Below are positions 1 to 64,000 of a stretch of 64,000 bases of DNA, one piece after another. This DNA is from Acidimicrobiia bacterium (GTDB taxonomy: Bacteria > Actinomycetota > Acidimicrobiia > Acidimicrobiales > Bin134), in assembly GCA_022822905.1 (NCBI GenBank), contig JAJDYE010000023.1, positions 30,521-94,520 of the forward strand, written 5' to 3'. The notes beneath the pieces were generated by a model. That model saw only the letters and a program-made list of their open reading frames with translations, searched no databases and was not told where the DNA came from. How positions within the stretch are numbered: position 1 is the first letter of the stretch; each line of letters opens with the position of its first letter. The translations under genes and the position numbers were made by a program.

Positions 1-1
1 C

Positions 2-853
2 CTGGGGCGCCTTTATGCCCTGGAGTTGGCCCGGCGAGGGGCCCGGCTGGTGGTGAACGACTTGGGCGGGGCGGCCGACGGCACCGGGGCCAGCGAAGGA
101 CCGGCCCAGTTGGTGGCCAACGAGATTAACGATGGCGGCGGCGAGGCGGTGGCCGACACCAACTCGGTGGCCACCACCGAGGGCGGGGAGGCCATCACCG
201 CCACTGCGGTGGAGGCGTTCGGGCGGGTGGACGTGGTTGTCAACAACGCCGGAATCCTGCGGGACAAGACCTTCCACAAGCTGGAAGACGATCAGCTCCA
301 CCCGGTGCTCGCTGTCCACCTCCGGGGGGCGTTCAACGTCACCCGTCCGGCCTTCGTCCAGATGCGCGAGCAGGGCTATGGCCGCATCGTGTGCGCCACC
401 TCCAACGCCGGAGTGCTGGGCAACTTCGGCCAGTCCAACTACAGCGCGGCCAAGATGGGCCTCGTGGGGCTCACCAACACGCTGGCCCTGGAGGGGGCCA
501 AGTACAACATCAAGGCCAACTGCGTCGCCCCGGTGGCCACCACCCGCATGACCGAGGCCATCTTCGGCGAGGAGATCAAAGAAGCCATGAACCCCGAGCA
601 CGTCACCCCGGTGGTGTGCTTTCTGGCCCACGAGGACTGCCCGGTATCGGGCGAGGTGTACTCCGCAGCCGGCGGCACCGTGGCCCGATTCTTCATTGGC
701 CGGACCCCCGGCTACTACAACCCCGACCTCACGGTGGAAGACGTGGCCGAGAACTTCGACCAGATCCGCGATGAATCCGGCTACAAGGTTCTGAACGACG
801 CCAACCACGAGGTGGGCGTGGCCTACAAAACGATACGGGCAGCACGGGAATGA
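2..853 (+). CDS. SDR-family dehydrogenase, 5' end cut by the window edge (hydroxyacyl-CoA dehydrogenase/MFE-2-like)
   Basis: The frame is open back to base 2 ([23 protein letters not shown]). NNAG motif ([10 protein letters not shown]) and catalytic YSAAK are present. The stop overlaps the next ATG (ATGA at 850-853). Confidence 0.85.
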
Positions 854-1530
854 ACGCTGACGAGGCCGAGCGCCCTGAGGAAACTCCCGAAACGGTCGAC
901 TCGCTGGAGGACCTCGAAGACGAGGACCTCGACGATGTGGCGTTCTTCGGCGAAGCGCTCGACCACGAGGCGCTCGACGGCGAGGCGTTCGAGGAGGACG
1001 TCCCTATAGGCACCTCGGCTGCTGTCGAAGCATTTGACGAGGCCGTCGAGCAGGTTTTTGCCCGCTTGCGGGGCCACCCGGTGGCCGACCGAGTGTTCTA
1101 CACCGCCTCGGAGCTGGGCAATTTCAGCATCCTGTGGCACGCCCTGGCCTGGGCGGGAGCGACGTCCAAGCGGGGCCGTCGCCGGGCCATGCGGGTGTCG
1201 GTGGCTCTGGCGGTGGAGTCGGCACTGGTCAACGGGCCGATCAAATCGGCCTTCAACCGCTCTCGCCCATTGGCTGAGCACGACCACCCCCACCGTTTGC
1301 GCCAGCCGCTCACCAGCAGCTTCCCCAGCGGCCACGCCAGCGCCGCGGTGGTGGCCGCCGCTCTGTTGTCCGAGTCCCGTCGCCGCCGCTGGCCCTTCTG
1401 GGCAATTGCCTCGGTGGTGGCGGCCAGCAGGGTCCACGTGCGCATCCATCACGCCTCCGATGTGGTGGTGGGTGCTCTCGTTGGTGCGGTGATCGCCCGG
1501 CTGTTCAAGAAGATCTGGCCCCTCCGCTAG
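850..1530 (+). CDS. PAP2-family phosphatase (phosphatidic acid phosphatase type 2 superfamily)
   Basis: The three PAP2 motifs are present: [13 protein letters not shown] and [12 protein letters not shown]. Acidic N-terminal tail. ATGA coupling to the upstream gene. Confidence 0.8.
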
Positions 1531-1544
1531 AGGGCAAGGGGAAC

Positions 1545-2624
1545 ATGGCCGATCGAGCCACCGTCGGCGTCTACGAGAACCGGGCTGGCGAATGGCTGGC
1601 CCAGCGCCAGCCCAAATCCACCGCCGGGGTCGAGGCGTTCGCCGCTCTCGATCGGCCCGAGGGAGTCACCGCCGATTTGGGCTGTGGCCCCGGCTGGCAT
1701 ACCTCCGCACTGCCCAGCCCGGCACTGGCCGTAGATGCGGCCCGGTCGATGCTGGATATGGTTCCCGACCACGCGCCCGATGCCCTGCGCTGCCGAGCCG
1801 ACCTGGCCGCGCTGCCTCTGGCCCCTGGATCGCTGGCCGCGGCGTGGGCGTCGCGCAGCTATGTACACCTCGACCGGCGCCATGTGCCGTTGGCCCTTGC
1901 CGACCTGCACCGGGCGCTGGCCCCGGGCGCTCCGGTGGAGCTTCACATTTTCGAGGGGGATGCCGACTTCGAGCCGTTCTCCGACGACGACTTCCCGGGC
2001 CGACGCTTCTCCCAGTGGCCTCAAAACTGGATTGCACCCTTGATGGAGGGGGCCGGATTCACCCTCGATGCGTTGGAGCGATTGGACCGGCCCCCCAAGG
2101 TGGCCACCCTGATCGTCAAGGGCCGCAGAACCCGCACGCTGCCCGACACCGTGGGGCCGGAGATGCGGCTGCTGATCTGCGGCCTGAACCCCAGCGTGTA
2201 CGCCGCCGATGCCGGCGCGGGGTTCGCCCGGCCCGGCAACCGGTTCTGGCCCGCGGCGCTGGCCGCCGGGCTGGTGAGCACCGACCGAGACCCCCGGCGG
2301 GCGCTGATTGACCACGGCGTTGGCATGACTGACTTGGTGAAGCGGGCCACGCCCCGAGCCGACGCGCTCACCGCCGATGAGTACCGCCACGGCCTCAACC
2401 GGCTGGAGTGGCTGGTGGGCTGGCTCAAGCCCGCCGCGGTGTGCTTTGTGGGCCTCGCCGGCTGGCGGGCCGCGGTGGACCGAAAGGCCCAGGCCGGAGT
2501 GCAGCCCCAGGAGTTGGCCGGTCGGCCGGTTTACGTGATGCCCTCAACCAGCGGGGCAGCCGCCGGGTATCAACTGCCCGACTATGTCACCCACCTCCAG
2601 CAGGCTGCGGCGCTAGCGACCTGA
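1545..2624 (+). CDS. Fusion protein: N-terminal class I SAM-dependent methyltransferase domain plus C-terminal Mug/TDG-family (UDG family 2) mismatch DNA glycosylase
   Basis: N-terminal half has the DLGCGPG SAM-binding motif. C-terminal half has LLICGLNPSVYAADAGAGFARPGNRFW (the GINPG-like Mug motif) and MPSTSG near the end. Single uninterrupted 359-codon ORF. Confidence 0.7.
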   Translation: MADRATVGVYENRAGEWLAQRQPKSTAGVEAFAALDRPEGVTADLGCGPGWHTSALPSPALAVDAARSMLDMVPDHAPDALRCRADLAALPLAPGSLAAAWASRSYVHLDRRHVPLALADLHRALAPGAPVELHIFEGDADFEPFSDDDFPGRRFSQWPQNWIAPLMEGAGFTLDALERLDRPPKVATLIVKGRRTRTLPDTVGPEMRLLICGLNPSVYAADAGAGFARPGNRFWPAALAAGLVSTDRDPRRALIDHGVGMTDLVKRATPRADALTADEYRHGLNRLEWLVGWLKPAAVCFVGLAGWRAAVDRKAQAGVQPQELAGRPVYVMPSTSGAAAGYQLPDYVTHLQQAAALAT

Positions 2625-3567
2625 CCGCCTCCCAGGGGTCGATCCCGCCCAGGGGCATCACCATGAGCGACGAGGTAGTGGCGCCGTTGTCGAAGTAGCG
2701 GTCGATGTGCTTGCGGCACTCCTCGGGGGTGCCGTTCACGATGAGGTCGTCCACCACCTGCTCGGGGATGGCCTCCAGCGATCCGGCCCGGTCGCCAGCC
2801 GCCCACCGCTCCCAGTGCTCGGCCAACAGGTCACCCCGGCCCAGCCACTGGTGGAAGGCCCGATAGACCGGCACATTGAGATAGCCGGCCACCGCCCGCC
2901 GTCCTTGGGCGATCACCGTCTCGCGGTCGGGGTTGGGGCAAACGAAGATACGGGCCACTATCTCTTTGTCGGGCCCCTGGGCGTTGACGATCTCGCTCAC
3001 CCGGGCGGTGTCATCGGCCGACAGCCAGTTGATGATGGTCCCGTCGGCCTCCTTGCCGGCCAGTGTCAGCATCTGGGATCGCAGCGCCGCCACCAAGATG
3101 GGGGGCGGTTCGGGGGGAACCAACCCCAGTCGAAACCCCTGCACCGAGAAGGTCTCGTAGTCGCCGCTCACCTTTTCACCGGCCAGAGCGGGCTTGAGGA
3201 ACCGCACCAGATCCCGCACTCGCTGATAGGGCGCCTCGAACGGGATGGAGTTCCACCGCTCCACGATCACATCCGAGGAGCTGCCCAGCCCGAGGAGGAA
3301 CCGCCCCGGAGCCAGCGTGGCCAGCGTGGCCGCCGACTGGGCCACCAGTGCGGGTCCCCGGGTGTAGGCCGGGACGATGGCTGTGCCCAGGCGCAGGGTC
3401 GGCGCCCACTGGGAGGCCAGCACCAGCGGAGTGAAGGCGTCGTGGGAGTTGGACTCCGACGACCACACATCGGTGTAGCCCAGTTCGACCAGCTCCGCCA
3501 TCTGCGCCGCCTGCTGGTCGAGGGGGCCGAACAGGGGAACCGTCATCCCGTCACGTCGTGAAGCCAT
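2587..3567 (-). CDS. LLM-class (luciferase-like) F420-dependent oxidoreductase
   Basis: Typical LLM N-terminus: LVELGYTDVWSSES...LRLGTAIVPAYTRGPALVAQSAATLATLAPGRFLLGLGSS. An alternative start at 3546 (MTVPLFG) is possible. Confidence 0.8.
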   Translation of the reverse strand: MASRRDGMTVPLFGPLDQQAAQMAELVELGYTDVWSSESNSHDAFTPLVLASQWAPTLRLGTAIVPAYTRGPALVAQSAATLATLAPGRFLLGLGSSSDVIVERWNSIPFEAPYQRVRDLVRFLKPALAGEKVSGDYETFSVQGFRLGLVPPEPPPILVAALRSQMLTLAGKEADGTIINWLSADDTARVSEIVNAQGPDKEIVARIFVCPNPDRETVIAQGRRAVAGYLNVPVYRAFHQWLGRGDLLAEHWERWAAGDRAGSLEAIPEQVVDDLIVNGTPEECRKHIDRYFDNGATTSSLMVMPLGGIDPWEAVRSLAPQPAGGG

Positions 3568-3629
3568 GCCGCAACTCTATGGCTCCAGGGTAAGGGCTCT
3601 GCCAAGCTTGCTTGATATAGTTCCCAGCC

Positions 3630-5393
3630 GTGAGCGAAGACGTCGAAGCAGGGTCTATCGGAGCCACCGCCGGCGAATCCGACGTTTTGGACCCCAACTG
3701 GGTGGGGGACCAGATTCTCGACACGCTTGACCCGGTCTACTTCGCCCGAACCCTGGTCAATGCGGGCATGAAGGCGGCGTCCAATCCGGTGGGGGTGGGC
3801 ACGGCGCTGCTGAAGGCGGCCGCCGGAGCCATGAAGGTGGGAGCGGCCACGATGGCCAAGGCGGCCAAGACCGCCGACCCCGAGGCCCCCTCACCCATCC
3901 AGCCCCAGCCCAAGGACCACCGCTGGACCTCCAAGGCCTGGCAGGACAACCCCTATTTCTTCGGCCTCCAGCAAACGTATCTGCTCACCAGGAACCTGGC
4001 CGATGACCTCATCGACGCCGCCAACCTCGACGAGGCCGAGCACCGCAAGGCCAAGTTCGCCGCCTCGTTCGCCTTCGACACCCTGGCTCCCACCAACATG
4101 CTGCTAACCAACCCCGACGCCTTGGCCAAAGCGGCCGCCACCGGCGGGGCCAGCGTGGTGAAGGGCGCAGCCAACATGCTCCACGACCTGCGCCACAACG
4201 ACGGGTGGCCCTCCAAGGTGGACGACTCGGGGTTCGAGCCGGGGCTGAACATGGCCTTGACTCCCGGCAAGGTGGTGTACCGCAGCGACCTGATCGAGGT
4301 GATGCAGTACGAGCCTCAGACCGAGCAGACCTACGAGACCCCCATGCTGTTCTGCCCGCCGTGGATCAACAAGTACTACATCATGGACTTGGCCCCGCAG
4401 AAGAGCCTGATCGAATGGGCGGTTCAGCAGGGCCACACCTGCTTCACCATCAGCTATCGCAACCCCGACGGGTCGATGCGCGACATCAGCTTTGAGGACT
4501 ACCTCCGCCAAGGGCCTCTCGACGCCCTGCGGGTGGTGCGGGAGATCACCGGCCAGGAGAAGGTGAACACCGTCAACGTGTGCTTGGGGGGCACCCTCAG
4601 CGCCATCGCCATGGCTCACGGCGCGGCCGCCGGCGACCAGCCGATCCACACCGCCACGTTCCTGAACACCCTCACCGACTTCTCCGACCCCGGCGTGCTG
4701 GGCGCGTTCACCGACGAGCCCACCGTGGCCGGACTCGAGCGCAAGATGGCCGACCAGGGCTACCTCGAGGCCAGCGAGATGGCCCGCACCTTCGACGCCA
4801 TCCGGGCCAACGACCTGATCTTCCAGTACGTGGTGAACAACTGGCTGCTGGGCGAGGACCCCCCGGCTTTCGACCTGCTGGCCTGGAACAACGACAGCAC
4901 CCGGATGCCGGCTCGCATGCACAGCAGCTACCTGCGCCGGTGCTATCTGGAGAACCAGTTCGCCAACGACGCCTTCGAGGTGGACGGCACCGTGCTGCAC
5001 CCCGCTGATGTGAAGCAGGACAGCTACGTGCTGTCGGCCATCGACGACCACATCGTGCCGTGGACCGCGGCCTATCGCACCGCCAACCTGCTGGGCGGCC
5101 AGAACCGTTTCGTGCTCAGCACGTCGGGCCACATCGCCGGCATCGTCAACCCGCCCAGCCCCAAGGCTCGCCACTGGACCAACGACCAGATCGCCGAGAC
5201 GCCCGAGCAGTGGCTGGAAGGCGCCGAACAACACCAGCACACGTGGTGGGAAGACTGGGCCCAGTGGATCGGCCAGCGGGCCGGCAAGAAGGTGGATGCT
5301 CCCCAGCAGCTCGGCAGCAAGGCCTACACGCCGATGGAGGATGCGCCGGGCCTCTACGTGAAGATGCGCCCCGGCGACACCGTCTCGGCCTGA
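3630..5393 (+). CDS. phaC: Class I poly(R)-hydroxyalkanoate synthase
   Basis: 587 aa. Contains FCPPWINKYYIMDLAPQKSLIEWAVQQGHTCFTISYRNPD and a catalytic-Cys box NVCLGG. Overall alpha/beta-hydrolase PhaC layout. GTG start. Confidence 0.85.
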   Translation: MSEDVEAGSIGATAGESDVLDPNWVGDQILDTLDPVYFARTLVNAGMKAASNPVGVGTALLKAAAGAMKVGAATMAKAAKTADPEAPSPIQPQPKDHRWTSKAWQDNPYFFGLQQTYLLTRNLADDLIDAANLDEAEHRKAKFAASFAFDTLAPTNMLLTNPDALAKAAATGGASVVKGAANMLHDLRHNDGWPSKVDDSGFEPGLNMALTPGKVVYRSDLIEVMQYEPQTEQTYETPMLFCPPWINKYYIMDLAPQKSLIEWAVQQGHTCFTISYRNPDGSMRDISFEDYLRQGPLDALRVVREITGQEKVNTVNVCLGGTLSAIAMAHGAAAGDQPIHTATFLNTLTDFSDPGVLGAFTDEPTVAGLERKMADQGYLEASEMARTFDAIRANDLIFQYVVNNWLLGEDPPAFDLLAWNNDSTRMPARMHSSYLRRCYLENQFANDAFEVDGTVLHPADVKQDSYVLSAIDDHIVPWTAAYRTANLLGGQNRFVLSTSGHIAGIVNPPSPKARHWTNDQIAETPEQWLEGAEQHQHTWWEDWAQWIGQRAGKKVDAPQQLGSKAYTPMEDAPGLYVKMRPGDTVSA

Positions 5394-5470
5394 TTCTCCA
5401 GTGCCATAGATTCAGAAAAAATATTCTCCCTGAATTGGCAATCAAGCTTTTGCTAAGTAAAGTAAGCAAC

Positions 5471-5782
5471 ATGACCGACGTCAAAGAAATCACTGAAGCC
5501 GTACAGGAACAGGTTCTGAGCGCCCTCAAGATGGGCCAGACCGCCATCGTCGAAGGTGTCCGCACCTGGACCGATACGGTCGGCAACATCACCCCGGACA
5601 GCCTGAAGCTCGATTCCGTGCCCGGCCTTGACTCCCTGCCCGATCCCAAGGAGCTGATGAACGTCAGCTTCGGGTTCGCCCAGGAACTGCTCAACACCCA
5701 AAAGGAGTTCGCCCAGAACCTGTTGGCCGCAGCCAGCGCCAACGGTTCGGCTTCCGCCCAGCCAGTCGCCAAGAAGAGCTGA
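5471..5782 (+). CDS. Small amphipathic helical protein, putative phasin / PHA-granule-associated protein
   Basis: ATG at 5471 follows an AT-rich intergenic region. 103 aa, low-complexity Ala/Gln/Glu helices. Sits immediately downstream of phaC and is followed by a strong terminator. Function is inferred from position only. Confidence 0.5.
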   Translation: MTDVKEITEAVQEQVLSALKMGQTAIVEGVRTWTDTVGNITPDSLKLDSVPGLDSLPDPKELMNVSFGFAQELLNTQKEFAQNLLAAASANGSASAQPVAKKS

Positions 5783-5805
5783 ATCCCCCCTCAGCTCATT
5801 CCTGC

Positions 5806-5846
5806 AAACGGGGCCGGTCATTGACCGGCCCCGTTTTATTTTTCTA
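5806..5846 (+). terminator. Rho-independent terminator
   Basis: Perfect GC-rich hairpin AACGGGGCCGGTCA/TGACCGGCCCCGTT followed by TTATTTTT. Confidence 0.85.
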
Positions 5847-5911
5847 TCGCTTGCGTACTATCCTAAACAGCCACGTAGGGGCCGCCGGACACGGCGGACG
5901 GGAGGGAAACC

Positions 5912-6829
5912 ATGACTACGGGTGCTGACTCTTCTGGCGCGCAGCCGCCTGAGGATTTCGAGTCTCCGCTGGAGCCGATCAACAAGGTCGGAGTGATCGG
6001 CGGCGGGATAATGGGATCGGGAATCGCTGAGGTGTGCGCCCGAGTCGGCTTGGACACCTTGGTGATCGAGGTGGACGACACCGCAGTCAGCATCGCCCGG
6101 AAGTCGATCGAGGATTCCCTGAACAAGGCGGTCTCCCGCAACAAGGTGCCGGCGTCAACTCGAGACCTGGCCTTGGACTCGCTCAGCTTCAGCACTGACA
6201 TGGGCGACCTGGCCGACCGGGATATGGCGATCGAGGCTGTGATCGAATCGCTGGAAGAGAAGCTGTCGGTGTTTCGGGCCATGGACAAGGTGATGGCTCC
6301 AAACGCCATTTTGGCCACCAACACCTCCTCCATTCCCATCATCACCCTGGGTTCCATAACCAGCCGGTCGGACATGGTGCTCGGCATGCACTTCTTCAAC
6401 CCGGCCCCGATACAGCCCTTGGTGGAGCTGGTGCGCTCGCTGGGCACCTCCTTGGACACCATCGACCGGGTCGACCGTTTCGCAGTGGAGGTGCTGGGCA
6501 AGCGGGTCATCCGCTGCCGAGATCGGGCCGGGTTCGTGGTGAACCGGCTGCTAGTGCCCTACTTGCTCGACGCCATCCGCATGTTCGACGAGGGCAAGGT
6601 GAGCGCGGCCGACATCGACAGCGGGATGATGTACGGCTGCGGCCATCCCATGGGCCCGCTGACGCTGTGCGATCTCATCGGGCTGGACACCATCGAGGCG
6701 GTGGCCGACGTGCTTTACGAGGAGTTCAAAGGATCCCACAACGCCCCGCCCCCGCTGCTGCGGCGCATGGTGGCCGCCGGACACCTGGGCCGCAAGACGG
6801 GCAAGGGCTTCTACGAGTACGAGAGCTAG
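5912..6829 (+). CDS. hbd: 3-hydroxybutyryl-CoA / 3-hydroxyacyl-CoA dehydrogenase
   Basis: Rossmann motif VGVIGGGIMGSGIAEV. C-terminal dimerisation-domain motifs (GFVVNRLLVPYL, GPLTLCDLIGLD). RBS GGGAGGGA upstream. Confidence 0.85.
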   Translation: MTTGADSSGAQPPEDFESPLEPINKVGVIGGGIMGSGIAEVCARVGLDTLVIEVDDTAVSIARKSIEDSLNKAVSRNKVPASTRDLALDSLSFSTDMGDLADRDMAIEAVIESLEEKLSVFRAMDKVMAPNAILATNTSSIPIITLGSITSRSDMVLGMHFFNPAPIQPLVELVRSLGTSLDTIDRVDRFAVEVLGKRVIRCRDRAGFVVNRLLVPYLLDAIRMFDEGKVSAADIDSGMMYGCGHPMGPLTLCDLIGLDTIEAVADVLYEEFKGSHNAPPPLLRRMVAAGHLGRKTGKGFYEYES

Positions 6830-6837
6830 GGCTGATC

Positions 6838-7200
6838 ATGGACCAAGCTGCCGTTGAGGCATTCGGAAACTATCTGCGCAGCCAGCGCAAGCTGGCCCAG
6901 CTCACTTTGCGGGAGCTGTCCGACCTGGCCCAGGTTTCCAACCCCTACCTCAGCCAGCTGGAGCGAGGCCTGCACCAGCCTTCGGTGCGGGTGATCAAGT
7001 CGCTGGCCACCGCGCTGAACTTGTCGGCCGAGACCCTGCTGGCCCAAGCCGCCGGCATCGATGCCGCCAACGGCGAGGGATTGGACGGCGTCTCCGACAC
7101 CGAAACCACCATCCGGGCCGACGCCAACCTCTCCGACGAGCAGAAGGCGGCCCTTCTCGAGGTGTACCGGAGCATGACCGGCGGCAGCCAAGCCTCCTGA
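6838..7200 (+). CDS. XRE-family helix-turn-helix transcriptional regulator
   Basis: HTH_3 signature LRSQRKLAQLTLRELSDLAQVSNPYLSQLERG. ATG at 6838, just after the hbd stop. Confidence 0.8.
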   Translation: MDQAAVEAFGNYLRSQRKLAQLTLRELSDLAQVSNPYLSQLERGLHQPSVRVIKSLATALNLSAETLLAQAAGIDAANGEGLDGVSDTETTIRADANLSDEQKAALLEVYRSMTGGSQAS

Positions 7201-7289
7201 ACCACGGCTTTTCCCACTTCAGAGGGGTTTTCTGAAGAATTCCTCCCCTTCCCGGCCCAAACTGTCACTCCCACCGGGATACTGGAAGC

Positions 7290-7460
7290 ATGAAGCAACA
7301 GCTCACCCTCTTGGAGGCACCGCCAGACTGGCGGATCGATGAGCGCACCAAGGAGATCGGGCGTCGGGGCCTGGCTCAAGCCCGAGCCGCCTTGCAACGC
7401 CACTCCCCCGCCATCCAATCCGCCACTTCCCCATCCGACGACGTTCCCCGTGCTGCGTGA
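7290..7460 (+). CDS. Small conserved-looking hypothetical protein (56 aa)
   Basis: ATG 7290, MKQQLTLLEAPPDWRIDERTKEIGRRGLAQARAAL... Its TGA overlaps the GTG of the nuclease gene (GTGA at 7457-7460). Below the ORF-track length cutoff. Confidence 0.45.
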   Translation: MKQQLTLLEAPPDWRIDERTKEIGRRGLAQARAALQRHSPAIQSATSPSDDVPRAA

Positions 7461-7999
7461 GGCGGACCCCAGCAGTTTGCGGCCTGCTGATATCCGCGCT
7501 CGTCGGCTGCTCGGGAAGTTCGGCCAGCCAGCTCGGCAACTCGCCTGAGCCGACCGCGGCGACAGTCGGGACTGCCGCCACGGTGAAGGAGGTGGTCGAC
7601 GGCGACACTGTGGTGGTCGAGGTGGCGGGCCGGACCGAGCGGGTGCGATTGATCGGCATCGACACCCCGGAGGTTGACGGGGGCTTCCTGCCAGCGGAGT
7701 GCTACGGCGACGAGGCCACCGCCTTCACCAGTGCGCTGCTGCCGATCGGCACCAATGTGCGCTTGACCCGCGATATCGAGGCCCGCGACCGCTATGAGCG
7801 GCTGCTGGCCTATGTGCATCGCTCCGACGACGGCCTGTTCGTCAACCTCGAAATCGCGGCCCAGGGATACGCCGAGGCTCTGATCATCGAGCCCAACACC
7901 ATCCACGCCGATGACTTCTACACCGCTGCGGCCCATGCCCGTGACCAGGGGATGGGCCTGTGGAGCGCCTGCGGCAGTGCCGACGTAGTGCTTGAGTAA
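7457..7999 (+). CDS. Secreted thermonuclease (SNase-family) lipoprotein
   Basis: Lipobox LISALVGC-SGS. SNase core VVDGDTVVVEVAGRTERVRLIGIDTPE...RDRYERLLAYV. Confidence 0.85.
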   Translation: MRRTPAVCGLLISALVGCSGSSASQLGNSPEPTAATVGTAATVKEVVDGDTVVVEVAGRTERVRLIGIDTPEVDGGFLPAECYGDEATAFTSALLPIGTNVRLTRDIEARDRYERLLAYVHRSDDGLFVNLEIAAQGYAEALIIEPNTIHADDFYTAAAHARDQGMGLWSACGSADVVLE

Positions 8000-8035
8000 T
8001 CCCCTTTTCGGTCAACGGGCGGTAGCTTTCGGGTA

Positions 8036-8869
8036 GTGAGCGAGCTAATGGAACGCCTGGGCGGTGACCCCCAGGGCCGAGCCTTGATTATCACCTGCGA
8101 CAACCTGGGGCAGTCCCACGCGGCCAACGCCGCCATCGCCGAGTGCCTGGACACCGGGGTGGCCACCGCGGCCAGCCTGATGGTGCCGTGTCCGTGGGCC
8201 AGGGATGCCGCCACCCGCTTCGCCACCACCCCGGTGGGGGTCGACCTCACCCTGAACGCCGAGTTCGACAACTACCGATGGGGTCCGATCACCCAGGCGC
8301 CATCTCTGTTGGACGGAGACGGGGGCTTCCCCCGCACCCCGGCCGACGCCTGGGAGCACAGCGATCTTGACGAGGTCTTCCGGGAGTGCCGGGCCCAGAT
8401 TGAGCGGGCCAGTCAGTGGGGCAGCGATCTGACCCACCTGAGCCCCCACTTGGACACGCTGTTGATGCGCCCCGAGTTCTTCGACGTCTATGTGGAGCTG
8501 GCCGCGGAGATGAAGCTCCCGATGCGCTTGGGCGGGAGCGACCAGGAGCGTCGGGCCGGATTCCCGTTCCGCCGTCTGGCCGCCGACGCGGGAGTGCTGG
8601 CCCCGGACCATCTGGTGCAGATCCGCGGCCGTCCCCCCCGCCGGACCCTGGAGGAAGCGGTGGAGAGCCTGGCCCCGGGGGTGACCGAGCTGGTGGTGTC
8701 TCCGGCCATCGACACTCCCGAGCTGCGGGAGCTGGATCCGGGCTGGCTCAGCCGGGTGGAGCAATACCTGCTGGTGGCCCACGATCTGTCGCTGCGCACC
8801 GCCATCGAGCGATCCGGCGCACGGATGCTGACCTACGCCGATCTGCGCGACGCCCAGCGCCAGGGCTGA
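8036..8869 (+). CDS. ChbG/HpnK (YdjC-like) family carbohydrate deacetylase
   Basis: N-terminal LIITCDNLGQSHAANAAIAECLDTGVATAASLMV matches the YdjC-like pattern. An alternative ATG start at 8048 is possible. Confidence 0.7.
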   Translation: MSELMERLGGDPQGRALIITCDNLGQSHAANAAIAECLDTGVATAASLMVPCPWARDAATRFATTPVGVDLTLNAEFDNYRWGPITQAPSLLDGDGGFPRTPADAWEHSDLDEVFRECRAQIERASQWGSDLTHLSPHLDTLLMRPEFFDVYVELAAEMKLPMRLGGSDQERRAGFPFRRLAADAGVLAPDHLVQIRGRPPRRTLEEAVESLAPGVTELVVSPAIDTPELRELDPGWLSRVEQYLLVAHDLSLRTAIERSGARMLTYADLRDAQRQG

Positions 8870-8887
8870 GCGAGGGCTGAGGCCTCG

Positions 8888-9286
8888 CTAGAAGTCGGTC
8901 TTCTCGGCCAGAGTCGCTCGAAAGGCGTCGTACTCGGCTGAGTCCAGCAGCGGACGCAGGCCAAAAACCCAGCGACCGTAGTCGCCATCCAGCTTCATCC
9001 GCCCCGACATGTAGGCCAGATCGGGATGATCTCCGCCGGAGATCTCCGCGCGGGCGTCGGCGTACTTGTAGATGATGCTCACGTCGGCGTCGGCCAGCTT
9101 GCCCGGGGCCATCTCCGCCAAGCGGCCGTTGTGGATGACCGCGTGGTAGCGGATCTTGCCGTCGGGCGCGCCGGTCACCTCATAGTTGACCGAGCAGTCC
9201 ACCCCTAGCCGCTCCGGCCACTCAGACGCGGCCCCGAGGTTCAAGCCGAACCACTCGTCGCTGAGAAACAGCGCCCGCTCGGTCAC
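8888..9286 (-). CDS. SCP2 sterol-binding-domain protein
   Basis: C-terminal AYMSGRMKLDGDYGRWVFGLRPLL is typical of SCP2. The GTG start at 9286 overlaps the mca stop by 1 nt (TAGTG). Confidence 0.6.
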   Translation of the reverse strand: MTERALFLSDEWFGLNLGAASEWPERLGVDCSVNYEVTGAPDGKIRYHAVIHNGRLAEMAPGKLADADVSIIYKYADARAEISGGDHPDLAYMSGRMKLDGDYGRWVFGLRPLLDSAEYDAFRATLAEKTDF

Positions 9287-10140
9287 TACTCGATCCCCGC
9301 GAACAGGTCGGTCTCGGGAATGTCGGTGTCCACCAGGCTGCGGCCCAGCATGTAGTCCTCCCACGGGTAGGCGTCGGCCATGTGGTGGTCGGGCAGGCCA
9401 AACCAGAACTTGGAGTCGGGGTCAACCTGAGTGCGGTGGGCCAAGAGCGCCTTGGACCGGCGGTCGAAGTACTCGGCGCAGTTGATGCGGGTGGTGATGG
9501 CATCGTCGTTGGACGGCCGGCTGAACCAGCGCTCGTCATAGGGCGACTCCAGATCCAGCTCACCGAACTTCTCGTGCAGGGCGGTTATCCGGTTCCGAGA
9601 CCAGGTCACGTAGTACATCTTCATCGGCTGCCACGGCTCGCCGGCGTCGGGATAGGCCTCGGGATCGCCGGCGGCATCGAATGCCGGGCCGCTGATCTCG
9701 GCCACCCGCAGATGGTCGGGGTGGCGATAGCCCTGCTGGTCTTCCCCGTAGGTGACCACCACATGGGGACGCTCGGCTCGCAGGATGGCCACGAGACGCC
9801 CCACGGCCTCATCCAAAGGGGCCTGGGCAAAGCTGCGGGGGTCGGCGTTGGCCTCGCTGTCGGGCATGCCGGAGTCGTGATACCCCAGCCAGTGGACGCT
9901 GCGATAGCCGAGCACATCAGCGGCCTCCACCAGCTCGTCCCGGCGGACCTGCTCCAGGTTCTCACGGACCTCGGGGCGGTCCATGGCCGGGTTCAAGATG
10001 TCGCCCTGCTCCCCGCCGGTGCAGCACACCAGCGATGCCACCACGCCCTGGTCGGCGTACATGGCCACCGTGGCCGACCCCTTCGACGACTCATCGTCGG
10101 GATGGGCGTGGATGGTGAGCAGTCGAAGGTCGCCGGTCAT
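9286..10140 (-). CDS. mca: Mycothiol S-conjugate amidase (PIG-L/LmbE deacetylase family)
   Basis: LLTIHAHPDDESSKGSATVAMYADQGV...CTGGEQGDILNPAM closely resembles the Mca N-terminus. 284 aa. Confidence 0.8.
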   Translation of the reverse strand: MTGDLRLLTIHAHPDDESSKGSATVAMYADQGVVASLVCCTGGEQGDILNPAMDRPEVRENLEQVRRDELVEAADVLGYRSVHWLGYHDSGMPDSEANADPRSFAQAPLDEAVGRLVAILRAERPHVVVTYGEDQQGYRHPDHLRVAEISGPAFDAAGDPEAYPDAGEPWQPMKMYYVTWSRNRITALHEKFGELDLESPYDERWFSRPSNDDAITTRINCAEYFDRRSKALLAHRTQVDPDSKFWFGLPDHHMADAYPWEDYMLGRSLVDTDIPETDLFAGIE

Positions 10141-10247
10141 CGCCTGCTTAGGCTAACGCCGCCAAAGCGGGGCTAGGAACCCGTGCCGGATGGCCGACCC
10201 CCAGTCCAAGACCCTTGAGGCATCAGGGCAAGGGTTAGTCTCCGGGG

Positions 10248-11150
10248 ATGCCAAGCCCAGAATTCGAAGCAGTTCGGTCGATGCTGGCGGCTGCTCCCGC
10301 GCCCGACCCCTCCGAGACCGCGGCGGAGCGCCGTGCCCGGCTGGACGCCAACGCCGCGGCCACGCCGCTGGCCGACGGGGTGGTGAAGGAGACCGTGGAG
10401 ATCCCCGGTGTGCCCGGCGCCGCCTGGCTGCGCCCCGAGGCTCACGACCCCGAGAGCCTTCCGGCGCTGCTGTTCTTCCATGGCGGTGGCTACCGGGTGG
10501 GATCGATCATCTCCCATCAGGGCTTCGGATCCCATCTGGCCTCATTGATCCCGGCTCGAGTGCTGATGATCGACTACCGGCTGGCGCCGGAGAATCCGTT
10601 CCCCGCCGCGGTGGACGACTGCCTGGCCGCCTACCGCTGGATGCTGGATGCCGGGATCGACCCGGGCCGCATCGCGTACATCGGCGACTCGGCTGGAGGC
10701 GGACTGGTGGGCGCGGTGTTGCTCGGGGCCCGAGACCAGGGCTGGCCGCTGCCCGGCGCGGGCGTGTGCCTGTCGCCGTGGATCGACCTGACCAACTCCT
10801 CGGCCAGTCACGCCGAGCGCGACGAGCTCGATGTGATGTTCGGCCACGACGATGCGGTGACCGCGGCCAGTTGGTACCTGGATGGCCACGATCCCCGTGA
10901 TCCGCTTGCCTCCCCGCTCTTCGGCGACTTGACGGGATTGCCCCCCATGCTGGTCCACGCCGGAGACCATGAGGTGCTGTTGGACGACGCCACCGGGTTC
11001 GCCGCCGCGCTGGAGTCAGCGGGCGTGGAAGTGGACCTCCGCATCTGGCCGGGCATGATCCACGACTTTCAGATCATGTACCCCAACTACCCCGAGGCGA
11101 TCGAGGGGACCGAGGCCATTGCGGCCTTCGTGCGACGCGTCGTGGAATGA
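10248..11150 (+). CDS. Alpha/beta hydrolase, HSL-type esterase/lipase
   Basis: Oxyanion HGGGY motif (FFHGGGY) and nucleophile elbow GDSAGG. Confidence 0.85.
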   Translation: MPSPEFEAVRSMLAAAPAPDPSETAAERRARLDANAAATPLADGVVKETVEIPGVPGAAWLRPEAHDPESLPALLFFHGGGYRVGSIISHQGFGSHLASLIPARVLMIDYRLAPENPFPAAVDDCLAAYRWMLDAGIDPGRIAYIGDSAGGGLVGAVLLGARDQGWPLPGAGVCLSPWIDLTNSSASHAERDELDVMFGHDDAVTAASWYLDGHDPRDPLASPLFGDLTGLPPMLVHAGDHEVLLDDATGFAAALESAGVEVDLRIWPGMIHDFQIMYPNYPEAIEGTEAIAAFVRRVVE

Positions 11151-11199
11151 GGAGGTTGAAGGCGCCGCCTGAATGCGGCGCCGGGTCAGCGCAGTCGGC

Positions 11200-11502
11200 T
11201 CAGGCCGATTCCCGCTCGGTGCGGTGGCGCCGCAGACCGATGACCGGAGTGGAGGGGGCGAAGCCCGCCTCTGCCCGCTCGATCTCCGACTCGCCGCCCC
11301 AGAAGCCGAGCTCGCGCTGGTCGCGGGCCCAACTGCGGCACGCCCGAATTACTACGCACTCCCCACAAATCCGCCGGGCTGCATTCTCCCGCCGCTCACG
11401 AGCCGACGGACGTTCGCCGGCCGGAGGGAAGAACAGCTCGCTCTTCCCTTTGCAGTTCGCATTTTCCATCCACCAAGGACGAGGCTCCATTGCCATCTCC
11501 AC
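11200..11502 (-). CDS. whiB: WhiB-family redox-sensing transcriptional regulator
   Basis: Four Cys in the WhiB arrangement (C-x29-CGEC-x5-C) and a GFWGG turn. Confidence 0.85.
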   Translation of the reverse strand: MEMAMEPRPWWMENANCKGKSELFFPPAGERPSARERRENAARRICGECVVIRACRSWARDQRELGFWGGESEIERAEAGFAPSTPVIGLRRHRTERESA

Positions 11503-11646
11503 CCATTGCCTCCCGTACGAGTCCGGGGGCCTTTTCTCCGTTTGGCTATTACTTCAGCAACCGAAACACCTAGCAATTGCTTAGATATTCGCCTGCTTTC
11601 AAAACAAAAGTTAGACGCTCGAATAGCGCCCGTCACGATATCCTAT

Positions 11647-13200
11647 ATGAATAGTTTTGATAAATCTATCCCGATAAGTGATAGTGCTTCGGCAGGAAGC
11701 GGCAACCTGCCCAAACGCCAAGTACTGGTCATCATACTCACTTTGATGCTGGCTCAGATGATGGCGGCCATCGAGGGCACGGTGGTGTCCACCGCGCTGC
11801 CCACCATCATCGGAGACTTGGGTCGGCGGGACCTGTACACGTGGGTTTTCACGTCTTATTTCATCGCCTCAACCTCAACCACCCCGCTGTGGGGAAAGCT
11901 CTCAGACCTGTGGGGGCGCAAGAGCCTGTACCAGACCGCCATCGTCATCTTCATGGTCGGATCGGTGCTGGCCGGGGTGTCGAGCGGCATGACCATGCTG
12001 ATCGTGTTCCGGGCCATCCAAGGGTTGGGCGCCGGCGGATTGTTCACGCTGTCGATGGCCATCCTGGCCGACGTGCTGTCGCCCCGGGAGCGGGGCCGGT
12101 ACCAGGGATACATGGGCGGGATCTTCGCTCTGGCCACCATCTTGGGGCCGCTGGCGGGGGGTCTGCTGGTGGACTACGCCCACTGGCGATGGGTCTTCTT
12201 CATGGTGCTTCCGCTCGGCGGTATCTCCCTGGTGATGTCGGTCACTCATCTCGAGTTGGCCTTTACCCGCCGCGAGGCCCGGGTGGACTACACCGGAGCG
12301 GGCCTGCTTGTGGTGTGGGTGATCGCCATCATCCTGGCAATGGAGCTGGGGGGCGACTCCTGGGATTGGGTGTCGGCCCCGTCGATCGCGCTGCTTGCCG
12401 CGGGAGTTGGGGGCGTGGCCCTGTTCGTCGCCCAGCAGCGGCGAACAGCCGAGGCCATCCTGCCGCCCCGGCTGTTCCGGTTCCGGCTGTTCAACATCTC
12501 CTGTGTGATCCAGTTCATCGCCGGGGCGGCCATGCTCAGTGCGGGCATCTTCGGACCGCTGTTCCTCCAAGTGGTCACCGATGTGAACGCCACCCGGTCG
12601 GGGCTCCTGCTGGTGCCCATGATGCTGGGGATGCTGCTCACCTCGGTGAGCGCCGGGCAGGTGCTGACCCGTACCGGTCGCTACAAGGCGGTGCCGATCT
12701 TCGGAGCCGGCGTGCTCACCTTGGGGGTGTGGCTGATGTCCACCCTCAGCGGCGAGACGTCGACGGTGACGGCCATGGCCTATCTGTTCACTATGGGCTG
12801 CGGAGTGGGCGCCATCATGCAGGTGCTCTTGGTCGCGGTGCAGAACATCGTCCCCCACGACGACTTGGGGGCGGCAACGTCGGCGTCAAACTTCTTCCGC
12901 TCCTTGGGCCAGACCTTCGGTTCCGCGGTGATGGGGGTCGTGTTCATTTCCCGACTTGACCACTACCTGCCCCGGCTGGTGCCGGGCGGCGAGCAGCTCG
13001 ACATCGAAGCGCTCATCGAGGCCCCCACCCAAATCGGCGCCATTGAGCCCGCGTCGGTGCGGAACGGCATCGTCGAGTCGTTCGCCAATGCCATCGCCGA
13101 CATCTATTGGTGGGCCATCCCGGTGACGGCATTGGCCGTGGTCTTGGCCATGCTGGTGCCCGAGTACCGCCTGCGAGAGAAGGCCGCCATCGGGAACTAG
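11647..13200 (+). CDS. MFS transporter, DHA2 (EmrB/QacA-like, 14-TMS) family
   Basis: ATG 11647 follows an AT-rich leader. Multiple hydrophobic spans. MFS motif A-like GKLSDLWGRK and FRAIQGLGAGG. The longer ORF-track start at 11173 runs antisense through whiB. Confidence 0.8.
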   Translation: MNSFDKSIPISDSASAGSGNLPKRQVLVIILTLMLAQMMAAIEGTVVSTALPTIIGDLGRRDLYTWVFTSYFIASTSTTPLWGKLSDLWGRKSLYQTAIVIFMVGSVLAGVSSGMTMLIVFRAIQGLGAGGLFTLSMAILADVLSPRERGRYQGYMGGIFALATILGPLAGGLLVDYAHWRWVFFMVLPLGGISLVMSVTHLELAFTRREARVDYTGAGLLVVWVIAIILAMELGGDSWDWVSAPSIALLAAGVGGVALFVAQQRRTAEAILPPRLFRFRLFNISCVIQFIAGAAMLSAGIFGPLFLQVVTDVNATRSGLLLVPMMLGMLLTSVSAGQVLTRTGRYKAVPIFGAGVLTLGVWLMSTLSGETSTVTAMAYLFTMGCGVGAIMQVLLVAVQNIVPHDDLGAATSASNFFRSLGQTFGSAVMGVVFISRLDHYLPRLVPGGEQLDIEALIEAPTQIGAIEPASVRNGIVESFANAIADIYWWAIPVTALAVVLAMLVPEYRLREKAAIGN

Positions 13201-14195
13201 TCCTGGTCGGCTTCCCCGCTGGCCCTCTGGATGCGGGCACCTCTTTCGGCAATCAATCTCCCGGCCCCGATCCCATATTCACTCAGCGCCCGCATCACCC
13301 CCAGCAGGCTCTGGTCCCGTTGACGCTCCAACTCGGCCACTGTGCGCCCGGCCGCCTGGACTTCGGTGCCAGCGGCCATGGCCTCAATGAGTTCCTCGGT
13401 GAGCTCGGGGGCCTCCATGTGGGCCCAAGGCAGCTTCAAGGCGGGGCCGAACTGGCTCAGCATGTGCCGCATCCCGCCCTCGCCCCCGGCCAAGTGGAAG
13501 GTGAGATTGGTGCCCATGGCCGCCCAGCGAAGACCCGGTCCGTAGACCACGGCGTCGTCCAGCTCGGCGGTGGTGGCCACCCCGTCGTTCACCAGATGCA
13601 GCACCTCTCGCCACAGGGCTTCCTGGAGGCGGTCGGACAGGTAGCCCTCGATCTCACTTCGCACGACGAGGGGGTGCATGACCAAGTCGTCATAGTGCTC
13701 CACTGCGGCGGCCACCGCATCGGCGCTGGTGGCCTTACCAGCGACCACCTCCACCAGCGGCAGCAGATACACCGGATTGAACGGATGGCCGATGAGCAGG
13801 CGCTCGGGGTGGTGCAGGCCCTCCGCCAAGCGAGTGGGCAAGAGTCCCGAGGAGCTGCTGGCGATCACCGTGCGGGGCGGGGCGGCGTCGTCCAAGCGGC
13901 GTATCAGGGTGCGCTTGATCTCCTCATCTTCGGGAGCGCTCTCCTGGATCCAGTCAGCGGCCTTGGCCACTTCCTCTGGGGAGTCGGCCCACCCCACCCG
14001 GCTGGGGTCGGCCCCGGGGAACAGCCCCAGTTCGGTGGCCGCAGGCCAGGCTCGCTCAATGGCTTCTAACAGCCGGTCTTCGGCGCCGACGGCTGGATCC
14101 CAGGCCACCACGTCGTACCCTCGGGCCAGCACCCGTACCGCCCAGCCCGAGCCAATGACCCCCGTCCCCACCAGTCCGATGGTCTTGGTCGTCAT
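13197..14195 (-). CDS. 3-hydroxyacyl-CoA dehydrogenase family protein (L-carnitine dehydrogenase-like)
   Basis: IGLVGTGVIGSGWA Rossmann motif and HPFNPVYLLPLVEV. Confidence 0.75.
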   Translation of the reverse strand: MTTKTIGLVGTGVIGSGWAVRVLARGYDVVAWDPAVGAEDRLLEAIERAWPAATELGLFPGADPSRVGWADSPEEVAKAADWIQESAPEDEEIKRTLIRRLDDAAPPRTVIASSSSGLLPTRLAEGLHHPERLLIGHPFNPVYLLPLVEVVAGKATSADAVAAAVEHYDDLVMHPLVVRSEIEGYLSDRLQEALWREVLHLVNDGVATTAELDDAVVYGPGLRWAAMGTNLTFHLAGGEGGMRHMLSQFGPALKLPWAHMEAPELTEELIEAMAAGTEVQAAGRTVAELERQRDQSLLGVMRALSEYGIGAGRLIAERGARIQRASGEADQD

Positions 14196-14214
14196 CTCCC
14201 GTGTCGTGCCTTCT

Positions 14215-14604
14215 TCACCACAGAACCCGGACGGGGAACTCTCGGAACGCGGTGTCTCTCGTGACCAATATCAACGACTCCAACTCCGCCTGAGCGGCCA
14301 AAATCCGGTCGAACGGGTCTCGGTGTTCTGCAACATAGCTTCCGGCACGCAGACCGTGCTGGTAGGTGACCGGCAAGTGCCGCATCGCCGCGTCGAGGGC
14401 AAACTCATTGAATCGCAATACAGCACCCTCATATTCGGGCAGCCGGCCGAGCCGGAACTTTGTGGCAATCTCCCAAGCGCTCGCCGCGCTGACGAATACG
14501 TTGTTTTGCGAATCCCTCAGTGCTTCTTGCGCGCTATTCGATAGCGCAGGATCGGCCGACCACCACCACAGCAGCGCATGAGTGTCGAGCAGCAGGTCAT
14601 TCAC
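14215..14604 (-). CDS. vapC: PIN-domain ribonuclease toxin VapC
   Basis: LLLDTHALLWWW...SAASAWEIATK...TRD. The GTG start at 14604 overlaps the antitoxin stop (GTGAATGA). Confidence 0.8.
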   Translation of the reverse strand: MNDLLLDTHALLWWWSADPALSNSAQEALRDSQNNVFVSAASAWEIATKFRLGRLPEYEGAVLRFNEFALDAAMRHLPVTYQHGLRAGSYVAEHRDPFDRILAAQAELESLILVTRDTAFREFPVRVLW

Positions 14605-14851
14605 CTGAATACGCGCCCTCCCACGCCGCGAGCTCTTCTTCGGGAAGTGGTTCAAAGAACTCAGGACCGACGACCAATCCGGCTAGCTGCCCACAGCGGC
14701 GGGGTCCGCTGGGCGCCAACGGCATCAGGCGAGCGTAGGGCGTGCCCGCTTTGGCCAAAATGATCTCTTCCCCATTGTGCGCTCGTTCCAACAGCCTCGA
14801 CAAATGGGTCTTGGCTTCGTGGACATTAACCATCGCTGACATTCTCATCAC
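14597..14851 (-). CDS. Phd/YefM-family type II antitoxin
   Basis: VNVHEAKTHLSRLLERAHNGEEIILAKAGTPYARLMPL. The true start may be an internal Met (14833 or 14842). Confidence 0.8.
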   Translation of the reverse strand: MMRMSAMVNVHEAKTHLSRLLERAHNGEEIILAKAGTPYARLMPLAPSGPRRCGQLAGLVVGPEFFEPLPEEELAAWEGAYSGE

Positions 14852-14884
14852 TCCTGCCTGGTATTTTGCGCTTGCGAAAATGAC

Positions 14885-14905
14885 TTAGTCTGATGACTAG
14901 ACTAA
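14885..14905. promoter_or_regulatory. Candidate TA operator: inverted repeat TTAGTCT-N7-AGACTAA
   Basis: Perfect 7-bp arms in the 143-nt AT-rich gap between the phd start and the jetC-like start. Statistically weak on its own. Confidence 0.3.
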
Positions 14906-14994
14906 TAGAAGATTCTCCAGTCAGCAACTACGCGTAGTCGCATTGTTGGTTCACACCGGGGGCTATGGCCAAAGTGTCACCGTGACCCACTAGC

Positions 14995-17727
14995 TTGCTT
15001 GCCGTGAGCCAATCGGAGCATTCGGCTGCCGGGCAGCCTTTGGCAGACGCCAATGCGGCTAGCAGGCGATGGCGGTTGAACCGCGCTGGCATCGTCAACG
15101 TGTACCAGTACGAGAACGAGGTTCTGCATTTCGGAGGCGGTCGGCTGCTGCTGCGAGGGGTAAACGGGTCGGGCAAGACGACGGCAATGAACATGCTGCT
15201 CCCGTTTCTGCTTACCGCCCGTCTGCGCCGCATTGACGCCGCAGGCGAGCAGAGCGGCATGCTCAAAGCTTGGATGCTCAATGGCCGCGACGATGCCCAA
15301 CCAGTCGGCTACCTGTGGATCGAGTTCGAGCGGCAAGGTGAATTCCTCGTATGCGGTTGCGGCATCAAGGCCAGCCGGTCGTCGGACGCGGTGACCACAT
15401 GGTGGTTCATCACCTCCAAGCGGCCGGGCTTCGACCTTGATCTAGTCGAGCGGAGAATCCCCCTATCCGCTGATGCGCTGAAAGTCACCCTCAGCGGAGA
15501 CCAGGTTTTCCATGAACGCCAACGCAACGGCTACCGCAAGGAAATCGAGCGCCGTTTGTTCGACGGAGCATCCATCGACCAGCACATCGGGCTCATCAAC
15601 GTGGTCCGCAGCCCCCGGGTTGGCGACCGGATCGATGTCGACCTCCCCGCCCACCTGATCGATGCTCTGCCCCAGCTCTCCGAGCAGGCGCTGTCCGAGG
15701 CGGCCCAGCCGCTCGACGATCTGGAAGAGCACCGCGGCAACGTGGCCGAATTGGCCCGGACATTGGATGCGCTACGAGGGCTGCTCACCGTCTATCGGGC
15801 CTATTGCGTCGGCGACCTCCGCCAACGGGAAACTGCGGGAAGGGACCAGCTTGACGACCAGCGTGCCAGTTCTGAGCAAGAGACGCTGGCTCGGCGTGAG
15901 GCCGCGACCGCAGAGGCCGAGGTCGGACGACTGGACACCGCTATCGCCGAGCTGGACAAGGATGCCCACCGGCTAGCCGGCCAAATCGACGCCTTGGAGA
16001 AATCACAGGTTTATCGCGACGGCCAAGACCTCGATGCCCTGCGTCAGCATGTGGGCACTCTCGACACCCTGCGCAATAAAGCTGTTGAACGGGTTGCCGA
16101 CCGGACTCGGCGAGTCGAGCGTGCGGCCAGCGAGCTGATACAAGCCCGACAACGCTGCCGAGACGATATTGAGAGGTTCAACGCTGGATTGGCGACCGCA
16201 ACTGAACTGGGCGGGCGCTGTCGAGTCGACCGGCGGCCCCCCAATCCTGTGGTGCTAGCCGAAAGCGCGCTGGGCAAGCCGGTTCAGGCCGAATCCACGA
16301 TGCCCGGCACCGAGACGACCGAACCTGCCGATCAACTTGATTGTGAGGAGATCAATCGCCAGATCGCCGCAGCAGAGGGGGCAGTTCTCCGTCGTCAGGC
16401 TGACATCGAAGCAGTCGAATCAGCTCTGGGCAGTCTCGAATCTGCTGTGCAGCTGCTCAGCCTGGCCGAGTCGGCACGCGACAGCGCAGCCCGCGATTCA
16501 GAGAGTGCGGCGCAGCGGCTTAAGGAACAGCGAGAACACCTCGACACCTTCTGCCAGGAGTGGTCAGCCCATACCCGTCTTTGGGCGTCGGCAGTCCAAC
16601 CGGTTCTAGACGAAGTCGGCATTCGGGCGCCGGCCAACGCTGCATGGGCCGTGCCCGCTGATGACAGCCCTCCTGCAACAACCACTGGCACCCAAACCCG
16701 GCCAGACGGCGCAAGCACGCATGATGCAGACTCGGTGGTTGTCCATCTCAGAGCAGAGCACGGCAGGTTGCAGGATGAGGCCGATCTGCTCGTTGACTTT
16801 CGGCGAGATGCGGTTGCGGCGATCGGGCAGCGGTTGCTCCGCGAGCAGAGGGTGCTGGAAGAAGCGCAGGCGCTGGTTGACGAACTCGCGGCCCGAACCG
16901 AGCCTGATCCGCCTCGGTTTGATTGGCAGACGCCCTCCGACTACTGCCTGGCCGACCTGATCGACTTCGCGCCCCATCTCGAAGACGATGGACAAGCGGC
17001 TCTCGAGGCCGCTCTTCATGCATCGGGGCTGCTTTCAGCCCGCTTGGGCGATGGCCCCGCCGTGGAGTTGGACAATGGTGAGCTGATTGCCGTCGTCGCC
17101 GGCGGCGTCTCCAGCCCACTCAGTGAACACCTCACGGTGACCGTGCCCAACCATCTCATCGGCACCGTGGATGAGGGTTTGATCGCCAAGCTGCTCGACT
17201 CCATCTCGTACGACTTGTCGAGCGATGCCTCCACCGTGGTCACATTCGATGGCGCGTTCCGGGTGGGGTCGCTTCGTGGTCGTCACTCCAAGAAGCAAGC
17301 CGAGTTCATCGGCGTAACCGCCCGCCGCGCTGCGCTGGATCGCGCTCGGCAAGACGCAGTCGAACGTCTTGCCCAAGCCCAAGCCGTTTTCACCAGCTGC
17401 GAAGCCGAGCAGGACAGGTGCCGGTCGTCGCTCGACCAAGCCAAACAGCATCGGTCCAACCTGCCGGCCATCGACGACATCACCGTTGCATCGGCCCGAG
17501 TCGATGACGCTTTTCAAAGAGCCGACGAGGCCGAACGGAACTTGGCGGCAGCCATCCGACAAGCTGCCGAAGCCGAGCGCCGACAACTGCCATGGCACGC
17601 CTGGCCCAGCCATGCCTCGGTGTCATCCGACAAGCTGCCGAAGCCGAGCGCCGACAACTGGATGAGTCCAACGCTCTCCACCAGAAAGCGACAACGCTGG
17701 CGCTGCCAGCTGATCGCGCCGGTCTGA
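14995..17727 (+). CDS. jetC: SMC-like ABC ATPase (JetC / TIGR02680-like), N-terminal fragment: 865 native codons plus 45 out-of-frame codons
   Basis: RWRLNRAGIVNVYQYENEVLHFGGGRLLLRGVNGSGKTT (Walker A) followed by long Ala/Glu/Arg/Leu coiled-coil sequence. The frame is lost at 17590 inside a 71-bp insertion. TTG 14995 or GTG 15004 start. Confidence 0.8.
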   Translation: MLAVSQSEHSAAGQPLADANAASRRWRLNRAGIVNVYQYENEVLHFGGGRLLLRGVNGSGKTTAMNMLLPFLLTARLRRIDAAGEQSGMLKAWMLNGRDDAQPVGYLWIEFERQGEFLVCGCGIKASRSSDAVTTWWFITSKRPGFDLDLVERRIPLSADALKVTLSGDQVFHERQRNGYRKEIERRLFDGASIDQHIGLINVVRSPRVGDRIDVDLPAHLIDALPQLSEQALSEAAQPLDDLEEHRGNVAELARTLDALRGLLTVYRAYCVGDLRQRETAGRDQLDDQRASSEQETLARREAATAEAEVGRLDTAIAELDKDAHRLAGQIDALEKSQVYRDGQDLDALRQHVGTLDTLRNKAVERVADRTRRVERAASELIQARQRCRDDIERFNAGLATATELGGRCRVDRRPPNPVVLAESALGKPVQAESTMPGTETTEPADQLDCEEINRQIAAAEGAVLRRQADIEAVESALGSLESAVQLLSLAESARDSAARDSESAAQRLKEQREHLDTFCQEWSAHTRLWASAVQPVLDEVGIRAPANAAWAVPADDSPPATTTGTQTRPDGASTHDADSVVVHLRAEHGRLQDEADLLVDFRRDAVAAIGQRLLREQRVLEEAQALVDELAARTEPDPPRFDWQTPSDYCLADLIDFAPHLEDDGQAALEAALHASGLLSARLGDGPAVELDNGELIAVVAGGVSSPLSEHLTVTVPNHLIGTVDEGLIAKLLDSISYDLSSDASTVVTFDGAFRVGSLRGRHSKKQAEFIGVTARRAALDRARQDAVERLAQAQAVFTSCEAEQDRCRSSLDQAKQHRSNLPAIDDITVASARVDDAFQRADEAERNLAAAIRQAAEAERRQLPWHAWPSHASVSSDKLPKPSADNWMSPTLSTRKRQRWRCQLIAPV
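17553..17660 (+). repeat. Direct duplication: two perfect 37-bp copies (17553-17589 and 17624-17660) flanking a 34-nt unique spacer
   Basis: CATCCGACAAGCTGCCGAAGCCGAGCGCCGACAACTG occurs twice, 71 nt apart. Both copies encode IRQAAEAERRQL in the two different frames. Confidence 0.95.
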
Positions 17728-19421
17728 GCGCCACCCGCGGTGAATTGAGGGAGATGCAGGCAGAGCTGTGGCAGTGTCGATCCCATCTCAACGCGCTGGA
17801 GCGTTCCTTCGAAGGATGGAGACACTCGGTCGCCCATTGGCAAACAGAGACCTGCGATCTCAACAACGAGCAAGCTGAACAGCGAACCTTCGAGACCAAA
17901 CACCGCCGAGAGCAGGCCCGACTGGACACCATCGAAGAGAACATCGGTGCTGAGTACGCAGAGATCCTTGCTGCCCGTGATTCCTGCCAACGCAAGATGG
18001 ATGATGTGGAAACCCGCCTGCCGGCCACCCGCAAGAAGCGAGAACTCGCCGTTGAACGACGGGCCGACACGCGCGCCAAGGCCGACGCCGCCGCCAGCCA
18101 GCGGGCCGCATCCGAGCAGAAGTGCGAGGAGATGCGGCAGTCATTGGCCGCAGTGCTCGCCATCCCGGGGCTACGAGCGGCTGTCGCCCACCCCGAGCAC
18201 CCTGATTCGGGGCATGTATCCACGGTGGCCACCGGTGCCGCCGGTCTCGGCGAACTGGTCGAGGCTGTCGAGCACCTCTTGGGCACCAGCCAAAGCGGCG
18301 ACGGCACCGATCCCTCCCCGCCATCTCCACCAAGTGGGGAACGAGATGCCGGCACAGGCACGCAGGGCGGCGCGGCCACAACCACCGCCGACGGGGTTCG
18401 GCAATCGCTGCTACGGCGTCGAGACACCCTCGGTGCCGGATGGGATGCCGAGGCCAGACAGCCTGATCCAGCCCAGCCGCTGGTCATTGAGGTAACCGGG
18501 CCGCTGGGCAAAAGGGCCCCGCTGGTCGAGGCGATGCAGACGGTGGAGCAGCAACATCAGCAGCTCGCGGGCTTGCTCAGCCGCAAGCAGGACGACGCAT
18601 TGCGCGAACTGCTCCAAGGGTTGGTCGCCCGCGAGGTGGCCGAGAAAGTTCGGGGAGCGAAGCGGTTGGTCGATCTCATGAACCAGCGGCTCGAAACGGT
18701 TACCACTGCCCATCATGTCGGGGTGAGGCTGCGATGGCGCCGCTCCCCTGAACTCGATCCAGCCACAGCCCGCAAGGTCGACCTGCTGGCGACTCTCCCC
18801 GACTTGCGAACCGATGAAGATGAGCAGGAGTTGCGACTTGCGCTCTCCAATCAGCTGGACGAGGCCCGAAGGCTCCATCCAGATACGCCTTACCGACAGC
18901 TCATCGCCGACACGCTCGACTACAAGCAGTGGCATGACTTGGCGGTCATGCTGCGACGGCCGGGCAGCAGCGATGTCCGGCTCAGCCGACGCACACCGCT
19001 GTCGGAAGGCGAGAAGAAACTGGTGACCTACCTGCCCTTGTTCGCCGCGGTGGCCGCTTCCTATGACGCCCTGGCCGAGCAGCATCGCACTCCCGACAAC
19101 GGCCCGCCGGGCATCGCCCGGTTCATCCTGCTCGACGACGCATTCGCCAAGGTGTCCGAAGATAACCACGATCAGTTGTTCGGGTTGCTCGTGGATCTAG
19201 ATCTCGACTTGATTGCCACCAGCGAACGGCTGTGGGGCACCCTCCCGAGCGTCCCCGAGTTGGCGATCATCGAGGTCTGTCGGGATGCGACCCTCAATAC
19301 CATCCTCCTGGAGCACTACCATTGGGACGGCATCACCCGCGAACCCCGAGACACACCAGACGGCAGCACCAGCGCTCGCGCTGCCGTGAACCTCGACCAA
19401 GGGCACCGGTCCCTGCAATGA
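17592..19421 (+). CDS. jetC: SMC-like ABC ATPase (JetC / TIGR02680-like), C-terminal fragment
   Basis: Its ATG lies inside the 34-nt spacer. Coiled coil, then an ABC-signature-like LSEGEKK and Walker B/D-loop ARFILLDDAFAKV. The stop overlaps the next ATG. Confidence 0.75.
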   Translation: MARLAQPCLGVIRQAAEAERRQLDESNALHQKATTLALPADRAGLSATRGELREMQAELWQCRSHLNALERSFEGWRHSVAHWQTETCDLNNEQAEQRTFETKHRREQARLDTIEENIGAEYAEILAARDSCQRKMDDVETRLPATRKKRELAVERRADTRAKADAAASQRAASEQKCEEMRQSLAAVLAIPGLRAAVAHPEHPDSGHVSTVATGAAGLGELVEAVEHLLGTSQSGDGTDPSPPSPPSGERDAGTGTQGGAATTTADGVRQSLLRRRDTLGAGWDAEARQPDPAQPLVIEVTGPLGKRAPLVEAMQTVEQQHQQLAGLLSRKQDDALRELLQGLVAREVAEKVRGAKRLVDLMNQRLETVTTAHHVGVRLRWRRSPELDPATARKVDLLATLPDLRTDEDEQELRLALSNQLDEARRLHPDTPYRQLIADTLDYKQWHDLAVMLRRPGSSDVRLSRRTPLSEGEKKLVTYLPLFAAVAASYDALAEQHRTPDNGPPGIARFILLDDAFAKVSEDNHDQLFGLLVDLDLDLIATSERLWGTLPSVPELAIIEVCRDATLNTILLEHYHWDGITREPRDTPDGSTSARAAVNLDQGHRSLQ

Positions 19422-20998
19422 CCGATGCCTCCCCCTCCCTCGCCCCCAATGGGAATGCCGCACCGGCCCGACAGCTATTCCGCTATCTGGGCGGCGACGA
19501 ATGGGCGGAGTACCGGGCCATCCTCCGCGTGTTCGCCGGCACATTCTTCACCGATTTCAGTCCCGAAGAAGTAGAAGTCGAGGTCGCTCCCGCCGGAGTT
19601 GACCCGTCAGCGGTGCCCGACCGGCTGGAGAGTCTCTACCGCTGGGGCAATCTCACCGTGTCGTCATCGGTCGGCAACCCTTCGAGCCTCGAAGACTACA
19701 ACCTCAAGCGCAAGCGCTATCTCATCACTCGGGCCGGACAGGAGGTATTCGAGTTTGTTGAGCAGATGCTGGCCAACGTGGACCAAATCGGCGATGTGCA
19801 AGCCGGTCGCCTCCGCGACCTCCACCGCGCCCTGATAGTGCTAGGCCAGCATGGTGAAGCCGGCTTCGACCGAGTCGGCGGTCAAGACCTAGGCGATGCG
19901 GTGCGGGCAGTGTTCGATCTCCATGAGCGCTTCACCGACGAGTTGACGCAGTTCTTCGCCGAACTCAACCAGTGGCAAAGCCGCTATGACCTCGACGCCG
20001 ACGAGGTCCACTTCTTCGCCAGCGTACTGGTGGACTACGTAGCGGAGCAGCTCACCGAGGTCGAGCGCATGACCCGGCCGATCGCCCGGGCGCTTGAGCA
20101 GATTCTGCCCCGACTTGACACCCTGCTTCCCGCACTGCGGTCCGGCTTGGCCGCGCGCGTAGACGAAGCCGGATTGGCGGAGAATGTGGCGGTACGGCGG
20201 CTGCCCGGCACAGAATCCGCCGATTGGCGATACCTCGAAGCATGGTTCACCGCCAGCCCCGGAAGGCCATCGCGGCTCGACCTGCACACCCGTCAGGCGG
20301 TGGCCGCGGTGCGAACCCTCACCGCCAATGTGACCCGGCTGTCTCGAGTCGGACTCGGCGCGGCATCGAGGCGCTCCGACTTCGTGCGGCTTGCCAGGTT
20401 CTTCGATCAGGCCGCCACTCCCGATGATGCTCATCAGATCGCGGCTGGCGCATTCGGACTCGGCTCGTGTCGCCGTCTCAGCGCGCTCGCCGATGACGCC
20501 GATGACCCCGTCCCCACAATTACCCCATGGCGGGACGCGCCCCGAGCAGTGGTCCCAGTGGCCTTGCGAGAGCGCGGCGAAACCGGATTGCGCGGCCAGC
20601 CGACGCCGATCCCCAACCGAGGGAGCGAACGAGAGATGATGCGCCGACGCCGCGAGATTGACCGCTCCACTCGTGAGAATGCGGCCACCGAACTGCTGGC
20701 CTGCGCGGGCAACGACGGGCAAATCGACGGTGCCCAGTTGTCGTTGGCCTCATTCACCATGCTGCGCGATCTCATCAGCCGATCTGGTCTGCGATCTGGC
20801 ATCGCGGCCGACAGCCGCTCCGCAACCGACGCTGGAGTCCGGTGCGAAGTGCTGCGGGTCGAAGGAGGGCGCACTGTGGTCTGCTGCCCCGACGGTCAGC
20901 TCACCATGCACGATCTCATCGTCACCGTCACCCCGGTCAAGAACAACTCATCGGCGGCCTCAACCTCTACTCCATCGCCGATGCCCGCGTCCCTATGA
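19418..20998 (+). CDS. jetA: JetA-like subunit (DUF2397 / TIGR02677-type)
   Basis: ATGA overlap with jetC. The N-terminus LFRYLGGDEWAEYRAILRVFAGTFFTDFSPEEV resembles my recollection of the TIGR02677 family. Operon position supports the call. Confidence 0.65.
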   Translation: MTDASPSLAPNGNAAPARQLFRYLGGDEWAEYRAILRVFAGTFFTDFSPEEVEVEVAPAGVDPSAVPDRLESLYRWGNLTVSSSVGNPSSLEDYNLKRKRYLITRAGQEVFEFVEQMLANVDQIGDVQAGRLRDLHRALIVLGQHGEAGFDRVGGQDLGDAVRAVFDLHERFTDELTQFFAELNQWQSRYDLDADEVHFFASVLVDYVAEQLTEVERMTRPIARALEQILPRLDTLLPALRSGLAARVDEAGLAENVAVRRLPGTESADWRYLEAWFTASPGRPSRLDLHTRQAVAAVRTLTANVTRLSRVGLGAASRRSDFVRLARFFDQAATPDDAHQIAAGAFGLGSCRRLSALADDADDPVPTITPWRDAPRAVVPVALRERGETGLRGQPTPIPNRGSEREMMRRRREIDRSTRENAATELLACAGNDGQIDGAQLSLASFTMLRDLISRSGLRSGIAADSRSATDAGVRCEVLRVEGGRTVVCCPDGQLTMHDLIVTVTPVKNNSSAASTSTPSPMPASL

Positions 20999-22197
20999 CC
21001 ACCCCACCCGCAGCCACAGAGACGGCCAATCGACAGCAGGAGCTGGATCTCCGCAGCGCTGCCCGCCATCTCGTCAGACATCCGCTTGTGCTGGCCGAAA
21101 ATGATCCTGAGATGCTGGCGCTGATCCGCCGACACGAGCACACACTCGACCGTTGGTTCACCCAGCGCTTCGGCTATCGCCTTCAGGTCACCGCCGACAC
21201 TGCCCGCTTGTTCAAGTCGTCGGTGGTCGCCCGTCGGCGCCCGCTGCTGACGGCAACTAGCCAGAGCCGTGCCTTCTCCTCGCGTGAATACACGTTGCTC
21301 GCCCTGTCCTTGGCCGCGGTCGCCGCCGGGCCGACCGTGATCAGCCTTCGCGATCTGATCCACGAGATCCGCTCTGCGGCCACCGATGCCGACATCGTCC
21401 TGACCGAAGAAGCAACCGACCGCCGCGCCTTGGTCACCGCCTTGAAGTGGATGATCCAGTACGGCTTGGCCAGCGAGATGCACGAGCACATTGACCGCTA
21501 TGTCTCCGATGAATCCGCCGACGCAGTGCTGCGCATCCGCCCCGACCGCGTCGCGCTGTTGCCACTTCCGGCGCTGGCCAGTTCGGAGGCTGCGCCGCAA
21601 TTGCTCGACCGCTCCGACCGGCGGCTGTCTTCGCGGGCATGGATGCGCTCCACATTGTTGGAAGAGGCGGTGCTGTACCGCACCGACCTCACCGACGGCG
21701 AGTGGGCCGAACTGCGACAGCGCCTGGGAGAGGAGGGAGCGATCTTCGACGACATGTTCGGGCTACGGCTTGAATCAAGGGCCGAGGGCATCATGGCCAT
21801 CGATCCCGACAACGAGATGACCGACAGCCGCTTCCCCCGCAGCGGCACCGTCGGGCACGCGGCCCTCCTGCTCCTCGACCGGCTCGCCCACTCCGTTTCT
21901 TCAGCACCGGTGGAAGAACAACCCGACAACCAGATAGCCGAGAACCGCGATCCTGATGGGGCGGGGCGGACCCCAATCACCCGTGATGAGGTCGTCGAGG
22001 TAGTGACTGCACTGGCCTCCGAACACCGCCGCTATTGGTCACAAGACGCTCAGAACCCAGAGCGTTTCGCCAACGACATCCTCGATCTGCTGGAAGACCA
22101 CCGCTTGGTCGAGGTGACCGGCGATGTGGTCTGGCTCCTGCCCCCCGCCTGGCGATACTCGGTAGACGTCCAATATCAGCAGGACTCGCTGTTGTGA
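20995..22197 (+). CDS. jetB: JetB-like subunit (DUF2398 / TIGR02678-type)
   Basis: ATGA overlap with jetA. 400 aa. LVRHPLVLAENDPEMLALIRRHEHTLDRWFTQRFGYRLQVTADTARL is as recalled for TIGR02678. Confidence 0.6.
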   Translation: MTTPPAATETANRQQELDLRSAARHLVRHPLVLAENDPEMLALIRRHEHTLDRWFTQRFGYRLQVTADTARLFKSSVVARRRPLLTATSQSRAFSSREYTLLALSLAAVAAGPTVISLRDLIHEIRSAATDADIVLTEEATDRRALVTALKWMIQYGLASEMHEHIDRYVSDESADAVLRIRPDRVALLPLPALASSEAAPQLLDRSDRRLSSRAWMRSTLLEEAVLYRTDLTDGEWAELRQRLGEEGAIFDDMFGLRLESRAEGIMAIDPDNEMTDSRFPRSGTVGHAALLLLDRLAHSVSSAPVEEQPDNQIAENRDPDGAGRTPITRDEVVEVVTALASEHRRYWSQDAQNPERFANDILDLLEDHRLVEVTGDVVWLLPPAWRYSVDVQYQQDSLL

Positions 22198-23468
22198 CAT
22201 CCGACCCATTCCCCGAGCCGTCCCCCCGCTCGACCGCTGCACCTGCGGCATCCCGGCCTGTCCCCGAGTCGCTGCTCACCTCTGGACTGGAGCCGGTGTG
22301 GTGCGCAACCCGCCAACGGCTCGACCGCTTCGGCCCCCAGCGCCGGGGCACGATCAGCTGCCCGCCGCTCGACCCCGCGAGCGCCCTGGCCATCGAGTCG
22401 CTGCTGGGGCGAACCTCAGCCAGGCGCTTGGACTTGGAGGAATTGGAAGCAGCCCTCGTGGCCCGTGGCATCGGCGCCGATCTTTGCGACGCGCTCACTC
22501 GACTTGGATATCCCCCGTCGGCCGAGGCCGCCCGACGAAGGAGCGATCGTTCCCGCGCCCAAGAGGCCCGGGCGGCGCTGCACGACACCGTCACCGCTTG
22601 GGACGAGCCTTGGACTGCTGAGTGGGCTGATGGCATCGCGGGCGCTGGATTATTGCGAGACTTGGACGGCGAAAGCGCTGCCCGTCTCACCGCCGATGTG
22701 CGCCGCTTGCTCGACTATCTTGATCGCGTTCGACCCGAAGGCATCAGCCGCACAGAGACCGCCGCCGCTCTCTACGGGTCGGCGCACGCCCTCGACGCTG
22801 GCACAAGGCGGGCCAGCGCGGTAACCCACGCTCTGCGCCACCGGATCGGCCCGCTGGATGAGCGCGAGCTCTGGGAGGCGGCTGGCATCCTTCCTGACCG
22901 CGTTTCGGCTCCAGCACTTGTCTGGTGGCTTCCGGTCGCTGGCTCTTCGGCATTGGATGTGCAGATCCGATTTGCCCTCCAGGCTGGGTTGCCCCTTCAC
23001 ATCAGCTTGTTTGCCCTGCGAAAGCACCCCATCTCCGTCGATGCAGGCACCCCCGTGCTTGTCGTCGAGAATCCAAGACTGGTCGAGGCCGCTGCCGAGC
23101 GCAGCCTGCCGGTCTGCGTGATCTCGTCCAATGGGAACCCCTCCACTGCGGTTACCACCCTGCTTCGCCAACTCCAGCAAGCCGAGGCATCCCTCTGGTA
23201 TCACGGCGACTTCGACTCGCCAGGCATAGCCATATGCCGCCGAATGCACGAATTCGGCTGCTCACCGTGGATGATGGATTCCCCCGAATACGTCGGCGCG
23301 ATCCGACAAGCGGAAGAGTCCGATGTGCAACTCATGTCGGATCACAAAGAATGCGGCCCAACTCCGTGGGATCCAAAGCTCCAAGCTGCGTTCGACCACC
23401 ACCGCCTCATCATCCACGAAGAGTTCGTGCTCGACGGCGTTCTCAACCGCTTCAGCCGAGTCAACTAG
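22194..23468 (+). CDS. jetD: JetD-like subunit (DUF2399 / TIGR02679-type) with C-terminal Toprim-like nuclease domain
   Basis: GTGA overlap with jetB. C-terminus VLVVENPRLVE...VISSNGNPSTA...LWYHGDFDSPGIAICRRM gives the Toprim E ... DxD pattern. Confidence 0.7.
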   Translation: MTSDPFPEPSPRSTAAPAASRPVPESLLTSGLEPVWCATRQRLDRFGPQRRGTISCPPLDPASALAIESLLGRTSARRLDLEELEAALVARGIGADLCDALTRLGYPPSAEAARRRSDRSRAQEARAALHDTVTAWDEPWTAEWADGIAGAGLLRDLDGESAARLTADVRRLLDYLDRVRPEGISRTETAAALYGSAHALDAGTRRASAVTHALRHRIGPLDERELWEAAGILPDRVSAPALVWWLPVAGSSALDVQIRFALQAGLPLHISLFALRKHPISVDAGTPVLVVENPRLVEAAAERSLPVCVISSNGNPSTAVTTLLRQLQQAEASLWYHGDFDSPGIAICRRMHEFGCSPWMMDSPEYVGAIRQAEESDVQLMSDHKECGPTPWDPKLQAAFDHHRLIIHEEFVLDGVLNRFSRVN

Positions 23469-23488
23469 TGACTGTGAGGTGACTCCGG

Positions 23489-24244
23489 TCACCAGGTGGG
23501 GTTGGTGAGGATCCCGCCGTCCACCACCAGATCGGCTCCGGTGATCCACCGGGCCAGATCGGAGCACAAGAACACGCAGGCGTCCCCGACGTCTTCAGCG
23601 GTGCCCAAGCGGCCGAGCGGGACGGCGGCCGTCCACCGCTCCACGCCCTCGGGCCAGTCGTCGGCCAGACCGGGACGGTCGATCAACCCAGGAGACACCG
23701 AGTTAACCCGAATGCCATGGGGACCCCAAGCAAGAGCAGCCGCCTTGGCGTGCATTACTAGACCGGCTTTGGACGTCGCGTAGTGGCCGTGAACGGGAGT
23801 GGGATGTTGAGCCTCAATGGAGGCGATATGGACGATGGACCCACCAGTGCCCTGTTCCCGCATGGCCGAGGCAGCTGCCTGGGTCAGCCGATGCACCGCG
23901 GTGAGGTTGGTGTCGATCATCTCAGACCATTGCTGATCGTCCAGATCGGTGAACGGAGTCACCGGCTGGATCCCGGCGTTGTTGACCAGGGCGTCAATCC
24001 GCCTGTGTCGATTGAGGGCTGCGTCTACCACCGCAGCTGGACCGTCTTCGGTGTTGAGATCGGCCATCACCTCAGTGACCTCTCCTCCGCCGTGCTCAAC
24101 CGCTGACGACCGAGTGTGGGCCACCACTGAGGCACCCGCGGCAGCCATGCGCCGGACGATCCCCCCGCCAATCCCCCCACCCGCGCCGGTAACCACCACC
24201 ACCTTGCCGGTGAGGTCGATCATCTCAGCAGGCGATGCAGTCAC
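23489..24244 (-). CDS. SDR-family oxidoreductase (FabG-like)
   Basis: VTGAGGGIGGGI, NNAG and YATSK motifs. Confidence 0.85.
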   Translation of the reverse strand: MTASPAEMIDLTGKVVVVTGAGGGIGGGIVRRMAAAGASVVAHTRSSAVEHGGGEVTEVMADLNTEDGPAAVVDAALNRHRRIDALVNNAGIQPVTPFTDLDDQQWSEMIDTNLTAVHRLTQAAASAMREQGTGGSIVHIASIEAQHPTPVHGHYATSKAGLVMHAKAAALAWGPHGIRVNSVSPGLIDRPGLADDWPEGVERWTAAVPLGRLGTAEDVGDACVFLCSDLARWITGADLVVDGGILTNPTW

Positions 24245-24720
24245 GGCCTCACCAACTCAGCGATCTCCCCCGCCGCCGAGGGGTACAGCTCAACAAGCAG
24301 CTCGGCGCTCCCCAGCTCGAAGCCATCATGGTGGTAAGGCGGCGCCATCGTGGTCCCCACCAGCGACCACTCCCCCCGTGTCGAGGCGCCCATCCAAGTG
24401 TGGCCCGGTACCACCACACAAGGCCGCTCCCCCACCTCCAAGTCGTCGCCTAACACCGGCCGCCCCACCAACCCGTCCGGCCCCAGCAACAGCATCTGAA
24501 CAGCCGCCCCCGCATAGTGATGCCACAGCTCCGGCCCATCCAGCCGATGCATCGCTGAGAAGTCCCCCGGCTGAAGCAAGAAATAGATGGCAGTACTCCG
24601 CTCATCCCGCCAAACCTCCCGCCACATCCCCCCTTCCTCCGGCAACGCCACCAACCCCAACATCCCCACCACCTCAGCCCCAGACAAACCCACCAAGTCC
24701 TCCCGCTGCCCCATCGCCAC
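24241..24720 (-). CDS. Cupin-domain protein (DUF985-like)
   Basis: LPEEGGMWREVWRDE...IYFLLQPGDFSAMHRL..PELWHHYAG is typical of DUF985 cupins. Confidence 0.65.
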   Translation of the reverse strand: MAMGQREDLVGLSGAEVVGMLGLVALPEEGGMWREVWRDERSTAIYFLLQPGDFSAMHRLDGPELWHHYAGAAVQMLLLGPDGLVGRPVLGDDLEVGERPCVVVPGHTWMGASTRGEWSLVGTTMAPPYHHDGFELGSAELLVELYPSAAGEIAELVRP

Positions 24721-24737
24721 TGACCCTAGCTTTCCCT

Positions 24738-25139
24738 CTATACAGACCTGCTCCCAGGAGCAACCGAGGCCGCCTCAACCCTTGAATGATCTTGCCCTTC
24801 GAGAGAAGACGGCTCCGGCGATGATGGGTGGGTGAAATTGACTGAGCGGTCGCCAACGCTGATTTCGATGCTGAGCGTTCCGCCAAGAGCGGAAGTGAGC
24901 TTGCACAAAGTGGACAGCTTGGGGTCAGCTGACCGCTCGAGCCTCGACACTCCCCCCTGTGTGATGCCGAGCCTCTCAGCCAGATCGACCTGATTGATGC
25001 CGAGCTCACTCCGCAGTTCTGCCAGCTGAAAGGCGAAGATCTTCGCCTCCACCTTCTGCCCGTACTCCTCCGCCCTGGCACTGCGCACCGGATCGGCATC
25101 AATGGGAGCAGCAAGTTCGTCAAAACTCTTGGTCGTCAT
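24738..25139 (-). CDS. XRE-family HTH antitoxin (HigA-like), apparently orphan
   Basis: LAELRSELGINQVDLAERLGITQGGVSRLERSADPKLSTLCKLTSALG. ATG at 25139. Long low-complexity C-terminal tail. Confidence 0.7.
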   Translation of the reverse strand: MTTKSFDELAAPIDADPVRSARAEEYGQKVEAKIFAFQLAELRSELGINQVDLAERLGITQGGVSRLERSADPKLSTLCKLTSALGGTLSIEISVGDRSVNFTHPSSPEPSSLEGQDHSRVEAASVAPGSRSV

Positions 25140-25143
25140 GAAA

Positions 25144-25203
25144 TCAATCCGAGAGCGAGTTCCACCAGACTTCGAACTGGTGCGCAACCTCCACCTTCCA
25201 CAC
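25144..25203 (-). pseudogene. 19-codon stub resembling the N-terminus of a RelE/HigB-type toxin
   Basis: GTG-WKVEVAHQFEVWWNSLSD-TGA ends 4 nt before the antitoxin ATG. The pattern is like the first ~20 aa of HigB/Gp49-type toxins, but the rest of the gene is missing. Confidence 0.3.
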
Positions 25204-25220
25204 CCGATAATACTACTCAC

Positions 25221-25234
25221 AACTCATATGAGTT
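25221..25234. promoter_or_regulatory. Perfect 14-bp palindrome AACTCATATGAGTT, candidate operator
   Basis: Lies in the divergent AT-rich gap between the toxin-stub/HTH unit and the methyltransferase gene. Confidence 0.4.
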
Positions 25235-25330
25235 ACGAGGGCTTTCCAGGCTTCAGCAATCGCAAAGATGATTCTTCAACGACACCTCAGGTTCCCCGAA
25301 TGTGTCACTGCCTGGGAGTAGGGTCGTGTC

Positions 25331-26281
25331 GTGGGTTATAGAGGCGACTCAGAGGGCACCGCGGACCGCCAAATACCTGTCCCTGGCTGTCGACCCGCTG
25401 ATGCTGCATCAGATCGACAGCCAGACTCGCATGCTCGTTTGAGCGTGGGCGTTGATGGTCCGCTGGATGAGCTGAGTGGCCCCCTTTTGGTGTGCGGCCC
25501 AGCGATCGAGGCCTTGGGATTACTCCCTGATGGATGTGTGCAGACGGTGATCACATCACCGCCGTATTGGTCGCTTCGGGATTACTCGGCCGAGGGTCAG
25601 ATTGGCCGCGATGACGCTCTGGGCGAATACGTCAAGAGCATTGTGATGGCGTTCGACCAGGTGCGCCGGGTACTGACGGATAGCGGCACTGTGTGGCTGA
25701 ACGTGGGCGACTCCTACACCTCGGGAAATCGCAGGTATCGGGCACCTGATCGCAAGAACCGGGCTCGGGCTATGGCGGTTCGGCCTCCCACTCCCGAAGG
25801 GTTGAAGCCCAAGGACCTGATCGGCGTTCCGTGGCGGTTGGCGTTCGCTCTCCAGGATGCGGGGTGGTGGCTGCGTTCCGAAGTCATCTGGTACAAACCC
25901 AACGCCCACCCCGAGTCAGTCTCCGATCGCCCTACCAAGTCCCACGAGACGGTGTTCCTACTGTCCAAGAACCAGGACTACTACTACGACACAGCCGCGG
26001 TGAAGGGCCCCAACGGCCGCCGCCTCCGAACCATGTGGGACATCAACACAGAGCCCCGGAGAAAGAACGCTGGCGGCATCGAAGACCACCCAGCCGTCAT
26101 GCCCATGACCCTGGCCCGCCGCTGCATCCAAATCACCAGCCGCCCAGGCGACACCGTCCTTGATCCATACGCCGGATCAGGGACCACCTTGATTGCTGCC
26201 CAAGATCTCGGTCGAAACTGGGCAGGCATCGAGCTCAACCCTGCCTACGTCGATCTCATTGAGCGCCGGATCACCGAGTGA
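25331..26281 (+). CDS. Beta-class amino-DNA methyltransferase (N4-cytosine or N6-adenine; the SPPY motif favours m4C)
   Basis: Motif IV VITSPPYW lies upstream of motif I TVLDPYAGSGTT (beta permutation). The exact start is uncertain. Confidence 0.85.
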   Translation: MGYRGDSEGTADRQIPVPGCRPADAASDRQPDSHARLSVGVDGPLDELSGPLLVCGPAIEALGLLPDGCVQTVITSPPYWSLRDYSAEGQIGRDDALGEYVKSIVMAFDQVRRVLTDSGTVWLNVGDSYTSGNRRYRAPDRKNRARAMAVRPPTPEGLKPKDLIGVPWRLAFALQDAGWWLRSEVIWYKPNAHPESVSDRPTKSHETVFLLSKNQDYYYDTAAVKGPNGRRLRTMWDINTEPRRKNAGGIEDHPAVMPMTLARRCIQITSRPGDTVLDPYAGSGTTLIAAQDLGRNWAGIELNPAYVDLIERRITE

Positions 26282-27069
26282 ACCAGCCGTACGACCAATC
26301 CACAAATATGGCTGACCTGAGGGCAAGTATTGAAGACCTCTCTCCCATGGGAGAGAGGTTCCTCGCCAGGATCATCGAATCGCTCTCGTCCCCGCTCCAA
26401 GCTGAGATCTCAGATACCTGGCTCGGCCAGACACCTGGGTGGACCGAGTACTTCGGCCTCACGATCTCAGTACACCACGGCACCACCGCCGAGCCTCTGG
26501 GCCTCGTCGGCTTCGAAGTGGCATTCCGCAACGCTTGCGAAGCAGTCGGCTGGGCAGTCGACGAGCCAGGTTCCGCCACCCAGCGCTTCGTGGACATGAC
26601 AGTCCAAACCACCGAGGGCACTGAGAGGAAGCTCTCCTTGAAGTCCACCGCCGCCCTCAGGTTGTCTGCAACCACCGCTCACATCTCCAAGCTCACCGAG
26701 GCTGCCTGGATTCAGGACGTTCGATCCGCCAAGACAAGGCGAGACCAAACCCTCGAACTGTTCCGTCAGTACCGAGAAGCCGTGGACTCCATCATCATGC
26801 TCCGAGCCTTCCGCCCCGACCGCACCTCCCTCCCCACCAAATACCAGCTCCTAGAAATCCCCACCGGCGTCTTCACGTCCCTCGAAGACGCCCCCCTCGA
26901 AGCCTTCGCCGCCGACGGACCTACCATCGACTGCACCTACCTAGGCGACCCTGTCGCCGCCCGCATCTCCCTCGACCGCTCCGACGCCAAGATCACCGTC
27001 AAGCAAATCAAACTCTCAGCCTGCACCCTCCACGCTGAATGGCATTTGGGCATACCGAGGGTCCTATGA
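26278..27069 (+). CDS. Putative type II restriction endonuclease cognate to the upstream methyltransferase
   Basis: GTGA overlap with the MTase stop. No recognisable family, but there is a possible PD-(D/E)xK-like core (FVDMTV...ERKLSLKS). Lower GC than the surroundings. Confidence 0.5.
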   Translation: MNQPYDQSTNMADLRASIEDLSPMGERFLARIIESLSSPLQAEISDTWLGQTPGWTEYFGLTISVHHGTTAEPLGLVGFEVAFRNACEAVGWAVDEPGSATQRFVDMTVQTTEGTERKLSLKSTAALRLSATTAHISKLTEAAWIQDVRSAKTRRDQTLELFRQYREAVDSIIMLRAFRPDRTSLPTKYQLLEIPTGVFTSLEDAPLEAFAADGPTIDCTYLGDPVAARISLDRSDAKITVKQIKLSACTLHAEWHLGIPRVL

Positions 27070-27090
27070 GGGTACGTCGCCCCTGAGATC

Positions 27091-27885
27091 TTGACAGCCA
27101 TCGACCCCGGTCAGCCAGACACATGGCCCGCAGACATTCGAGTCCACGTTGAGCACCTCGTGCAGGGTTGTAGGGCAAATCCACAGAACTCACGAGACAC
27201 GTCATCATTCGAGCTTGAACTCGAAAACGTCGGTGCCTTCATGGCAGAGCGGGAGTTCCGCGACGTCCTAGGCGAAAGACACATAGTGCTCTATCACGCA
27301 ACCCGACTACTTCCCCATGAGGTGACAGCGGTTCGGCTGCAAGGACTGCAGGCGCTCACCGAAGAGGGTCGGCACCTGCGACTCAATGCTGTTGTCGAGC
27401 ACCATGGCAATGAGATTGGAACCGAGCGACTCGAGGCCCTAAAGGGATCGGGGCCTCTGTCCTGGGATGAACTTCAACGCAGTGCTCGACTTGGGGTGTT
27501 GTACGCAGTCACACCCCTAGGCGAAACGTTTGCAGATGCTGGCAGCACCATGACTGTTTTTCTCGAGAACTGGGGCGGCGAGAGCTTCTACTGGACAGCG
27601 AAAACCGAGGACGAGGTCGCCGAAACTATAAGTGAACTCACACGCAGGAGCCTCGCCACGATTGCGGAGTTCGCCATCCCTGCGTCCTGGCTGGATCGGT
27701 ACCAATACCTCTGGCAAATATTCGCAGGACAGCTTGGTGGTTGGGATAGCCCTTGCGGGGAGTTTCGAAATAGCCAGAACATTCCTCCCGAATACATCCT
27801 CGACCTAGTCCACGAAGCCTCACCAAGGTGGCCTAAGGAGATCGGTCCTTTAGTGTCCCCACAGGACTTCCGTTTGACCGTTTGA
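27091..27885 (+). CDS. Hypothetical protein (264 aa), no recognisable domain
   Basis: Coding-like ORF 21 nt after the endonuclease stop, same strand, similarly AT-enriched. TTG start is uncertain. Confidence 0.5.
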   Translation: MTAIDPGQPDTWPADIRVHVEHLVQGCRANPQNSRDTSSFELELENVGAFMAEREFRDVLGERHIVLYHATRLLPHEVTAVRLQGLQALTEEGRHLRLNAVVEHHGNEIGTERLEALKGSGPLSWDELQRSARLGVLYAVTPLGETFADAGSTMTVFLENWGGESFYWTAKTEDEVAETISELTRRSLATIAEFAIPASWLDRYQYLWQIFAGQLGGWDSPCGEFRNSQNIPPEYILDLVHEASPRWPKEIGPLVSPQDFRLTV

Positions 27886-27936
27886 CGACCGCTCGATCAC
27901 ACAGCGGAGCGTCTACATCTTCGTCAACGAATATCG

Positions 27937-28875
27937 CTAGGGCTCTAGGACGACTTTTATGGCGCCGGAGGCGCGGTTGGCGGCGGTGGCGAAGGCTTCG
28001 GCGGGGGCGTCTAGGGGGAAGCGGTGGGTGATGATGGCGTCGGGGAGCTCGGGCAGTTGGGCTAGGGCGGCGGCGGCCACGTCCATGTCGCGGGTGGGGC
28101 CGTGGCGGCCGTACATGGAGGAGGGCACCAGGGTGACCTCCTTCATGCTGATTTCTATGCCGGGCAGCTCCACTGGGTCCCAGTAGCTGCCCAGGATGAC
28201 GATCTTGCCGCCGGGGCGGCACTTCTTCACGGCATCAGCCAGGGCTGAGGAGGTGCCGGCGGCCTCCACCACGATGTCGTAGGGCTCATCGGTTAGCGGG
28301 ACGGCCCCCAGGCGCTCGGCAGCCTCCTTCTGGCCGTCGTGGCGGGCCGATATGGCGACCTCGCACCCGGCCAGGCCGGCCACGGCCAGCGCGGTCTGGC
28401 CCACGGCGCCGCCGCCGACCACGGCCACCCGCATGTCGCCGCGCAGTCCTGCCAGGCGGAAGCCGTGTACCGCGATGCCCAGGGGCTCCACCAGGCAGGC
28501 GTCCCGGGGGTCGGCCCCGGAGGGCAGGGGCACGATGGCCTCGGGCCACATGAGCACCTCGTCGGCCATTCCCCCGTCGCGGGAGATTCCGGCAATGTCA
28601 CCCAGGGTGGCCGGACAGCGGTTGTAGTCGCCGGCCAGGCATAGTTCGCAGGTGCCGCAGCCGTGAATGGGCTCGATGGCCACGGGACGGCCGTCTTCCA
28701 GCCAGCCGGCGAATTCGTGGCCGATGGTGAACGTGTTGAGCATTCCCAAGGGGAGCATGTGCAGATCGGACCCGCACACCCCCGCCGATGCCATCTTGAT
28801 GCGCACTCCCTCACCTTCGGGAGGGGCCACCTCCACCGTGGTGGGCTGGCCGTCGACGCATCGAACTGCTCTCAT
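27937..28875 (-). CDS. Zinc-dependent alcohol dehydrogenase (MDR family)
   Basis: GVCGSDLH, GHEFAG and the structural-Zn motif CGTCELCLAGDYNRC. Confidence 0.85.
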   Translation of the reverse strand: MRAVRCVDGQPTTVEVAPPEGEGVRIKMASAGVCGSDLHMLPLGMLNTFTIGHEFAGWLEDGRPVAIEPIHGCGTCELCLAGDYNRCPATLGDIAGISRDGGMADEVLMWPEAIVPLPSGADPRDACLVEPLGIAVHGFRLAGLRGDMRVAVVGGGAVGQTALAVAGLAGCEVAISARHDGQKEAAERLGAVPLTDEPYDIVVEAAGTSSALADAVKKCRPGGKIVILGSYWDPVELPGIEISMKEVTLVPSSMYGRHGPTRDMDVAAAALAQLPELPDAIITHRFPLDAPAEAFATAANRASGAIKVVLEP

Positions 28876-28912
28876 GACTTCATCCTTTCACTGGGCCAGC
28901 TTGCGACGGGCC

Positions 28913-31336
28913 TCATAGGCCCTTGGGACGAGTGCCGATAACGCCGTCGGCTTCCAGTTGGGCGATCTCATCGGCCGACAGGCCCAGCTCGGCCAGGATC
29001 TCGTGATTGTGCTGGCCCAGGGCGGGCGAAGGGGAGGTGATCCAGCGGTCGACCGAGGCGAACCGGTAGGGCATTCCCGGCATGGGGTGGGTCCCCACCG
29101 CCGGGTGCTCGACCATCTCGAACAGCCCCCGGTGGGCAAGCTGGGGGTTCTCATGCTGGATCCGAGGATCCCAGGCCGGGGCGGCGGGCACGCCGGCGGC
29201 CACCAGCTGGGGCACGACGTCGTCGAGGTCCTGCTCGGCGGCCCAGCCGTACAGCCCCTCATCGATGGCATCGTGGCCCGCCCGGCGACCGGCGTCGGTG
29301 ACATACTCCGGGCGGTCGGCCCACTTCGGCGACCCCAGCACCTCCACCAGCGCCTGCCACTGCTCGTCGGTGGCCACGGCCAGTGCCAGCCATTGCTCGT
29401 GGCCCCGGCAGGGGTACAGCCCCTGGGGTGCGGCGTAGGGACCCCGGTTGCCGGCCCGCTCCATCACATTGCCGTAGGCGGTGTACTCCACGATCTGCTC
29501 GGCCGAACAGTTGAGCGCGGCCTCCACCATGGTGGACTCCACGAACACCCCCCGGCCGGTGCGCTCCCGAACGGCCAGGCCCAAGATCGCGGCGTAGGCC
29601 CCGTGCATCCCGGCGATGGGGTCGCACGGGCCTCGCATTATGCGGGGCTGATCGTAGGGATGGCCCGTCACCCAGGCCATGCCGGTGAGCTGCTCCATGG
29701 TCTGGGCGAAGCCCACCCGCTCCCGCCACGGCCCGCTCAAACCGAACGCCGGCATCCGAGTGAACACCGCCTGGGGGTTGCGGGCCGAGACGGCCTCCCA
29801 GCTCAGGCCCCACTTCTCCACCACCCGGGGGGAGAAGTTCTCGATCACCACGTCGGCGCCCTCGATGAGCTGCCACAGCAGATCCATGCCCGCTTCGGTG
29901 TCCAAGTCGAGCGTCAGTCCCCGCTTGTTGTGGTTGATGGCCACGAACATCGAGCTCCACTCCCACCAGTCCTCGGTTCCGAACATGAACCCGGTCATCC
30001 GCATGCCGTCGGGATGGCCGGTGGACTCGATGTGGAGCACATCGGCTCCCAGCATGGCCAGCGTGCCAGTGGCCGACGGCCCGGCCCACCAACTGGTGAG
30101 GTCCAAAACCCTTACGCCAGCTAGCGGTAGATCAGGATCGGCGTCGGCAGCCGACGGCACCAGCCGCGGGCGGGCTTCGATCGTCCCGGTGTGCTCGCCC
30201 AGTTGAGGAGCGGGCGTGGCCGGCCGTCGCTCGCCGCCGTCGTCCATCAGGTAGGGCGGACGGGGCTGGAGGAACCCGCCGGGGTTGCGCACGAACACCC
30301 CCCGGGCGGCGAACTGCTCGTTGTCGAGCACGCTGCGCCCGTCGTTCACCTCGGCCACCGGCACACGCAGATCAGACGCCGCCTTGATGATCTCCGCCAC
30401 GGTGTGGCGAGAGGTCCACGGGTGGACCATGGCATTCCACTCGTCCAGGCGGCCGGCCCGCTCCCCGATCTGACTCCATTCGGTGTCGATCAGGTCGGGG
30501 CGCTCGATCATCAGCACGAAGCCTTGGTACTGGAGGGCGGTATTGGTGTTGAACCCCACCCAGCCGTCGAGGGCGGGCTCGATGGAGGGCGCCTCCACCG
30601 ACCGCGCCACCCGATCGAACTCGTGGCCGCCGCCCCGCATGGAATGGGCCAGATCGCTGAACGTGGTGGAGGCGATGCCCATCACGTCGGCCACCGCCAA
30701 GTCGATGTGCTCGCCGCGCCCGGTGCGCCGGGCCCTCAGCAGCGTGGAGAGGACCGCAGGGCCGGCGAAGGCACCGGCGGTCCACTCCGCAATGCCCCCT
30801 CCGGCGTGGATTGGGGGCTGGTCGGGCCGCCCCCGACAGGCGATGGCACCGCACTGGGCCTGCACGGTGTACTCGGTGGACGGGTGCGAGGCCAGCGGCC
30901 CGTCCTGTCCGTAGGGCGTGACCGACAGCACCACCAAATGTGGGTGCTGATCCGCCCAAGCCCGTCCGATACCCGAGCCGGCGGGGAATGACTCCACCAC
31001 GGCGTCGGCGGTGGCCACCATCTCCTCGATCTCGGGATCGCCCGGCTGTCCGACAACGCCCCGCTTGGAGGCGTTGAGCAGCTGGAACAGCGCGCTGTCG
31101 CCCTCGAACTCGGCCCGAGTGGCCGACCAGCGCCGCATCGGGTCGCCGTCGGGCCCCTCCACCTTGATCACATCTGCCCCAGCGTCAGCCAACAGCTTGG
31201 TGACATAGGGGCCGGGCACCCCGGTGGAGAAGTCCAACACCCGGATGCCGGCCAGTATCGAGGCCTGCATGTGGACGCCTTCGCCCACGCTGGCTCCGTC
31301 GGCCCGCGGAGCGTCCTGGTTGGCCTCTGCCGTCAT
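28913..31336 (-). CDS. Double-domain family III CoA-transferase (two CaiB/BaiF modules)
   Basis: Two N-terminal signatures: LAGIRVLDFSTGVPGPYVTKLLADAGADVIKVE and LAGVRVLDLTSWWAGPSATGTLAMLGADVLHIE. Start chosen at MTAEAN (31336); the ORF extends to 31420. Confidence 0.8.
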   Translation of the reverse strand: MTAEANQDAPRADGASVGEGVHMQASILAGIRVLDFSTGVPGPYVTKLLADAGADVIKVEGPDGDPMRRWSATRAEFEGDSALFQLLNASKRGVVGQPGDPEIEEMVATADAVVESFPAGSGIGRAWADQHPHLVVLSVTPYGQDGPLASHPSTEYTVQAQCGAIACRGRPDQPPIHAGGGIAEWTAGAFAGPAVLSTLLRARRTGRGEHIDLAVADVMGIASTTFSDLAHSMRGGGHEFDRVARSVEAPSIEPALDGWVGFNTNTALQYQGFVLMIERPDLIDTEWSQIGERAGRLDEWNAMVHPWTSRHTVAEIIKAASDLRVPVAEVNDGRSVLDNEQFAARGVFVRNPGGFLQPRPPYLMDDGGERRPATPAPQLGEHTGTIEARPRLVPSAADADPDLPLAGVRVLDLTSWWAGPSATGTLAMLGADVLHIESTGHPDGMRMTGFMFGTEDWWEWSSMFVAINHNKRGLTLDLDTEAGMDLLWQLIEGADVVIENFSPRVVEKWGLSWEAVSARNPQAVFTRMPAFGLSGPWRERVGFAQTMEQLTGMAWVTGHPYDQPRIMRGPCDPIAGMHGAYAAILGLAVRERTGRGVFVESTMVEAALNCSAEQIVEYTAYGNVMERAGNRGPYAAPQGLYPCRGHEQWLALAVATDEQWQALVEVLGSPKWADRPEYVTDAGRRAGHDAIDEGLYGWAAEQDLDDVVPQLVAAGVPAAPAWDPRIQHENPQLAHRGLFEMVEHPAVGTHPMPGMPYRFASVDRWITSPSPALGQHNHEILAELGLSADEIAQLEADGVIGTRPKGL

Positions 31337-31444
31337 TGCAGTCTCACTGTTTCCCAGTCTGTTCGCACCCCGGTATCTTGTCGCATTGGGAAGTCCCGTA
31401 CACTGGCCGACACTCGGCAAACGATCGCAGCAAAGGAAAGCACT

Positions 31445-32716
31445 GTGAAGCTCACCGAAGTCAACCTGCTGGACCCCGACCGATTTGTGCGCCTAGAGCA
31501 CCACGAGATGTTCAGGGTGCTGCGGGAGCAATTCCCAGTCTTCTTGCACCAGGATCCCAACGGTCCGGCGTTCTGGAACATCGTCAAACACGATGATCTG
31601 GTGGAGGTGAACCGCGACACCGAGCGCTTCTCCTCTGAGATCGGCGGCACCTCCATCCCCGACCCGGGCACCCGCGAGAACAGCGGACCCGACTCACGGG
31701 GGGTGATGATGCTCACCACCGATCCTCCCAAGCACACCCGCTACCGGCGGCTGGTGAACAAGGGCTTCACCCCTCGCATGATCGGCCTGATCGAGCAGTA
31801 CCTGCGGCACCGGGCCATCTTGATCGTCGACAACGTGATCGAGAAGGGCGAAGCCGACTTCGTGGTCGACCTCGCCTCGGAGCTACCGCTCCAGGCCATT
31901 GCCGAGATCATGGGCGTGCCCCAAGAAGACCGCATGATGCTGTTCGACTGGTCCAACCGCTTGATCGGCGTCGACGACCCCGAGTATGCCGACGGTGCCG
32001 AAGACGGCGTCGTGGCCGGCGCGGAGCTGTACGCCTACACCAACCAGATGGCCAAAGACCGGGCGAAAAACCCCCGCGACGACATTGTCACCAAGCTCAT
32101 CAACGCCGAGATCGACGGCGACCGGCTTACCGAGCTGGAGTTCGACATGTTCATGCTGCTGCTCACTGTGGCCGGCAACGAAACCACCCGCAACGCCACC
32201 GCCCAAGGGATGCTGGCGCTGATGGACCACCCCGAGCAGTTCGAAATCATGAAGGGCTCCTCCGACGGGGTGACCGACACCCATATCGACGAGCTCCTGC
32301 GGTGGTCAACCCCGGTGCTGCACTTCCGCCGAACCGCCACCGAGGACGCTGAGATCAGGGGCCAGCACATCGACGAGGGCGACAAGATCGTCATATGGCA
32401 CATCTCGGCCAACCGGGACGAAGAGGTGTTCGAAGACCCGTTTACCTTCGATGTGAACCGCACCCCCAACGAGCAGATCGCCTTTGGCGGCGGCGGGGCC
32501 CACTACTGCCTGGGCGCCAACCTGGCCAAAATGGAGCTGCGCCTCATCTTCCAGGAGATCATCGAGCGCATGCCCGACATGCACCGAGTGGGCGAGCCCG
32601 AGTGGCTCCGCTCCAACTTCATCGGCGGCATCAAGCATCTCCCCGTCGCCTGGACCCCCGGCAAAAGAGTCAACCCCGGCCCCGCCCCCGACCAAAACCT
32701 CTCAACCCTGGTCTAG
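31445..32716 (+). CDS. Cytochrome P450
   Basis: Heme loop FGGGGAHYCLGANLA, ExxR, and AGNETT in the I-helix. GTG start at 31445. Confidence 0.85.
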   Translation: MKLTEVNLLDPDRFVRLEHHEMFRVLREQFPVFLHQDPNGPAFWNIVKHDDLVEVNRDTERFSSEIGGTSIPDPGTRENSGPDSRGVMMLTTDPPKHTRYRRLVNKGFTPRMIGLIEQYLRHRAILIVDNVIEKGEADFVVDLASELPLQAIAEIMGVPQEDRMMLFDWSNRLIGVDDPEYADGAEDGVVAGAELYAYTNQMAKDRAKNPRDDIVTKLINAEIDGDRLTELEFDMFMLLLTVAGNETTRNATAQGMLALMDHPEQFEIMKGSSDGVTDTHIDELLRWSTPVLHFRRTATEDAEIRGQHIDEGDKIVIWHISANRDEEVFEDPFTFDVNRTPNEQIAFGGGGAHYCLGANLAKMELRLIFQEIIERMPDMHRVGEPEWLRSNFIGGIKHLPVAWTPGKRVNPGPAPDQNLSTLV

Positions 32717-32732
32717 CGAGACAAGCACCTTG

Positions 32733-33038
32733 ATGGCCAGCTTGCCCCCCGTCTACTGGGATCAACTCGCCACCAAAGGCGACCTCGCGGCCAGCGAACA
32801 GCGGCTCGGTAACGAGATGCGCTCCGGGTTCGCCAAGGTCTATGGCGAACTGAACAGCTTTCGCGCCGAGACCGCAGCCGAGTTCAAGAACATTCGCGCC
32901 GAGACCGCAGCGGAATTCAAGAGCGTGCGGAGCGAAATGGCCCTCCAATTCGCCAGGCAAACCCGCACCATGGTGTTCACCATGTTGGGGTTGGCCGTAC
33001 CGGTCTTGGGCGCCATCCTGGCCGTAGGCCTATCGTGA
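32733..33038 (+). CDS. Small coiled-coil protein with a C-terminal transmembrane anchor
   Basis: 101 aa. Internal repeat FRAETAAEFKNIRAETAAEFKSVR. C-terminal hydrophobic span MVFTMLGLAVPVLGAILAVGL. Confidence 0.55.
   Translation: MASLPPVYWDQLATKGDLAASEQRLGNEMRSGFAKVYGELNSFRAETAAEFKNIRAETAAEFKSVRSEMALQFARQTRTMVFTMLGLAVPVLGAILAVGLS
32862..32927 (+). repeat. Two tandem 33-nt units (28/33 identical) inside the small membrane-protein gene
   Basis: CGCGCCGAGACCGCAGCCGAGTTCAAGAACATT versus CGCGCCGAGACCGCAGCGGAATTCAAGAGCGTG. Confidence 0.9.
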
Positions 33039-33114
33039 ATCCTCAGTTGCCCTAAACCTGCACTACCGAGCCCTGACGGCCTCTAGGCAATTGTTCGTCG
33101 CTGCCGACTCTGTT

Positions 33115-33915
33115 TCATGCAGCTCCGGCGAGTGCGGCCTCCTGGATGAGGGGGCGCAGTCGTTTAGCGGCTTGGAGTTGGCCGGTTAGGACGTCGAGGG
33201 TGCCTTCGCGTTCCATGCGGGCGAATTCTGGGATTCCGGCCGCGGCTTTGCGGGCCACGCTGCGGTGACAGCCGGCGATGACCTCGACAACCATCTCGGG
33301 GAGCTGCTGTGCTTCTGAGGGAGCTAGGCGGTAGCCGCGCACGAGGGCGGTGATGCGGGCTGCTTGGTTGGGCTGGTCCGGCCACTGCTGGAGCCAGGGG
33401 TCGTTGTCCTCACACACGGGGGCGAACTGCCATAGGGCGTGGCCGAGATCCCACAGGGCCGGGGCAATCCAGATGCCGTCCCAATCGATGAACGCCACCG
33501 CCTGCGCGTTTCTGAAGACGGTGTTGCGGGGGGCGATGTCGCCGTGGCAGACGATGTCATCTCCAACTACAGCCTGGGGGCCCTCTTCAAAGCCAGCCTT
33601 AGGAGCAAAGCCCCTCACGCTGTCGTGATACGCGTGCAGCAGGCTTCCCACCGACTCCAGCGCCTCAGCTTCGAGCTTCCACCCCTCGGCCTCTTCTGGC
33701 ACCCAACCCTCGATCCACGTCAGCCTTACTGCGCCATCAGGCTGTGAACCCACCACCCGAGGAGCGCCCTCGAAGCCGTGCTCCTTCAGATGCGCGAGCA
33801 GTTGCTTCATTGACTCCGAATTGGGAGTGGCCGGGCGCACCACCTCGTCGCCGACCCTGACAAACTCGGTTACCCTCCCGGCGACTGCCTCTCCCTCACC
33901 GGGCTCACTCCCCAC
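33115..33915 (-). CDS. Aminoglycoside/choline-kinase-like phosphotransferase (APH family)
   Basis: Catalytic loop CHGDIAPRNTVF and IDWDG. Confidence 0.75.
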   Translation of the reverse strand: MGSEPGEGEAVAGRVTEFVRVGDEVVRPATPNSESMKQLLAHLKEHGFEGAPRVVGSQPDGAVRLTWIEGWVPEEAEGWKLEAEALESVGSLLHAYHDSVRGFAPKAGFEEGPQAVVGDDIVCHGDIAPRNTVFRNAQAVAFIDWDGIWIAPALWDLGHALWQFAPVCEDNDPWLQQWPDQPNQAARITALVRGYRLAPSEAQQLPEMVVEVIAGCHRSVARKAAAGIPEFARMEREGTLDVLTGQLQAAKRLRPLIQEAALAGAA

Positions 33916-34005
33916 ACCACAAGGCTAAATGGCCCTTCAATGGGTTGTTCGCAATTGCCACCCGGTCGGCCCGACTCCGCGATGCACTGGTAGCTTCGCC
34001 CGATC

Positions 34006-34032
34006 ACAAGGCAAGATTGCAAGTTGCCTTGT
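34006..34032. promoter_or_regulatory. Candidate operator: inverted repeat ACAAGGCAA-N9-TTGCCTTGT
   Basis: Perfect 9-bp arms ending 12 nt upstream of the AbrB-type antitoxin ATG. Confidence 0.5.
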
Positions 34033-34043
34033 AGGCTGTTCGC

Positions 34044-34286
34044 ATGTCAAACACGGGAACGTTGAAGGTGTCGTCTCGGGGGCAGATGAGCCTTCCGGCG
34101 ACGGCTCGCCACCACTGGGGTCTCGACGAAGGGGGCGAGGTCGGGTATCTGCATCTGGGCGGCGCACTCCTGCTGATACCGGGCAACGTCGAAAAGCTGC
34201 GGGCTGAGCTGCTTGCCGCCATCACCGACGAGATCTGGGAGCAGGCCGCAGCCGGCTTCGGCGACCCCGACCTGGCCAGCGAGTGA
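34044..34286 (+). CDS. AbrB/MazE/SpoVT-family antitoxin
   Basis: LKVSSRGQMSLPATARHHWGLDEGGEV swapped-hairpin motif. GTGA overlap with the next ORF. Confidence 0.8.
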   Translation: MSNTGTLKVSSRGQMSLPATARHHWGLDEGGEVGYLHLGGALLLIPGNVEKLRAELLAAITDEIWEQAAAGFGDPDLASE

Positions 34287-34702
34287 CCCAGCTCGTCGAC
34301 GACAGGGTGCTCGCCGGCCTGCTGCAAGGGGAAGCTCCGCCGGAGCCCGGCCAGCCGGTCTACACCACCGGCTGCTGGTACGTGCGACTCTGCCAGGCAG
34401 CTCTGAGCTCAACGGTCAGCGGGACGTTGTCTGGCTCGTTCGCCGAATTACCCCCCAAGCTCGTCCCCCGGGCACTGCATTCGCTGCTCGAACTTCCCGA
34501 AGAGGTCGGATTGGTAAGCCTGCGAACCCTGGCCCCGCTGATCGGCCGGTTGCGCAACCGCCACCGTCAACTCAACCTGCTGTCGGTTGAAGCGCTGGCT
34601 GCCGCACTGCACCTGAACTCCCAGGTGTACCTGCTCACCCCCTCCCCTCCCCTCCAGCACGCCCTCGCCGTCGAAGGCCGCCAAGCTGTCATCTTGGCTT
34701 GA
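34283..34702 (+). CDS. Putative toxin partner, degenerate PIN-like domain
   Basis: Translationally coupled to the antitoxin. LVDDRVLAGLL at the N-terminus and NLLSVEALAAALHL resemble PIN strand/helix elements, but the canonical third and fourth acidic residues are not evident. Confidence 0.45.
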   Translation: MTQLVDDRVLAGLLQGEAPPEPGQPVYTTGCWYVRLCQAALSSTVSGTLSGSFAELPPKLVPRALHSLLELPEEVGLVSLRTLAPLIGRLRNRHRQLNLLSVEALAAALHLNSQVYLLTPSPPLQHALAVEGRQAVILA

Positions 34703-34734
34703 CACGCATCGGGACAGCCTTGGGGCGGTATCGG

Positions 34735-34998
34735 TTAGTTCGGGCGGTAGACGTGTCGGCGGTGCTGGACTCGGTGGATCACTACTGCCATCTCGTCCTC
34801 CAGGATCTCGTAGACGATGCGGTAGTCGCCACGGCAGGCGGATCGCAGGCCCTCAAGTTCGTCCATCAGCGGTTTGCCGACCCTCTGGGGATTCTCAGCC
34901 ATCGGGCCGAAGATGGTGGCAAGGGCTGCATCTCGAATCTTGTTGGGCAAGCGGTCGAGATGCCGCAGGCCCGAGGGCGTGATCTTGACCTCGTACAC
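34735..34998 (-). CDS. RelE/ParE-family toxin
   Basis: LRHLDRLPNKIRD...GKPL...LEGLRSACRGDYRIVYEILEDEMAVVIHRVQHRRHVY. Confidence 0.85.
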   Translation of the reverse strand: MYEVKITPSGLRHLDRLPNKIRDAALATIFGPMAENPQRVGKPLMDELEGLRSACRGDYRIVYEILEDEMAVVIHRVQHRRHVYRPN

Positions 34999-35007
34999 GG
35001 GGCCGCT

Positions 35008-35262
35008 TCAGACGTGATCGCGCAATCGCAGAAGTTTCCCCTCAGCGGCTTCTTGAAGCGACTCGCGGAGTGAATCGACCAGTTCGGAATCGCTCAAGAT
35101 ATCCAGAGTCTCCTCTATGGACTCGAGTTCGTCGGGACTCATAAGGACAAAAGAGGGCCGGCCGTTGCGGGTTACCAAGATGCGGTCGCGCTGAGTTTCC
35201 ACCCGGTCGGCCAACTCAGAAAGATGGGCCTTGACCTCTGAGAACGGGATCGTATCTGCCAT
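35008..35262 (-). CDS. Phd/YefM-family antitoxin
   Basis: IPFSEVKAHLSELADRVETQRDRILVTRNGRPSFVLMSPDELESIEETLDILSD. Confidence 0.85.
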   Translation of the reverse strand: MADTIPFSEVKAHLSELADRVETQRDRILVTRNGRPSFVLMSPDELESIEETLDILSDSELVDSLRESLQEAAEGKLLRLRDHV

Positions 35263-35272
35263 CGGTGCGAGT

Positions 35273-35294
35273 ATAGGTCAATATTTTGACCTAT
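35273..35294. promoter_or_regulatory. Candidate operator: inverted repeat ATAGGTCAA-TATT-TTGACCTAT
   Basis: Perfect 9-bp arms, 11 nt upstream of the phd start on the minus strand. Confidence 0.55.
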
Positions 35295-35336
35295 CAAAGC
35301 CACTTGCCCGCGGAGTCGGGGCATTCACGTCGATTC

Positions 35337-35723
35337 CTACGGCCCTAGCACGTCGACGCCGTGCTGTGCGGCGGATGCCGCGAGGCGGTGGTCGAAGGTG
35401 GCGATGGCGCGGGCGTTTAGTTCTAGGGCGGTGTCGAGGACGATTGCGTCGGGGAGCCTCAGTCCGGTCTCTGCCCGCAGCATCGCCCATCGAAGCAGTG
35501 CGCCGTCGTCCACATCGGTCACCACGAACGCAGCCCGGAGTCCCTCAGATGCGCTCTCGACGACCCCGAGGTGGGCCGGCGCCACAAGGCATTCGGCCAT
35601 GGTCACCGGGTGCAAGAGCGCCTCTTCGTCGGCGACCTCGCCATTGATCGCAACCGCCCTGGAATGATGCTCATCGCTTGGATCGCGCAAAGCCACAACC
35701 CAGCTGGCGTCGGCCACAATCAT
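35337..35723 (-). CDS. vapC: PIN-domain toxin VapC
   Basis: MIVADASWVVAL...E...LRLPDAIVLDTA...ATFD. ATGA overlap with the upstream antitoxin. Confidence 0.8.
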   Translation of the reverse strand: MIVADASWVVALRDPSDEHHSRAVAINGEVADEEALLHPVTMAECLVAPAHLGVVESASEGLRAAFVVTDVDDGALLRWAMLRAETGLRLPDAIVLDTALELNARAIATFDHRLAASAAQHGVDVLGP

Positions 35724-35959
35724 GCGGGCCAGTCTTGGGACCGGTCATAGAGCACCGAAGAGCCGGGCAAAGAGCCCTCCAGCACCGCCCTGGCCTGAGA
35801 CCTAGATGTGGGCGACCGGCCGCTGGCCACCCAGTCCAACATGATGAGCCGTATGAGCTTCGCCCGCGGGACATCGGACCACTTCCGAGACGCCTCATCG
35901 AGGATCTCGGAAATCTCATCGGTTTCGGTCACCGAGTGGCGAGGGCGGGTTGTCGGCAC
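35720..35959 (-). CDS. vapB: VapB-type antitoxin
   Basis: 79 aa. Overlaps the vapC start by 4 nt. The N-terminal HSVTETDEISEILDEAS is typical of RHH-like antitoxins. Confidence 0.65.
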   Translation of the reverse strand: MPTTRPRHSVTETDEISEILDEASRKWSDVPRAKLIRLIMLDWVASGRSPTSRSQARAVLEGSLPGSSVLYDRSQDWPA

Positions 35960-36133
35960 TCCCAGAAGTGTAGCACTAGGTGCATCACCACAGGCCTTCT
36001 TGCAATTATCGGGGCGCGTCGATGCAACTCGCCGGGCCCTCCCAAGACAGCATGTGCTGGTCCAAGGTGAACAAGGGGCACTCCTGGACCATGGTGGTGG
36101 CCAATATGAATCGGCCTGCGGTGTCCCTGGCGG

Positions 36134-36436
36134 TTAGGCCATGACGAGATCGGGCTCTTGCCTGTTCCAGCTGGAGAGAAGTTCCTGGACGATCTCCTCA
36201 TTGCCTAACCCCATGCTCTCTGTGTCGAAATCGAACCCCTCGGGCAGGTCGATGATGTCTCGGCAATAGCCGAAGAGCGAACCAGCGAACTCCTCGCGAG
36301 GAGAACGATGAGGCCGGACCTCGGCTACTGGCCGGCCATTCTTGGTTATGACGATCTCCTGCCCGTCGCACACCGCATCCAATAGTGGCCCGCAATTGGC
36401 CCGGAACTCGCTCACCGAAACGGTCGTAGAAGACAT
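36134..36436 (-). CDS. Phd/YefM-family antitoxin without an intact downstream toxin
   Basis: VSVSEFRANCGPLLDAVCDGQEIVITKNGRPVAEVRP. Start taken at MSSTTV (36436). The ORF-track start at 36496 lies inside a palindrome. Confidence 0.7.
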   Translation of the reverse strand: MSSTTVSVSEFRANCGPLLDAVCDGQEIVITKNGRPVAEVRPHRSPREEFAGSLFGYCRDIIDLPEGFDFDTESMGLGNEEIVQELLSSWNRQEPDLVMA

Positions 36437-36480
36437 GTGATCACTGGGAAGCGCCATTCTGCTCAGGCTATAGCGACAGA

Positions 36481-36514
36481 AACCGGTTTTGTACATCTAT
36501 GTACAAAACCGGTT
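36481..36514. promoter_or_regulatory. Perfect 34-bp palindrome (16-bp arms, 2-nt centre), candidate operator for divergent promoters
   Basis: AACCGGTTTTGTACAT-CT-ATGTACAAAACCGGTT lies between the antitoxin start (minus strand) and the ilvE start (plus strand). Confidence 0.7.
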
Positions 36515-36583
36515 GGCCCCACAAATCCCTCAGTCTCCTGAAACATTGGGCTATACCATCCTCCTGGCCGAAGGAGAGCCTGT

Positions 36584-37612
36584 ATGACCGCCAAGCCCGA
36601 TCCCCTCACTGTCCCGTTCGGGACCGTTTTCTGCGACTGGATGACGACGGCTCGGGCTGATGGCGGGCTGCTTGCCTATGGCGGCTCTGTTGAGCCGTTC
36701 GGGGATCTGAGCTTGAGCCCGGCAGCTCACGTTCTGCACTACGGGAGCTCCGTGTTCGAGGGATTGAAGGCGCATCGCCAGGTTGACGGGTCGGTAGCCA
36801 TCTTCCGGCTGGACAGCCATGTGGCTCGCATGGTTGCCAGCGCCGCCTGCCTGCGGCTGCCCGAGATCGATCCCAGGATGCTGCGGCAGATGACCATCGA
36901 CACGGTTGCGGCCAACGCCGACGAGGTCCCCGACCCGCCGGGCTCGCTCTATATCCGCCCCACGCTGGTGGGCACCGGGGCCGACATCGGCGCGGCGGCC
37001 CATCCCGCCCCCTCCGCGCTGTTGTTCGTGGTCAACTCCCCGGTGGGCGACTACTTCAAGGGAGGCATACGGCCCCTCACACTTCAAGTTGAGTCGTCCA
37101 CACCCCGTACCGTGCCCCAGTTCGGCATGGTGAAGTGCGCGGCCAACTATGCAATGGCCCTGGGTTCCACGCTGGACGCGATGGCCGCCAATGAGGCCGT
37201 CGACCAAGTGCTGTTCGCCAGCAACGGCGACATCACCGAAACCGGCGCCTCAAACTTCTTCCTGGCCGACGACGAGCGCATAGTCACCCGGCACCTCGAC
37301 GATTCGTTCCTGCACGGCGTGACCCGGGACTCGGTGATCCAGCTCGCCCGCCACCATGGCTACGACGTGGAGGAACGCGCCATCGACCCAGAGGAGCTCG
37401 TCGACTGGGCCGAGCAGGGCGAGGCCTTCCTGTCGGGCACCGCCGCCGGCGTCGCCCCCGTCGGCACCATCCTCTACTCGGGCAAGACCCTCACCATCGG
37501 CGACAGCCAACCCGGCCCCAACACCCTGCGCCTGCGCCAAGCCCTCACCGAAATCCAAACCGGCGCGGCCCCCGACCCATTTGGCTGGCGCACCCCGGTG
37601 GCAGGCACCTAG
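36584..37612 (+). CDS. ilvE: Branched-chain amino-acid aminotransferase (fold type IV PLP enzyme)
   Basis: HYGSSVFEGLKAHR, the ANYA region and LSGTAAGVAPV. RBS AAGGAGAG upstream. Confidence 0.85.
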   Translation: MTAKPDPLTVPFGTVFCDWMTTARADGGLLAYGGSVEPFGDLSLSPAAHVLHYGSSVFEGLKAHRQVDGSVAIFRLDSHVARMVASAACLRLPEIDPRMLRQMTIDTVAANADEVPDPPGSLYIRPTLVGTGADIGAAAHPAPSALLFVVNSPVGDYFKGGIRPLTLQVESSTPRTVPQFGMVKCAANYAMALGSTLDAMAANEAVDQVLFASNGDITETGASNFFLADDERIVTRHLDDSFLHGVTRDSVIQLARHHGYDVEERAIDPEELVDWAEQGEAFLSGTAAGVAPVGTILYSGKTLTIGDSQPGPNTLRLRQALTEIQTGAAPDPFGWRTPVAGT

Positions 37613-37706
37613 AAGGCAACCGCCATCGCGAATGCCGCACTCGGCTAGCCACTACAGTCATTGTCGCATCACGCCATAGAGAGATGGCCGACCAGGGATT
37701 GCTGCT

Positions 37707-39029
37707 ATGACCGCCGTGCCAACCGAATCGGAAGCCACAACCGGCTCCTTAGCCAAGCCGCCGCCTGCTACTGAGGCAGACCCGCACAACCCGCTCCACA
37801 ACGCCTTTTGGCGGCGGGATCGCCGGGTGGTGGACGAAGACCTGAAGCAGGTGTGCTCCCGGCCGCTCACGTTCTATCCCGGGTTCGAGTTCACCGGTGA
37901 CCTGGAGAGCGTGGATACGCCGGGGGCATGGTGCATCACCCGGCATTCGTCCATCTTGGAGGTGTCGCGCAACCCGCAGATCTACTCCTCGTCGTCGGGC
38001 GTCACCATCAACGACTTCCCGCCGGAGTTCAACGAGTACTTCAACTCGATCATCGCCATGGACGACCCCCGCCATGCCCGGTTGAGAAAGATCGTGTCTG
38101 CCGGCTTCACCCCTCGGATGCTGGCCCGGCTGGAAGACTCGGTGCAGGACCAGGCCCGGCTGATCGTGGACGAGGTGTGCGAGCGGGGCGAGTGCGATTT
38201 CGTCACCGACGTGGCCGCCCGGCTGCCGCTGCGCATCGTGTGCGACCTGATGGGGATTCCCGCCTCCGAGCACGACTTTGTGTTCGACCAGACCAACGTG
38301 ATCCTGGGGGCGGCCGACGACGAGTACGTCCCCGAGTTCGGCGACTTCATCACCGCCATCCTCATGGCCGGCGAGGCCCTGTCGAAACTGATGGACGAGG
38401 TGGCGGAATCGAAGGTTGGCGTGGATACCGGTGACCTGACCAGCGTGTTGGTCAACGCCGAGGTGGACGGCGAGCGCCTCACCCGGGCCGAACTGGCCAG
38501 CTTCTTCATCCTGCTCGTGGTGGCCGGCAACGAGACTACCCGCAACTCCATCAGCTGGGGCCTGGTGCATCTCACCGACAACCCCGACCAGCGCCGCATC
38601 TGGACCGAAGACTTCGAGGGCGTGGCCAACACCGCAGTTGAGGAGATCGTCCGCATCGCCAGCCCGGTCACCTACATGCGCCGCACCGTGCTGTGCGACA
38701 CCGAGCTGGAGGGCCAGAAGATCGACGAGGGCGACATGGTGGTCATGAACTACCTGTGCGCCAACCGGGACGAATCGGTGTTCGACGACCCGTTCGCCTT
38801 CAACGTGCTACGGGATCCAAACCCCCACATCGGCTTCGGCGGTCCCGGACCGCACTTCTGCCTCGGCGCGCACTTGGCCCGCCGGCAGATCAAGGTGATG
38901 TTCCGCGAGTTGTTCGACCGCATCGGCGACATCCGGGCAACCGGCGAGCCCGACCCACTGTCATCGGCCTTCATCCACGGCATCAAGCACCTGCCCGCCG
39001 AGTTCACCCCCGCTGGGCCAACTGGTTGA
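37707..39029 (+). CDS. Cytochrome P450
   Basis: Heme loop FGGPGPHFCLGAHLA and I-helix AGNETT. Confidence 0.85.
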   Translation: MTAVPTESEATTGSLAKPPPATEADPHNPLHNAFWRRDRRVVDEDLKQVCSRPLTFYPGFEFTGDLESVDTPGAWCITRHSSILEVSRNPQIYSSSSGVTINDFPPEFNEYFNSIIAMDDPRHARLRKIVSAGFTPRMLARLEDSVQDQARLIVDEVCERGECDFVTDVAARLPLRIVCDLMGIPASEHDFVFDQTNVILGAADDEYVPEFGDFITAILMAGEALSKLMDEVAESKVGVDTGDLTSVLVNAEVDGERLTRAELASFFILLVVAGNETTRNSISWGLVHLTDNPDQRRIWTEDFEGVANTAVEEIVRIASPVTYMRRTVLCDTELEGQKIDEGDMVVMNYLCANRDESVFDDPFAFNVLRDPNPHIGFGGPGPHFCLGAHLARRQIKVMFRELFDRIGDIRATGEPDPLSSAFIHGIKHLPAEFTPAGPTG

Positions 39030-39699
39030 GCGTCTCTCGGTCGAGGTGGCGGAACACGCCCTCGGCTAGGGCGGTGACCTGGCCGTCTTGGAGGGCGTGA
39101 CCCTTGACCTCGGTGATGGTGCCGTCGAATTTCTCCACCCACCCTTCGAACACGGTCTCCACGTCGAGCAACGTGGGGCGCCGATAGCGCACCGACAGCA
39201 TCATGGTGGGGCCGCTGGCGTTTCTGGTGGAGCAGGCGCTGGTGAACACCATGTCGAAGGCTGAGGCAATAGCCGCGCCGTGGACGCAGCCGGGCGGTCC
39301 CTCATACACGGTGGAGAACACCGCTCGGCCCCGGGTCTTGGGCGGATCGGACTCCATGTCGACCACCATCTCCACCGGCACCGCGGCGGGATTGCATATG
39401 CCGGTCACGTAGTCGAACGGCGCCCGCAGGTGGGTGATGGGCGGGCCCTCCATCTCATGGCCGTCGGGGCCGAAACGGGGCGGGGGCTCGGCGGGCACAT
39501 GGGCCTCGATGCGGTCGGCCAGGGCGTTGGCCTCGTCGGCCAGCGCAGCGGTATCGGCGGGCGATGCGGTATTGGTTACGGTGGCGGCCACCAGCCGTCG
39601 CACCGCGTCGGCCAGCGCACGCAGCTCCCGCTCCCGGCCGGCCACCGCCGGGTGATCGACGGCCTGGAACGGGCCGCCTGGCTGATTGATATGGGCCAC
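39004..39699 (-). CDS. PaaI/hotdog-fold thioesterase
   Basis: The C-terminal 130 aa carry GPPGCVHGAAIASAFD. GTG start at 39699 chosen to avoid the divergent MaoC gene. Confidence 0.65.
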   Translation of the reverse strand: MAHINQPGGPFQAVDHPAVAGRERELRALADAVRRLVAATVTNTASPADTAALADEANALADRIEAHVPAEPPPRFGPDGHEMEGPPITHLRAPFDYVTGICNPAAVPVEMVVDMESDPPKTRGRAVFSTVYEGPPGCVHGAAIASAFDMVFTSACSTRNASGPTMMLSVRYRRPTLLDVETVFEGWVEKFDGTITEVKGHALQDGQVTALAEGVFRHLDRETLNQLAQRG

Positions 39700-39775
39700 G
39701 ACGGCAACGGTATGTTTTGGGCAGCATCTGAGCGCAACCAGGCGCCGAAGAACCCCTATCCCACGAGGAGCCCCC

Positions 39776-40639
39776 ATGCCCATCGACCCAACCGCTGTCG
39801 GCGCCGAGAGCGACCCGAGCACCTCGAGCTGGAAGTCGAAAGACGCCCTTTTGTATGCCCTGGGCGTGGGCGCGGGAATGAGCGATCCCACCGGGTTCGA
39901 GCTGGAGTTCACCACTGAGAACACCAAGGACGTGGAGCAGAAGGCCCTGCCCACCATGTGCGTGGTGTTGGGCGGCGGTGTGGGCGGCGCCAACAGCCCG
40001 CTGGCCAAGATCGGCACCTACAACCCGGCGCTGCTGGTTCACGGCGAGCAGGGGTTCACCCTGCACAAGCCGCTGCCGGTGGCGGCCACAGTGAGTTCGG
40101 TGAGCCGCGTGGCCGGAATCTATGACAAGGGCAAGGCCGCCCTGGTGGTGCTGGAGAGCGACGTCACCGACACCGCCGACGGCCAGCCGTTGTTCACCAA
40201 CGTCACCTCGCTGTTCATCCGGGGCGAGGGCGGCTGGGACGGCGACCGGGGCCCGGCCAGCCCGCCCAAGGTCCCTGAGCGCGACGCCGACCACGTGGTG
40301 ACCTACCAGACCCGCACCGACCAGGCCCTGCTGTACCGACTCAACGGCGACCGCAACCCGCTGCACTCCGACCCGTCGTTCGCTGCTGCGGGCGGGTTCG
40401 ACACGCCGATCCTGCACGGCCTGTGTACCTACGGCTTCACCGGGCGGGCGCTGCTCCATTCTCTGTGCGACAGCGATCCGGCTCGCTTCAAGAGCATGCA
40501 CGGGCGGTTTTCCTCGCCGGTGCTGCCGGGAGAGACCCTCGACGTTCACATTTGGGACGAGGGCGGCGGGTCGGCCCGGTTCCAAACCCGAGTGGGCGAC
40601 CGAGTGGTGCTCGACGCCGGAACCGTTACCTTCGACTAG
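39776..40639 (+). CDS. MaoC-family (R)-specific enoyl-CoA hydratase, double hotdog
   Basis: LYRLNGDRNPLHSDPSFAAAGGFDTPILHG hydratase motif. RBS AGGAG sits 5 nt upstream of ATG 39776. Confidence 0.85.
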   Translation: MPIDPTAVGAESDPSTSSWKSKDALLYALGVGAGMSDPTGFELEFTTENTKDVEQKALPTMCVVLGGGVGGANSPLAKIGTYNPALLVHGEQGFTLHKPLPVAATVSSVSRVAGIYDKGKAALVVLESDVTDTADGQPLFTNVTSLFIRGEGGWDGDRGPASPPKVPERDADHVVTYQTRTDQALLYRLNGDRNPLHSDPSFAAAGGFDTPILHGLCTYGFTGRALLHSLCDSDPARFKSMHGRFSSPVLPGETLDVHIWDEGGGSARFQTRVGDRVVLDAGTVTFD

Positions 40640-40682
40640 CCGCCGGGCCTGGCCCAGCCCGAGCCGGGCAACCGTGCCTCGG

Positions 40683-41519
40683 CTACTCCCCGAAGGCGAC
40701 GTCGATGCGCTGATCTACCAGCGCGGTGATGGGCAGTTCGACGCCTAGCTCCTCGGCCAGCGCGAGCGCACCCCCCAAGTCTTTGTGGGCGATTCGGGTG
40801 AAGCTACCCCCCAAAGCCGGGGGCGGATAGGTTGGCGGCCGGTTGAACACGCCTACGTGTGCGCCGATGTTGCGGTCGGAGTAGGTCACGATCTCGGCGA
40901 ACGCGCCCAGGTCTACATCGGCGGCCGCGGCTAGGGCGATGGCCTCGTAGGCCACGGCAAACTCCACATAGGTGATGAGATTGCGGGCCACCTTGGCCTT
41001 CTGCGCCGCGCCCAGAGGGCCGACGTTGAGCACCATCCCGCCGTAGCGTTCGAAGTGAGGGCGGCCCCGCTCGGTGTGGGCTGCGTCGCCTCCACAGAAC
41101 ACCACCAGATCCCGGTTCTGGGCCGAAGGGGTGCCCCCGGTAACCGGGGCATCGATCAGCGCCACCCCGGCGTCGGCGGCCTCTGCGGCTAACTCGATCA
41201 CCGTGGCGGGCAGCACCGTGGAGTGGATGGCCACAAGCGCGCCAGACTCGGCGGCTCCGGCGATGGCCCCGTCGTCGCCCTGACACACTTGGCGCACCTG
41301 GGCGTCGTCGATCACCACCACCGCCACGAGGTCTACTTGTCGGGCCAGCTCCCCCACCGATGCGGCCGGTGTGCCACCCAGCTCGGTGAACCGCTCCATG
41401 GCCGCCTCGGAGACGTCGTAGCCCACCACGGTGACCTCGTCGTCCCACTGGCCGGTGAGCACGCCCTCGGCGATGGCGCCGCCCATGTCGCCCAGTCCGA
41501 TGATTCCTAGTCGAGTCAT
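40683..41519 (-). CDS. NAD(P)-dependent oxidoreductase of the 3-hydroxyisobutyrate / 6-phosphogluconate dehydrogenase family
   Basis: MTRLGIIGLGDMGGAIA Rossmann start. The ORF-track upstream extension lacks coding-like sequence. Confidence 0.75.
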   Translation of the reverse strand: MTRLGIIGLGDMGGAIAEGVLTGQWDDEVTVVGYDVSEAAMERFTELGGTPAASVGELARQVDLVAVVVIDDAQVRQVCQGDDGAIAGAAESGALVAIHSTVLPATVIELAAEAADAGVALIDAPVTGGTPSAQNRDLVVFCGGDAAHTERGRPHFERYGGMVLNVGPLGAAQKAKVARNLITYVEFAVAYEAIALAAAADVDLGAFAEIVTYSDRNIGAHVGVFNRPPTYPPPALGGSFTRIAHKDLGGALALAEELGVELPITALVDQRIDVAFGE

Positions 41520-41547
41520 GGATTCAGTCTCTTTCGATTCGGGGTTC

Positions 41548-42687
41548 TCAGCGAAGCGGTCGGAAGAAGGCCCGCACCTCTTCCACCAGCTTGTTTGGGT
41601 TCTCCAGGGCAGGAAAGTGGCCGCCGTCGTCCACCTCAGTCCACCGGGTGATGTTGTAGTAGGGCTCGGCCAGCTCGCGGGGCGGGCGGTTCTTCTCGTT
41701 GAACACCGCCACCCCGGTTGGAACCGAAATCCTCGGCGGCTGGTTGAAGGCCGAGCCGGCTCCGAAGCTCTCGTAGTACATGCGCATAGACGGGCCGATG
41801 GTGGCGGTGGCCCAGTAGATGGTGAGCAGGGTGCATAGCTCGTCAAGCGTGTAGCGCCGGGCCAGGTCCCGCCCGCCGGGACCGTCGATGTCGCTCCATC
41901 GCCACCACTTCTCGATTATCCAGGCGGCCAGGCCGGCGGGCGAGTCGGTGAGCCCCACCGCCGCAGTCTGCGGCTTGGTGCGCTGAAGGTGTACGTATCC
42001 CCACTCCTGGTCGCGGTACTGCTTCACACCCTCCCACCACTGGCGCTGCTCTTCAGTGAGCGCGGCCTCGTCGATGGGCGGGGCCACCATATTGAGGTGG
42101 ATGCCCACCATGCGGTCGGGGTGCATGGCGCCGAGCGCGGCGCTCACCGCCGAGCCCCAGTCGCCGCCTTGGGCACCGAATCGCTCATAACCAAGAGCGG
42201 TCATCAGCTCGGCCCACATATCGGCCACTCGGGCCGACGACACCCCCGGCTGCGAAGGCGGCGAGGAGAACCCGTAGCCGGGCAGCGACGGGGCCACCAC
42301 GTGGAAGGCGTCGGCCGGGTCCCCACCATGGGCCGCCGGATCGCTGAGCGGTCCGACCACCTTGTGCATCTCCCAGAAACAACTCGGCCAGCCGTGGGTG
42401 ATCACCAGCGGCAGAGGCTTGGGGCCCCGGCCCTCGGCATGGACGAAGTGGACGTGCAGGCCGTCGATTCCTTGCGTGAACTGGGGCAGCTCGTTGAGCG
42501 CGGCCTCATGGGCCCGCCAGTCGTAGTCGTGGCGCCAGTAGCGGCACAGCTCGGCGATGTAGGCGGTGTCGGATCCGTAGTCCCACCCCACCCCCTCCAG
42601 AGCCTGGGGCCAGCGGGTGGCATCCAGGCGCCGATGGAGGTCGTCGATCACCTCATCGGGCACGGCAATCCGGAACGGCTCAGCCAC
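41548..42687 (-). CDS. Epoxide hydrolase (microsomal EH-like alpha/beta hydrolase)
   Basis: EHN N-terminal domain (FRIAVPDEVIDDLHRRLDATRWP) and HGWP oxyanion motif (ITHGWPSCFWEM). Confidence 0.85.
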   Translation of the reverse strand: MAEPFRIAVPDEVIDDLHRRLDATRWPQALEGVGWDYGSDTAYIAELCRYWRHDYDWRAHEAALNELPQFTQGIDGLHVHFVHAEGRGPKPLPLVITHGWPSCFWEMHKVVGPLSDPAAHGGDPADAFHVVAPSLPGYGFSSPPSQPGVSSARVADMWAELMTALGYERFGAQGGDWGSAVSAALGAMHPDRMVGIHLNMVAPPIDEAALTEEQRQWWEGVKQYRDQEWGYVHLQRTKPQTAAVGLTDSPAGLAAWIIEKWWRWSDIDGPGGRDLARRYTLDELCTLLTIYWATATIGPSMRMYYESFGAGSAFNQPPRISVPTGVAVFNEKNRPPRELAEPYYNITRWTEVDDGGHFPALENPNKLVEEVRAFFRPLR

Positions 42688-42708
42688 GGCGTCAGGTTAT
42701 GCCAGCGC

Positions 42709-44292
42709 TCAGCGGTCGCCGATGGCGTAGAAGCCGCCGACGCGGTCGGCCACGTAGATGACTCCGTCCCACACCGCGGGGGTGGCCTCAATACAACCCC
42801 CCAGCGATATGCGCCATATCTCGGGGGGCTCGACCGCGGGGTCGGAAACGTCGAAGGCGTAGATGTTGCCAGCGCAGTCGCTTTGCATGAGCACGTCGTC
42901 GATCACCACCGGCGACGACCACACTGGGCCGCCCATCCGCTTGGACCACACGATCTCGCCGGTCTCGCGGCTCAGCCCGTACAAGAAACCCGCGTTGGTG
43001 GGCACATACACCATCTTGTCGGTCAGCGCCGGGGTGGCCCACACCCCGTCGATGTCGGCGTTGCGAAGGTCGGTGCCCCAAACGAGCGGCTCTTCGGCTG
43101 CGGGGTCGAGCTTGAGCATCTGGCCCAGCTCCTGGCTGCGGGTATTGCCCCGCTCGTACTCAACCCCCACATAGAGGAAGCCCTCGGCATCGGCCACCAC
43201 GGTGGCGTCCACGTCGTCGCCCGCCCAGTAGCGGAATACCCGCTCAGGGTCCTGTCCGTCGGCCACCCCTGAGATGTCCCAGCCCTGCACCAGGCCCCCG
43301 GAGTTGGCGAAATAGAGGGTGTTGCCCACCACGGTCATGCCGGTCTCGATGGAAATGTTGCCGTCGGTTACCACGCTGAGCAGTTCGTCGTCCCAGCCGG
43401 CGTTGGAGAACACCACTTCGGGGTCGATGGCCACCAGACCGTCGGGGCCGAAACTGCGGTTCAGCTTGGCGATGAAGAAGTGGCTGTTCTCCCCGCCTTG
43501 GAACAGGTGGTCGTTTAGCACCAGGCCCGCGCCGTCCCAATCGTCGTTCCACAGCACAGGCGGGAAGTCCTCGGCGTGTACCGACCAGAGCTCGACGGGC
43601 TCTTCCCGGTCGAAAGCGATGATCCGCAGATAGTTGTCCCGCGATCCGAAGTACACCAGGGGGTAGCCGTCGGGATCGACGGTCACCGACCCTTTGACCA
43701 GGTCGCCCACCACGAACTCGGGCATGATCTGCTCGCCGGTGGCGGCGTCGAGGAAGTGGACACCCGGGGTGTATGTGCCCGCAATCACCCAGGTGCGCTC
43801 GTCCCACTCGATCACCGCAGGCTGGCCGGTCCACCCCGCGCCGCACCACAAGGTGGTGCCCGCCTCCCAGGTGGTGAGCGAGCACAGGTCTCGCTCGGGG
43901 GTGCCGGTGAACCGCCACAGCACCTCCGGCGACTGCGGGGCCGGACCAGTGCCATAGAAGGTGCGGGTGGGATTGCCCCGGAAGGTGAGCAGTCCGGGCA
44001 TTCCGCTGACAGGCTTCCCGGCAGTGGCCGGGTCTACCCATCCCGGATACGGAGTGGGAGTGGGCTCGGGGGTGGGAGTCGGGTCCGGGACTTGGATGGG
44101 AGCGGGGGTTGAGATGGGCGCCGGGGCCGTCGTCGGCACCGATGTCGGCGTATCGGCCGGTGCCACAGGTATCGGGGCTGGAGACGTAGTCAGCTCAGGG
44201 TCGTCGACGTTGAAGTACTGCACCACGGCGACCACCGCCACGATCCCCACAGTGGCGGCAATCGCCGCGACCACGACCCACGATCTCCACAT
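42709..44292 (-). CDS. Membrane-anchored PQQ-like beta-propeller repeat protein
   Basis: N-terminal TM segment (WVVVAAIAATVGIVAVVAVV), a Pro/Thr-rich linker, then repeated W/G-rich propeller blades. ATG at 44292. Confidence 0.7.
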   Translation of the reverse strand: MWRSWVVVAAIAATVGIVAVVAVVQYFNVDDPELTTSPAPIPVAPADTPTSVPTTAPAPISTPAPIQVPDPTPTPEPTPTPYPGWVDPATAGKPVSGMPGLLTFRGNPTRTFYGTGPAPQSPEVLWRFTGTPERDLCSLTTWEAGTTLWCGAGWTGQPAVIEWDERTWVIAGTYTPGVHFLDAATGEQIMPEFVVGDLVKGSVTVDPDGYPLVYFGSRDNYLRIIAFDREEPVELWSVHAEDFPPVLWNDDWDGAGLVLNDHLFQGGENSHFFIAKLNRSFGPDGLVAIDPEVVFSNAGWDDELLSVVTDGNISIETGMTVVGNTLYFANSGGLVQGWDISGVADGQDPERVFRYWAGDDVDATVVADAEGFLYVGVEYERGNTRSQELGQMLKLDPAAEEPLVWGTDLRNADIDGVWATPALTDKMVYVPTNAGFLYGLSRETGEIVWSKRMGGPVWSSPVVIDDVLMQSDCAGNIYAFDVSDPAVEPPEIWRISLGGCIEATPAVWDGVIYVADRVGGFYAIGDR

Positions 44293-44316
44293 GCGCACTT
44301 GCACTACCGTAGAGCC

Positions 44317-44841
44317 ATGGCGATCGAATATTTGGACCCAAAGGCAGAACCGGCCGAGCCGGTGACTCTCTATGACCTGTCGGCGGGCAGTGGAACACTC
44401 ACCGTGGGGCTGTTGGCCAACGGATTCCCCGACTCGGTCCCATTCCTGGATGCCGTGGGCGAGAGCCTGCGCCGGGTTCGCCCCGACGTGGAGGTTCGGG
44501 CCTGGAACAAGGGCAACGCCTCCATGGTGGCCGACGACCAGCTCATGGGCGAGATCACCGACGACTGCGACGCGGTGGTGGCCGCCTACGGACATTGAGG
44601 AAGCTGCACTAGCGGCACCGTGCGTGACGCCATCAAAGCCGCCCGTCGGAATACTCCGGCGGTGGCGCTGGTGACCACCAAGTTCTCACCGCAGGGCGAC
44701 TTCGTGGCTCGTTCCGCGGGCATGCCCGATATTCCCCGGGTGATCCTCCCCCACCCGGTGGCCGGAACCGGGGAAAAGGCCATGCAGATGGTGGCCGACG
44801 ACATCGCCGACGAGGTGCTTCAGGCGCTAGGGGCCGGATGA
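44317..44841 (+). CDS. Putative selenoprotein with a GH-U-GSC motif (UGSC-type); in-frame TGA at 44596-44598 read as selenocysteine
   Basis: ORFs 44299-44598 and 44620-44841 share one frame and are separated only by TGA. Translation runs ...DAVVAAYGH-U-GSCTSGTVRDAIKAARRNTPAVALVTT...PHPVAG. The terminal TGA overlaps the next ATG. Confidence 0.65.
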
Positions 44842-45938
44842 GCCGACAGCTCACCGCTGCCACCGAAGAGGCCGCGCTCGAACAGCTCCACAACTCAGGC
44901 TGCACCGACGGACTGCCGGTGGTGATTCCCACCCCGGCCCGAGTGGAGCGGATGGTGCTGGCCTCGGGCCTCGACGCCGACGTGTCGCTGGGCCAACTCG
45001 GCCCCAACCTGGGCGAGGCAACCGTGGAGAAGGCGGCCATCGCCGCAGTGATGGCCGGCTGCCTGCCCGACTACTTCCCGGTGGTGGTGGCCGCGGTGCG
45101 GGCAGTGAGCGATCCCCGCCTGGACATGACCGAAGTACAGGCCACCACCCACAACCTGGGGCCGCTATTGATCGTGAACGGCCCCGCGGTGAGCGCCTGC
45201 GGCATCGCTTCGGGGTTCGGCGCGCTGGGCCCGGGCCACCGGGCCAACGCCAGCATCGGGCGGGCAGTGCGCCTGGCCATGATCAACATCGGCGGCGGCC
45301 GGCCCGGCACCTCCGACATGGCACTGCTCGGCCACCCCGGCAAGTTCACCTTTTGCCTGGGTGAAGACGAGGAGGCCAGTCCCTGGCCCCCGCTGCACAC
45401 CGCCCTGGGCTACGACATCGATCAAAGCACGGTGACGGTGGCCTGCACCGAGGGGCCGCATTCAGTGCTGTGCTTTCCCGACGACGATCCCGAGGTATAT
45501 GCCGACCACCTGATTAACGTGCTGGCCGCTTCGCTGTCGGGGTTGGGGGCCAACAACACCCACTTCGGCCGGGGCTCCCAGGTATTGGTACTCAACCCCG
45601 ACCACGCCGTCGCCCTAGCCGACGTGGGCTACGACCGGGCCACCATCGCCGAGGCGCTCCACGAGCGGGCCAAGCGATCCTGGTCGGAGCTGTCCACGGT
45701 GCGCTCTCGGGGCTCGGGCATCAATCGCCACCAGCGCAGCCAAGGCGACGATCCCGAGCTGGTTGTACACGCCCTGAGCAGCCCCGAAGCCCTGCTCATC
45801 CTGGTGGCCGGAGGCACCGGCCTTTACTCCACCATCATGCCCTCCTGGGGCGCCGGCCCCCACGGCAACAGCCACCTCACCGTAGAAATCGACCTCGACC
45901 AAACCTGTGAAGTGCCGTTGGTTATGCCGGCCCGCTAG
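44838..45938 (+). CDS. Conserved-looking hypothetical protein (366 aa) coupled to the selenoprotein gene
   Basis: ATGA overlap at 44838-44841. Clean coding ORF (HNSGCTDGLPVVIPTPARVERMV...). No family recognised. Confidence 0.7.
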   Translation: MSRQLTAATEEAALEQLHNSGCTDGLPVVIPTPARVERMVLASGLDADVSLGQLGPNLGEATVEKAAIAAVMAGCLPDYFPVVVAAVRAVSDPRLDMTEVQATTHNLGPLLIVNGPAVSACGIASGFGALGPGHRANASIGRAVRLAMINIGGGRPGTSDMALLGHPGKFTFCLGEDEEASPWPPLHTALGYDIDQSTVTVACTEGPHSVLCFPDDDPEVYADHLINVLAASLSGLGANNTHFGRGSQVLVLNPDHAVALADVGYDRATIAEALHERAKRSWSELSTVRSRGSGINRHQRSQGDDPELVVHALSSPEALLILVAGGTGLYSTIMPSWGAGPHGNSHLTVEIDLDQTCEVPLVMPAR

Positions 45939-45991
45939 GCCCCGGTTTCGTCTCCGCGAAACTGTCGTCCGTCGCTGGTAGCGTTTCGGCC

Positions 45992-46891
45992 ATGGGTCGA
46001 TTTCGACGGACTATGGACACTGCCAAGGCCTCATGGGCGGTGTTGCAACACGATCGGGAACTGGCCGTCCTGCCGATTCTGGGGGCGCTGGCCTCGTTGG
46101 CGGTGGTTCTTGCCATCGGCTTGCCCATCTGGCTCTCCACCGATGGGATAGACGACGGCGGCAGCAGCGGCAGCGAGCCAATGTTGTGGATCGGCGGGAT
46201 CATCATTTTGTTGGCCATCACCGTCATCACCGTGTTCTTCAACGCCGCGGTGGTGTCGGGGGCCCGGGAGCGGTTCAGCGGCGGCGACCCCACCATCTCC
46301 AGTGCCATCAAGGGGGCCTTCTCCCGACTGCACGTGATCGTGCCGTGGGCGATTCTGGCCCTGACCGTCGGGATGATCATCCGGTTGATTCAGAGCTCGG
46401 ACAACATCGTCGCCCGCATCCTCGGCAGTCTGCTTAACATGGCCTGGGGGGTGCTCACTTTCTTGGTGGTGCCCATTCTGGTGGTGGAGCAGACCGGGCC
46501 ATTCCAGTCGTTGAGCCGCTCGGGCGAGCTATTGCGTCACACCTGGGGCGAGAATCTGATCGCCCAGGTCGGTTTCGGCATCATCGGATTCGTGGCCGCC
46601 ATTCCAGGCATCATCATCATCGCCATTGGGGCCTCAGCCGGATCTGCCGGCGCAATAATCGGGGTCACCATAGGGTTCGCGTGGATCGCCTTGGTGTCGG
46701 TGGTGATCAGCACCCTTACCGCAATCTTCCAAATGGCGCTCTACCTCTACGCCACCACTGGACAGGTTCCCATGGGGTTTGAGCAATCCGGCCTCAGGGA
46801 CACTTTCAACGAGCGGTCCCAAGGCCCCCTGATGCGAGGCTTCGGGGGCGGCGGTCTCGGCGGCGGGGGCTTCGGCGGCGGCAGGTTCTGA
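45992..46891 (+). CDS. Polytopic membrane protein (DUF6159-like) with a Gly-rich C-terminal tail
   Basis: MDTAKASWAVLQHDRELAVLPILG followed by 5-6 hydrophobic spans. Ends in GGGGLGGGGFGGGRF. Confidence 0.6.
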   Translation: MGRFRRTMDTAKASWAVLQHDRELAVLPILGALASLAVVLAIGLPIWLSTDGIDDGGSSGSEPMLWIGGIIILLAITVITVFFNAAVVSGARERFSGGDPTISSAIKGAFSRLHVIVPWAILALTVGMIIRLIQSSDNIVARILGSLLNMAWGVLTFLVVPILVVEQTGPFQSLSRSGELLRHTWGENLIAQVGFGIIGFVAAIPGIIIIAIGASAGSAGAIIGVTIGFAWIALVSVVISTLTAIFQMALYLYATTGQVPMGFEQSGLRDTFNERSQGPLMRGFGGGGLGGGGFGGGRF

Positions 46892-46894
46892 CCG

Positions 46895-47299
46895 CTAGTC
46901 GCCGACTGGTTCTAGAGCGGCCTTGGCTGCCTCCGGGTTGAGGTACTCCCGGGTGAAGCAGACCTTGCCGTCGCGGAAGCGCCATAGGCCGATATAGCGA
47001 TTGGAGTATCGGCGACCGGTGGGGACCACCTCGCCTTGGCTGGTGTACTCGGCAATGAGAAGATCGGGGTCGACGCAGGGGTATACCTCGGTGATGTGCA
47101 AGCTGAAGCGGAACACCTTGAAGGCGCCCACCAGACGCTGGCGCACCGCCTCTTTGCCCTCGGTCCGGTCGGGCTTGTCGGGGTGGGCGTAGGGCAACTC
47201 CATCACATAGTCGTCGGTGTAGTGGGACACCACCGCGTCGGCGTCGCCCATCGAGTCGAACACCGACCGGAGAATCTCGAGGTTGGTCCGCTTGCTCAT
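46895..47299 (-). CDS. NTF2-like (SnoaL/PhzA-B-like) protein
   Basis: 134 aa. NLEILRSVFDSMGD...YTDDYVMELPYA has the pattern of SnoaL-like folds. Confidence 0.6.
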   Translation of the reverse strand: MSKRTNLEILRSVFDSMGDADAVVSHYTDDYVMELPYAHPDKPDRTEGKEAVRQRLVGAFKVFRFSLHITEVYPCVDPDLLIAEYTSQGEVVPTGRRYSNRYIGLWRFRDGKVCFTREYLNPEAAKAALEPVGD

Positions 47300-47307
47300 A
47301 TTGCTAG

Positions 47308-49761
47308 TTGACCACGTTCTTCGAATCCGTGGGAAAGCTGGCTGTAGTGTCGCGGATCGTGTCTTCGAATGAACTGCCGCTGAGCGGCCTGCGGGTCATC
47401 GACATGGCCGACGTCAAGGGCGAGTTGGCCGGTCGGGTTCTGGCCGACTTCGGCGCCGACGTGATCCGGGTGGAGCCGCCCAGCGGGGCCGAGTCCCGGC
47501 GCGTGCCTCCATTCGCCCCCGACGGCGAGACCAGCCTGTACTTCGCCTTCCGCAACTTCAACAAGCGGGGCATCACCGTGGACGTGACCACCGCCGATGG
47601 CCAGGCCCAGCTGCGAGAGCTGCTGGCCAGCGCCGATGTGTGGATTGAATCCACCAAACCGGGGACTATGGCCCCCTACGGGCTCGATCCCCGGGAGGTT
47701 TCCGCCGAGTTCGAGCACCTGCTGGTGCTCTCGATCACCGACTTCGGCCAAGAGGGGCCGTATGCCCAGTTCGAGGCCACCGACGAGGTGATCCAAGCCA
47801 TGAGCGGGCACCTGGCCGCCTCGGGCATCCCCGAGAAGCCGCCGCTGCTCATCCCCGGGGCGATCGCATACGACACCGCCGGCGTGGTCGGCGCGCTGGC
47901 TGTGGCCATCGGGCTTGTGGCCAAACAGCGCACCGGGCGGGGCCAGCACCTGGACTTCTCGGTGCTGGAGGCGGCCATCCACCTCAACACCTGGCAGCTG
48001 GCCAACATGCAGCCCACCCTGGACGCAGGAATGGACCCTCCCATCGTCCGGTCGGGCACCACCGTGGTGTACCCGCTGTTCGAGACGGCCGACGGATACA
48101 TCACCATGGTGGTTCTCAGCCCCCGACAATGGTTTTCCCTATGGGAGTGGATGGGTCGCCCCGAGGCATTCGCCGACGAGATGTGGAGCCAGACCATCAC
48201 CCGGATCATGAACGGCGACGTGTTGAACCCGGTGATCGCCGAGCACTTCGCCCCCATGATGATGGAGGAAGCCGCCGCCGAGGCCCAGCGCCGGGGCGTG
48301 GTGGTCACCCCGATGCTCAAGCCGTCCGACATCCTGGTGAACGAGCACTACGTGTCCCGGTCCACGTTCGTGCCGATGGAACTGGCCCCTGGCGTAGAGG
48401 CGGCAACCGCCTCGGGATTCATGGAAATCAACCGGCAGCGCCAGGGGTTCCGCTTCGGTTCCCCGGCTCTGGGTGAGCACAACGCCGAAGTGGCCGCGGA
48501 GGCGGCCGCCGCCGAGCCCGCAGGTCCAGTGCCAGACGCCGGCGAGACGGCCCAACCGCTGGCCGGACTGCGGGTGCTGGACTTCGGCCACGGCGGTGTG
48601 GGCGTGGAGGGGGGTCGGATGCTGGCCGAGTACGGCGCCGACGTCATCAAGATCGAAACCCGCACCTATCCCGACTTCATGCGGCTGGTCATCGGTACCG
48701 AGATGACGGCGTCGTTCGCCTCGTCGAGCCGCACCAAGCGCAGCTTCGGGGTCAACTCCAAGATCCCCGAGGGGTTGGCCGTGCTGAAGGAACTGGTGAA
48801 GACGGCCGACATCGTGATCGAGAACAACTCCACCGGCACCATGGACGCCATGGGGGTGGGCTACGAGACGCTCAAGGAGCTCAATCCCGGCGTGTGCATG
48901 GCCAGCAGCCAGCTCATGGGCTCCACCGGGGCCTATGCCGACTGGATCGGCTACGGACCCACCATCCAGACAGTGGGAGGCATCAAGTACCTGTGGAACT
49001 TCACCGACGGCGACCCGCCGCCGGGGTCAAACGCCATCCACCCCGACCACTTGGCCGGACGGCTGTGCGCCCTGGGCGCGCTGGTCGGCCTGTTGAGCCG
49101 AGACCGCCGGGACGGCGATGGGGCCCAGGCCGAGATCAGCCAGGCCGAGGCATTGGTCAACACGCTGGGCGATCTGTTCATGGCCGAGTCGCTCAGCCCC
49201 GGCTCGGTGCAGCCCGTGGGCAACGACTCAGACCAAGGCGCCCCCTGGGGGGTGTTCCAGTGCGCCGGCGACCAGCAGTGGAGCGTGGTGTGCGTGCGCC
49301 ACGACGCCGACTGGGCCGCGCTCAAACAGGCCATGGGCAACCCGGCCTGGGCCGATCACCCGGCCTACGGAACCGCTGAGGGCCGTTTGGCCGCCCGGGA
49401 AGCGGTCAACGCCGGGGTAGCCGAGTGGACCGCCAACCTCTCACCGCTGGAGGTCCAGGAGGCGTCTCAGGCCGTCGGCGTCCCCGGCTCAGCCATGCTC
49501 ACCGCCCTCGACCACATGACCGATCCCCAACTCACCCAGCGAGGCTTCCCGCTAGAGGTCTTCCAACCCGGCGCCGGCAACCTGGTGCTGGAAGGCCCCT
49601 GCTTCTACGGCAGCGAGATGCCCGCCCCCCCAGTCCACGCCGCCCCCCTGCTCGGCGAGCACACCCGCCAAATCTGCATCGAAGAGCTCAACATGGACGC
49701 CGCCGAAGTCGAACGCCTCGTCGAAATGGGCGCCCTAGAAGTCCCCCTCCCCGAGGACTGA
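47308..49761 (+). CDS. Double-domain family III CoA-transferase (paralogue of 28913-31336)
   Basis: LSGLRVIDMADVKGELAGRVLADFGADVIRVEPP and LAGLRVLDFGHGGVGVEGGRMLAEYGADVIKIE. The real start may be GTG 47359. Confidence 0.8.
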   Translation: MTTFFESVGKLAVVSRIVSSNELPLSGLRVIDMADVKGELAGRVLADFGADVIRVEPPSGAESRRVPPFAPDGETSLYFAFRNFNKRGITVDVTTADGQAQLRELLASADVWIESTKPGTMAPYGLDPREVSAEFEHLLVLSITDFGQEGPYAQFEATDEVIQAMSGHLAASGIPEKPPLLIPGAIAYDTAGVVGALAVAIGLVAKQRTGRGQHLDFSVLEAAIHLNTWQLANMQPTLDAGMDPPIVRSGTTVVYPLFETADGYITMVVLSPRQWFSLWEWMGRPEAFADEMWSQTITRIMNGDVLNPVIAEHFAPMMMEEAAAEAQRRGVVVTPMLKPSDILVNEHYVSRSTFVPMELAPGVEAATASGFMEINRQRQGFRFGSPALGEHNAEVAAEAAAAEPAGPVPDAGETAQPLAGLRVLDFGHGGVGVEGGRMLAEYGADVIKIETRTYPDFMRLVIGTEMTASFASSSRTKRSFGVNSKIPEGLAVLKELVKTADIVIENNSTGTMDAMGVGYETLKELNPGVCMASSQLMGSTGAYADWIGYGPTIQTVGGIKYLWNFTDGDPPPGSNAIHPDHLAGRLCALGALVGLLSRDRRDGDGAQAEISQAEALVNTLGDLFMAESLSPGSVQPVGNDSDQGAPWGVFQCAGDQQWSVVCVRHDADWAALKQAMGNPAWADHPAYGTAEGRLAAREAVNAGVAEWTANLSPLEVQEASQAVGVPGSAMLTALDHMTDPQLTQRGFPLEVFQPGAGNLVLEGPCFYGSEMPAPPVHAAPLLGEHTRQICIEELNMDAAEVERLVEMGALEVPLPED

Positions 49762-49780
49762 TCTACACCCGCCGACTGGG

Positions 49781-50566
49781 TCAGCCGATGACGAGGCCTC
49801 CGTTGGGGGTGATGGTTTCGCCGGTGACGAAATCGCTCTCGTCGGAGGCTAGATACAAGGCGGCGTAGGCAATGTCTTCGGGCTGGCCGATGCGGCCAGC
49901 GGGGGTGATCATTTTGAGGCCCTCGATCATTGCGGCGTCCACTCCGGCCACCATCGGGGTGTCGATCACGCCGGGACACACTGCGTTGGCCCGGATGCCG
50001 TGGGGGGCGCAGAAGCGGGCCATGGCCCGCATGAAGCCCAGGAGGCCGGCCTTGGCGGTGGCGTAGTGGATCGGCCCCCACCCGGCTAGCCCGGCGATCG
50101 ACGACATGCAGACAACCGAGCCCTTGAGATCGGTGTCGATGATCCGGGACAGCATGGCCCGGGTGCAGTAGAAGGCGCCGTTCAAATGGATATCGAGCAT
50201 TCGCTGCCAGCCGTCATCGCTCATGTCCACGATCTGGCGGTCGCCGCCGGTGTTGCCCTCGCCGGAACCGTCGCCGGGGGTGCTGTCGACGCCGGCGTTG
50301 TTCACTAGCACGGTGACCGGGCCGAAGCGGTCGTCGATGTCGGCGAACATGGCCTCGATGGCCTTGCTGTCGGACACGTCGCAGGCTGTGCTCATGGCTT
50401 CGCCTCCGTTGGCGATCACCTGATCGGCGGTGGCTGCGGCGGCCGCCTCATTCAGGTCTTGAACCACAACCTTGGCGCCCTCGCTGGCAAATAAAACGCT
50501 GATAGCCGTGCCTATCCCGCCTCCACCACCGGTTACCAGAGCAACTTTGCCGTCCAGTCTTCCCAT
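49781..50566 (-). CDS. SDR-family oxidoreductase
   Basis: LDGKVALVTGGGGGIG, NNAG and YATAK. AGGAGG RBS sits 8 nt upstream of ATG 50566. Confidence 0.85.
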   Translation of the reverse strand: MGRLDGKVALVTGGGGGIGTAISVLFASEGAKVVVQDLNEAAAAATADQVIANGGEAMSTACDVSDSKAIEAMFADIDDRFGPVTVLVNNAGVDSTPGDGSGEGNTGGDRQIVDMSDDGWQRMLDIHLNGAFYCTRAMLSRIIDTDLKGSVVCMSSIAGLAGWGPIHYATAKAGLLGFMRAMARFCAPHGIRANAVCPGVIDTPMVAGVDAAMIEGLKMITPAGRIGQPEDIAYAALYLASDESDFVTGETITPNGGLVIG

Positions 50567-50667
50567 GAGCGAACTCCTCCTCATCATGGTCGTCGGCGAA
50601 TCACCACCGACTGTCGGCCAAGCGGTGTGATTGCCGCCGCTCGCCGGTAAATTTCCAGTAAGGCACC

Positions 50668-51651
50668 ATGACACCCCGATACCGAAACCCACAAGCCGAG
50701 GCCGATGCCATGGTGGGCGACGGTCTGATTGCCAGAGTGCTGGAGCCGTCACCGCCTGCCGTGGTCACCGGTCCCTGGTTCGCCGACGACCCCGCCTCGG
50801 TGGGCGAAACCGATCAAGCGACTGCCAGGATGGTGACTCCCACCAGTGCGGGCGATCTCCGCTGGGCCGATCTGGCCGCAGCGGACGAGACCGTGGCCGA
50901 ATTCTGCGGGCCCCGATGGCTGGCCAACTACCAGCCGCTGGTGAGGGTGCCCGATCACTATCCGGTGCGACGCGACGACCTTCACCGTTTGGCCTACGGC
51001 GTGGTGTCCAACACCCGCAAGGCGGCCAACGGGAAGTTCGGCCTGCGCTGGACTCTTGGCGGGTTCGGCACCCCGTTCTTCGGTGACGACACCCAGGTAC
51101 GGGTGGAAGGGCGCATGTTGGTGAGGCAGCACAGGGACAAGGTGGAGGCTGAGACGATTACCACGCTGGCCGCAGCCGCCGACTTTCTAGGCGTAGAGGC
51201 GACCAGCGATCAGGCCGAGCACGACACCGTGGCGCTGGGCGACTTGGATCGCCCGCTGACGGTGGACGAGGAGCTGGTGGCGTTCACCAGCCAGTGGTTC
51301 GGGATGGCCACCGCGGCGCTGGAGGAGCTGCGCTGCACTCCCGGAGCTCCCGATCCCAGCCGGGTGCAGCTGTGGCCTGGCCACTTCGACGTGGCAGTGG
51401 AGATCGGCAATGCCGAGGCTGAGCCGGCGACCCGGGCCACCTACGGGGCATCGCCCGGCGACCCCGCTCATCCTGAGCCCTACCTGTATGTGGGGCCATG
51501 GGGACCGGTGGATCCCGGAGATCCATTCTGGAACGACACTGCTTTCACTGGGGCGTCGCTGCCCTACGTGGCAATAGAGGGCGACCCCAATCCCTGCGGC
51601 GTGGCCCTGGGCTTCTATCGACAGGCCTTCAGTCGGCTGATCGGCAGCTAG
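50668..51651 (+). CDS. Hypothetical protein (327 aa)
   Basis: Coding-like ORF with no motif I can name. Confidence 0.55.
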   Translation: MTPRYRNPQAEADAMVGDGLIARVLEPSPPAVVTGPWFADDPASVGETDQATARMVTPTSAGDLRWADLAAADETVAEFCGPRWLANYQPLVRVPDHYPVRRDDLHRLAYGVVSNTRKAANGKFGLRWTLGGFGTPFFGDDTQVRVEGRMLVRQHRDKVEAETITTLAAAADFLGVEATSDQAEHDTVALGDLDRPLTVDEELVAFTSQWFGMATAALEELRCTPGAPDPSRVQLWPGHFDVAVEIGNAEAEPATRATYGASPGDPAHPEPYLYVGPWGPVDPGDPFWNDTAFTGASLPYVAIEGDPNPCGVALGFYRQAFSRLIGS

Positions 51652-52662
51652 CTAATCACCCGAGAGCGCAGCCACCACCGGGGCAAAGCTGTTGATTGTC
51701 TCGGCCAAGCCCTCGGCGGCGGCGGACCGGGCGGTGGCCGCCAAATTCAAGCTGGCGCTGGTGAACCCCATGTCCAGAACGCCGGCGAGTTGATCGGCGC
51801 ACTCGTCCGGAGTGCCGACGATGGTGAAGGCCTGCACCAGGCGGTTGTCGATCAACGCGTCCAACTCGGGGTCGTCGGACCGGTTGTGGTCGAAGTACCA
51901 GCCCCGGCTGCGGGCCAAGGCAGCCTCGATGGCGGCCATGCGATCTGGAGATACATCCAGCTCAGGCGGGCGGATGATGGTCAGATAGTGGGCGGCATAG
52001 CGCTTGACGCTGCGCCGGGCGAGATCGCCGTCCTCGGAACAACAGAGCGTGAGCCGGGGAGCAGTCTCGAAGTCGTCCACCGTGCGCCCGGCCCGGGCTG
52101 CGCCCTCGGCTAACCACACCCGGTAGGTGTCAGCCAGGTCGGTCGACAGGAATCGCCCTCCCACCAGGGCGATATCGGCCACCTCCCCGGCTAATCGCAT
52201 GACTTGGGGGCTGCGGGTGCCAATGGAGATGGGCACTGGGTGAGCGGCGGGGCGGATTAGGTGCTCGCCGCCGACCTCTCCCCCATCTAGCAGTGTGCGG
52301 ATGTCGTCTACCGCTTGGCGAAGGGCGGCCACCGGCTTGGGATAGTCGATGCCCAGCGGCTCCAAGCCGGCCCCCACGCCCAATCCGCAGAATGCCCGGC
52401 CGGGGGCGATGTCGTCGAGGGTGGCCAGCGCCCCGGCCAGCACCACCGGATGGCGGGTGTAGGGGTTGGTGACCATGGCCCCCACCGCGATGCGGCGGGT
52501 GGCCTGAGCGCACAAGCCTTGGAGCATGAAGCAGTCGGGCCAGAACGCCACATCGGAGATGCCCAGCCGGGCGAAGCCGGCCTCTTCTACCAACTGAGCC
52601 AGCCTCACCGCCTCTGCGGTGCTCATCCCGGGGCTGATCTCAGCTTCGAGGGTGATGCTCAC
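51652..52662 (-). CDS. LLM-class F420-dependent oxidoreductase
   Basis: LVEEAGFARLGISD...GAMVTNPYTRHPVVLAGALATLDDIAPGRAFCGLGVGAG. The start overlaps the upstream stop by 4 nt. Confidence 0.8.
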   Translation of the reverse strand: MSITLEAEISPGMSTAEAVRLAQLVEEAGFARLGISDVAFWPDCFMLQGLCAQATRRIAVGAMVTNPYTRHPVVLAGALATLDDIAPGRAFCGLGVGAGLEPLGIDYPKPVAALRQAVDDIRTLLDGGEVGGEHLIRPAAHPVPISIGTRSPQVMRLAGEVADIALVGGRFLSTDLADTYRVWLAEGAARAGRTVDDFETAPRLTLCCSEDGDLARRSVKRYAAHYLTIIRPPELDVSPDRMAAIEAALARSRGWYFDHNRSDDPELDALIDNRLVQAFTIVGTPDECADQLAGVLDMGFTSASLNLAATARSAAAEGLAETINSFAPVVAALSGD

Positions 52663-54362
52663 GGCGAGCGGGAGTCGCGCACCCTCACCAAGTCTGAGGA
52701 GTGATCAGGGTCGGTGGACACTTCGATCAGCACTGGGCCCTCGGCGGATAGCGACGAGGTCAGGGCGTCGGCCAAAGAGACGTCGTCGTCCACTCGGTGG
52801 CCATCCATGCCGAAGGCCCGGGCCACCGCGGCGAAGTCGTGGTCGCCGATATCGACGGCGGTGCGGCGGTCTGGGCCTTGGAAATCGTAGACGTTGCCCA
52901 GCATTCGGTTGTTGAGAACCAAGAACGTGACCGGCAGGCCGTACTCCACCGCGGTGGCCAGGTTGTGCAGCGACATCAGGAACCCGCCGTCGCCGCTGAT
53001 CGACAGCACCCGCTCACCGGGATAGACCATGGCGGCAGCCAGCGCGGCAGGCGGGCCCCAGCCCATGCCCAGGTGTCCGCCGGGTAGGTGCAGCCTTCCG
53101 GGGGTACGGGCCTCAAGGTAGTGATAGGCGAAGATCCGGTTGTTGCCCGCGTCCAGCGTGATCCGGCCGTCAGCCGGCCAAACCTCGTTGAGCACCTGCA
53201 TCACCCGCTGAGGCGGCACCGGGCTGGCCGACTCATGCAGTACTGGGGGATCCTCGGCCTTCGACTTGATCTCGGCGAGATCAGCCCACCGGTCAGCGGC
53301 CAGGTCTTCATGAACGCCCACCTCGGGCACCAGCTCAGCCAATAGCGCCCCCAGCTCGGCGTGTACGCCCAGCTCCACCGGGAAGCTCACCCCCAGGTTG
53401 GCGGCCTCGATGTCCACCTGCACGATGCGCTGGCGGTCGGCGTCCAGCCAGGTGGGCGACTCCACCAGGGTGTCGTGGGGGTTGAGGCGCGATCCCAGCA
53501 CCACCACCGCGTCGGCTCGGGCCAACAGCTCGAAGGCTCCCTGCCAACCGAACGGGCTGAGCGGCCCGCCGGCCCACGGGTGGTCGTCGGCGATCACCCC
53601 CCGGGCCTTGGCGGTAGTCACCACCGGGGCCGCCGCCCGGCGAGCCAGAGCGTCCAACTGGTCGTAGGCATGCGCTTGGTGGATGCCGTTGCCGGCCACG
53701 ATCACTGGGCGCTTGGCCGATGCCAGCAGATCGGACAAGGCGGCTACCGCCGAGCCATCGGGCCGAGGAGGGGCGGCCGATGCCACCCGGCTCCGCCTAT
53801 AGAGGCGGGGGTGGCGGGCCTCGTCGGTGCGCCGGAAGATGGCGTCGAGGCGGAATACCACCGCGGTCGGACCGGGGCGTCCCGAGGCGGCGTGGTGGAT
53901 GGCCAGCTCCACCGCATGCACCGCCTCGTTGGGGGTGGTGGCCACGCTCATGAACTTGGTCATCCCCGACAGGATGCGAGGCAGGTCTACTGATCCGTGG
54001 TCGCCGGTGGTGCCCTGGGTGGGGGCGTGCTGGGGGATGCCGTGGTCGGTCATCTCGGTGAGGACCAACATGGGGGTGCCCGACAGGAAGCCCTCCATGA
54101 GCCCGAACCCGCCCGATGAGACCGCGAACGGCCCTTGGCCGGTGAACACGCCGGGACGGCCGGTGAGCCGCCCGTACATGTCGGCCATGACCGACGCTTG
54201 GTGCTCGTGGGCGGCTCGCACGCTCTCGATGCGGTCGGCCACCGTCCGCAGCCCGTCGAACACTTTGATGGAGTAGCCCCCCGGCACCCCGAAGACGTGG
54301 GTGATACCCGCGTCGGCCAGCACCTCGGCGATGGCAATGCCCGCGGGGGTCCCGTCGCTCAT
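52659..54362 (-). CDS. Thiamine-diphosphate-dependent enzyme (acetolactate-synthase-like)
   Basis: N-terminal ITHVFGVPGG and TPP motif SGDGGFLMS...VLNN. Start taken at MSDGTPAG (54362). Confidence 0.8.
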   Translation of the reverse strand: MSDGTPAGIAIAEVLADAGITHVFGVPGGYSIKVFDGLRTVADRIESVRAAHEHQASVMADMYGRLTGRPGVFTGQGPFAVSSGGFGLMEGFLSGTPMLVLTEMTDHGIPQHAPTQGTTGDHGSVDLPRILSGMTKFMSVATTPNEAVHAVELAIHHAASGRPGPTAVVFRLDAIFRRTDEARHPRLYRRSRVASAAPPRPDGSAVAALSDLLASAKRPVIVAGNGIHQAHAYDQLDALARRAAAPVVTTAKARGVIADDHPWAGGPLSPFGWQGAFELLARADAVVVLGSRLNPHDTLVESPTWLDADRQRIVQVDIEAANLGVSFPVELGVHAELGALLAELVPEVGVHEDLAADRWADLAEIKSKAEDPPVLHESASPVPPQRVMQVLNEVWPADGRITLDAGNNRIFAYHYLEARTPGRLHLPGGHLGMGWGPPAALAAAMVYPGERVLSISGDGGFLMSLHNLATAVEYGLPVTFLVLNNRMLGNVYDFQGPDRRTAVDIGDHDFAAVARAFGMDGHRVDDDVSLADALTSSLSAEGPVLIEVSTDPDHSSDLVRVRDSRSP

Positions 54363-54387
54363 CAGACCAGGAGGAGCCGCTCGTCGG

Positions 54388-55182
54388 TCATGCGCCGCCG
54401 ATCCAGTGCCCGGCATTCACATCCAATGAGGCCCCGGTAATGGGCAGCGACAGGTCTGAGGCAAAGAACAGGGCCGCCCCTGCGATGTCGGCAGCATCGG
54501 GGAGGTACTTGAGCGCGGTCTCCCCCGCGGTCTCGTCGTACACCACCTGGTAGTCCACCCCCCTGTCGTCGGCCTGGCCCTGGAGGAAGTTGCGGACGGC
54601 GTCGGCGAAAATGTAACCGGGCAAAACGCTGTTCACCCGGATGCCGTCGGGCCCCAGCTCTTTGGCCATGATCTTGGTGATGTTCTCCAGGGCGGCCTTG
54701 GAGCTGCTGTAGGCCCCCCAGCCCGCCTGCCGAATGCGGATGGACATGGTGTTGATGAAGATGACCCGCCCGGCCCCTGAGTCCCGCAGGGCGGGGATGC
54801 AGGCCCGGGTCATGTTCAGCGACCCGAAGAAGTTAACGTCGAACACGTTCCGCCAGCGGTCCAAGTCGGCGTCTTCCACGTTGATGACGGGGAAGCCGTC
54901 GTTGAAGGCGTTGTTCACGCAGATGTCCAGCCGTCCCAGCTTCTCCACTGCGGCGTCGGCCAGCGCCTGGCACTGGGCGGGGTCGGTGATGTCGGTGGAC
55001 TGCCATACGGTGCGTCGGCCCATGGCCTCGATCTCAGCGGCCAGAGGCTCCATCACCTCGGTGCGGCGGGCGCCCATCACGATGTCGGCCCCCTCTTGGG
55101 CGTAGAGCCGGGCAATCTCGATGCCCAGGCCCGGACCGATCCCCGACACCAATGCCACCCGGCCAGCCAGCATGTCGCCCAT
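54388..55182 (-). CDS. SDR-family oxidoreductase
   Basis: LAGRVALVSGIGPGLG, NNAF and YSSSK. Confidence 0.8.
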   Translation of the reverse strand: MGDMLAGRVALVSGIGPGLGIEIARLYAQEGADIVMGARRTEVMEPLAAEIEAMGRRTVWQSTDITDPAQCQALADAAVEKLGRLDICVNNAFNDGFPVINVEDADLDRWRNVFDVNFFGSLNMTRACIPALRDSGAGRVIFINTMSIRIRQAGWGAYSSSKAALENITKIMAKELGPDGIRVNSVLPGYIFADAVRNFLQGQADDRGVDYQVVYDETAGETALKYLPDAADIAGAALFFASDLSLPITGASLDVNAGHWIGGA

Positions 55183-55315
55183 CGCTCTCCTCCGTTCCCA
55201 GCAGTGCGGCGCCGGGCTTGACCCAGCCTCGCGGTGTGCGCCCTAGCTTCGCGCACCCCGCGCTCGACTCCCCTGCTGAGGAGGGCCGCTGGTACTTTCG
55301 TCGGGCGAGGACAGG

Positions 55316-56083
55316 ATGAGCACGGCATTTGGAATCGACATCGGCGGCAGCGGGATGAAGGCCGCGCCGGTGGATCTCAGCACCGGCCAACTGGCCGACA
55401 AGAGACTCCGCCTACCCACCCCAAAGCCGGGCACACCCGACCAAGTGTGCGATGAGGTGCAGGAGCTGGTTGCTTCGTTCGGCTGGAACGGCCCGGTGGG
55501 ATGCGCTTTTCCCGCGCCCATCACCAACGGCACCGTGAAATGGGTGGCCCATTTGGACGACTCCTGGGCCGGGGTCGACATCGCAGGGACGATGAGCAAT
55601 CGGATTGGCGCGCCGGTGACGATCATCAACGATGCCGACGCCGCGGGGATTGCCGAGATGAGCCATGGCGCCGGTGTAGGCCGGCTGGGCACGGTGTGCT
55701 TCACCGCCTTCGGCACCGGTATCGGCAGCTCGGTGTTCGTGAACGGAAATCTGGTGCCCAACACCGAGTTCGGCCATCTCTACTTGGCCGGACACGACAA
55801 TGATGTGGAGGTGTGGACCGCGGCCAAGGTTCGCAAACGGGAGAATCTGGACTGGCCCACCTGGGTGGGGCGGGTACGGAAGTACTTGGAGCACCTCGAG
55901 AGAATCATCTCGCCTGGCCTATTCATCCTGGGCGGGGGCATCAGCAAGGACTTCGACCAGTGGGGCCCGCTGTTGGGCATTGACACCGAAGTGGTCGTCG
56001 CCCAGATGCGGAACAACGCCGGGATCGTCGGTGCAGCCATGGCGACGGTGGGCTGGAGCGCGGCGAAATCGGAAACGAGCTGA
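55316..56083 (+). CDS. ppgK: Polyphosphate/ATP glucokinase (ROK family)
   Basis: FGIDIGGSGMKAAPVDLSTG...L..P.P closely resembles the actinobacterial PpgK N-terminus. 255 aa. Confidence 0.8.
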   Translation: MSTAFGIDIGGSGMKAAPVDLSTGQLADKRLRLPTPKPGTPDQVCDEVQELVASFGWNGPVGCAFPAPITNGTVKWVAHLDDSWAGVDIAGTMSNRIGAPVTIINDADAAGIAEMSHGAGVGRLGTVCFTAFGTGIGSSVFVNGNLVPNTEFGHLYLAGHDNDVEVWTAAKVRKRENLDWPTWVGRVRKYLEHLERIISPGLFILGGGISKDFDQWGPLLGIDTEVVVAQMRNNAGIVGAAMATVGWSAAKSETS

Positions 56084-56118
56084 TCTTGAAGGCCAAATAG
56101 AAGGCCTCCCGCACCTCC

Positions 56119-58494
56119 ATGCTGAACTGGTACGCCCACCTGGTCACCCGCTCGCCATGGCGCACCATCGCGGTGGTGGCGCTCATCACCGCCGCCATGT
56201 TGCCGGGGGTGGCATTGACCACCGAAGAACCCGATGCGATGGGGTCGTTCGTGCCCGCGGGCAGCGACCTTGCTCGGGCAGTTGAAGAGCTGGAAGACCG
56301 TTTCCCCGAATCGGGCGCATTCACCAGCGCGCAGATCGTGGCTCGGGGCGACATCACCTCTCCGGACGCCATTCGGGAGCTCATTGCCCGCTCGGAAATG
56401 GCCCTGGCTCACCCCGAGGTCGCGCCTTTCGTTCCCCAAGACGGACAACCAGTGGTCCGCAGCTATGCCCATTTGATGGTGGCGCTGTCCGGCGTGCCCC
56501 CAGCCCAGCTCACCGCTGAGGATGTAGCCCGGGCGCTGGCGGTCGATCCAGCCGATGATCCCCGCGCAGCCCAGTTCGAACAGCTGCTTGGCGAGAACGC
56601 CGGATTGGGCCAGGTGAGGCTTCAGCAGATCGACCTTCCCGATTTGGGCTGGTTCGACGCCCTCTTGGCCGTCAACGACGTGATCCAGGCGGGCGACTAT
56701 GGACCCAACGCATCGGCCCGAACCCTGTCCAACGCCCGGTTCCAAGAGGGGGCCCAGCAAGCCCTGACCGACAGCGGGTTCCTGTTCCCCCTGGCGCTGG
56801 TGGTGATGGTGGTCGTGCTGGCCGCGCTGTTCCGCTCCCCGGCCGACACCGCAGTCACCATCATCGGCGTGATCCTGACCGCTCTGTGGCAGATCGGCCT
56901 CTCGGGCTACCTCGGCCCCGACGGTTTGGACAAGATCAACGGCATCACGCCGATCAGCATCATCGTGCCAGTGCTGTTGGTGGGGCTGACGGTGGACTAT
57001 TCGCTCCAGATCGTGTCTCGCCGCCGCGAGGAGCGGGATGCCGACCCGCGCCGGGCCACCAGCCGGGCGGTGTCGATCACCAGCGCAGCCATCGGCTTGG
57101 GGGCGCTGACCACCGCCCTCAGCTTCTTGACCAACCTGGCCAGCCCCCTGTCTCCCATCCGGGACTTCGGGATCCTGGCGGCGTGCGGCATCATCGCCGG
57201 GTTCTTCATCATGACCTCTCTGGTGCCCGCGGTGAGGATGCTGGGCGACCGCCGGCGGTTGTTCCGAGGGCAGCCGCTGAGGACCCGGCTGGTAATCGAC
57301 TCCATACCCGGCGTGCGCCGCTTGCTGGTGCCCACCGTGGTCCGTTGCGCCCGTCATCCCAAGCTCACGCTCTTGGCCGTAGCCGCGCTGGCCGGTGCGG
57401 CGGTGGCGGGAGGCATCAACGTGAACACCGAGTTCAAGGAGGACGAGTTCTTGCCCGAGGACTCGGAGGTGGTGCAAGACATCCGGTTGGCCCGCGATGA
57501 GGTAGGCGGGCTGAGCACCACGATCACCGGAGTGGTCATCACCGAACTCGATGACCCGGCCGCAGCCCGAGCCCTGGTGGCGTTGGACGACCGGCTGCGG
57601 GGCCCAGGGCCCGGGTCGGGCGAGTCGGCGCCTTCGAGTTTGGAGCAGCCCATACATGTGGTCGGCGTGGGCGGCAGCACGCTGGTATCTCTGGCCACTG
57701 AAACGGTGCCCAACGCCCGAGCAGTGCTCACCCAGGGATCATCCGATGACCTGGCCCAGTTGTACCGCCAGGTGTCCGAAGCCGCCCCCGACGACTTTGC
57801 CAAAGTCGCCTCGCTTGCCGACTCGTCGGGAAATGACGTGACCATCATCCCGATTCAGGCGTATTTCGGAAGCGACAGCGACGCCCGAGATCTCTACAAC
57901 GCGTCTGGCGACCTATGGGCTGATGGGGCTCCTGGAAATTTCACGGTGACAGGGGCTCAGATCAACCCGGGAGTGACCACCAACGCGGTGGCTCGCAGCC
58001 AGACCACCGCCACGTTCATCACCGTGCTCACCGCACTCGCCCTGCTCACGGTGTACTTCTGGCGGGCGCACCGCCGTCCGCTGCTGGGGGTGATAACCGT
58101 GGCCCCCATCGTTGTGGTGCTTATGTTGCTGCTAGGGCTTATGTGGGTGCTGGGCATCAACTACAACGCGCTCACCGCGCTGTTGACGTCGCTCACCATC
58201 GGTATTGGCGTGGACTACACCATCCATTTTGCCCACCGGTATCTGCATGAGCGCGAGCAGGGGTCACCGATCACCGAAGCTCTGACAACTACGGCCAACA
58301 GCGTTGGCGGAGCGCTGTTCGGATCGGCCACCACCACGGCCCTGGGTTTCATCGTGCTGGCCTTCGCCCCGCTGCTGGTGGTGAGCCAACTGGGGATTCT
58401 GATCGCCATCACTGGGATCCTGTCGATGATGGCCGCCGCAATCATCCTGCCCTGCCTGCTGGTGCTGGCCGACCGCCGCACCCAGCCCGGATAG
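56119..58494 (+). CDS. MMPL/RND-superfamily membrane transporter
   Basis: 791 aa. Two blocks of about 6 TM spans, each preceded by a soluble loop. Typical MMPL layout. Confidence 0.8.
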   Translation: MLNWYAHLVTRSPWRTIAVVALITAAMLPGVALTTEEPDAMGSFVPAGSDLARAVEELEDRFPESGAFTSAQIVARGDITSPDAIRELIARSEMALAHPEVAPFVPQDGQPVVRSYAHLMVALSGVPPAQLTAEDVARALAVDPADDPRAAQFEQLLGENAGLGQVRLQQIDLPDLGWFDALLAVNDVIQAGDYGPNASARTLSNARFQEGAQQALTDSGFLFPLALVVMVVVLAALFRSPADTAVTIIGVILTALWQIGLSGYLGPDGLDKINGITPISIIVPVLLVGLTVDYSLQIVSRRREERDADPRRATSRAVSITSAAIGLGALTTALSFLTNLASPLSPIRDFGILAACGIIAGFFIMTSLVPAVRMLGDRRRLFRGQPLRTRLVIDSIPGVRRLLVPTVVRCARHPKLTLLAVAALAGAAVAGGINVNTEFKEDEFLPEDSEVVQDIRLARDEVGGLSTTITGVVITELDDPAAARALVALDDRLRGPGPGSGESAPSSLEQPIHVVGVGGSTLVSLATETVPNARAVLTQGSSDDLAQLYRQVSEAAPDDFAKVASLADSSGNDVTIIPIQAYFGSDSDARDLYNASGDLWADGAPGNFTVTGAQINPGVTTNAVARSQTTATFITVLTALALLTVYFWRAHRRPLLGVITVAPIVVVLMLLLGLMWVLGINYNALTALLTSLTIGIGVDYTIHFAHRYLHEREQGSPITEALTTTANSVGGALFGSATTTALGFIVLAFAPLLVVSQLGILIAITGILSMMAAAIILPCLLVLADRRTQPG

Positions 58495-58503
58495 GGTCCG
58501 GGC

Positions 58504-59313
58504 GTGTCTTTTGCTGTTGAAGGCTCAGTGGCGGTGATCACCGGCGCCACCCGGGGCATCGGCCGCCAGATTGCCTTTCGGTTGGGCCGGGCCGGAGCCC
58601 GCCTGGTGGTGGTGGGCCGCACCGGGTCCGACGACCCCGACGCTGTGCTGCCGGGATCGCTGCCCGAGGTGGTGGCCGCGCTGGGCGAAGAGGGGATCGA
58701 GGCCCGCAGCGTGCAGGCCAATCTGACCTCGGCCGACGACACCGCCCGCATCGTGGACCGCACGCTGGAGTGGTACGGGGGCTGCGATATTCTGGTGAAC
58801 AACGCGGGCTACACCTCCAACGGCCCGATCATCGATGTGCCATCGTCTCGCTGGGAGCGGGCGTTCCGAGTGCAGGTGGTGGGACCGTTGCAGCTCTGCC
58901 AAGGGCTGTTGCCGGGGATGCTGGAGCGGGGGTCGGGCCGGGTGCTCAGCGTGAGCTCGGGGTCGGCCACTGCCATCAGCCCCAACCTGGCCCTCTACTC
59001 CACCTCCAAACAGGCCATGGAGCGGTGGAATGCATCCATGCACCTGGAGCTGGGCGGCCGAGGGGTGGCGTTCAACGTGCTGCGGGTGGATCACATCGTG
59101 TCCACCGAGGGGTGGTGGCACGTCTACAACACCCAGGGCGCCGAGATCGCCACCGGCGGCGCCGGACTCGAAACCCTGAAGACTCCCGAGTACGCCGCGG
59201 AGTGCGCCGACTGGATGATCCGCCAACCCGATGATTGGAGCGGCCGCGTGGTGGGCTTCGACGACATCACCGCCCTCGGCGGCCCTGAGCCCGGCCCTCC
59301 CGCGGTTCAGTAG
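58504..59313 (+). CDS. SDR-family oxidoreductase
   Basis: VAVITGATRGIG, NNAG and YSTSK. Confidence 0.8.
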   Translation: MSFAVEGSVAVITGATRGIGRQIAFRLGRAGARLVVVGRTGSDDPDAVLPGSLPEVVAALGEEGIEARSVQANLTSADDTARIVDRTLEWYGGCDILVNNAGYTSNGPIIDVPSSRWERAFRVQVVGPLQLCQGLLPGMLERGSGRVLSVSSGSATAISPNLALYSTSKQAMERWNASMHLELGGRGVAFNVLRVDHIVSTEGWWHVYNTQGAEIATGGAGLETLKTPEYAAECADWMIRQPDDWSGRVVGFDDITALGGPEPGPPAVQ

Positions 59314-60110
59314 TTGCTGCGAGTCTCGACGAAGAGCGAAGCCGCGCTGAGGGCGCACAGGCCGGTCTCGTCGTACAGCCGGGCTCTGGATTGGCCGATG
59401 CCGTCGGCGTCGACCCAGGTCTCGGCGTCAATGCCGATGTGCTCGCTGGTGGGATAGCGCAGCACGTGGATCGTCAGGTCGGGGTTGATCGACACGTACC
59501 GGTCGAAGGGCAGGAACGAGCCCAATCCGCTGGTGAAATCGGAGAGGGCCATCAGCCGCACCAGCGGGGTGGTCTCCTCGTCTCGCACGAAGGGAACCGC
59601 AAGCCGAACCCAGGTCTTGCTGGGGGTGCCGCCGCTGAGCCCGCCGACTACCCGATCGAACTCCACCACGTGGGGAAACCCCTCTGGCATCTGCGCCCGG
59701 GGCGCAAGCCCGACAGGTCTTCCGGTGCTGCCGGGCGGTGGAGGTAGTGGGGCATCAGGCTGCCGATAAGGGCTGACGTCTATCCCCGCTCCGGTTCGCA
59801 CCAGCACTGAGACCGCGGAGGCCACCAACTGGTCTTCGTCGCAAAGCTCGGCTCGGACGGCTTGGATCCGCTTGCCGGTGCGCAGAACCTCGGTGGTGAT
59901 GGACAGCGGCCTCACCGGCACCCGGCGCAACATGTCGAGGGTGAAGCGGGCCACCCGCATGGGAACTGGAGTTGGCACTTGCTCTACTGCTCGAGCCAGC
60001 AGCCCAGCTACCGCGCCGCCGTGCTGGACGCCGGGGTCCCAGGGCCCTTGGGCATTGAGCGTGGGGACGACGGTGTCGCCGTCCAAGTAGAAAATGGCAT
60101 CGTCGCCCAC
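59307..60110 (-). CDS. Acyl-CoA thioesterase-like (TesB-type double hotdog) protein
   Basis: QGPWDPGVQHGGAVAGLLARA is typical of the thioesterase-like superfamily. Start uncertain (GTG 60110 chosen; the ORF is open to 60200). Confidence 0.6.
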   Translation of the reverse strand: MGDDAIFYLDGDTVVPTLNAQGPWDPGVQHGGAVAGLLARAVEQVPTPVPMRVARFTLDMLRRVPVRPLSITTEVLRTGKRIQAVRAELCDEDQLVASAVSVLVRTGAGIDVSPYRQPDAPLPPPPGSTGRPVGLAPRAQMPEGFPHVVEFDRVVGGLSGGTPSKTWVRLAVPFVRDEETTPLVRLMALSDFTSGLGSFLPFDRYVSINPDLTIHVLRYPTSEHIGIDAETWVDADGIGQSRARLYDETGLCALSAASLFVETRSNY

Positions 60111-60169
60111 GAAGACTGCAAGGTAGTACCGCCCCGCCGGGGGACACGAGACGAACAGAGGAGACACCG

Positions 60170-61117
60170 ATGAAGCTCTGGGACGAAACGATCGAGGCAT
60201 ACCGCCCGGAGGCCCTTGCCTCTCTGGAGCTCCTGCACTACACCGGCGACGCCGATGCCGACCTTCCCGACGAGCCGGTGGCCCGGACCCAGATCATGCG
60301 GCAGAACTTGCGGGCCTTTGAGCCCGAACCGTCGTCGATGGCCGTCGAGTCGACTATTCTGGGACCGGCCGGTGAGATCCCGGTGAGGATGTTTGTGCCC
60401 GACGAGGCCAAGGCCATGTTCCTGCACATCCACGGCGGCGGCTGGATTCTGGGCCGGCCTCACATGTCCGACCCGGGCAATGAGGACATGGCCAAGCGCC
60501 ACGGGCTGGCCGTTTTGTCGGTGGACTACCGGCTGGCCCCCGAGCACCCCTACCCTGCCGGACCCGACGACTGCGAGGCCGCCGCGGCCTGGCTGCTGGA
60601 GCACGGCCCCGAGCGCTGGGGCACCGACAAGATGTTCATCGGAGGCGAGTCGGCCGGTGGACATCTGGCCGCAGCCACGCTGCTGCGGGTGCGCGACCGC
60701 CTCGGCGCCATCGACCGGGTGCTGGGCACCAACCTCGTGTTCGGCTGGTACGACTTGCGGGGCACCCCGTCGATCTTCGGCAACGGCGGTCATCCCGACA
60801 TGCTGAGTCCGCCGGGGTTGCAGTTCATGATCGAGTCGTTCACCCCCGGAATGTCTGACGCTGAGCGCCGCGACCCCGACGTGTCGCCCCTGTTCGCCGA
60901 CCTCTCCGGCTTGCCTCCCTGCTTGGTGTCGGTGGGCACCTACGACCACCTGCTGGACGACTCCCTGTTTTTGGCCACCCGCCTGGCTGCCGCCGAATCC
61001 CCGGTGGAACTAGCCGTCTACCCCGACTCCCCCCACGGCTTCATGGCGCTCCCCTCCGAGATGGCCAAAACCCACGCCACCCGCCTCAACTCCTGGATCT
61101 CATCGCTGCTTCCCTAG
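60170..61117 (+). CDS. Alpha/beta hydrolase, HSL-type esterase
   Basis: HGGGW oxyanion motif and GESAGG nucleophile elbow. RBS GAGGAG upstream. Confidence 0.85.
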   Translation: MKLWDETIEAYRPEALASLELLHYTGDADADLPDEPVARTQIMRQNLRAFEPEPSSMAVESTILGPAGEIPVRMFVPDEAKAMFLHIHGGGWILGRPHMSDPGNEDMAKRHGLAVLSVDYRLAPEHPYPAGPDDCEAAAAWLLEHGPERWGTDKMFIGGESAGGHLAAATLLRVRDRLGAIDRVLGTNLVFGWYDLRGTPSIFGNGGHPDMLSPPGLQFMIESFTPGMSDAERRDPDVSPLFADLSGLPPCLVSVGTYDHLLDDSLFLATRLAAAESPVELAVYPDSPHGFMALPSEMAKTHATRLNSWISSLLP

Positions 61118-61131
61118 CGGGGCGGCTCCGA

Positions 61132-61298
61132 TCAATCGTCAAAGTCCTCGGCATCCAGCACTATGTCCCAGCGGTCGTGGCAGTCTGTGCATCGATAGGC
61201 AGCCGTGTCACCGGGCACAGGCGGATCGTCCTCCGGCCAGTGCGTGATTCGGTGGCACCACCCCCCGCAGTCCACGCACACGATCTGATCAGGGATCA
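61132..61298 (-). pseudogene. Small CxxC...CxxC zinc-ribbon ORF broken by a frameshift in a G7 (plus-strand C run 61260-61266 region) homopolymer
   Basis: Frame 1 reads VIPDQIVCVDCGG. After the G run, another frame reads WCHRITHWPEDDPPVPGDTAAYRCTDCHDRWDIVLDAEDFDD-stop. One G fewer gives a continuous 55-aa ORF. Confidence 0.35.
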
Positions 61299-61311
61299 CC
61301 GCGTCTGTGTC

Positions 61312-62064
61312 TCATCCCTCGATAGCACGGCGAAGGAGACTCTCGGCTTCTAGGGACTTCTTCCAGTTACGGGCTGGTGCCCGCCAATACGCCTCGAACT
61401 CTTCGGCTGAGGCGAACTCGCCTTGTCCTGCCACAAGCTGTTCGATGTCTTTGACCGAGCCGATGTACTCTCGGGTGCCCGAGGCTCTCCTGGTTGAAAC
61501 AATCTTCCAAGACTCTTGGACCACCATCCGAAGATCGCTGATTCGCTCGGGCCGGTCCTTGTGAAAGTTGTAGATGGCCACAACTGCCAGATGCCCGGCA
61601 TAGTCATCGAACGGGCGCAGGATCCCAGAAAACTTCAACTGAGGCCAGAGGAAGTAGGTGTTGCCTGTGTACAGGGCGATGCGGCTCTGCAATGACTTGC
61701 CGGATTTCGTTCGCCGAGCGCATTTGATGTCAGCGGCATAACAGGTATTGCCGAACGCAGGGCCGCTGAGCTCCAAGTCCGGATAGGAGCGCTCTGTACC
61801 TAACCGTAGCTCCACTCCTGGCGTAGTCTTAGCCGCCGCTACTAGCCGCTCGCGAAGCTCAATCTCGACAAGGTTCGCCAGTACTGCGGGCTCGGTGGGC
61901 AACGGCAGCAGGTGACCTCGATGCATAAGGTACTCTTTGAGTTCCTCACGCCCCGTAGCCTGGACAGGCCACTGCTCATGGCTGCCCCTGAGGCGGAAAA
62001 TCCCAAGCGCTGATTGCTCCCAGCCCTCAAGCTGATCTCGTAGCCAGTCCACCGGAGAACTCAT
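61312..62064 (-). CDS. Putative type II restriction endonuclease partner of the C5-methyltransferase
   Basis: Sits 34 nt downstream of the MTase on the same strand and is AT-enriched. Candidate PD-(D/E)xK core YPDLELS...YAADIKCARR. Confidence 0.5.
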   Translation of the reverse strand: MSSPVDWLRDQLEGWEQSALGIFRLRGSHEQWPVQATGREELKEYLMHRGHLLPLPTEPAVLANLVEIELRERLVAAAKTTPGVELRLGTERSYPDLELSGPAFGNTCYAADIKCARRTKSGKSLQSRIALYTGNTYFLWPQLKFSGILRPFDDYAGHLAVVAIYNFHKDRPERISDLRMVVQESWKIVSTRRASGTREYIGSVKDIEQLVAGQGEFASAEEFEAYWRAPARNWKKSLEAESLLRRAIEG

Positions 62065-62098
62065 GTCAGATCAATGCCCCCACTCGGTATCGCGATTC

Positions 62099-63250
62099 CT
62101 AACTCCCACCACGGGCACTGGTCATGCGAACTTCAGCGACTGCTTCGGCAACTCGACGAGCCAGCAGAGGCGGGACCGCGTTACCGATTTGTGACTGCAC
62201 AGATGAGCGCTTTCCAACGAAATCGAAATCGTCCGGGAATGAGAAGAGGCGGCGAAGCTCAGGAACCCGCAAACGTCGATTCTCCCAATGGAATGGCCCG
62301 ACGTTGGGCCCCGGCTGGGCTTGAATCGTTGGGGACGGTCGATCAGGGCTCAGTTTGAGCAGAAACGACCAGTAACGAGACCGCCATTCAAACAGTGGCT
62401 CAGGATGGCCGCGTCGAGCCGTGAAGTGGAGATAGTTGTCACCTGGTGGGATCTCGGGAAGCAAGTGCCCCCACTTGCCCCGCACCGCCTCACTCGGCTC
62501 AGGGCTGATGATAAGACCTTCAAGAGCCTCACCGGAGGTGACATGAGGCAGGGGTCCGCCGTCGGTCCTCCGCCGCTCCCACTCCCCGTGATGACTGGGT
62601 GAAGGCATCTCAGGAATCGGCTCACCATTTAGGGCACCTACAACAAACAGCCGAGGGCGCAGCTGGGGTACCCCGTAGTCCGCAGCATTGAGCACCTTCC
62701 ACCGGTAGCCGTATCCAGCAGCCTCAATCTCTGCCAGCAGTCGAGTGAAAGCAGGCCGGCTGGCCTTGTTGCGAAAAGTGAGGGCATAGACGTTCTCAAG
62801 GACGAACCAGCGGGGCCGAGCCTCAGCCAAGACCCTTGTATAGGCCTGAAGCAGGCTGGCCGCCGGATCGGTGCCGTCGCGTTTCCAGTCAAGCCAGAAG
62901 CCCGACTTAGAAAAAGCAGTACATGGAGGTCCACCCACCAGCAGGTCGGGACGGTTCCGGGAGTCGAATCCGCCAGCCCGCAAAATGTCAGTGGTTGTTA
63001 CTCCTTGGTAAGAACCAGTAGCCAAAGGGTACAAGTCAGTTCGCAGCACTTCACAAAGATCGGGGAAGAACACCGACGAGTTCTTCTCCATGGTGTCAGC
63101 CGCGTCGTCGTCCCATTCGACGGCCACAGTGGTGCGAAACCCAGCCTGCTCCACTCCGAGATCAAGTCCTCCTGCCCCGGAGAAGAGCGATATCGCCGCG
63201 CCGAACTCCACGGTCTCAGTTTGACGCGTCCCGCCCTGCAACTGGCGCAT
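62099..63250 (-). CDS. dcm: DNA (cytosine-5)-methyltransferase
   Basis: Motif I LFSGAGGLDLG, motif IV GGPPCTAFS, motif VI LENV, motif X QIGNAVPPLLA. Start uncertain (63250 or 63382; the ORF is open to 63535). Confidence 0.9.
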   Translation of the reverse strand: MRQLQGGTRQTETVEFGAAISLFSGAGGLDLGVEQAGFRTTVAVEWDDDAADTMEKNSSVFFPDLCEVLRTDLYPLATGSYQGVTTTDILRAGGFDSRNRPDLLVGGPPCTAFSKSGFWLDWKRDGTDPAASLLQAYTRVLAEARPRWFVLENVYALTFRNKASRPAFTRLLAEIEAAGYGYRWKVLNAADYGVPQLRPRLFVVGALNGEPIPEMPSPSHHGEWERRRTDGGPLPHVTSGEALEGLIISPEPSEAVRGKWGHLLPEIPPGDNYLHFTARRGHPEPLFEWRSRYWSFLLKLSPDRPSPTIQAQPGPNVGPFHWENRRLRVPELRRLFSFPDDFDFVGKRSSVQSQIGNAVPPLLARRVAEAVAEVRMTSARGGS

Positions 63251-63546
63251 CCCCTGTCTGACTGCGAAGTCCAGCCCTAGCTGAACGCCCCGGCGAATCG
63301 AGTAGCTGTCCCGATGACTCACGGCCGTAATGCATACCAACCGGGTGTGACACAATCGCCGCCCCCGAGCGGGCCTTGTCATCGAGGTCAGAATTGAGCA
63401 AGTCGTGTAAGGCTTGGCGAATGAAGTTCGGGGTGTATTTCTCGTTTCGGAGGCTGCCGGGGGATTCGAAGCCGTGGGCGGAGGTGGATGACGAGAGCTT
63501 CGCCCAGATGCGGTTGACGGAGGATATTTAACCATGGTTGTCGTCT

Positions 63547-63852
63547 ATGGTTGGAATCGTTAGCCTGGTAGCTGTGACACCAAACAACGCTGCTCGGGTT
63601 GTTCCTGCGGGAGAGTTCAAAACCAAGTGCCTTCAACTCATGGATGAAGTGGATCAGACAGGTGAGTCGATCCTCATCACCAAGCGGGGCAGGCCCGTGT
63701 CGATTTTGATGCCGGTCACCTCGGAAGCTCCCGGCATCTGCGGCCGTTACAAAGACAGGGTGCGGATACCCGAAGAGGGCCTTCCCAAAGCATTCACCGC
63801 CACAGAGTGGGCCGAAATCATAGACAGCGCCGGGGCAGACGACACCGGATGA
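63547..63852 (+). CDS. Phd/YefM-family antitoxin
   Basis: VPAGEFKTKCLQLMDEVDQTGESILITKRGRPVSILMP. ATGA overlap with the downstream vapC. Confidence 0.8.
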   Translation: MVGIVSLVAVTPNNAARVVPAGEFKTKCLQLMDEVDQTGESILITKRGRPVSILMPVTSEAPGICGRYKDRVRIPEEGLPKAFTATEWAEIIDSAGADDTG

Positions 63853-64000
63853 TTCTCGACACCAATGTCCTGCTGTGGAGCGTTATTGGCGACACGTCCA
63901 AAATCAGCCTTGAAGTGCAAGCGGAGATCGATGCTCGGGTCTCCGTCGGCAATGCCGCAGTTTCGGCGATCACGTTCTGGGAGATGAGACACGCGCGTCG
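63849..64000 (+). CDS. vapC: PIN-domain toxin VapC, 3' end cut by the window edge
   Basis: MILDTNVLLWSVIGDTSKIS...AVSAITFWEM. Confidence 0.8.
   Translation, partial: MILDTNVLLWSVIGDTSKISLEVQAEIDARVSVGNAAVSAITFWEMRHAR

Follow-up and report, generated by a model that had tools for sequence, protein, structure and literature searches.

In the type II Wadjet of Neobacillus vireti, a DUF2397 kleisin (JetA), a DUF2398 tandem-KITE subunit (JetB), a TIGR02680 SMC ATPase (JetC) and a DUF3323/DUF2399 Toprim nuclease (JetD) are encoded in the order A-B-C-D (PDB 9QE0/9QE1), and the complex is reported to scan and cleave circular DNA in an ATP-dependent manner (bioRxiv 10.1101/2025.03.10.642339). ATP-dependent restriction of small circular DNA is known only for this system and for type I systems (bioRxiv 10.1101/2025.03.10.642339; PMC10586767). 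Four distant annotated type II loci, from Streptomyces, Pseudonocardia, Cupriavidus and Ralstonia, carry the same four families as overlapping genes on one strand, likewise in the order A-B-C-D, and are located on large plasmids or chromids. Among actinobacteria, EptABCD of Mycobacterium smegmatis is a Wadjet system whose null mutation gave rise to the high-transformation laboratory strain (review PMC10586767).

The window analysed here, a 64,000-nt stretch of DNA, comes from a sponge-associated Acidimicrobiia bacterium near 'Candidatus Poriferisocius' and contains a chromosomal jetC-jetA-jetB-jetD cluster that family matches identify as a type II Wadjet locus (JetA2B2C2D2; TIGR02677-02680). 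The account that we consider likely is that of a type II Wadjet with C-A-B-D gene order in which jetC was recently split and function was probably lost.

Gene families and gene order

The features of the locus are as follows.

14995..17589, plus strand: 5' part of jetC, encoding the N-terminal ATPase lobe with Walker A, the ascending coiled coil, the hinge and the first stretch of the descending coiled coil
17590..17660, plus strand: 71-nt insertion, consisting of a 34-nt filler (17590-17623) and the second copy of a 37-nt repeat (17624-17660)
17592..19421, plus strand: 3' ORF of jetC, 609 aa, encoding what remains of the coiled coil, followed by the C-terminal ATPase lobe
19418..20998, plus strand: jetA, type II kleisin (DUF2397/TIGR02677), 526 aa, assigned from Pfam, TIGR, PADLOC and PDB matches
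20995..22197, plus strand: jetB, type II tandem-KITE subunit (DUF2398/TIGR02678), 400 aa, assigned from Pfam, TIGR, PADLOC and PDB matches
22194..23468, plus strand: jetD, DUF3323 + DUF2399 Toprim nuclease (TIGR02679), 424 aa, assigned from Pfam, TIGR and PADLOC matches

All four genes form one co-directional cluster joined by start/stop overlaps at 19418 (ATGA), 20995 (ATGA) and 22194 (GTGA), as the preliminary description had seen, and all four clear the curated cut-offs of the Pfam, NCBIfam and PADLOC profiles, with jetC scored after repair of its reading frame. The JetA product is matched by PF09660 (E 3.7e-96), PADLOC JetA2 (E 6.5e-128), TIGR02677 (181.5 bits, cut-off 165.85) and the JetA chain of the solved N. 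vireti complex, 9QE0_E (E 7.5e-21). JetB is matched by PF09661 (E 1.2e-76), PADLOC JetB2 (E 6.8e-90) and TIGR02678 (163.4 bits, cut-off 124.65), and its orthologue profile aligns with JetB of the same complex (9QE0_D) over residues 15-362 of 389 (E 2.2e-22); by family match, JetB is assigned as a double-length (tandem) KITE protein. JetD contains both PF11796 (E 6.4e-28) and PF09664 (E 3.6e-28) and is recognised by PADLOC JetD2 (E 8.9e-93), while its TIGR02679 score of 197.1 bits is a narrow pass of the cut-off of 196. Repaired JetC scores 598 bits against TIGR02680 (cut-off 462.85), is recognised by PADLOC JetC2 (PDLC00553, E 4e-265) and also has a counterpart in 9QE0. These matches bear out the earlier proposal of a Wadjet locus of the TIGR02677-02680 type with DUF2397 and DUF2398 partners in the middle, each of the three non-ATPase genes giving significant Pfam and PADLOC hits.

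The motifs named in the preliminary description were all located. In JetC these are Walker A (GVNGSGKTT, 15157-15183), the signature motif (LSEGEK, 18999-19016) and Walker B (FILLDDAF, 19122-19145), and in JetD the Toprim glutamate (LVVENP, 23058-23075) lies 46 aa ahead of the DxD motif (GDFDSPG, 23205-23225), a spacing kept in 75 of the 77 sites found. Throughout the subfamily, the catalytic glutamate of the JetC Walker B is replaced by aspartate (LLDDAF, against LDEAF in N. vireti) and SEGE replaces SGGE (LSEGEK, against FSGGEK). Because of these two substitutions, the ATPase of even an intact JetC of this subfamily may act unlike the N. vireti enzyme.

Placement of the SMC gene first had been flagged as a departure from the usual A-B-C-D order. 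That contrast holds against the four distant loci, whose JetA proteins are only 25-34% identical to that of the window and which differ further in their replicons, the window's locus occupying a conserved chromosomal site; N. vireti likewise differs in order. The order is, however, standard among related loci: a survey of homologous loci found C-A-B-D in all 80 related loci (80 genomes), wherever the fetched DNA reaches, with no exception. For this subfamily, that is the very finding that the preliminary description had named as counting against its reading. C-A-B-D is therefore a lineage trait, normal for the subfamily and no peculiarity of this locus; in the subfamily, the SMC gene has moved to the front of the operon to give jetC-jetA-jetB-jetD. 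As a Wadjet locus this is a routine member of a known system; what it contributes is a well-sampled subfamily whose operon is permuted and whose Walker B has aspartate for glutamate, points that may interest those who study the mechanism of SMC ATPases.

Interruption of jetC and its consequences

The preliminary description had taken the first gene for one ATPase of roughly 1450 aa. In the sequence as it stands, jetC is instead encoded as two overlapping ORFs of 910 and 609 aa in different frames, its frame being changed by +2 by the 71-nt insertion. A perfect 37-nt direct repeat (17553-17589 and 17624-17660) stands on either side of the 34-nt filler, and the break in the gene follows codon 865, within the descending coiled coil. 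The first ORF (14995-17727), whose start codon is TTG at 14995 or GTG at 15004, runs out of frame beyond 17589 to a stop at 17727, so that the N-terminal fragment bears a 45-aa out-of-frame tail and contains neither the signature motif nor Walker B. The second takes its start, an ATG at 17592, from the filler, with native sequence beginning at 17625, and its product has a match in N. vireti JetC (9QE0_A, E 1.7e-15), to the C-terminal head. Removal of the 71 nt yields a single JetC of 1451 aa that aligns without gaps over the junction with orthologues of 1434 and 1414 aa. The 37-nt segment is single-copy in close relatives and the insertion is absent from all orthologues; two loci that are 99.7-99.9% identical to the window (L088 and L090) have one copy, and their jetC gene calls measure 1424 and 1448 aa.

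An independent check of the insertion was provided by the Logan k=31 assembly of the same run, SRR16351697. Its contigs are 100% identical to the window, one ending at 17582 and another starting at 17631, each break lying exactly 30 nt into either repeat copy, the branch signature of a repeat at k=31. The breaks fall exactly at the repeat edges; the reads of SRR16351697 therefore support the insertion, as judged from an assembly graph that a mixed population would also give. It is improbable that the insertion arose in assembly or library preparation, or represents a minority variant, and that jetC of the organism is really intact and working. Near-identical strains from sister samples do carry an intact jetC, and the de Bruijn graph of a mixed population is indistinguishable from that of a pure mutant; against this stand the breaks at 17582 and 17631, which are those predicted by a 37-nt repeat, the sister run SRR16351696, which assembles through the jetC site without a break, and insertions of the same kind in two complete-chromosome MAG records (L045 and L051), verified against orthologues.

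Judged from its homologue reconstituted from N. vireti, an intact type II complex would consist of the JetC SMC ATPase, the JetA kleisin and the tandem-KITE JetB assembled into a dimeric loop-extruding motor that scans DNA and, on small circular molecules, switches on the Toprim nuclease JetD, which cuts the plasmid; a mechanism like that of N. vireti is thus expected for intact members of the subfamily, whereas jetC of the present strain is frameshifted. Because the insertion splits jetC, Wadjet in this strain is probably switched off, by what appears to be a very recent loss-of-function allele. We infer rather than assert the loss, since a nicked SMC coiled-coil helix might be tolerated if both fragments were made. 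In SMC proteins and Rad50, the head can be put together from N and C parts that are made separately, and the ATG supplied in frame by the filler, together with the overlap of the two ORFs, would permit translational coupling. A functional two-piece SMC, in which the 910-aa and 609-aa fragments re-associate via the antiparallel coiled coil and Wadjet works, is nevertheless very unlikely. No Shine-Dalgarno-like sequence was seen ahead of the filler ATG, the N-terminal fragment carries its out-of-frame tail, and neither the 80 related loci nor the near-identical strains have the split, which is therefore no selected architecture. Precise deletion between the perfect 37-nt repeats could restore the inactivated jetC.

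EptABCD of M. smegmatis offers a parallel, being likewise a natural Wadjet loss-of-function allele in an actinobacterium, and by analogy better plasmid uptake would be expected here. The passages of PMC10586767 on the null mutation name neither gene nor lesion, whereas here the lesion is a 71-nt insertion of duplication plus filler in jetC. As the broken jetC shows, near-identical strains of the symbiont are polymorphic for anti-plasmid immunity.

Origin of the 71-nt insertion

New repeat-spacer-repeat loci have been documented as products of off-target integration by E. coli Cas1-Cas2 (Nivala et al. 2018, as cited in PMC7054753), and the product described in that citation (Nivala, Shipman and Church 2018) resembles the lesion in jetC in combining a repeat-length duplication with a spacer-length, non-local insert; it differs in that neither Cas1-Cas2 nor a leader-like motif nor a protospacer was found here. 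A natural event of this kind, in which Cas1-Cas2 integrated 34 nt as a spacer in jetC, with duplication of a 37-nt target, would explain the origin of the lesion, is compatible with the inactivation of jetC, and is offered tentatively as a possible source. The 37 + 34 nt fit the sizes of CRISPR repeats and spacers, and a genuine array with 36-37-nt repeats is present in a relative (L062, 13810-14295). Across 1.57 Mb of related loci, the distance between perfect direct repeats has a sharp maximum at 71-73 nt, and at least 12 insertions with foreign filler were found, most of about 37 + 35 nt and a few of about 30 + 32 nt. The majority combine a duplication of 34-41 nt with a filler of 30-38 nt, and a tentative second class combines 29-30 with 32-33 nt. 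The fillers are all different, absent from orthologues and not derived from sequence up to 300 nt away on either strand. Several observations run against this origin: a search of the 64-kb window found neither a CRISPR array nor cas genes; exact matches of the jetC filler or its sub-strings, and of four other fillers, were sought in viral and metagenome contigs as candidate protospacers and none was found; some events depart from the fixed geometry (67 + 5, 47 + 21 and 41 + 30); and four events in L051 have exactly two identical copies of the filler, requiring a second step such as slippage.

Duplication plus filler is also a known footprint of end joining, and Ku and LigD are common in Actinomycetota. 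Error-prone break repair or template switching, for example NHEJ fill-in with filler DNA, would account for the lesion with no part played by CRISPR, in keeping with the window's lack of cas genes and arrays. Such repair yields variable sizes, yet in different genomes the period keeps within a narrow cluster at 71-73 nt, and no local template for the 34-nt filler was found; we regard this origin as rather unlikely. The broader conjecture, that the jetC lesion is a CRISPR misfire in which Cas1-Cas2 disabled Wadjet in an uncultivated sponge symbiont, that such misfires recur in these Acidimicrobiia and that the perfect 37-nt repeats in jetC make its knock-out a reversible, stochastic switch of plasmid uptake, is a speculative and somewhat unlikely one. 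If misfires were the source, the insertions would be natural off-target spacer integrations and a measurable cost of adaptation, with repeat-length duplication plus spacer-length filler as a searchable genomic signature. Some of the foreign-filler insertions of L051 lie in frame inside jetC and jetD.

Wadjet decay in relatives and neighbouring genes

Independent lesions of Wadjet were observed in further relatives, including a nonsense codon in L005, a deletion in L019, DDE transposases within jetC of L020 and within jetA of L064, and frameshifts in L017 and L046. Decay of Wadjet, caused by IS insertions in some loci, by small frameshifts in others and by a nonsense codon in one, recurs across the relatives, and this repeated loss bears on the balance between defence and gene uptake in sponge symbionts.

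Three further features flank the locus.

14215..14604, minus strand: PIN-domain toxin (VapC-like), 129 aa in the gene call of identical contigs (PF01850, E 3.6e-16)
14597..14842, minus strand: Phd/YefM antitoxin (PF02604, E 3.9e-08)
24738..27069: type II R-M module of an HTH controller (minus strand), an N6/N4 methyltransferase (plus strand) and a SmaI-like endonuclease (plus strand), assigned from Pfam and PADLOC

The call of the PIN gene was taken from L089, a contig with 100% identity to the window. The jet genes had been placed directly downstream of a VapBC pair; a Phd/PIN pair does adjoin them, but it lies on the opposite strand, divergent from jetC, and is not transcriptionally upstream. 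It precedes jetC only in the syntenic genus-level group and in L078 and is absent from roughly 60 other loci. Membership of the pair in the Wadjet module was considered and rejected, as its linkage with jetCABD is not conserved across genomic contexts and it is encoded on the other strand. Pfam matches of the called genes and our own scans found no transposase or integrase within about 10 kb, in agreement with the initial impression. The R-M islet has a GC content of 0.59, compared with 0.66 in its flanks, and is variable, being present or absent among close relatives.

Identity of the locus and the split jetC gene

The main interest of the jetCABD locus lies in a strain-specific repeat-filler-repeat lesion within jetC, together with kindred insertions in other genomes. 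The locus (14995-23468, + strand) is assigned by homology to type II Wadjet, a known kind of system, with its operon permuted as is typical for its lineage. The preliminary description had named the Wadjet / TIGR02677-02680 families from the motifs of four co-directional genes overlapping at ATGA (19418), ATGA (20995) and GTGA (22194); all of these overlaps and motifs are present in the sequence. The four proteins, with JetC in a repaired form (71 nt deleted), exceed the curated cut-offs and are each assigned to type II sub-models by PADLOC. Repaired JetC scores 598 bits against TIGR02680 (cut-off 463) and matches PADLOC JetC2 (E 4e-265); JetA matches PF09660 (E 3.7e-96) and TIGR02677 (181.5 bits, cut-off 165.9), JetB matches PF09661 (E 1.2e-76) and TIGR02678 (163.4 bits, cut-off 124.7), and JetD matches PF11796, PF09664 and TIGR02679 (197.1 bits, cut-off 196). 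Chains of the N. vireti type II complex 9QE0 are matched by JetA and by the C-terminal head of JetC, and an orthologue profile of JetB covers nearly the full-length JetB chain; the PDB sequence search gave no match for JetD or for single-sequence JetB. The Toprim glutamate of JetD (LVVENP) lies 46 residues ahead of GDFDSPG, a spacing retained in 75 of the 77 sites found.

Features of jetC in the window
14995-17727, +, 5' ORF (ORF1), 910 aa
17553-17589, +, 37-nt direct repeat, copy 1
17590-17660, +, 71-nt insertion
17592-19421, +, 3' ORF (ORF2), 609 aa
17624-17660, +, 37-nt direct repeat, copy 2
18999-19016, +, LSEGEK signature motif
19122-19145, +, LLDDAF Walker B motif

The first gene had been taken for a single intact ATPase of about 1450 aa, but it is split by the insertion into two ORFs in different frames, whose translations have IRQAAEAERRQL in common. 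The repeat copies are perfect and 34 nt apart, and the inserted unit of 71 nt equals 2 mod 3. Deleting it yields a single 1451-aa ORF, the product of which shows gap-free alignment over the junction with orthologues 1434 and 1414 aa long. A single 37-nt copy without filler is found in four relatives with approximately 88-90% JetC protein identity, and a single copy is also present in two near-identical strains: L088 (ENA scaffold; 99.74% identity to the window across 21 kb), with jetC called at 1424 aa, and L090 (Logan contig, run SRR16351696; 99.8-99.9% identity), with jetC called at 1448 aa. Run SRR16351697 is represented by two Logan contigs with 100% identity to the window; the first stops at 17582, 30 nt inside copy 1, and the second begins at 17631, with the final 30 nt of copy 2. 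These breaks are exactly what a 37-nt repeat leaves in a de Bruijn graph built at k=31, and the reads of this run therefore contain the repeat-filler junctions. The insertion is real and recent, and an intact allele may coexist in the SRR16351697 sample. Programmed frameshifting was rejected as an explanation for the two frames, as the near-identical strains lack the insertion and the overlap of the two ORFs (17592-17727) shows no slippery heptamer.

The break falls after JetC residue 865, in a stretch aligned to the post-hinge coiled coil of canonical SMC proteins (TIGR02168 positions 647-942). ORF1 retains the Walker A motif, ascending coil and hinge and terminates in a 45-aa out-of-frame tail, while ORF2 holds the signature and Walker B motifs and begins with an ATG that comes from the filler, ahead of which no Shine-Dalgarno-like sequence was found. 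A functional two-piece SMC is unlikely, and the simplest reading is that the split gene represents a fresh loss-of-function allele. Because slipped-strand deletion can remove perfect 37-nt repeats with 34 nt between them, the allele would in principle be able to revert. Wadjet decay is recurrent among related loci with the same gene order, and according to the review PMC10586767 the highly transformable laboratory strain of M. smegmatis resulted from a null mutation of the EptABCD (Wadjet) operon.

Lesions in related C-A-B-D loci
L005, 8277-8279, in-frame TAG in jetC, nine codons beyond the window's insertion site
L020, 5638-7499, DDE transposase (PF13701) within jetC
L064, 11116-12724, DDE transposase (PF13701) within jetA
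L017, about 6826, small frameshift, possibly a sequencing error
L046, about 8084-8153, small frameshift, possibly a sequencing error
L019, B/D deletion
L061 and L063, truncated or rearranged

Repeat-filler-repeat insertions in related loci

A census of perfect direct repeats of at least 24 nt, spaced 10-600 nt apart, in 1.57 Mb of related loci revealed a sharp peak of spacings at 71-73 nt. REP-like intergenic repeats common to several loci (L014, L029, L035 and L037) were set aside as a different phenomenon; the remaining events share the anatomy seen in the window, in which copies of a native segment flank a filler of unrelated sequence.

Insertion events in related loci, sizes written as duplication + filler (nt)
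L023 (JAPPJC01), at 2421 and 3878: 36+35 (71-73-nt class); 29+32 (tentative second class, period 61-63)
L045 (OZ242297.1), at 2573: 41+30 (71-73-nt class)
L063 (VXTM01), at 11388 and 14732: 38+35 (71-73-nt class); 30+33 (tentative second class)
L051 (OZ220727.1), within 1506-15079: 37+35, 38+34, 34+38, 37+35, about 36+37 and 67+5 (six events, 71-73-nt class); 47+21 (one further event, 68 nt); 30+32 (tentative second class)

Locus L051 alone carries at least eight events within 15 kb, several of them in-frame 2x72-nt insertions in jetC, jetD and the jetC/jetA junction, and four contain exactly two identical filler copies. Orthologues of the L045 event and of five L051 events have one copy of the segment and no filler. 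The JetD of L051 reads RRLLDR-[LDQTEPVSAGR]-[SGHHICGLRTDST-LDQTEPVSAGR]x2-TELAAAL, where that of L037 reads RRLLDR-LDHMEPVSASR-TELAAAL. The fillers of L023 are GC-rich and embedded in AT-rich DNA.

Several origins for these insertions were considered. Simple tandem duplication does not account for the window event, as the 34 nt flanking the repeat on either side are unlike the filler, and copying from nearby or other window DNA was likewise rejected: matches to the filler elsewhere in the 64 kb stay below 14 nt (one 13-mer only), and when aligned locally to the 300 nt on each flank it does no better than shuffled sequence. A tiny mobile element was rejected as well, the fillers of separate events being unrelated in sequence. 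Off-target spacer integration by Cas1-Cas2 yields a repeat-length duplication with a spacer-length insert of varied sequence (Nivala et al. 2018, as cited in PMC7054753), and a genuine CRISPR array lies directly after jetD in L062 (NZZV01000218.1, 13810-14371), with the repeat GCCGCAATGAAGCGCCCCGCCGAAGCGGGGCGAGAG (36-37 nt) and spacers of 36-40 nt; a metagenome scan with the core of this repeat gave single hairpin-like matches and no arrays, which is uninformative. However, no cas genes were found in a scan of the 64-kb window and none are visible near the L062 array, where the contig ends within the array, and searches of viral and metagenome contigs found no protospacer for the window filler or for four others. 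A few events also break the expected geometry, and the two identical filler copies in four L051 events would need an extra step. Misdirected spacer integration is therefore a possible source of the insertions, though less likely than not, with error-prone break repair as the main alternative.

Gene order and Walker B variant of the C-A-B-D subfamily

Gene order was compared in 80 related loci (JetA identity 48-96%) fetched from species-representative genomes, with the four genes placed by tblastn, and in four distant type II loci from Streptomyces, Pseudonocardia, Cupriavidus and Ralstonia (JetA identity 25-34%). Within the DNA retrieved, all 80 have C-A-B-D on one strand, without a single case of another order. 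The distant loci are annotated TIGR02677-02678-02680-02679, bearing out A-B-C-D as the usual order given in the preliminary description, however the C-A-B-D order that it regarded as unusual is fixed across a large subfamily centred on Acidimicrobiia. The isolate Desertimonas flava (L072) is a member of this subfamily, which PADLOC sub-family HMMs already match end to end. Some MAGs bearing the labels Gammaproteobacteria (Granulosicoccaceae, Azotimanducaceae), Spirochaetaceae or 'Proteobacteria' also contain loci of C-A-B-D type with JetA identity of 50-66% (L027, L044, L060, L061, L069, L074, L080 and L081), owing to either horizontal transfer or contamination during binning.

The type II complex of N. 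vireti, which has a tandem KITE and a hinge lacking a channel, consists of two dimerised JetABC motor units and, given JetD and ATP, cuts circular but not linear DNA (bioRxiv 10.1101/2025.03.10.642339). An intact jetCABD complex would be expected to act similarly, with one caveat: an Asp takes the place of the catalytic Glu and is evidently conserved in the subfamily. Among the JetC of L002-L083 and L084, every subfamily member and the one from a Streptomyces A-B-C-D locus carry LLDDAF with LS(E/Q)GE(K/Q), the signature being LSEGEK across the subfamily and LSQGEQ in the Streptomyces locus, whereas N. vireti JetC has LDEAF with FSGGEK and the Cupriavidus JetC has LDEAF.

Genomic surroundings

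The genomes nearest to this one are MAGs of sponge-associated Acidimicrobiia, 'Candidatus Poriferisocius' among them.

Genes flanking jetCABD (+), in order
Before: MFS transporter (+), 3-hydroxyacyl-CoA dehydrogenase (-), PIN toxin (-), Phd antitoxin (-)
After: short-chain dehydrogenase (-), Cupin_5 (-), HTH regulator (-), type II methyltransferase (+), SmaI-like endonuclease (+)

The PIN/Phd pair adjoins jetC, as described for a VapBC pair, but jetC is not downstream of it in the same direction; the pair lies on the opposite strand and is therefore divergent from jetC. Its linkage to Wadjet is confined to the syntenic genus-level group and one other locus. In the 150-nt intergenic region between Phd and jetC, TGACT(T)AG / CTAGAC motifs recur (14860-14915) and look like a toxin-antitoxin operator, and a consensus scan of this region found no sigma-70-like promoter. 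The promoter/terminator scan of the locus gave nothing exceeding shuffled expectation, no tRNA or Rfam family was found in the window, and the reported lack of a transposase or integrase holds for about 10 kb around the locus. Third-position GC is 0.68-0.75 in the Wadjet genes versus 0.83-0.92 in the surrounding metabolic genes, suggesting a foreign origin despite the conserved chromosomal site within the genus.

Adjoining the Wadjet locus is a restriction-modification islet (24738-27885) encoding an HTH controller, a type II N6/N4 methyltransferase and the SmaI-like endonuclease. Its overall GC of 0.59 is below that of the Wadjet region, and close relatives differ in whether they carry it; a 264-aa ORF within it (27091-27885) has no Pfam or PADLOC match. 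A 214-aa ORF without a Pfam match (40804-41448, - strand) has a very low third-position GC (0.49) and is surrounded by high-GC metabolic genes. Another type II restriction-modification pair (61312-63535, - strand) lies in a low-GC stretch at the window end and consists of an EcoRV-like endonuclease (PF09233) together with a C5 cytosine methyltransferase (PF00145).

Follow-up and report, generated by a model that had tools for sequence, protein, structure and literature searches.

The window analysed here, a stretch of 64,000 nucleotides from a Ca. Poriferisocius-like Acidimicrobiia sponge symbiont, contains a long gene that is broken in two by 71 extra base pairs bounded by direct repeats. This raises the questions of whether the break is a true feature of the organism's DNA, how it arose and what it does to the encoded protein. 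By sequence comparison, the interrupted gene is jetC, encoding the predicted SMC-like ATPase of a type II Wadjet operon with the arrangement jetC-jetA-jetB-jetD. The results presented below make it very probable that the window carries a real, very recent and strain-specific insertion allele of jetC within a conserved type II Wadjet anti-plasmid operon.

Anatomy of the interrupted jetC gene

The interrupted site comprises the following segments:

17553..17589, forward strand: R1, first copy of the 37-bp direct repeat, which is native jetC coding sequence with the codons for ..IRQAAEAERRQL
17590..17623, forward strand: S, the 34-bp unique inserted segment, which carries an ATG at 17592
17624..17660, forward strand: R2, second copy of the 37-bp repeat, 100% identical to R1, constituting the target-site duplication

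The repeat, found at 17553-17589 and 17624-17660 with 100% identity, is CATCCGACAAGCTGCCGAAGCCGAGCGCCGACAACTG, and the 34-nt spacer between its copies is CCATGGCACGCCTGGCCCAGCCATGCCTCGGTGT. The bases bordering the two copies differ on both sides (C versus T before, C versus G after), which sets the duplicated unit at exactly 37 bp and the insert at exactly 34 bp. The chance expectation of such a perfect repeat is ~1e-14, and this pair is the sole interspersed perfect repeat of its kind in the 64-kb window. Sequence comparison therefore bore out the repeat and spacer coordinates, the perfect identity of the copies and the unique 34-nt spacer of the original prediction. The lesion is 34 bp of foreign DNA lying between two copies of a 37-bp target stretch; relative to the intact allele described below the site is otherwise unchanged, the exact 37-bp duplication and the 34-bp insert accounting for all of the difference. 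A tandem duplication was ruled out because S resembles neither the 34 bp preceding R nor the 34 bp following it. No local donor for S was found on either strand of the window or of nine related loci, in which the best match was a 13-mer, at chance level, and S was single-copy in all these sequences. Rfam returned nothing at gathering threshold anywhere in the window and nothing credible at E<10 around the site, and the insert folded no better than shuffled sequence, with no significant local structure. These null results ruled out an RNA element, an intron or a structured bypass signal.

The 37/34 geometry of the site is that of a CRISPR repeat-spacer-repeat unit; neither this point nor the exclusion of a tandem duplication was part of the original prediction.

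The insertion divides the coding sequence into two frames:

15076..17727, forward strand: 5' fragment of jetC, 838 native codons followed by 45 out-of-frame codons and TGA, its start being that of the intact allele
17592..19421, forward strand: ORF of the 3' fragment of jetC, in which native sequence resumes at 17661 and continues for 586 codons

The disruption of the frame was as had been predicted, the upstream ORF staying out of frame for 45 codons until it meets the TGA that ends at 17727, and an ORF reopening at ATG 17592 within the spacer. Likewise, deletion of one repeat plus the spacer did yield a single ORF of 1451 codons from TTG 14995; the restored product is more likely a protein of 1424 amino acids that begins at TTG 15076, as is annotated for the intact allele. 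The 5' fragment contains a Walker A motif (GSGK, residue 31), the ascending arm, the hinge and the start of the descending arm, and matches positions 1-824 of the TIGR02680 model and 8-825 of PADLOC JetC2. The 3' fragment contains the rest of the arm, a signature-like LSEGE at 1285 and a Walker B motif (LLDDAF) at 1328, and matches positions 817-1357 of PADLOC JetC2, continuous with the 5' fragment, and 1051-1355 of TIGR02680. Each of the interrupted halves scored below the TIGR02680 cut-off in the window. The junction falls after residue 838, past a conserved hinge block at about 589-756 and ahead of the C-terminal head, which begins at about 1093, and the 42 residues around the junction include no Pro or Gly, are 64% A/E/R/Q/L/K and show heptad periodicity. 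Position and coiled-coil composition place the break within the descending part of the coiled-coil arm, the arm having been proposed as its location originally.

The Wadjet operon and its intact allele

Downstream of jetC are the genes for the other Wadjet components:

19418..20998, forward strand: jetA (kleisin-like, DUF2397), 181 bits with TIGR02677 versus a cut-off of 165.85, PADLOC JetA2 E=9e-128
20995..22197, forward strand: jetB (KITE-like, DUF2398), 162.8 bits with TIGR02678 versus a cut-off of 124.65, PADLOC JetB2 E=1e-89
22194..23468, forward strand: jetD (nuclease subunit, DUF3323/DUF2399), 196.6 bits with TIGR02679 versus a cut-off of 196, PADLOC JetD2 E=1e-92

The four genes are contiguous and linked by ATGA/GTGA start-stop overlaps, the start of jetA overlapping the stop of jetC (ATGA), that of jetB the stop of jetA, and that of jetD the stop of jetB. 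The intact JetC allele scored 589.4 bits against the TIGR02680 cut-off of 462.85 and matched a solved JetC structure (PDB 9qe0, E=4e-47). The operon resembles type II Wadjet (JetABCD), an MksBEFG-like SMC anti-plasmid nuclease system, in that all four components are present, contiguous and above the curated NCBIfam cut-offs, JetC by its intact allele. It differs in the interruption of jetC in the window strain and in gene order, which is A-B-C-D in described Wadjet systems and C-A-B-D here. The latter order is also present in another species of the genus, whose syntenic jetC-A-B-D locus encodes an intact JetC of 63% identity.

A strain with an intact jetC, ~99% identical to that of the window over 24 kb, was found in another sequencing run. 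Its locus (ENA, KELL22-1, scaffold_577) aligns to window positions 5076-17589 and 17624-29421 and contains one R and no S. Outside clustered SNP tracts the divergence of the two strains is ~0.07%, the jetD DNA is identical in both, and over 1424 residues the repaired JetC of the window shows only 3 differences from the intact allele. Each of the 120 best-scoring homologues has a length of 1324-1480 amino acids, none being of half length, and the junction is free of gaps in the 20 homologues that were aligned (54-92% identical). The insertion allele was seen only once, and none of the close homologues shows the insertion. Three readings of the locus had been put forward originally. The first, a very recent inactivating insertion, was supported by the single repeat copy and the near-identical protein of the ~99%-identical intact strain. 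A genuinely split ATPase was refuted by the orthologue comparison that the prediction itself had proposed, the two-ORF arrangement not being conserved. The remaining one, a reversible on/off switch, is physically possible, with no evidence of programmed or recurrent switching.

The window comes from a metagenome of a mixed population assembled from short reads, and neither of its two half-proteins (three variants with different starts were searched) is on record as a called gene. Both observations could be accounted for if the 71 bp were an assembly or sequencing artefact absent from the organism's DNA. Such an artefact was checked for with Logan, an independent k=31 assembly made with a different assembler, in whose contigs no 31-mer can occur a second time. 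One contig, SRR16351697_88762, stops at 17582, that is with the first 30 nt of R1, and contig SRR16351697_92244 starts at 17631, with the last 30 nt of R2; both are 100% identical to the window. Each contig thus covers exactly k-1 = 30 nt of R, the first from the left and the second from the right, a pattern that would arise only if the reads show R with two different sequences on its left side and two on its right. By contrast, a contig of the sister run SRR16351696 reads straight through a single R without a break. Breakage at both repeat copies in one run and read-through in the other indicate that the insertion is real and not produced by the assembler of the window. As the Logan contigs and the window probably derive from the same reads, this comparison excludes an artefact of the assembler and not one of the library, and the k=31 contigs are uninformative on an intact allele co-existing in the SRR16351697 sample. 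With regard to the library, S has no match in phage records, which would include PhiX, and is presumably unlike Illumina adapter sequences. An artefact is, on these grounds, exceedingly improbable.

Origin of the insertion

The geometry of the scar leads us to favour, tentatively, a natural off-target CRISPR adaptation event, in which Cas1-Cas2 would have put a 34-bp prespacer into the coding sequence of jetC. A duplication of 37 bp and an insert of 34 bp are within the usual length ranges of CRISPR repeats and spacers, respectively. A staggered cut of fixed length would have been made in jetC and a short duplex of foreign DNA ligated into it, with gap filling then generating the 37/34/37 product; Cas1-Cas2, the integrase of CRISPR adaptation, performs this reaction and would here have acted at a non-CRISPR site. 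The 37 bp would have been duplicated as if they were a CRISPR repeat, leaving a one-spacer neo-CRISPR seed within the gene. The Cas1-Cas2 enzyme could have been supplied by the symbiont itself or by a mobile element passing through it.

There are precedents for the elements of such an event. In vitro, Cas1-Cas2 of P. furiosus can complete full-site integration at off-target positions, where the target is duplicated over a spacing of repeat length (PMC6698737), and the same was described in vivo in E. coli by Nivala et al. (2018), as cited in PMC7054753 and bioRxiv 10.1101/148544. Natural off-target integrations have so far been documented only circumstantially, according to passages of the literature citing Nivala et al. 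(2018). Spacers acquired by a type I-U system are mainly of 36 bp (PMC6547450). As for sponge symbionts, MAGs of Ircinia symbionts, the Actinobacteriota set among them, show an enrichment of cas1-4 and csb1-2 genes, a result that does not concern the window genome specifically (PMC9531527), and CRISPR-Cas is among the enriched defence categories of sponge-symbiotic Actinobacteriota (PMC11706023). The jetC scar is like the products of off-target neo-CRISPR integration, as described in PMC6698737 and in papers citing Nivala, Shipman & Church (2018), in its geometry, a spacer-length insert within a perfect repeat-length duplication with clean borders. It differs from them in being natural and located in a chromosomal coding gene, whereas those cases involved over-expressed or purified enzymes. 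It is also a single unit and not a growing array, and it could be connected neither to cas genes or a native array nor to a similar repeat or a protospacer.

These negative findings come from several searches. No CRISPR array was present in the window or related loci. Nothing cas-like was detected in selected ORFs scanned with Pfam, NCBIfam or PADLOC, in 5-29 kb of the allelic contig according to precomputed Pfam annotation, or in 29-61 kb as judged by reading the translations only. Comparison of R to the Rfam CRISPR repeat families gave no CRISPR-DR match even at E<10. A genuine CRISPR array was rejected, the site being a single unit whose repeat is jetC coding sequence, with no Rfam CRISPR-DR match and no adjacent cas genes. 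The exact 34-mer of S had no match in IMG/VR or GTDB genomes, its 24-mer core had none in JGI metagenomes or IMG/VR, and its third-codon-degenerate (wobble) pattern had none in IMG/VR, GTDB genomes or JGI metagenomes; blastn of S against phage and plasmid records returned chance-level hits only (E ≥ 0.9). Since most natural spacers lack matches too, the missing protospacer for S is weak evidence.

Only slightly less likely is that duplication and insertion took place without an integrase, which would entail the same lesion and the same consequence. In one such route, template switching of the FoSTeS/MMBIR type, replication would copy R, take 34 nt from a distant template and then resume at the start of R; in the other, a staggered break would be end-joined by Ku/LigD with a captured filler fragment. 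That no cas genes, array or protospacer were found in the DNA searched (window, related loci and sequence collections) speaks for these routes, either of which would fit a unique insert for which no donor was found, and mutagenic NHEJ is common in Actinobacteria. However, both routes predict arbitrary lengths, so that 37 bp and 34 bp being both CRISPR-typical would be a coincidence. Moreover, template switches usually copy nearby and often inverted sequence, and nothing like S is found in the 64-kb window or related loci. The Ku/LigD route would demand a 37-nt staggered break, which would not be expected to separate spontaneously.

A transposable-element insertion or excision footprint would likewise be a short foreign insert flanked by a direct target duplication. 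The duplication in jetC is, however, of 37 bp, and S, at 34 bp, is too short for an element. To our knowledge no transposon family gives a 37-bp duplication, those of IS elements, transposons and casposons being of 2-15 bp. Terminal inverted repeats are lacking, and neither S nor its surroundings yielded an inverted repeat. An insertion sequence, MITE or other mobile element was rejected in view of the missing terminal inverted repeats, the 37-bp duplication and the single copy of S.

Consequences for JetC and Wadjet function

Whatever its origin, the insertion almost certainly inactivates jetC, as judged from the reading frames. The additional 71 nt would shift the frame, and the first product would consist of 838 native and 45 nonsense residues, retaining Walker A and lacking the signature and Walker B motifs. 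The remaining part of jetC would have no ribosome-binding site of its own, and the overlaps that link jetC, jetA, jetB and jetD would be left 1.7 kb past the premature stop. Taken together, frameshift, motif loss, missing ribosome-binding site and distant overlaps make loss of Wadjet function the most likely outcome in the window strain. The C-terminal fragment may still be produced in small amounts, and the two halves may reassemble to some extent.

Perfect repeats only 71 bp apart make precise reversion to wild type mechanistically easy, as deletion between them by repeat-mediated slippage can restore the exact sequence. Wadjet might therefore be conceived as toggled ON and OFF, the 71 bp being gained and then lost precisely by recombination or slippage between the 37-bp repeats, for instance to permit plasmid uptake, and both states are present, in near-identical strains from two samples. 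The site recalls contingency loci, in which tandem duplications or slipped-strand events cause frameshifts, in its close perfect direct repeats, its loss of frame and the possibility of exact reversion. However, the jetC repeats are parted by unrelated DNA, and the forward event cannot recur by slippage. While the OFF-to-ON change is plausible by repeat deletion, the ON-to-OFF change would need the same foreign 34 bp to be inserted again, for which there is no mechanism. Furthermore, a single insertion allele stands against close homologues all devoid of it, and no invertase, simple-repeat tract or other switch machinery is found at the site. Such a reversible switch is accordingly very unlikely, and nothing at the jetC insertion indicates a regulated one.

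Even less probable is a functional split SMC ATPase, with both polypeptides made and reassembling through the coiled coil. Both ORFs are long and in frame with native sequence, an ATG is present in the spacer, and the break affects the arm and not a globular domain. However, the ~99%-identical strain is unsplit and no half-length protein is found among the 120 best-scoring homologues. In addition, ATG 17592 is located inside the translated upstream ORF and is not preceded by a Shine-Dalgarno-like motif, and the N-terminal fragment would bear a nonsense tail of 45 residues. Programmed translational bypassing or frameshifting, by which ribosomes would leave the message at R1, land on the identical R2 71 nt further on and make full-length JetC much as in phage T4 gene 60, which also has a non-coding gap inside an ORF bounded by matching sequence, has a negligible probability, because the jetC gap is a new insertion found in one strain and absent from the sister strain and all homologues, so that no bypass signals can have evolved, and neither such signals nor significant local structure nor an Rfam match at gathering threshold was found.

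As a gene loss, the break in jetC is ordinary, individual strains often losing defence genes, and the interest of the locus lies in a scar shaped like a misplaced CRISPR spacer. The loss of jetC has been captured at a very early stage, while the intact allele is still in circulation within the same host genus. If the tentatively favoured Cas1-Cas2 origin is true, the enzyme with which one immune system writes its memory would have knocked out another immune system. The locus would then be a clean and dated example from a wild symbiont, its ancestral allele known, of a real mutagenic cost of CRISPR adaptation in nature, and would imply that CRISPR adaptation is able to disable another defence system. 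In addition, the locus would provide a simple genomic signature by which more events of this kind could be recognized, namely a repeat-length target duplication with a spacer-length insert that is absent from sister strains.

The type II Wadjet operon and its surroundings

The two halves of jetC matched contiguous parts of one family model.

Matches of the jetC halves to family models
TIGR02680: model positions 1-824 and 1051-1355
PADLOC JetC2: model positions 8-825 and 817-1357

Intact-form JetC scored 589 bits against TIGR02680 (cut-off 462.85) and matched the solved JetC structure 9qe0 (E=4e-47), and JetA, JetB and JetD, encoded by the three genes after jetC, each scored above their own curated NCBIfam cut-off. 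By these matches the operon is a type II Wadjet anti-plasmid system, with the unusual order jetC-jetA-jetB-jetD in place of the A-B-C-D order known from described systems. The order found at 15076-23468 recurs in two related loci (L008, 10001-18202; L009, 7675-15876). Successive genes overlap at every junction (ATGA, ATGA, GTGA), an arrangement suggestive of translational coupling. The closest named homologues belong to the sponge symbiont Candidatus Poriferisocius (Acidimicrobiia), and the names given to the samples are consistent with the Ircinia sponge metagenomes of Kelly et al. 2022 (NovaSeq 2x150, MEGAHIT).

Features around the operon
14215-14842, minus strand: PhdYeFM antitoxin and PIN-domain toxin pair, directly upstream of jetC and divergent
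24738-27069: HTH regulator, N4/N6 DNA methyltransferase and SmaI-like endonuclease match, just downstream of Wadjet
61312-63852: EcoRV-like endonuclease, C5 cytosine methyltransferase and PhdYeFM antitoxin, at the low-GC window end (59% GC)

The PhdYeFM/PIN pair is kept beside the Wadjet operon in a different species, whose JetC is 63% identical. The genes at 24738-27069 resemble a type II restriction-modification module; the SmaI-like match is weak (22.5 bits, under cut-off), and the methyltransferase is called at 244 and 278 amino acids in the two strains. A second restriction-modification module, with a possible toxin-antitoxin partner, lies at 61312-63852. GC at third codon positions is 0.72-0.75 in the Wadjet genes versus 0.83-0.92 in surrounding metabolic genes, and regional GC falls to 0.60-0.63 over 14000-27000, a composition suggesting a horizontally acquired defence island whose position is nonetheless kept across species. 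Elsewhere, downstream of the P450 gene, positions 32860-32922 hold a tandem repeat of a 33-bp unit (1.9 copies, 93% matches), whose pattern seems to differ in the sister strain (L002, about 20639-20720).

A strain-specific insertion in jetC

Elements of the insertion
17553-17589: R1, first copy of the 37-mer CATCCGACAAGCTGCCGAAGCCGAGCGCCGACAACTG
17590-17623: S, 34-nt spacer CCATGGCACGCCTGGCCCAGCCATGCCTCGGTGT
17624-17660: R2, second, identical copy of the 37-mer

The perfect 37-bp repeat around a unique 34-nt spacer was confirmed as the original prediction had described it, as were the reading frames: the upstream ORF runs through 45 out-of-frame codons to a TGA ending at 17727, and an ATG within S (17592) reopens the frame. 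In-silico removal of one repeat and S restored a single uninterrupted jetC ORF, again as proposed. Bases bordering R1 and R2 are unlike on both sides, which fixes the duplicated unit at exactly 37 bp and the insert at exactly 34 bp. The chance expectation of such a repeat is ~1e-14, and no further interspersed perfect repeat of this type occurred in the 64-kb window or nine related loci. The junction falls after residue 838, in a segment with heptad periodicity that contains no Pro or Gly, between a conserved hinge block and the C-terminal head; its predicted location in the coiled-coil arm thus holds, specifically in the descending arm.

An artefact of the window's assembler was rejected, since independent Logan contigs break exactly at both repeat copies. 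The exact window JetA protein is encoded on a Logan contig of run SRR16351697 that matches the window at 100% identity along 13.4 kb and begins at 17631, so that it includes just the last 30 nt of R2; the upstream contig, also 100% identical, ends at 17582, 30 nt into R1, as predicted beforehand. Logan assemblies are built from 31-mers, each allowed once among an accession's contigs, and these breakpoints are the necessary outcome when a 37-bp repeat has two different contexts on its left and two on its right. In sister run SRR16351696 a contig carries the intact allele, unbroken through the repeat. The SRR16351697 contigs and the window were probably built from the same reads, and contigs at k=31 are blind to co-occurrence of the intact allele in that sample.

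The top database match to repaired JetC was a single protein of 1424 amino acids (P0001) from a sister strain (contig L001), listed as 100% identical and differing at 3 residues on direct comparison. L001 aligned to 5076-17589 and 17624-29421, the two alignments overlapping by exactly the 37 bp of the repeat; the sister strain therefore has one repeat copy and no S. The best-scoring 120 JetC homologues are all 1324-1480 amino acids long, and 20 of them, aligned (54-92% identical), are gap-free across ..AAEAERRQL|DESNAL... A different species, with a JetC 63% identical, has intact jetC, the same jetC-A-B-D order and the same flanking genes, so the lineage has kept the operon intact. A genuinely split ATPase, which the original prediction had also entertained, was rejected on these grounds, the orthologues compared having no two-ORF arrangement, whereas its reading of a very recent insertion agrees with the sister allele. 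These comparisons mark the 71-bp insertion as a new event confined to one strain. Over 24 kb, 233 substitutions separate the two strains, and their distribution is strongly clustered, in a small number of tracts; the sequence between tracts is nearly identical (divergence about 0.07%), and the tracts look like recombination imports. They lie at 7580-8330, 11335-11425, 18512-18617, 24239-25068 and 28035-29030, with up to ~100 SNPs per kb. One 10-SNP tract within jetC, downstream of the insertion, contains two amino-acid changes, and the third lies just downstream of it, at 18775.

The insertion leaves Walker A (GSGK, residue 31) on the first JetC fragment, which finishes with 45 nonsense residues, and the signature-like LSEGE (1285) and Walker B LLDDAF (1328) on the second. 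ATG 17592 lies inside the translated upstream frame, with no Shine-Dalgarno-like motif found at it, and translation would stop prematurely, 1.7 kb before the point where jetC and jetA overlap. From the split motifs, nonsense tail and missing Shine-Dalgarno, this is most likely a null allele of the Wadjet system, in line with the inactivating lesion that was one of the readings first proposed. Close to potential restart codons there is a single purine-rich motif: at 17745-17756, GAGGGAG directly abuts ATG 17754, in frame with the 3' fragment, a spacing shorter than ribosome-binding sites typically have.

With 37-bp repeats only 71 bp apart, repeat-mediated slippage could readily delete the segment between them. 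Precise reversion would thus be easy and re-creation of the insertion would not, leaving the suggested two-way on/off switch unsupported.

Origin of the insertion

In the product, two copies of a fixed-length target piece flank a short foreign duplex, a geometry that implies strand transfer staggered by 37 bp, followed by gap filling. The candidate enzyme is the CRISPR adaptation integrase Cas1-Cas2, acting off-target, an origin that we favour tentatively and with less than even confidence. Cas1-Cas2 inserts 30-40-bp fragments. The transposon and casposon target duplications known to us are all 2-15 bp, and among enzymes we know of Cas1-Cas2 alone makes duplications of 25-40 bp. The scar has the geometry of off-target spacer integration known from laboratory systems, which occurs at repeat-length spacing in vitro in P. 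furiosus (PMC6698737) and in vivo in E. coli (Nivala et al. 2018, as relayed in PMC7054753; bioRxiv 10.1101/148544); for natural genomes, the evidence in the sources covered is circumstantial only. A type I-U system acquired mainly 36-bp spacers (PMC6547450), cas1-4 and csb1-2 are enriched in Ircinia symbiont MAGs, the Actinobacteriota set included (PMC9531527), and CRISPR-Cas is among the enriched defence categories of sponge-symbiotic Actinobacteriota (PMC11706023).

Counting against Cas1-Cas2, no CRISPR array was found in the 64-kb window, and nothing cas-like was seen there in scans of selected ORFs and, for 29-61 kb, in the translations. An integrase-free route, either template switching or end-joining that captured filler DNA, is in our view only slightly less likely than Cas1-Cas2, with a smaller share of the probability left to other origins. 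The repeat bears no resemblance to the CRISPR repeat families of Rfam. On either strand, S has no relatives in the window or related loci, and IMG/VR, GTDB genomes, JGI metagenomes and the phage and plasmid records gave no match to it; terminal inverted repeats, an unusual fold and any RNA-family match reaching gathering threshold are likewise absent. Tandem duplication was rejected, S being unlike either flank, as was the unit as a CRISPR array, transposon, intron or programmed bypass site.

As a gene break, the jetC insertion is an event of an ordinary kind: a recent allele that has most likely lost its function. A genomic cas1-cas2 with repeats of ~37 bp would make the scar more interesting, and if Cas1-Cas2 produced it, jetC would offer a rare natural off-target integration with the ancestral allele in hand.

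Follow-up and report, generated by a model that had tools for sequence, protein, structure and literature searches.

The Grd and Prd systems combine a selenoprotein with a larger, substrate-specific subunit, and their reducing power is supplied by a thioredoxin and a thioredoxin reductase whose genes often belong to that operon too. A second selenoprotein family, UGSC, has ranked since 2007-2008 among the most abundant of ocean metagenomes, yet has no function assigned to it even in a review of 2026.

The literature places UGSC among the proteins of unknown function (PMC1976440; PMC13188914); a thioredoxin-like fold was once proposed for it (PMC2398784). The latter survey, which enters PrdB as a UxxC selenoprotein, depicts in its Figure S1A a conserved Cys-containing domain, "Unknown_1", that Global Ocean Sampling reads show joined to UGSC and that occurs in aquatic organisms (PMC2398784). 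The locus described here lies in a 64,000-nucleotide stretch of an Acidimicrobiia genome contig (JAJDYE010000023.1), hereafter the window, in which a UGSC gene is followed by a gene for a 366-residue protein. This partner protein and its unnamed family are labeled P throughout.

The UGSC-P gene pair and its selenocysteine codon

The upstream gene of the pair (Table 1) belongs to the UGSC family. Its product matches the Pfam profile PF24696 ("UGSC") at 7.3e-42 and 143.8 bits (cut-off 25), and the NCBIfam model NF041046 ("UGSC family (seleno)protein") at 6.7e-30 and 104 bits, a score under the equivalog cut-off of 125; homologues align to it from MAIEY onward. It also carries the U-G-S-C motif with TGA-encoded selenocysteine and the SECIS element that mark members of the family. 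P is the constant neighbor of this family, not a member of it, and no separate model exists for it. Read-through of the in-frame TGA yields ...AAYGH-U-GSCTSG..., with Sec94 and Cys97 as the U and C of the motif, and the codon is TGA in all 77 assessable genome loci (of 80), so that selenocysteine is strictly kept in the window's subfamily.

The SECIS-like hairpin is composed of two 3-bp stems with single unpaired bases between them and an apical loop, CGUGC. Positions +18 to +32 (GGCACCGTGCGTGAC, 44614-44628) show no variation in 74/74 unique sequences, five synonymous third positions included, whereas third positions on either side of it do vary. In the hairpin alignment 99% of cells are paired, and compensatory changes are seen in two of the six pairs. 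Because single-sequence folding 3' of the TGA gave a stability no better than that of shuffled controls (z = -0.02), the SECIS assignment rests on these comparative data. No Rfam family matches the hairpin; Rfam, promoter and terminator scans of the UGSC-P locus produced no match, and no tRNA genes were found in the window.

The first-pass annotation had described a 366-residue reading frame whose ATG overlaps the selenoprotein stop as ATGA, and the frame is present exactly so. The identical 4-nt start/stop overlap occurs in 56 of 79 same-strand loci, as counted from the locus table, and also at the UGSC/P junction of the haloarchaeon Natrinema zhouii.

Table 1. Features of the UGSC-P locus, in window coordinates
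Feature	Position	Strand	Description or basis
UGSC-family selenoprotein gene	44317..44841	+	174 aa with Sec; ATG at 44317, stop TGA 44839-44841
Alternative start of UGSC gene, TTG	44299	+	
In-frame TGA read as selenocysteine (GH-U-GSC)	44596..44598	+	Translation; TGA at the homologous site in 77/77
SECIS-like hairpin	44612..44630	+	16-34 nt past the T of TGA; comparative conservation/covariation
Translational-coupling junction	44829..44841	+	Sequence: AGGGG Shine-Dalgarno-like run (44829-44833) 5' of the P start, 4-nt spacer, ATGA shared by P ATG (44838-44840) and UGSC stop TGA (44839-44841)
Partner gene P	44838..45938	+	366 aa, ATG start; ORF and translation

Pairing, fusion and thioredoxin-system linkage across genomes

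In each of 80 genome loci fetched with the window's 366-residue protein, UGSC lies directly beside P, 79 times upstream on the same strand and once divergently. Second UGSC paralogues, encountered incidentally in some loci (L033, L057, L068, L090, L091), each adjoin a P paralogue of their own. The partnership extends to 10/10 diverse metagenomic contexts across the P subfamilies and to 12 of 13 contexts on plasmids of cultured bacteria and haloarchaea, where UGSC is adjacent or fused to P; the exception is a Haladaptatus P gene (L107) with no UGSC inside 5 kb. Adjacency spans Actinomycetota, Pseudomonadota, Chloroflexota, Myxococcota, Spirochaetota, Verrucomicrobiota and haloarchaea. Among cultured bacteria, Paracoccus versutus and Acidovorax sp. 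T1 house the Sec-type pair; haloarchaea frequently have the Cys-type pair, which also occurs, with trxB in its operon, in Arthrobacter sp. ERGS1:01, Roseovarius sp. THAF8 and Variovorax sp. SRS16. Chance falls far short of explaining this arrangement, and the pairing of P with UGSC is close to obligate: among loci sampled through P, UGSC is almost never found without its specific 340-370-residue partner.

Physical fusion is frequent as well. UGSC and P are joined, in both domain orders, in 42 of the best 150 P-family representatives: 16 are UGSC-P fusions of the Cys type, 22 are interrupted at the Sec codon, and four are P-UGSC. Six P-P tandems occur in the same set of 150. Conserved adjacency and natural fusions in both orders strongly support the earlier proposal that the two genes are co-expressed and probably form a functional pair.

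The P family is further connected to the thioredoxin system. Thioredoxin-like CxxC domains (CPTC/CETC) are fused to P in some members, AhpC/TSA-like domains in others, and in one case a TrxR-like (CATC) flavoprotein is fused to P with a Sec-type UGSC gene 10 bp after it. Operons tell a similar tale, with the orders trxB-trxA-P-UGSC in Arthrobacter, P-UGSC-trxB in Roseovarius, trxB-...-P-UGSC in Variovorax and UGSC-P-TrxR-like in Haloterrigena. Such linkage to TrxR and Trx, through fusions and operons, is a property of the P family and not of the window itself, and trxB is absent inside 6 kb of the window-type pair in 13/13 close relatives. In the window's subfamily the pair forms a two-gene module complete in itself, which probably draws on the housekeeping thioredoxin system.

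The window's pair is surrounded by CoA-transferase, SnoaL and SDR genes, the context on which the first-pass annotation had drawn. The description holds for the window but not for the subfamily at large: these neighbors are conserved only among close Poriferisocius-like relatives, and a CoA-transferase III gene lies within 6 kb in 13/13 of the close relatives versus 6/67 other genomes. There is no conserved third gene in the window's subfamily, the commonest neighbor family being SDR with 9 of 126 immediate neighbors (65 non-redundant loci). Many pairs stand in catabolic settings, amid CoA-transferases, CoA-ester lyases, hydratases and carboxylate transporters, and other P subfamilies are housed in LysR-controlled catabolic operons with transporters. 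CoA-transferase III also reappears beside P in distant haloarchaeal and Chloroflexi subfamilies.

The P protein family

P could not be named by the first-pass annotation, a judgment borne out by every collection searched. The window protein has no Pfam match at E<=1, 79 diverse relatives share nothing recurrent in Pfam at E<=5, NCBIfam yielded only noise at about 13 bits, and phmmer and profile searches of the PDB found no sequence relative. The sole PDB profile match, the TetR regulator 3him (E 2e-4 over 90 residues), was judged spurious. The family nonetheless comprises 5,833 clusters at 50% identity, with members of about 340-370 residues.

Its motifs are C22-TDGLPV, AVMAG-C75, QATTH105, GPGHRANASIGR142, D160, GHPGK169 and C173xxE176, and the window protein has all of the family signatures: (T/S)DGLPV, AVMAGC, TTH, GPGxRAN..IGRA, D160, GxPGK and E176. 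Invariant or near-invariant polar residues are D24, T32, T104, N137, R142, D160 and E176. The conserved Gly/Cys-rich segments noted at first reading stand only in part with respect to cysteine. Cys75 of AVMAGC is near-invariant family-wide (>=90% conserved) and the other cysteines are not, C22 being kept only in the close subfamily and replaced by W, L or Y in relatives. Even Cys75 is exchanged for Gly in some divergent members (P0425, P0433, forming one subgroup or more), and is thus not universally essential. P is more conserved than UGSC in 61 of 63 loci (58.2% vs 54.0% identity) and has 54 invariant positions across 112 sequences, a pattern of conservation that suggests the behavior of an enzyme. 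Self-processing of the Ntn-hydrolase or pyruvoyl kind at the G-C/T position was considered and set aside: the residue is mostly Thr, the model puts it in a coil, and the one before it is unconserved.

AlphaFold models of P alone (pLDDT 89.1, pTM 0.90) and of a natural UGSC/P fusion (pLDDT 93.9, pTM 0.92) differ in the D160-K169 loop, which falls below pLDDT 50 in the former and is ordered in the latter. In the fusion model the UGSC domain resembles flavodoxin-like folds by Foldseek, with the U-x-x-C predicted to sit between a beta-strand and the next helix, and the P part has no Foldseek match. The model of P alone has no convincing match among PDB folds; its weak matches are class I fumarate hydratase, Toblerone-fold cyclic amide hydrolases, PurM-like proteins, RidA and CyuA.

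Proposed function and comparison with known systems

At a probability of roughly 0.6, we favor a reading in which P is the substrate-binding catalytic subunit, and UGSC the small subunit, of a two-subunit thioredoxin-dependent cytoplasmic reductase. P would be the larger component of this oxidoreductase and UGSC would bear its redox-active UxxC. Electrons from NAD(P)H would enter through thioredoxin reductase, pass by way of thioredoxin or a Trx-like CxxC domain to the UGSC selenol/thiol pair, and end on a P-bound substrate. Cys75 may serve as a resolving or relay cysteine, and the conserved polar residues of P, together with its glycine-rich loops, could hold a small anionic substrate. We infer the direction of electron flow, the binding of substrate by P and not by UGSC, and the nature of the reaction as a reduction. 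A Sec-dependent, two-component reductase had already been thought plausible at first reading, and the Trx-like, AhpC-like and TrxR-like fusions and the trxB/trxA operons argue for one.

In the likeliest alternative, P would be a non-reductive enzyme, for example a hydrolase, lyase or isomerase, and UGSC with the thioredoxin system would be its dedicated activator or repair partner, which only keeps the active-site cysteine reduced or switches the enzyme on. In favor of this, P has a single near-invariant cysteine, C75, catabolic operons would suit a non-redox step, and the weak fold matches are to hydro-lyases and hydrolases. Yet a dedicated trxB within the operon and the fusion of an entire TrxR domain to P imply that reducing power is used stoichiometrically, retention of Sec in 77/77 loci is unusual for a mere maintenance thiol, and 1:1 fusions in both orders suit a catalytic heterodimer, all of which leave this alternative unlikely.

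Less probable still is that P is a very divergent member of a described family, such as GrdE/PrdA or an Fe-S hydro-lyase. The layout is Grd/Prd-like, the fold comparison covered the PDB, where GrdE/PrdA structures were not found for comparing, and class I fumarate hydratases head the Foldseek matches (best 7xky_A, E 7.5e-4; probability 0.75-0.80). Against this, Pfam is blank across the 79 diverse members, and the residue that would be the pyruvoyl precursor is Thr or Ser, not Cys. The fumarase likeness itself dissolves on inspection, with an hhalign probability of 0.06%, TM-scores of 0.25-0.30, an rmsd of about 16 A, and none of the three conserved cluster-binding cysteines in P; class I fumarate hydratase was accordingly rejected, and the likeness is treated as a chance or sub-domain resemblance.

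The genomic record also contains hints of sulfur or selenium handling, in which the pair would act as a persulfide or selenide carrier, or in selenium-compound recycling, instead of reducing an organic substrate. In 4/67 genome loci, and in three others (L081-L083), selA-selB directly adjoin the pair, selB is near it in Paracoccus, DsrE, TusA and a cysteine desulfurase are near it in Paracoccus ferrooxidans, and the UGSC of Arthrobacter bears a fused NifU-like domain. However, haloarchaea and others with no Sec-type UGSC or sel genes seen commonly have Cys-type pairs, the rare sel adjacency is accounted for equally well if the Sec machinery was transferred together with its main client, and the PurM-like Foldseek matches, which include SelD and HypE, have E 0.04-0.9 and TM-scores of 0.10-0.15, so we regard this role as very improbable. 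Least probable is an antioxidant system with UGSC as the peroxidatic selenoprotein of a peroxide or organic-hydroperoxide reductase and P as accessory: AhpC/TSA-like and Trx-like domains are joined to P, most marine selenoproteins are thiol-oxidoreductase-like (PMC2398784) and the module of the window's subfamily stands without pathway genes, but peroxidases do without a partner 340 residues long that carries invariant polar and glycine positions by the dozen, P is conserved beyond UGSC, and other subfamilies occupy LysR-controlled catabolic operons with transporters.

The two-subunit reductase can be placed within a wider and more tentative proposal, to which we give somewhat less than even odds: UGSC and P would constitute an unrecognized class of selenoenzyme, with a catalytic subunit whose fold has no solved relative, fed by the thioredoxin system and carrying out, on small metabolites that are carboxylates or CoA-linked, a reduction so far credited to no enzyme, in aerobic microbes of marine, freshwater, soil and hypersaline habitats. 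If true, one of the most abundant ocean selenoprotein families flags a widespread, unrecognized metabolic step. With P as partner, the orphan UGSC becomes part of a definable enzyme system, and a new P family model with a linked name is justified for thousands of "hypothetical proteins". Paracoccus versutus, Acidovorax sp. T1, Arthrobacter, Roseovarius, Variovorax and several haloarchaea are cultured hosts in which the pair could be tested.

Unknown_1, as Zhang and Gladyshev (2008) named it, and P are very probably one and the same domain. As presented in Figure S1A, that account gave the fusion only, without obligate operon pairing, family size or thioredoxin-system links (PMC2398784); new here are the near-obligate partnering with UGSC, the very large size of a family without Pfam or NCBIfam model, and the repeated links to the thioredoxin system. 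The predicted fold of UGSC differs too, being flavodoxin-like in the fusion model as opposed to the thioredoxin-like fold proposed earlier (PMC2398784). Although class I (Fe-S) fumarate hydratase provides in its alpha subunit the best Foldseek match of P, P is without its three-cysteine cluster site. Thioredoxin-dependent reductases such as MsrA/B, ArsC, PAPS reductase and peroxiredoxin/AhpF use, as UGSC-P may, a Cys/Sec relay fed by Trx/TrxR and occur in Sec and Cys forms, but they are single-subunit, have no P-like partner, and share no sequence or fold with P. Grd/Prd differ in other respects. Neither P nor its 79 relatives match the GRDB or Gly_reductase Pfam families, no GrdA-, GrdC- or GrdD-like genes accompany the pair, its hosts are mainly aerobic heterotrophs and haloarchaea, and nothing about P points to a pyruvoyl group of the GrdE/PrdA kind. 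The architecture is similar: a UxxC selenoprotein and a larger partner with trxB-trxA in the operon, as in GrdB/GrdE and PrdB/PrdA. Common to both, finally, is the expansion of paralogous modules beside different transporters, which suggests that the modules act on different substrates.

Pairing of P with UGSC and the Sec codon

P, the protein encoded directly after the selenoprotein gene UGSC, is paired with UGSC in an essentially obligate manner. UGSC directly adjoins P in all 80 fetched genome loci, 79 times upstream on the same strand and once divergently (L056, Sec-type as well). Of the 79 same-strand loci, 56 share the window's 4-nt overlap, and the others overlap by 8–10 nt or are separated by 1–99 nt. 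Where the fetched flanks hold second UGSC paralogues (L033, L057, L068, L090, L091), each is adjoined by its own P paralogue. Metagenomic contexts sampled from other subfamilies contained UGSC in 10/10 cases, among them Chloroflexi/SAR202 loci where P stands alone, before or after UGSC, as well as Trx–P fusions, a TrxR–P fusion and a P–P tandem. Among plasmids and chromids, tblastn returned 24 records, and UGSC is adjacent or fused to P in 12 of the 13 inspected (by annotation, or by tblastn and Pfam checks). Haloarchaea carry a Cys-type UGSC (GDCGSC); Natrinema zhouii retains the 4-nt overlap, and Halorientalis and Halalkalicoccus have P–UGSC–P′ triads. Of the P genes inspected, only the one on a Haladaptatus halobius plasmid (L107) lacks a UGSC gene within 5 kb; its surroundings match the cluster of other haloarchaea, with DUF6282, an LLM oxidoreductase, a CoA transferase, a CoA ester lyase and a TRAP binding protein. 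The conservation of P beside UGSC elsewhere, in the genome, metagenomic and plasmid contexts alike, agrees with the first-pass annotation, which had proposed a functional pair; the pairing is a property of a widespread family, not a peculiarity of the window.

Judged from the sequence, the in-frame TGA of UGSC is a real Sec codon, retained at the homologous position in 77/77 assessable loci. The upstream product matches Pfam PF24696 'UGSC' (7.3e-42) and NCBIfam NF041046 'UGSC family (seleno)protein' (6.7e-30; 104 bits, short of the equivalog cut-off of 125). The 15 nt at +18 to +32 after the TGA (GGCACCGTGCGTGAC, window 44614-44628) do not vary among 74 unique sequences, which come from several phyla; they take in five synonymous third positions, and adjacent third positions are free to vary. 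The SECIS-like hairpin built around this core is 99% paired over 67 sequences, with compensatory changes in two of its six pairs, in keeping with the usual picture of bacterial SECIS elements. Folding of the single window sequence after the TGA gave no information on the hairpin, and Rfam has no model matching this bacterial SECIS type.

Features of the UGSC–P locus and its neighbours (window positions)
Feature	Position	Strand	Remarks
PQQ/BamB-like beta-propeller gene	42709-44262	-	N-terminal membrane anchor, Pro/Thr-rich linker; divergent from UGSC
UGSC gene	44317-44841	+	most likely start ATG 44317
In-frame TGA, read through	44596-44598	+	translation ...AAYGH-U-GSCTSGTVRD...
SECIS-like hairpin	44612-44630	+	apical loop CGUGC; core is the invariant 15 nt
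AGGGG run	44829-44833	+	precedes P start codon
P gene	44838-45938	+	366 residues; ATG at 44838-44840
UGSC stop TGA	44839-44841	+	overlapped by P start codon
Double CoA-transferase gene	47308-49761	+	817 aa; two complete family III (CaiB/BaiF) domains
327-aa ORF	50668-51651	+	no Pfam match

The P family, its predicted fold and its fusions

By sequence comparison, P represents a large family without a name. That it fits no nameable family had been noted at first pass, and the searches concur: P has nothing in Pfam at E<=1, noise only in NCBIfam, and no sequence relative in the PDB by phmmer or profile, and 79 diverse relatives matched no Pfam family except UGSC, in fused forms. A word-indexed search returned >6,800 homologues, every one unnamed or a 'hypothetical protein', and an exhaustive profile search gave 5,833 clusters at 50% identity (E<=1e-3), 1,685 of them at E<=1e-30. 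The subfamily of the window (itself from a relative of the sponge-associated Acidimicrobiia lineage Candidatus Poriferisocius) is unusually conserved, with ~57-62% identity among Acidimicrobiia, Gammaproteobacteria, Myxococcota, Spirochaetales and Verrucomicrobiota, 85-98% protein identity for the close relatives L001-L013, and 54 columns that are invariant over 112 sequences. In 61/63 loci P is more conserved than UGSC. Across the wider family (about 28-52% identity), D24-G-L-P27, P31, T32, C75 (AVMAGC), T104, G115-P116, G131, G133, N137, G141, R142, N150, G152-G153, D160, G165, P167, E176 and P182-W183 are invariant or nearly so. Of the cysteines remarked on at first pass, only C75 is general; C173 is common without being strict, and C22, C121 and C357 are confined to the subfamily.

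AlphaFold2 models P confidently (pLDDT 89.1, pTM 0.90), leaving one disordered segment, residues 161-165, within the highly conserved D160-K169 loop. The Foldseek search against the PDB, a check suggested at first pass, returned only weak matches and no accepted known family. The class I fumarate hydratase alpha subunit ranks first (E 7.5e-4, TM 0.25-0.30, rmsd about 16 A), followed by Toblerone-fold hydrolases, PurM-like proteins, RidA and CyuA. Kinship with fumarases was not accepted, because a profile-profile comparison with class I fumarases drawn from the fetched loci gave a probability of 0.06%. The model of P0156, a natural Cys-type UGSC–P fusion, is even more confident (pLDDT 93.9, pTM 0.92). 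Its lack of any segment <50 pLDDT suggests that the D160-K169 loop may become ordered against the UGSC domain. The latter matches flavodoxin-like three-layer folds (flavodoxin, WrbA, MsuE and the B12-binding domain of MetH) instead of the thioredoxin fold proposed in 2008 (PMC2398784); in the model, the C/U-x-x-C motif (residues 93-96) sits between strand 86-92 and helix 95-110.

UGSC and P are fused in either order, a classic sign that two proteins are coupled physically and functionally. The best 150 family representatives comprise 95 stand-alone P proteins, 16 full Cys-type UGSC–P fusions, 22 with the C-terminal half of UGSC before P (gene calls starting after the Sec TGA), four with P before the N-terminal half of UGSC (gene calls stopping at the Sec TGA), six P–P tandems, and seven fragments or partial duplicates. 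A 'UGSC/Unknown_1' fusion in GOS reads was mentioned by Zhang and Gladyshev (2008) (PMC2398784), and 'Unknown_1' is very probably the P domain. On haloarchaeal megaplasmids two different P paralogues flank one Cys-type UGSC (L105 3337-5957; L106 5001-7634), and P–P tandem fusions of about 715 aa exist (e.g., P0130); such triads and tandems suggest that some complexes contain two P subunits.

Thioredoxin-system links and genomic neighbourhood

More architectures emerged when a distant tandem member served as the query. An N-terminal thioredoxin-like domain (CPTC or CETC) is fused to P in P0407, P0410, P0412 and P0418, AhpC/TSA-like domains in P0209, P0402 and P0417, and P0424 joins a complete low-Mr thioredoxin-reductase-like flavoprotein (CATC motif) to P. 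A Sec-type UGSC gene lies 10 bp after this TrxR–P gene, and Sec-type UGSC genes also follow the Trx–P genes of P0412 and P0418; the extra domains therefore supplement UGSC and do not replace it. Operons of cultured organisms are trxB-trxA-P-UGSC in Arthrobacter sp. ERGS1:01, LysR and then P-UGSC-trxB in Roseovarius sp. THAF8, trxB-TTT binding protein-SDR-P-UGSC in Variovorax sp. SRS16, and UGSC-P-TrxR-like oxidoreductase in Haloterrigena turkmenica. The Arthrobacter UGSC bears a NifU-like C-terminal domain (L098 7988-8800; PF01106, 4.3e-06). Three gammaproteobacterial loci (L042, L065, L071; about 7100-8660) have a class I (Fe-S) fumarate hydratase gene directly 3′ of the pair and a TrxB-like gene within 6 kb.

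No third gene is conserved in the window's subfamily (126 immediate neighbours, 65 non-redundant loci). Around the pair in the window lie genes for a DUF6159 membrane protein, a SnoaL-like protein, the double CoA-transferase III, an SDR and the beta-propeller, whose mechanical ORF, running to 44595 and overlapping UGSC, is probably extended by a high-GC artefact. The CoA-transferase/SDR setting described at first pass is present here but is not conserved across the subfamily: SDR, the commonest neighbour family, accounts for 9 of 126, and CoA-transferase III is found within 6 kb at 13/13 Poriferisocius-like loci versus 6/67 other genomes. Only Poriferisocius-like genomes keep the 817-aa double form next to the pair; in haloarchaea, Roseovarius and a Chloroflexi MAG (L090, four in tandem), UGSC/P modules also have CaiB-type transferases at their flanks. 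A few Proteobacteria have selA-selB immediately beside the pair (L081 9123-13255; also L023, L028, L037, L045), with a small methyltransferase gene ahead of selA-selB in some cases. Such loci resemble a portable 'selenoprotein plus machinery' island, and they fit joint inheritance of the Sec machinery and a major client.

In other subfamilies the module occurs in apparently substrate-inducible catabolic clusters with TTT/TRAP/ABC binding proteins, CaiB-type CoA-transferases, CoA-ester or HMG-CoA lyases, hydratases, LLM flavin oxidoreductases and DUF6282. This gene content may point to small carboxylates, or to CoA esters of these, as substrates; the gene families concerned are abundant in these genomes. 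On the Vibrio europaeus plasmid pVEu (L095 4001-9288), a UGSC–P fusion gene lies between aconitase X/DUF126 and enolase-family genes, followed by AzlCD permease genes, a possible substrate lead. 'Phosphosulfolactate synthase' genes occur near the module in Natrinema zhouii (L096 3811-4278) and Arthrobacter (L098 4659-5447), as do isocitrate lyase/PEP mutase family genes in Natrinema and Acidovorax; these neighbours could hint at sulfonate or phosphonate-type substrates, or be coincidence.

A predicted reductase and known systems

The best-supported model is that UGSC and P form a thioredoxin-system-dependent, selenol- or thiol-dependent reductase. UGSC would carry the redox-active UxxC and P would be the substrate-binding, catalytic subunit. 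P is the more conserved of the two, has many invariant polar and glycine-rich motifs and is the domain repeatedly fused to redox modules. The obligate linkage, fusions and thioredoxin-system linkage, observed together with strict Sec retention in the window's subfamily, uphold the reductase-type pair proposed at first pass; which way the electrons flow, what Cys75 does and that a reduction is catalysed are inferred. Less likely alternatives, each fitting fewer observations, are that P is activated by redox but catalyses something other than a reduction, that the pair takes part in sulfur or selenium trafficking, that the pair is a peroxidase, or that P is a very divergent member of a known family.

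A fused 'Unknown_1' domain was already noted in 2008 (PMC2398784), and a 2026 review lists UGSC among selenoproteins with largely uncharacterised functions (PMC13188914). No account of the near-universal pairing, of how large and unannotated the P family is, of the flavodoxin-like fold of UGSC or of the thioredoxin-system links was found in the literature searched.

Operons for glycine and proline reductases carry trxB and trxA. The UGSC–P operons of cultured hosts share this trxB/trxA logic, but UGSC–P has no detectable sequence relationship with those reductases. As predicted, UGSC–P would be a thioredoxin-linked selenoprotein reductase complex, a known kind of system, with a substantial chance of being a new enzyme class.
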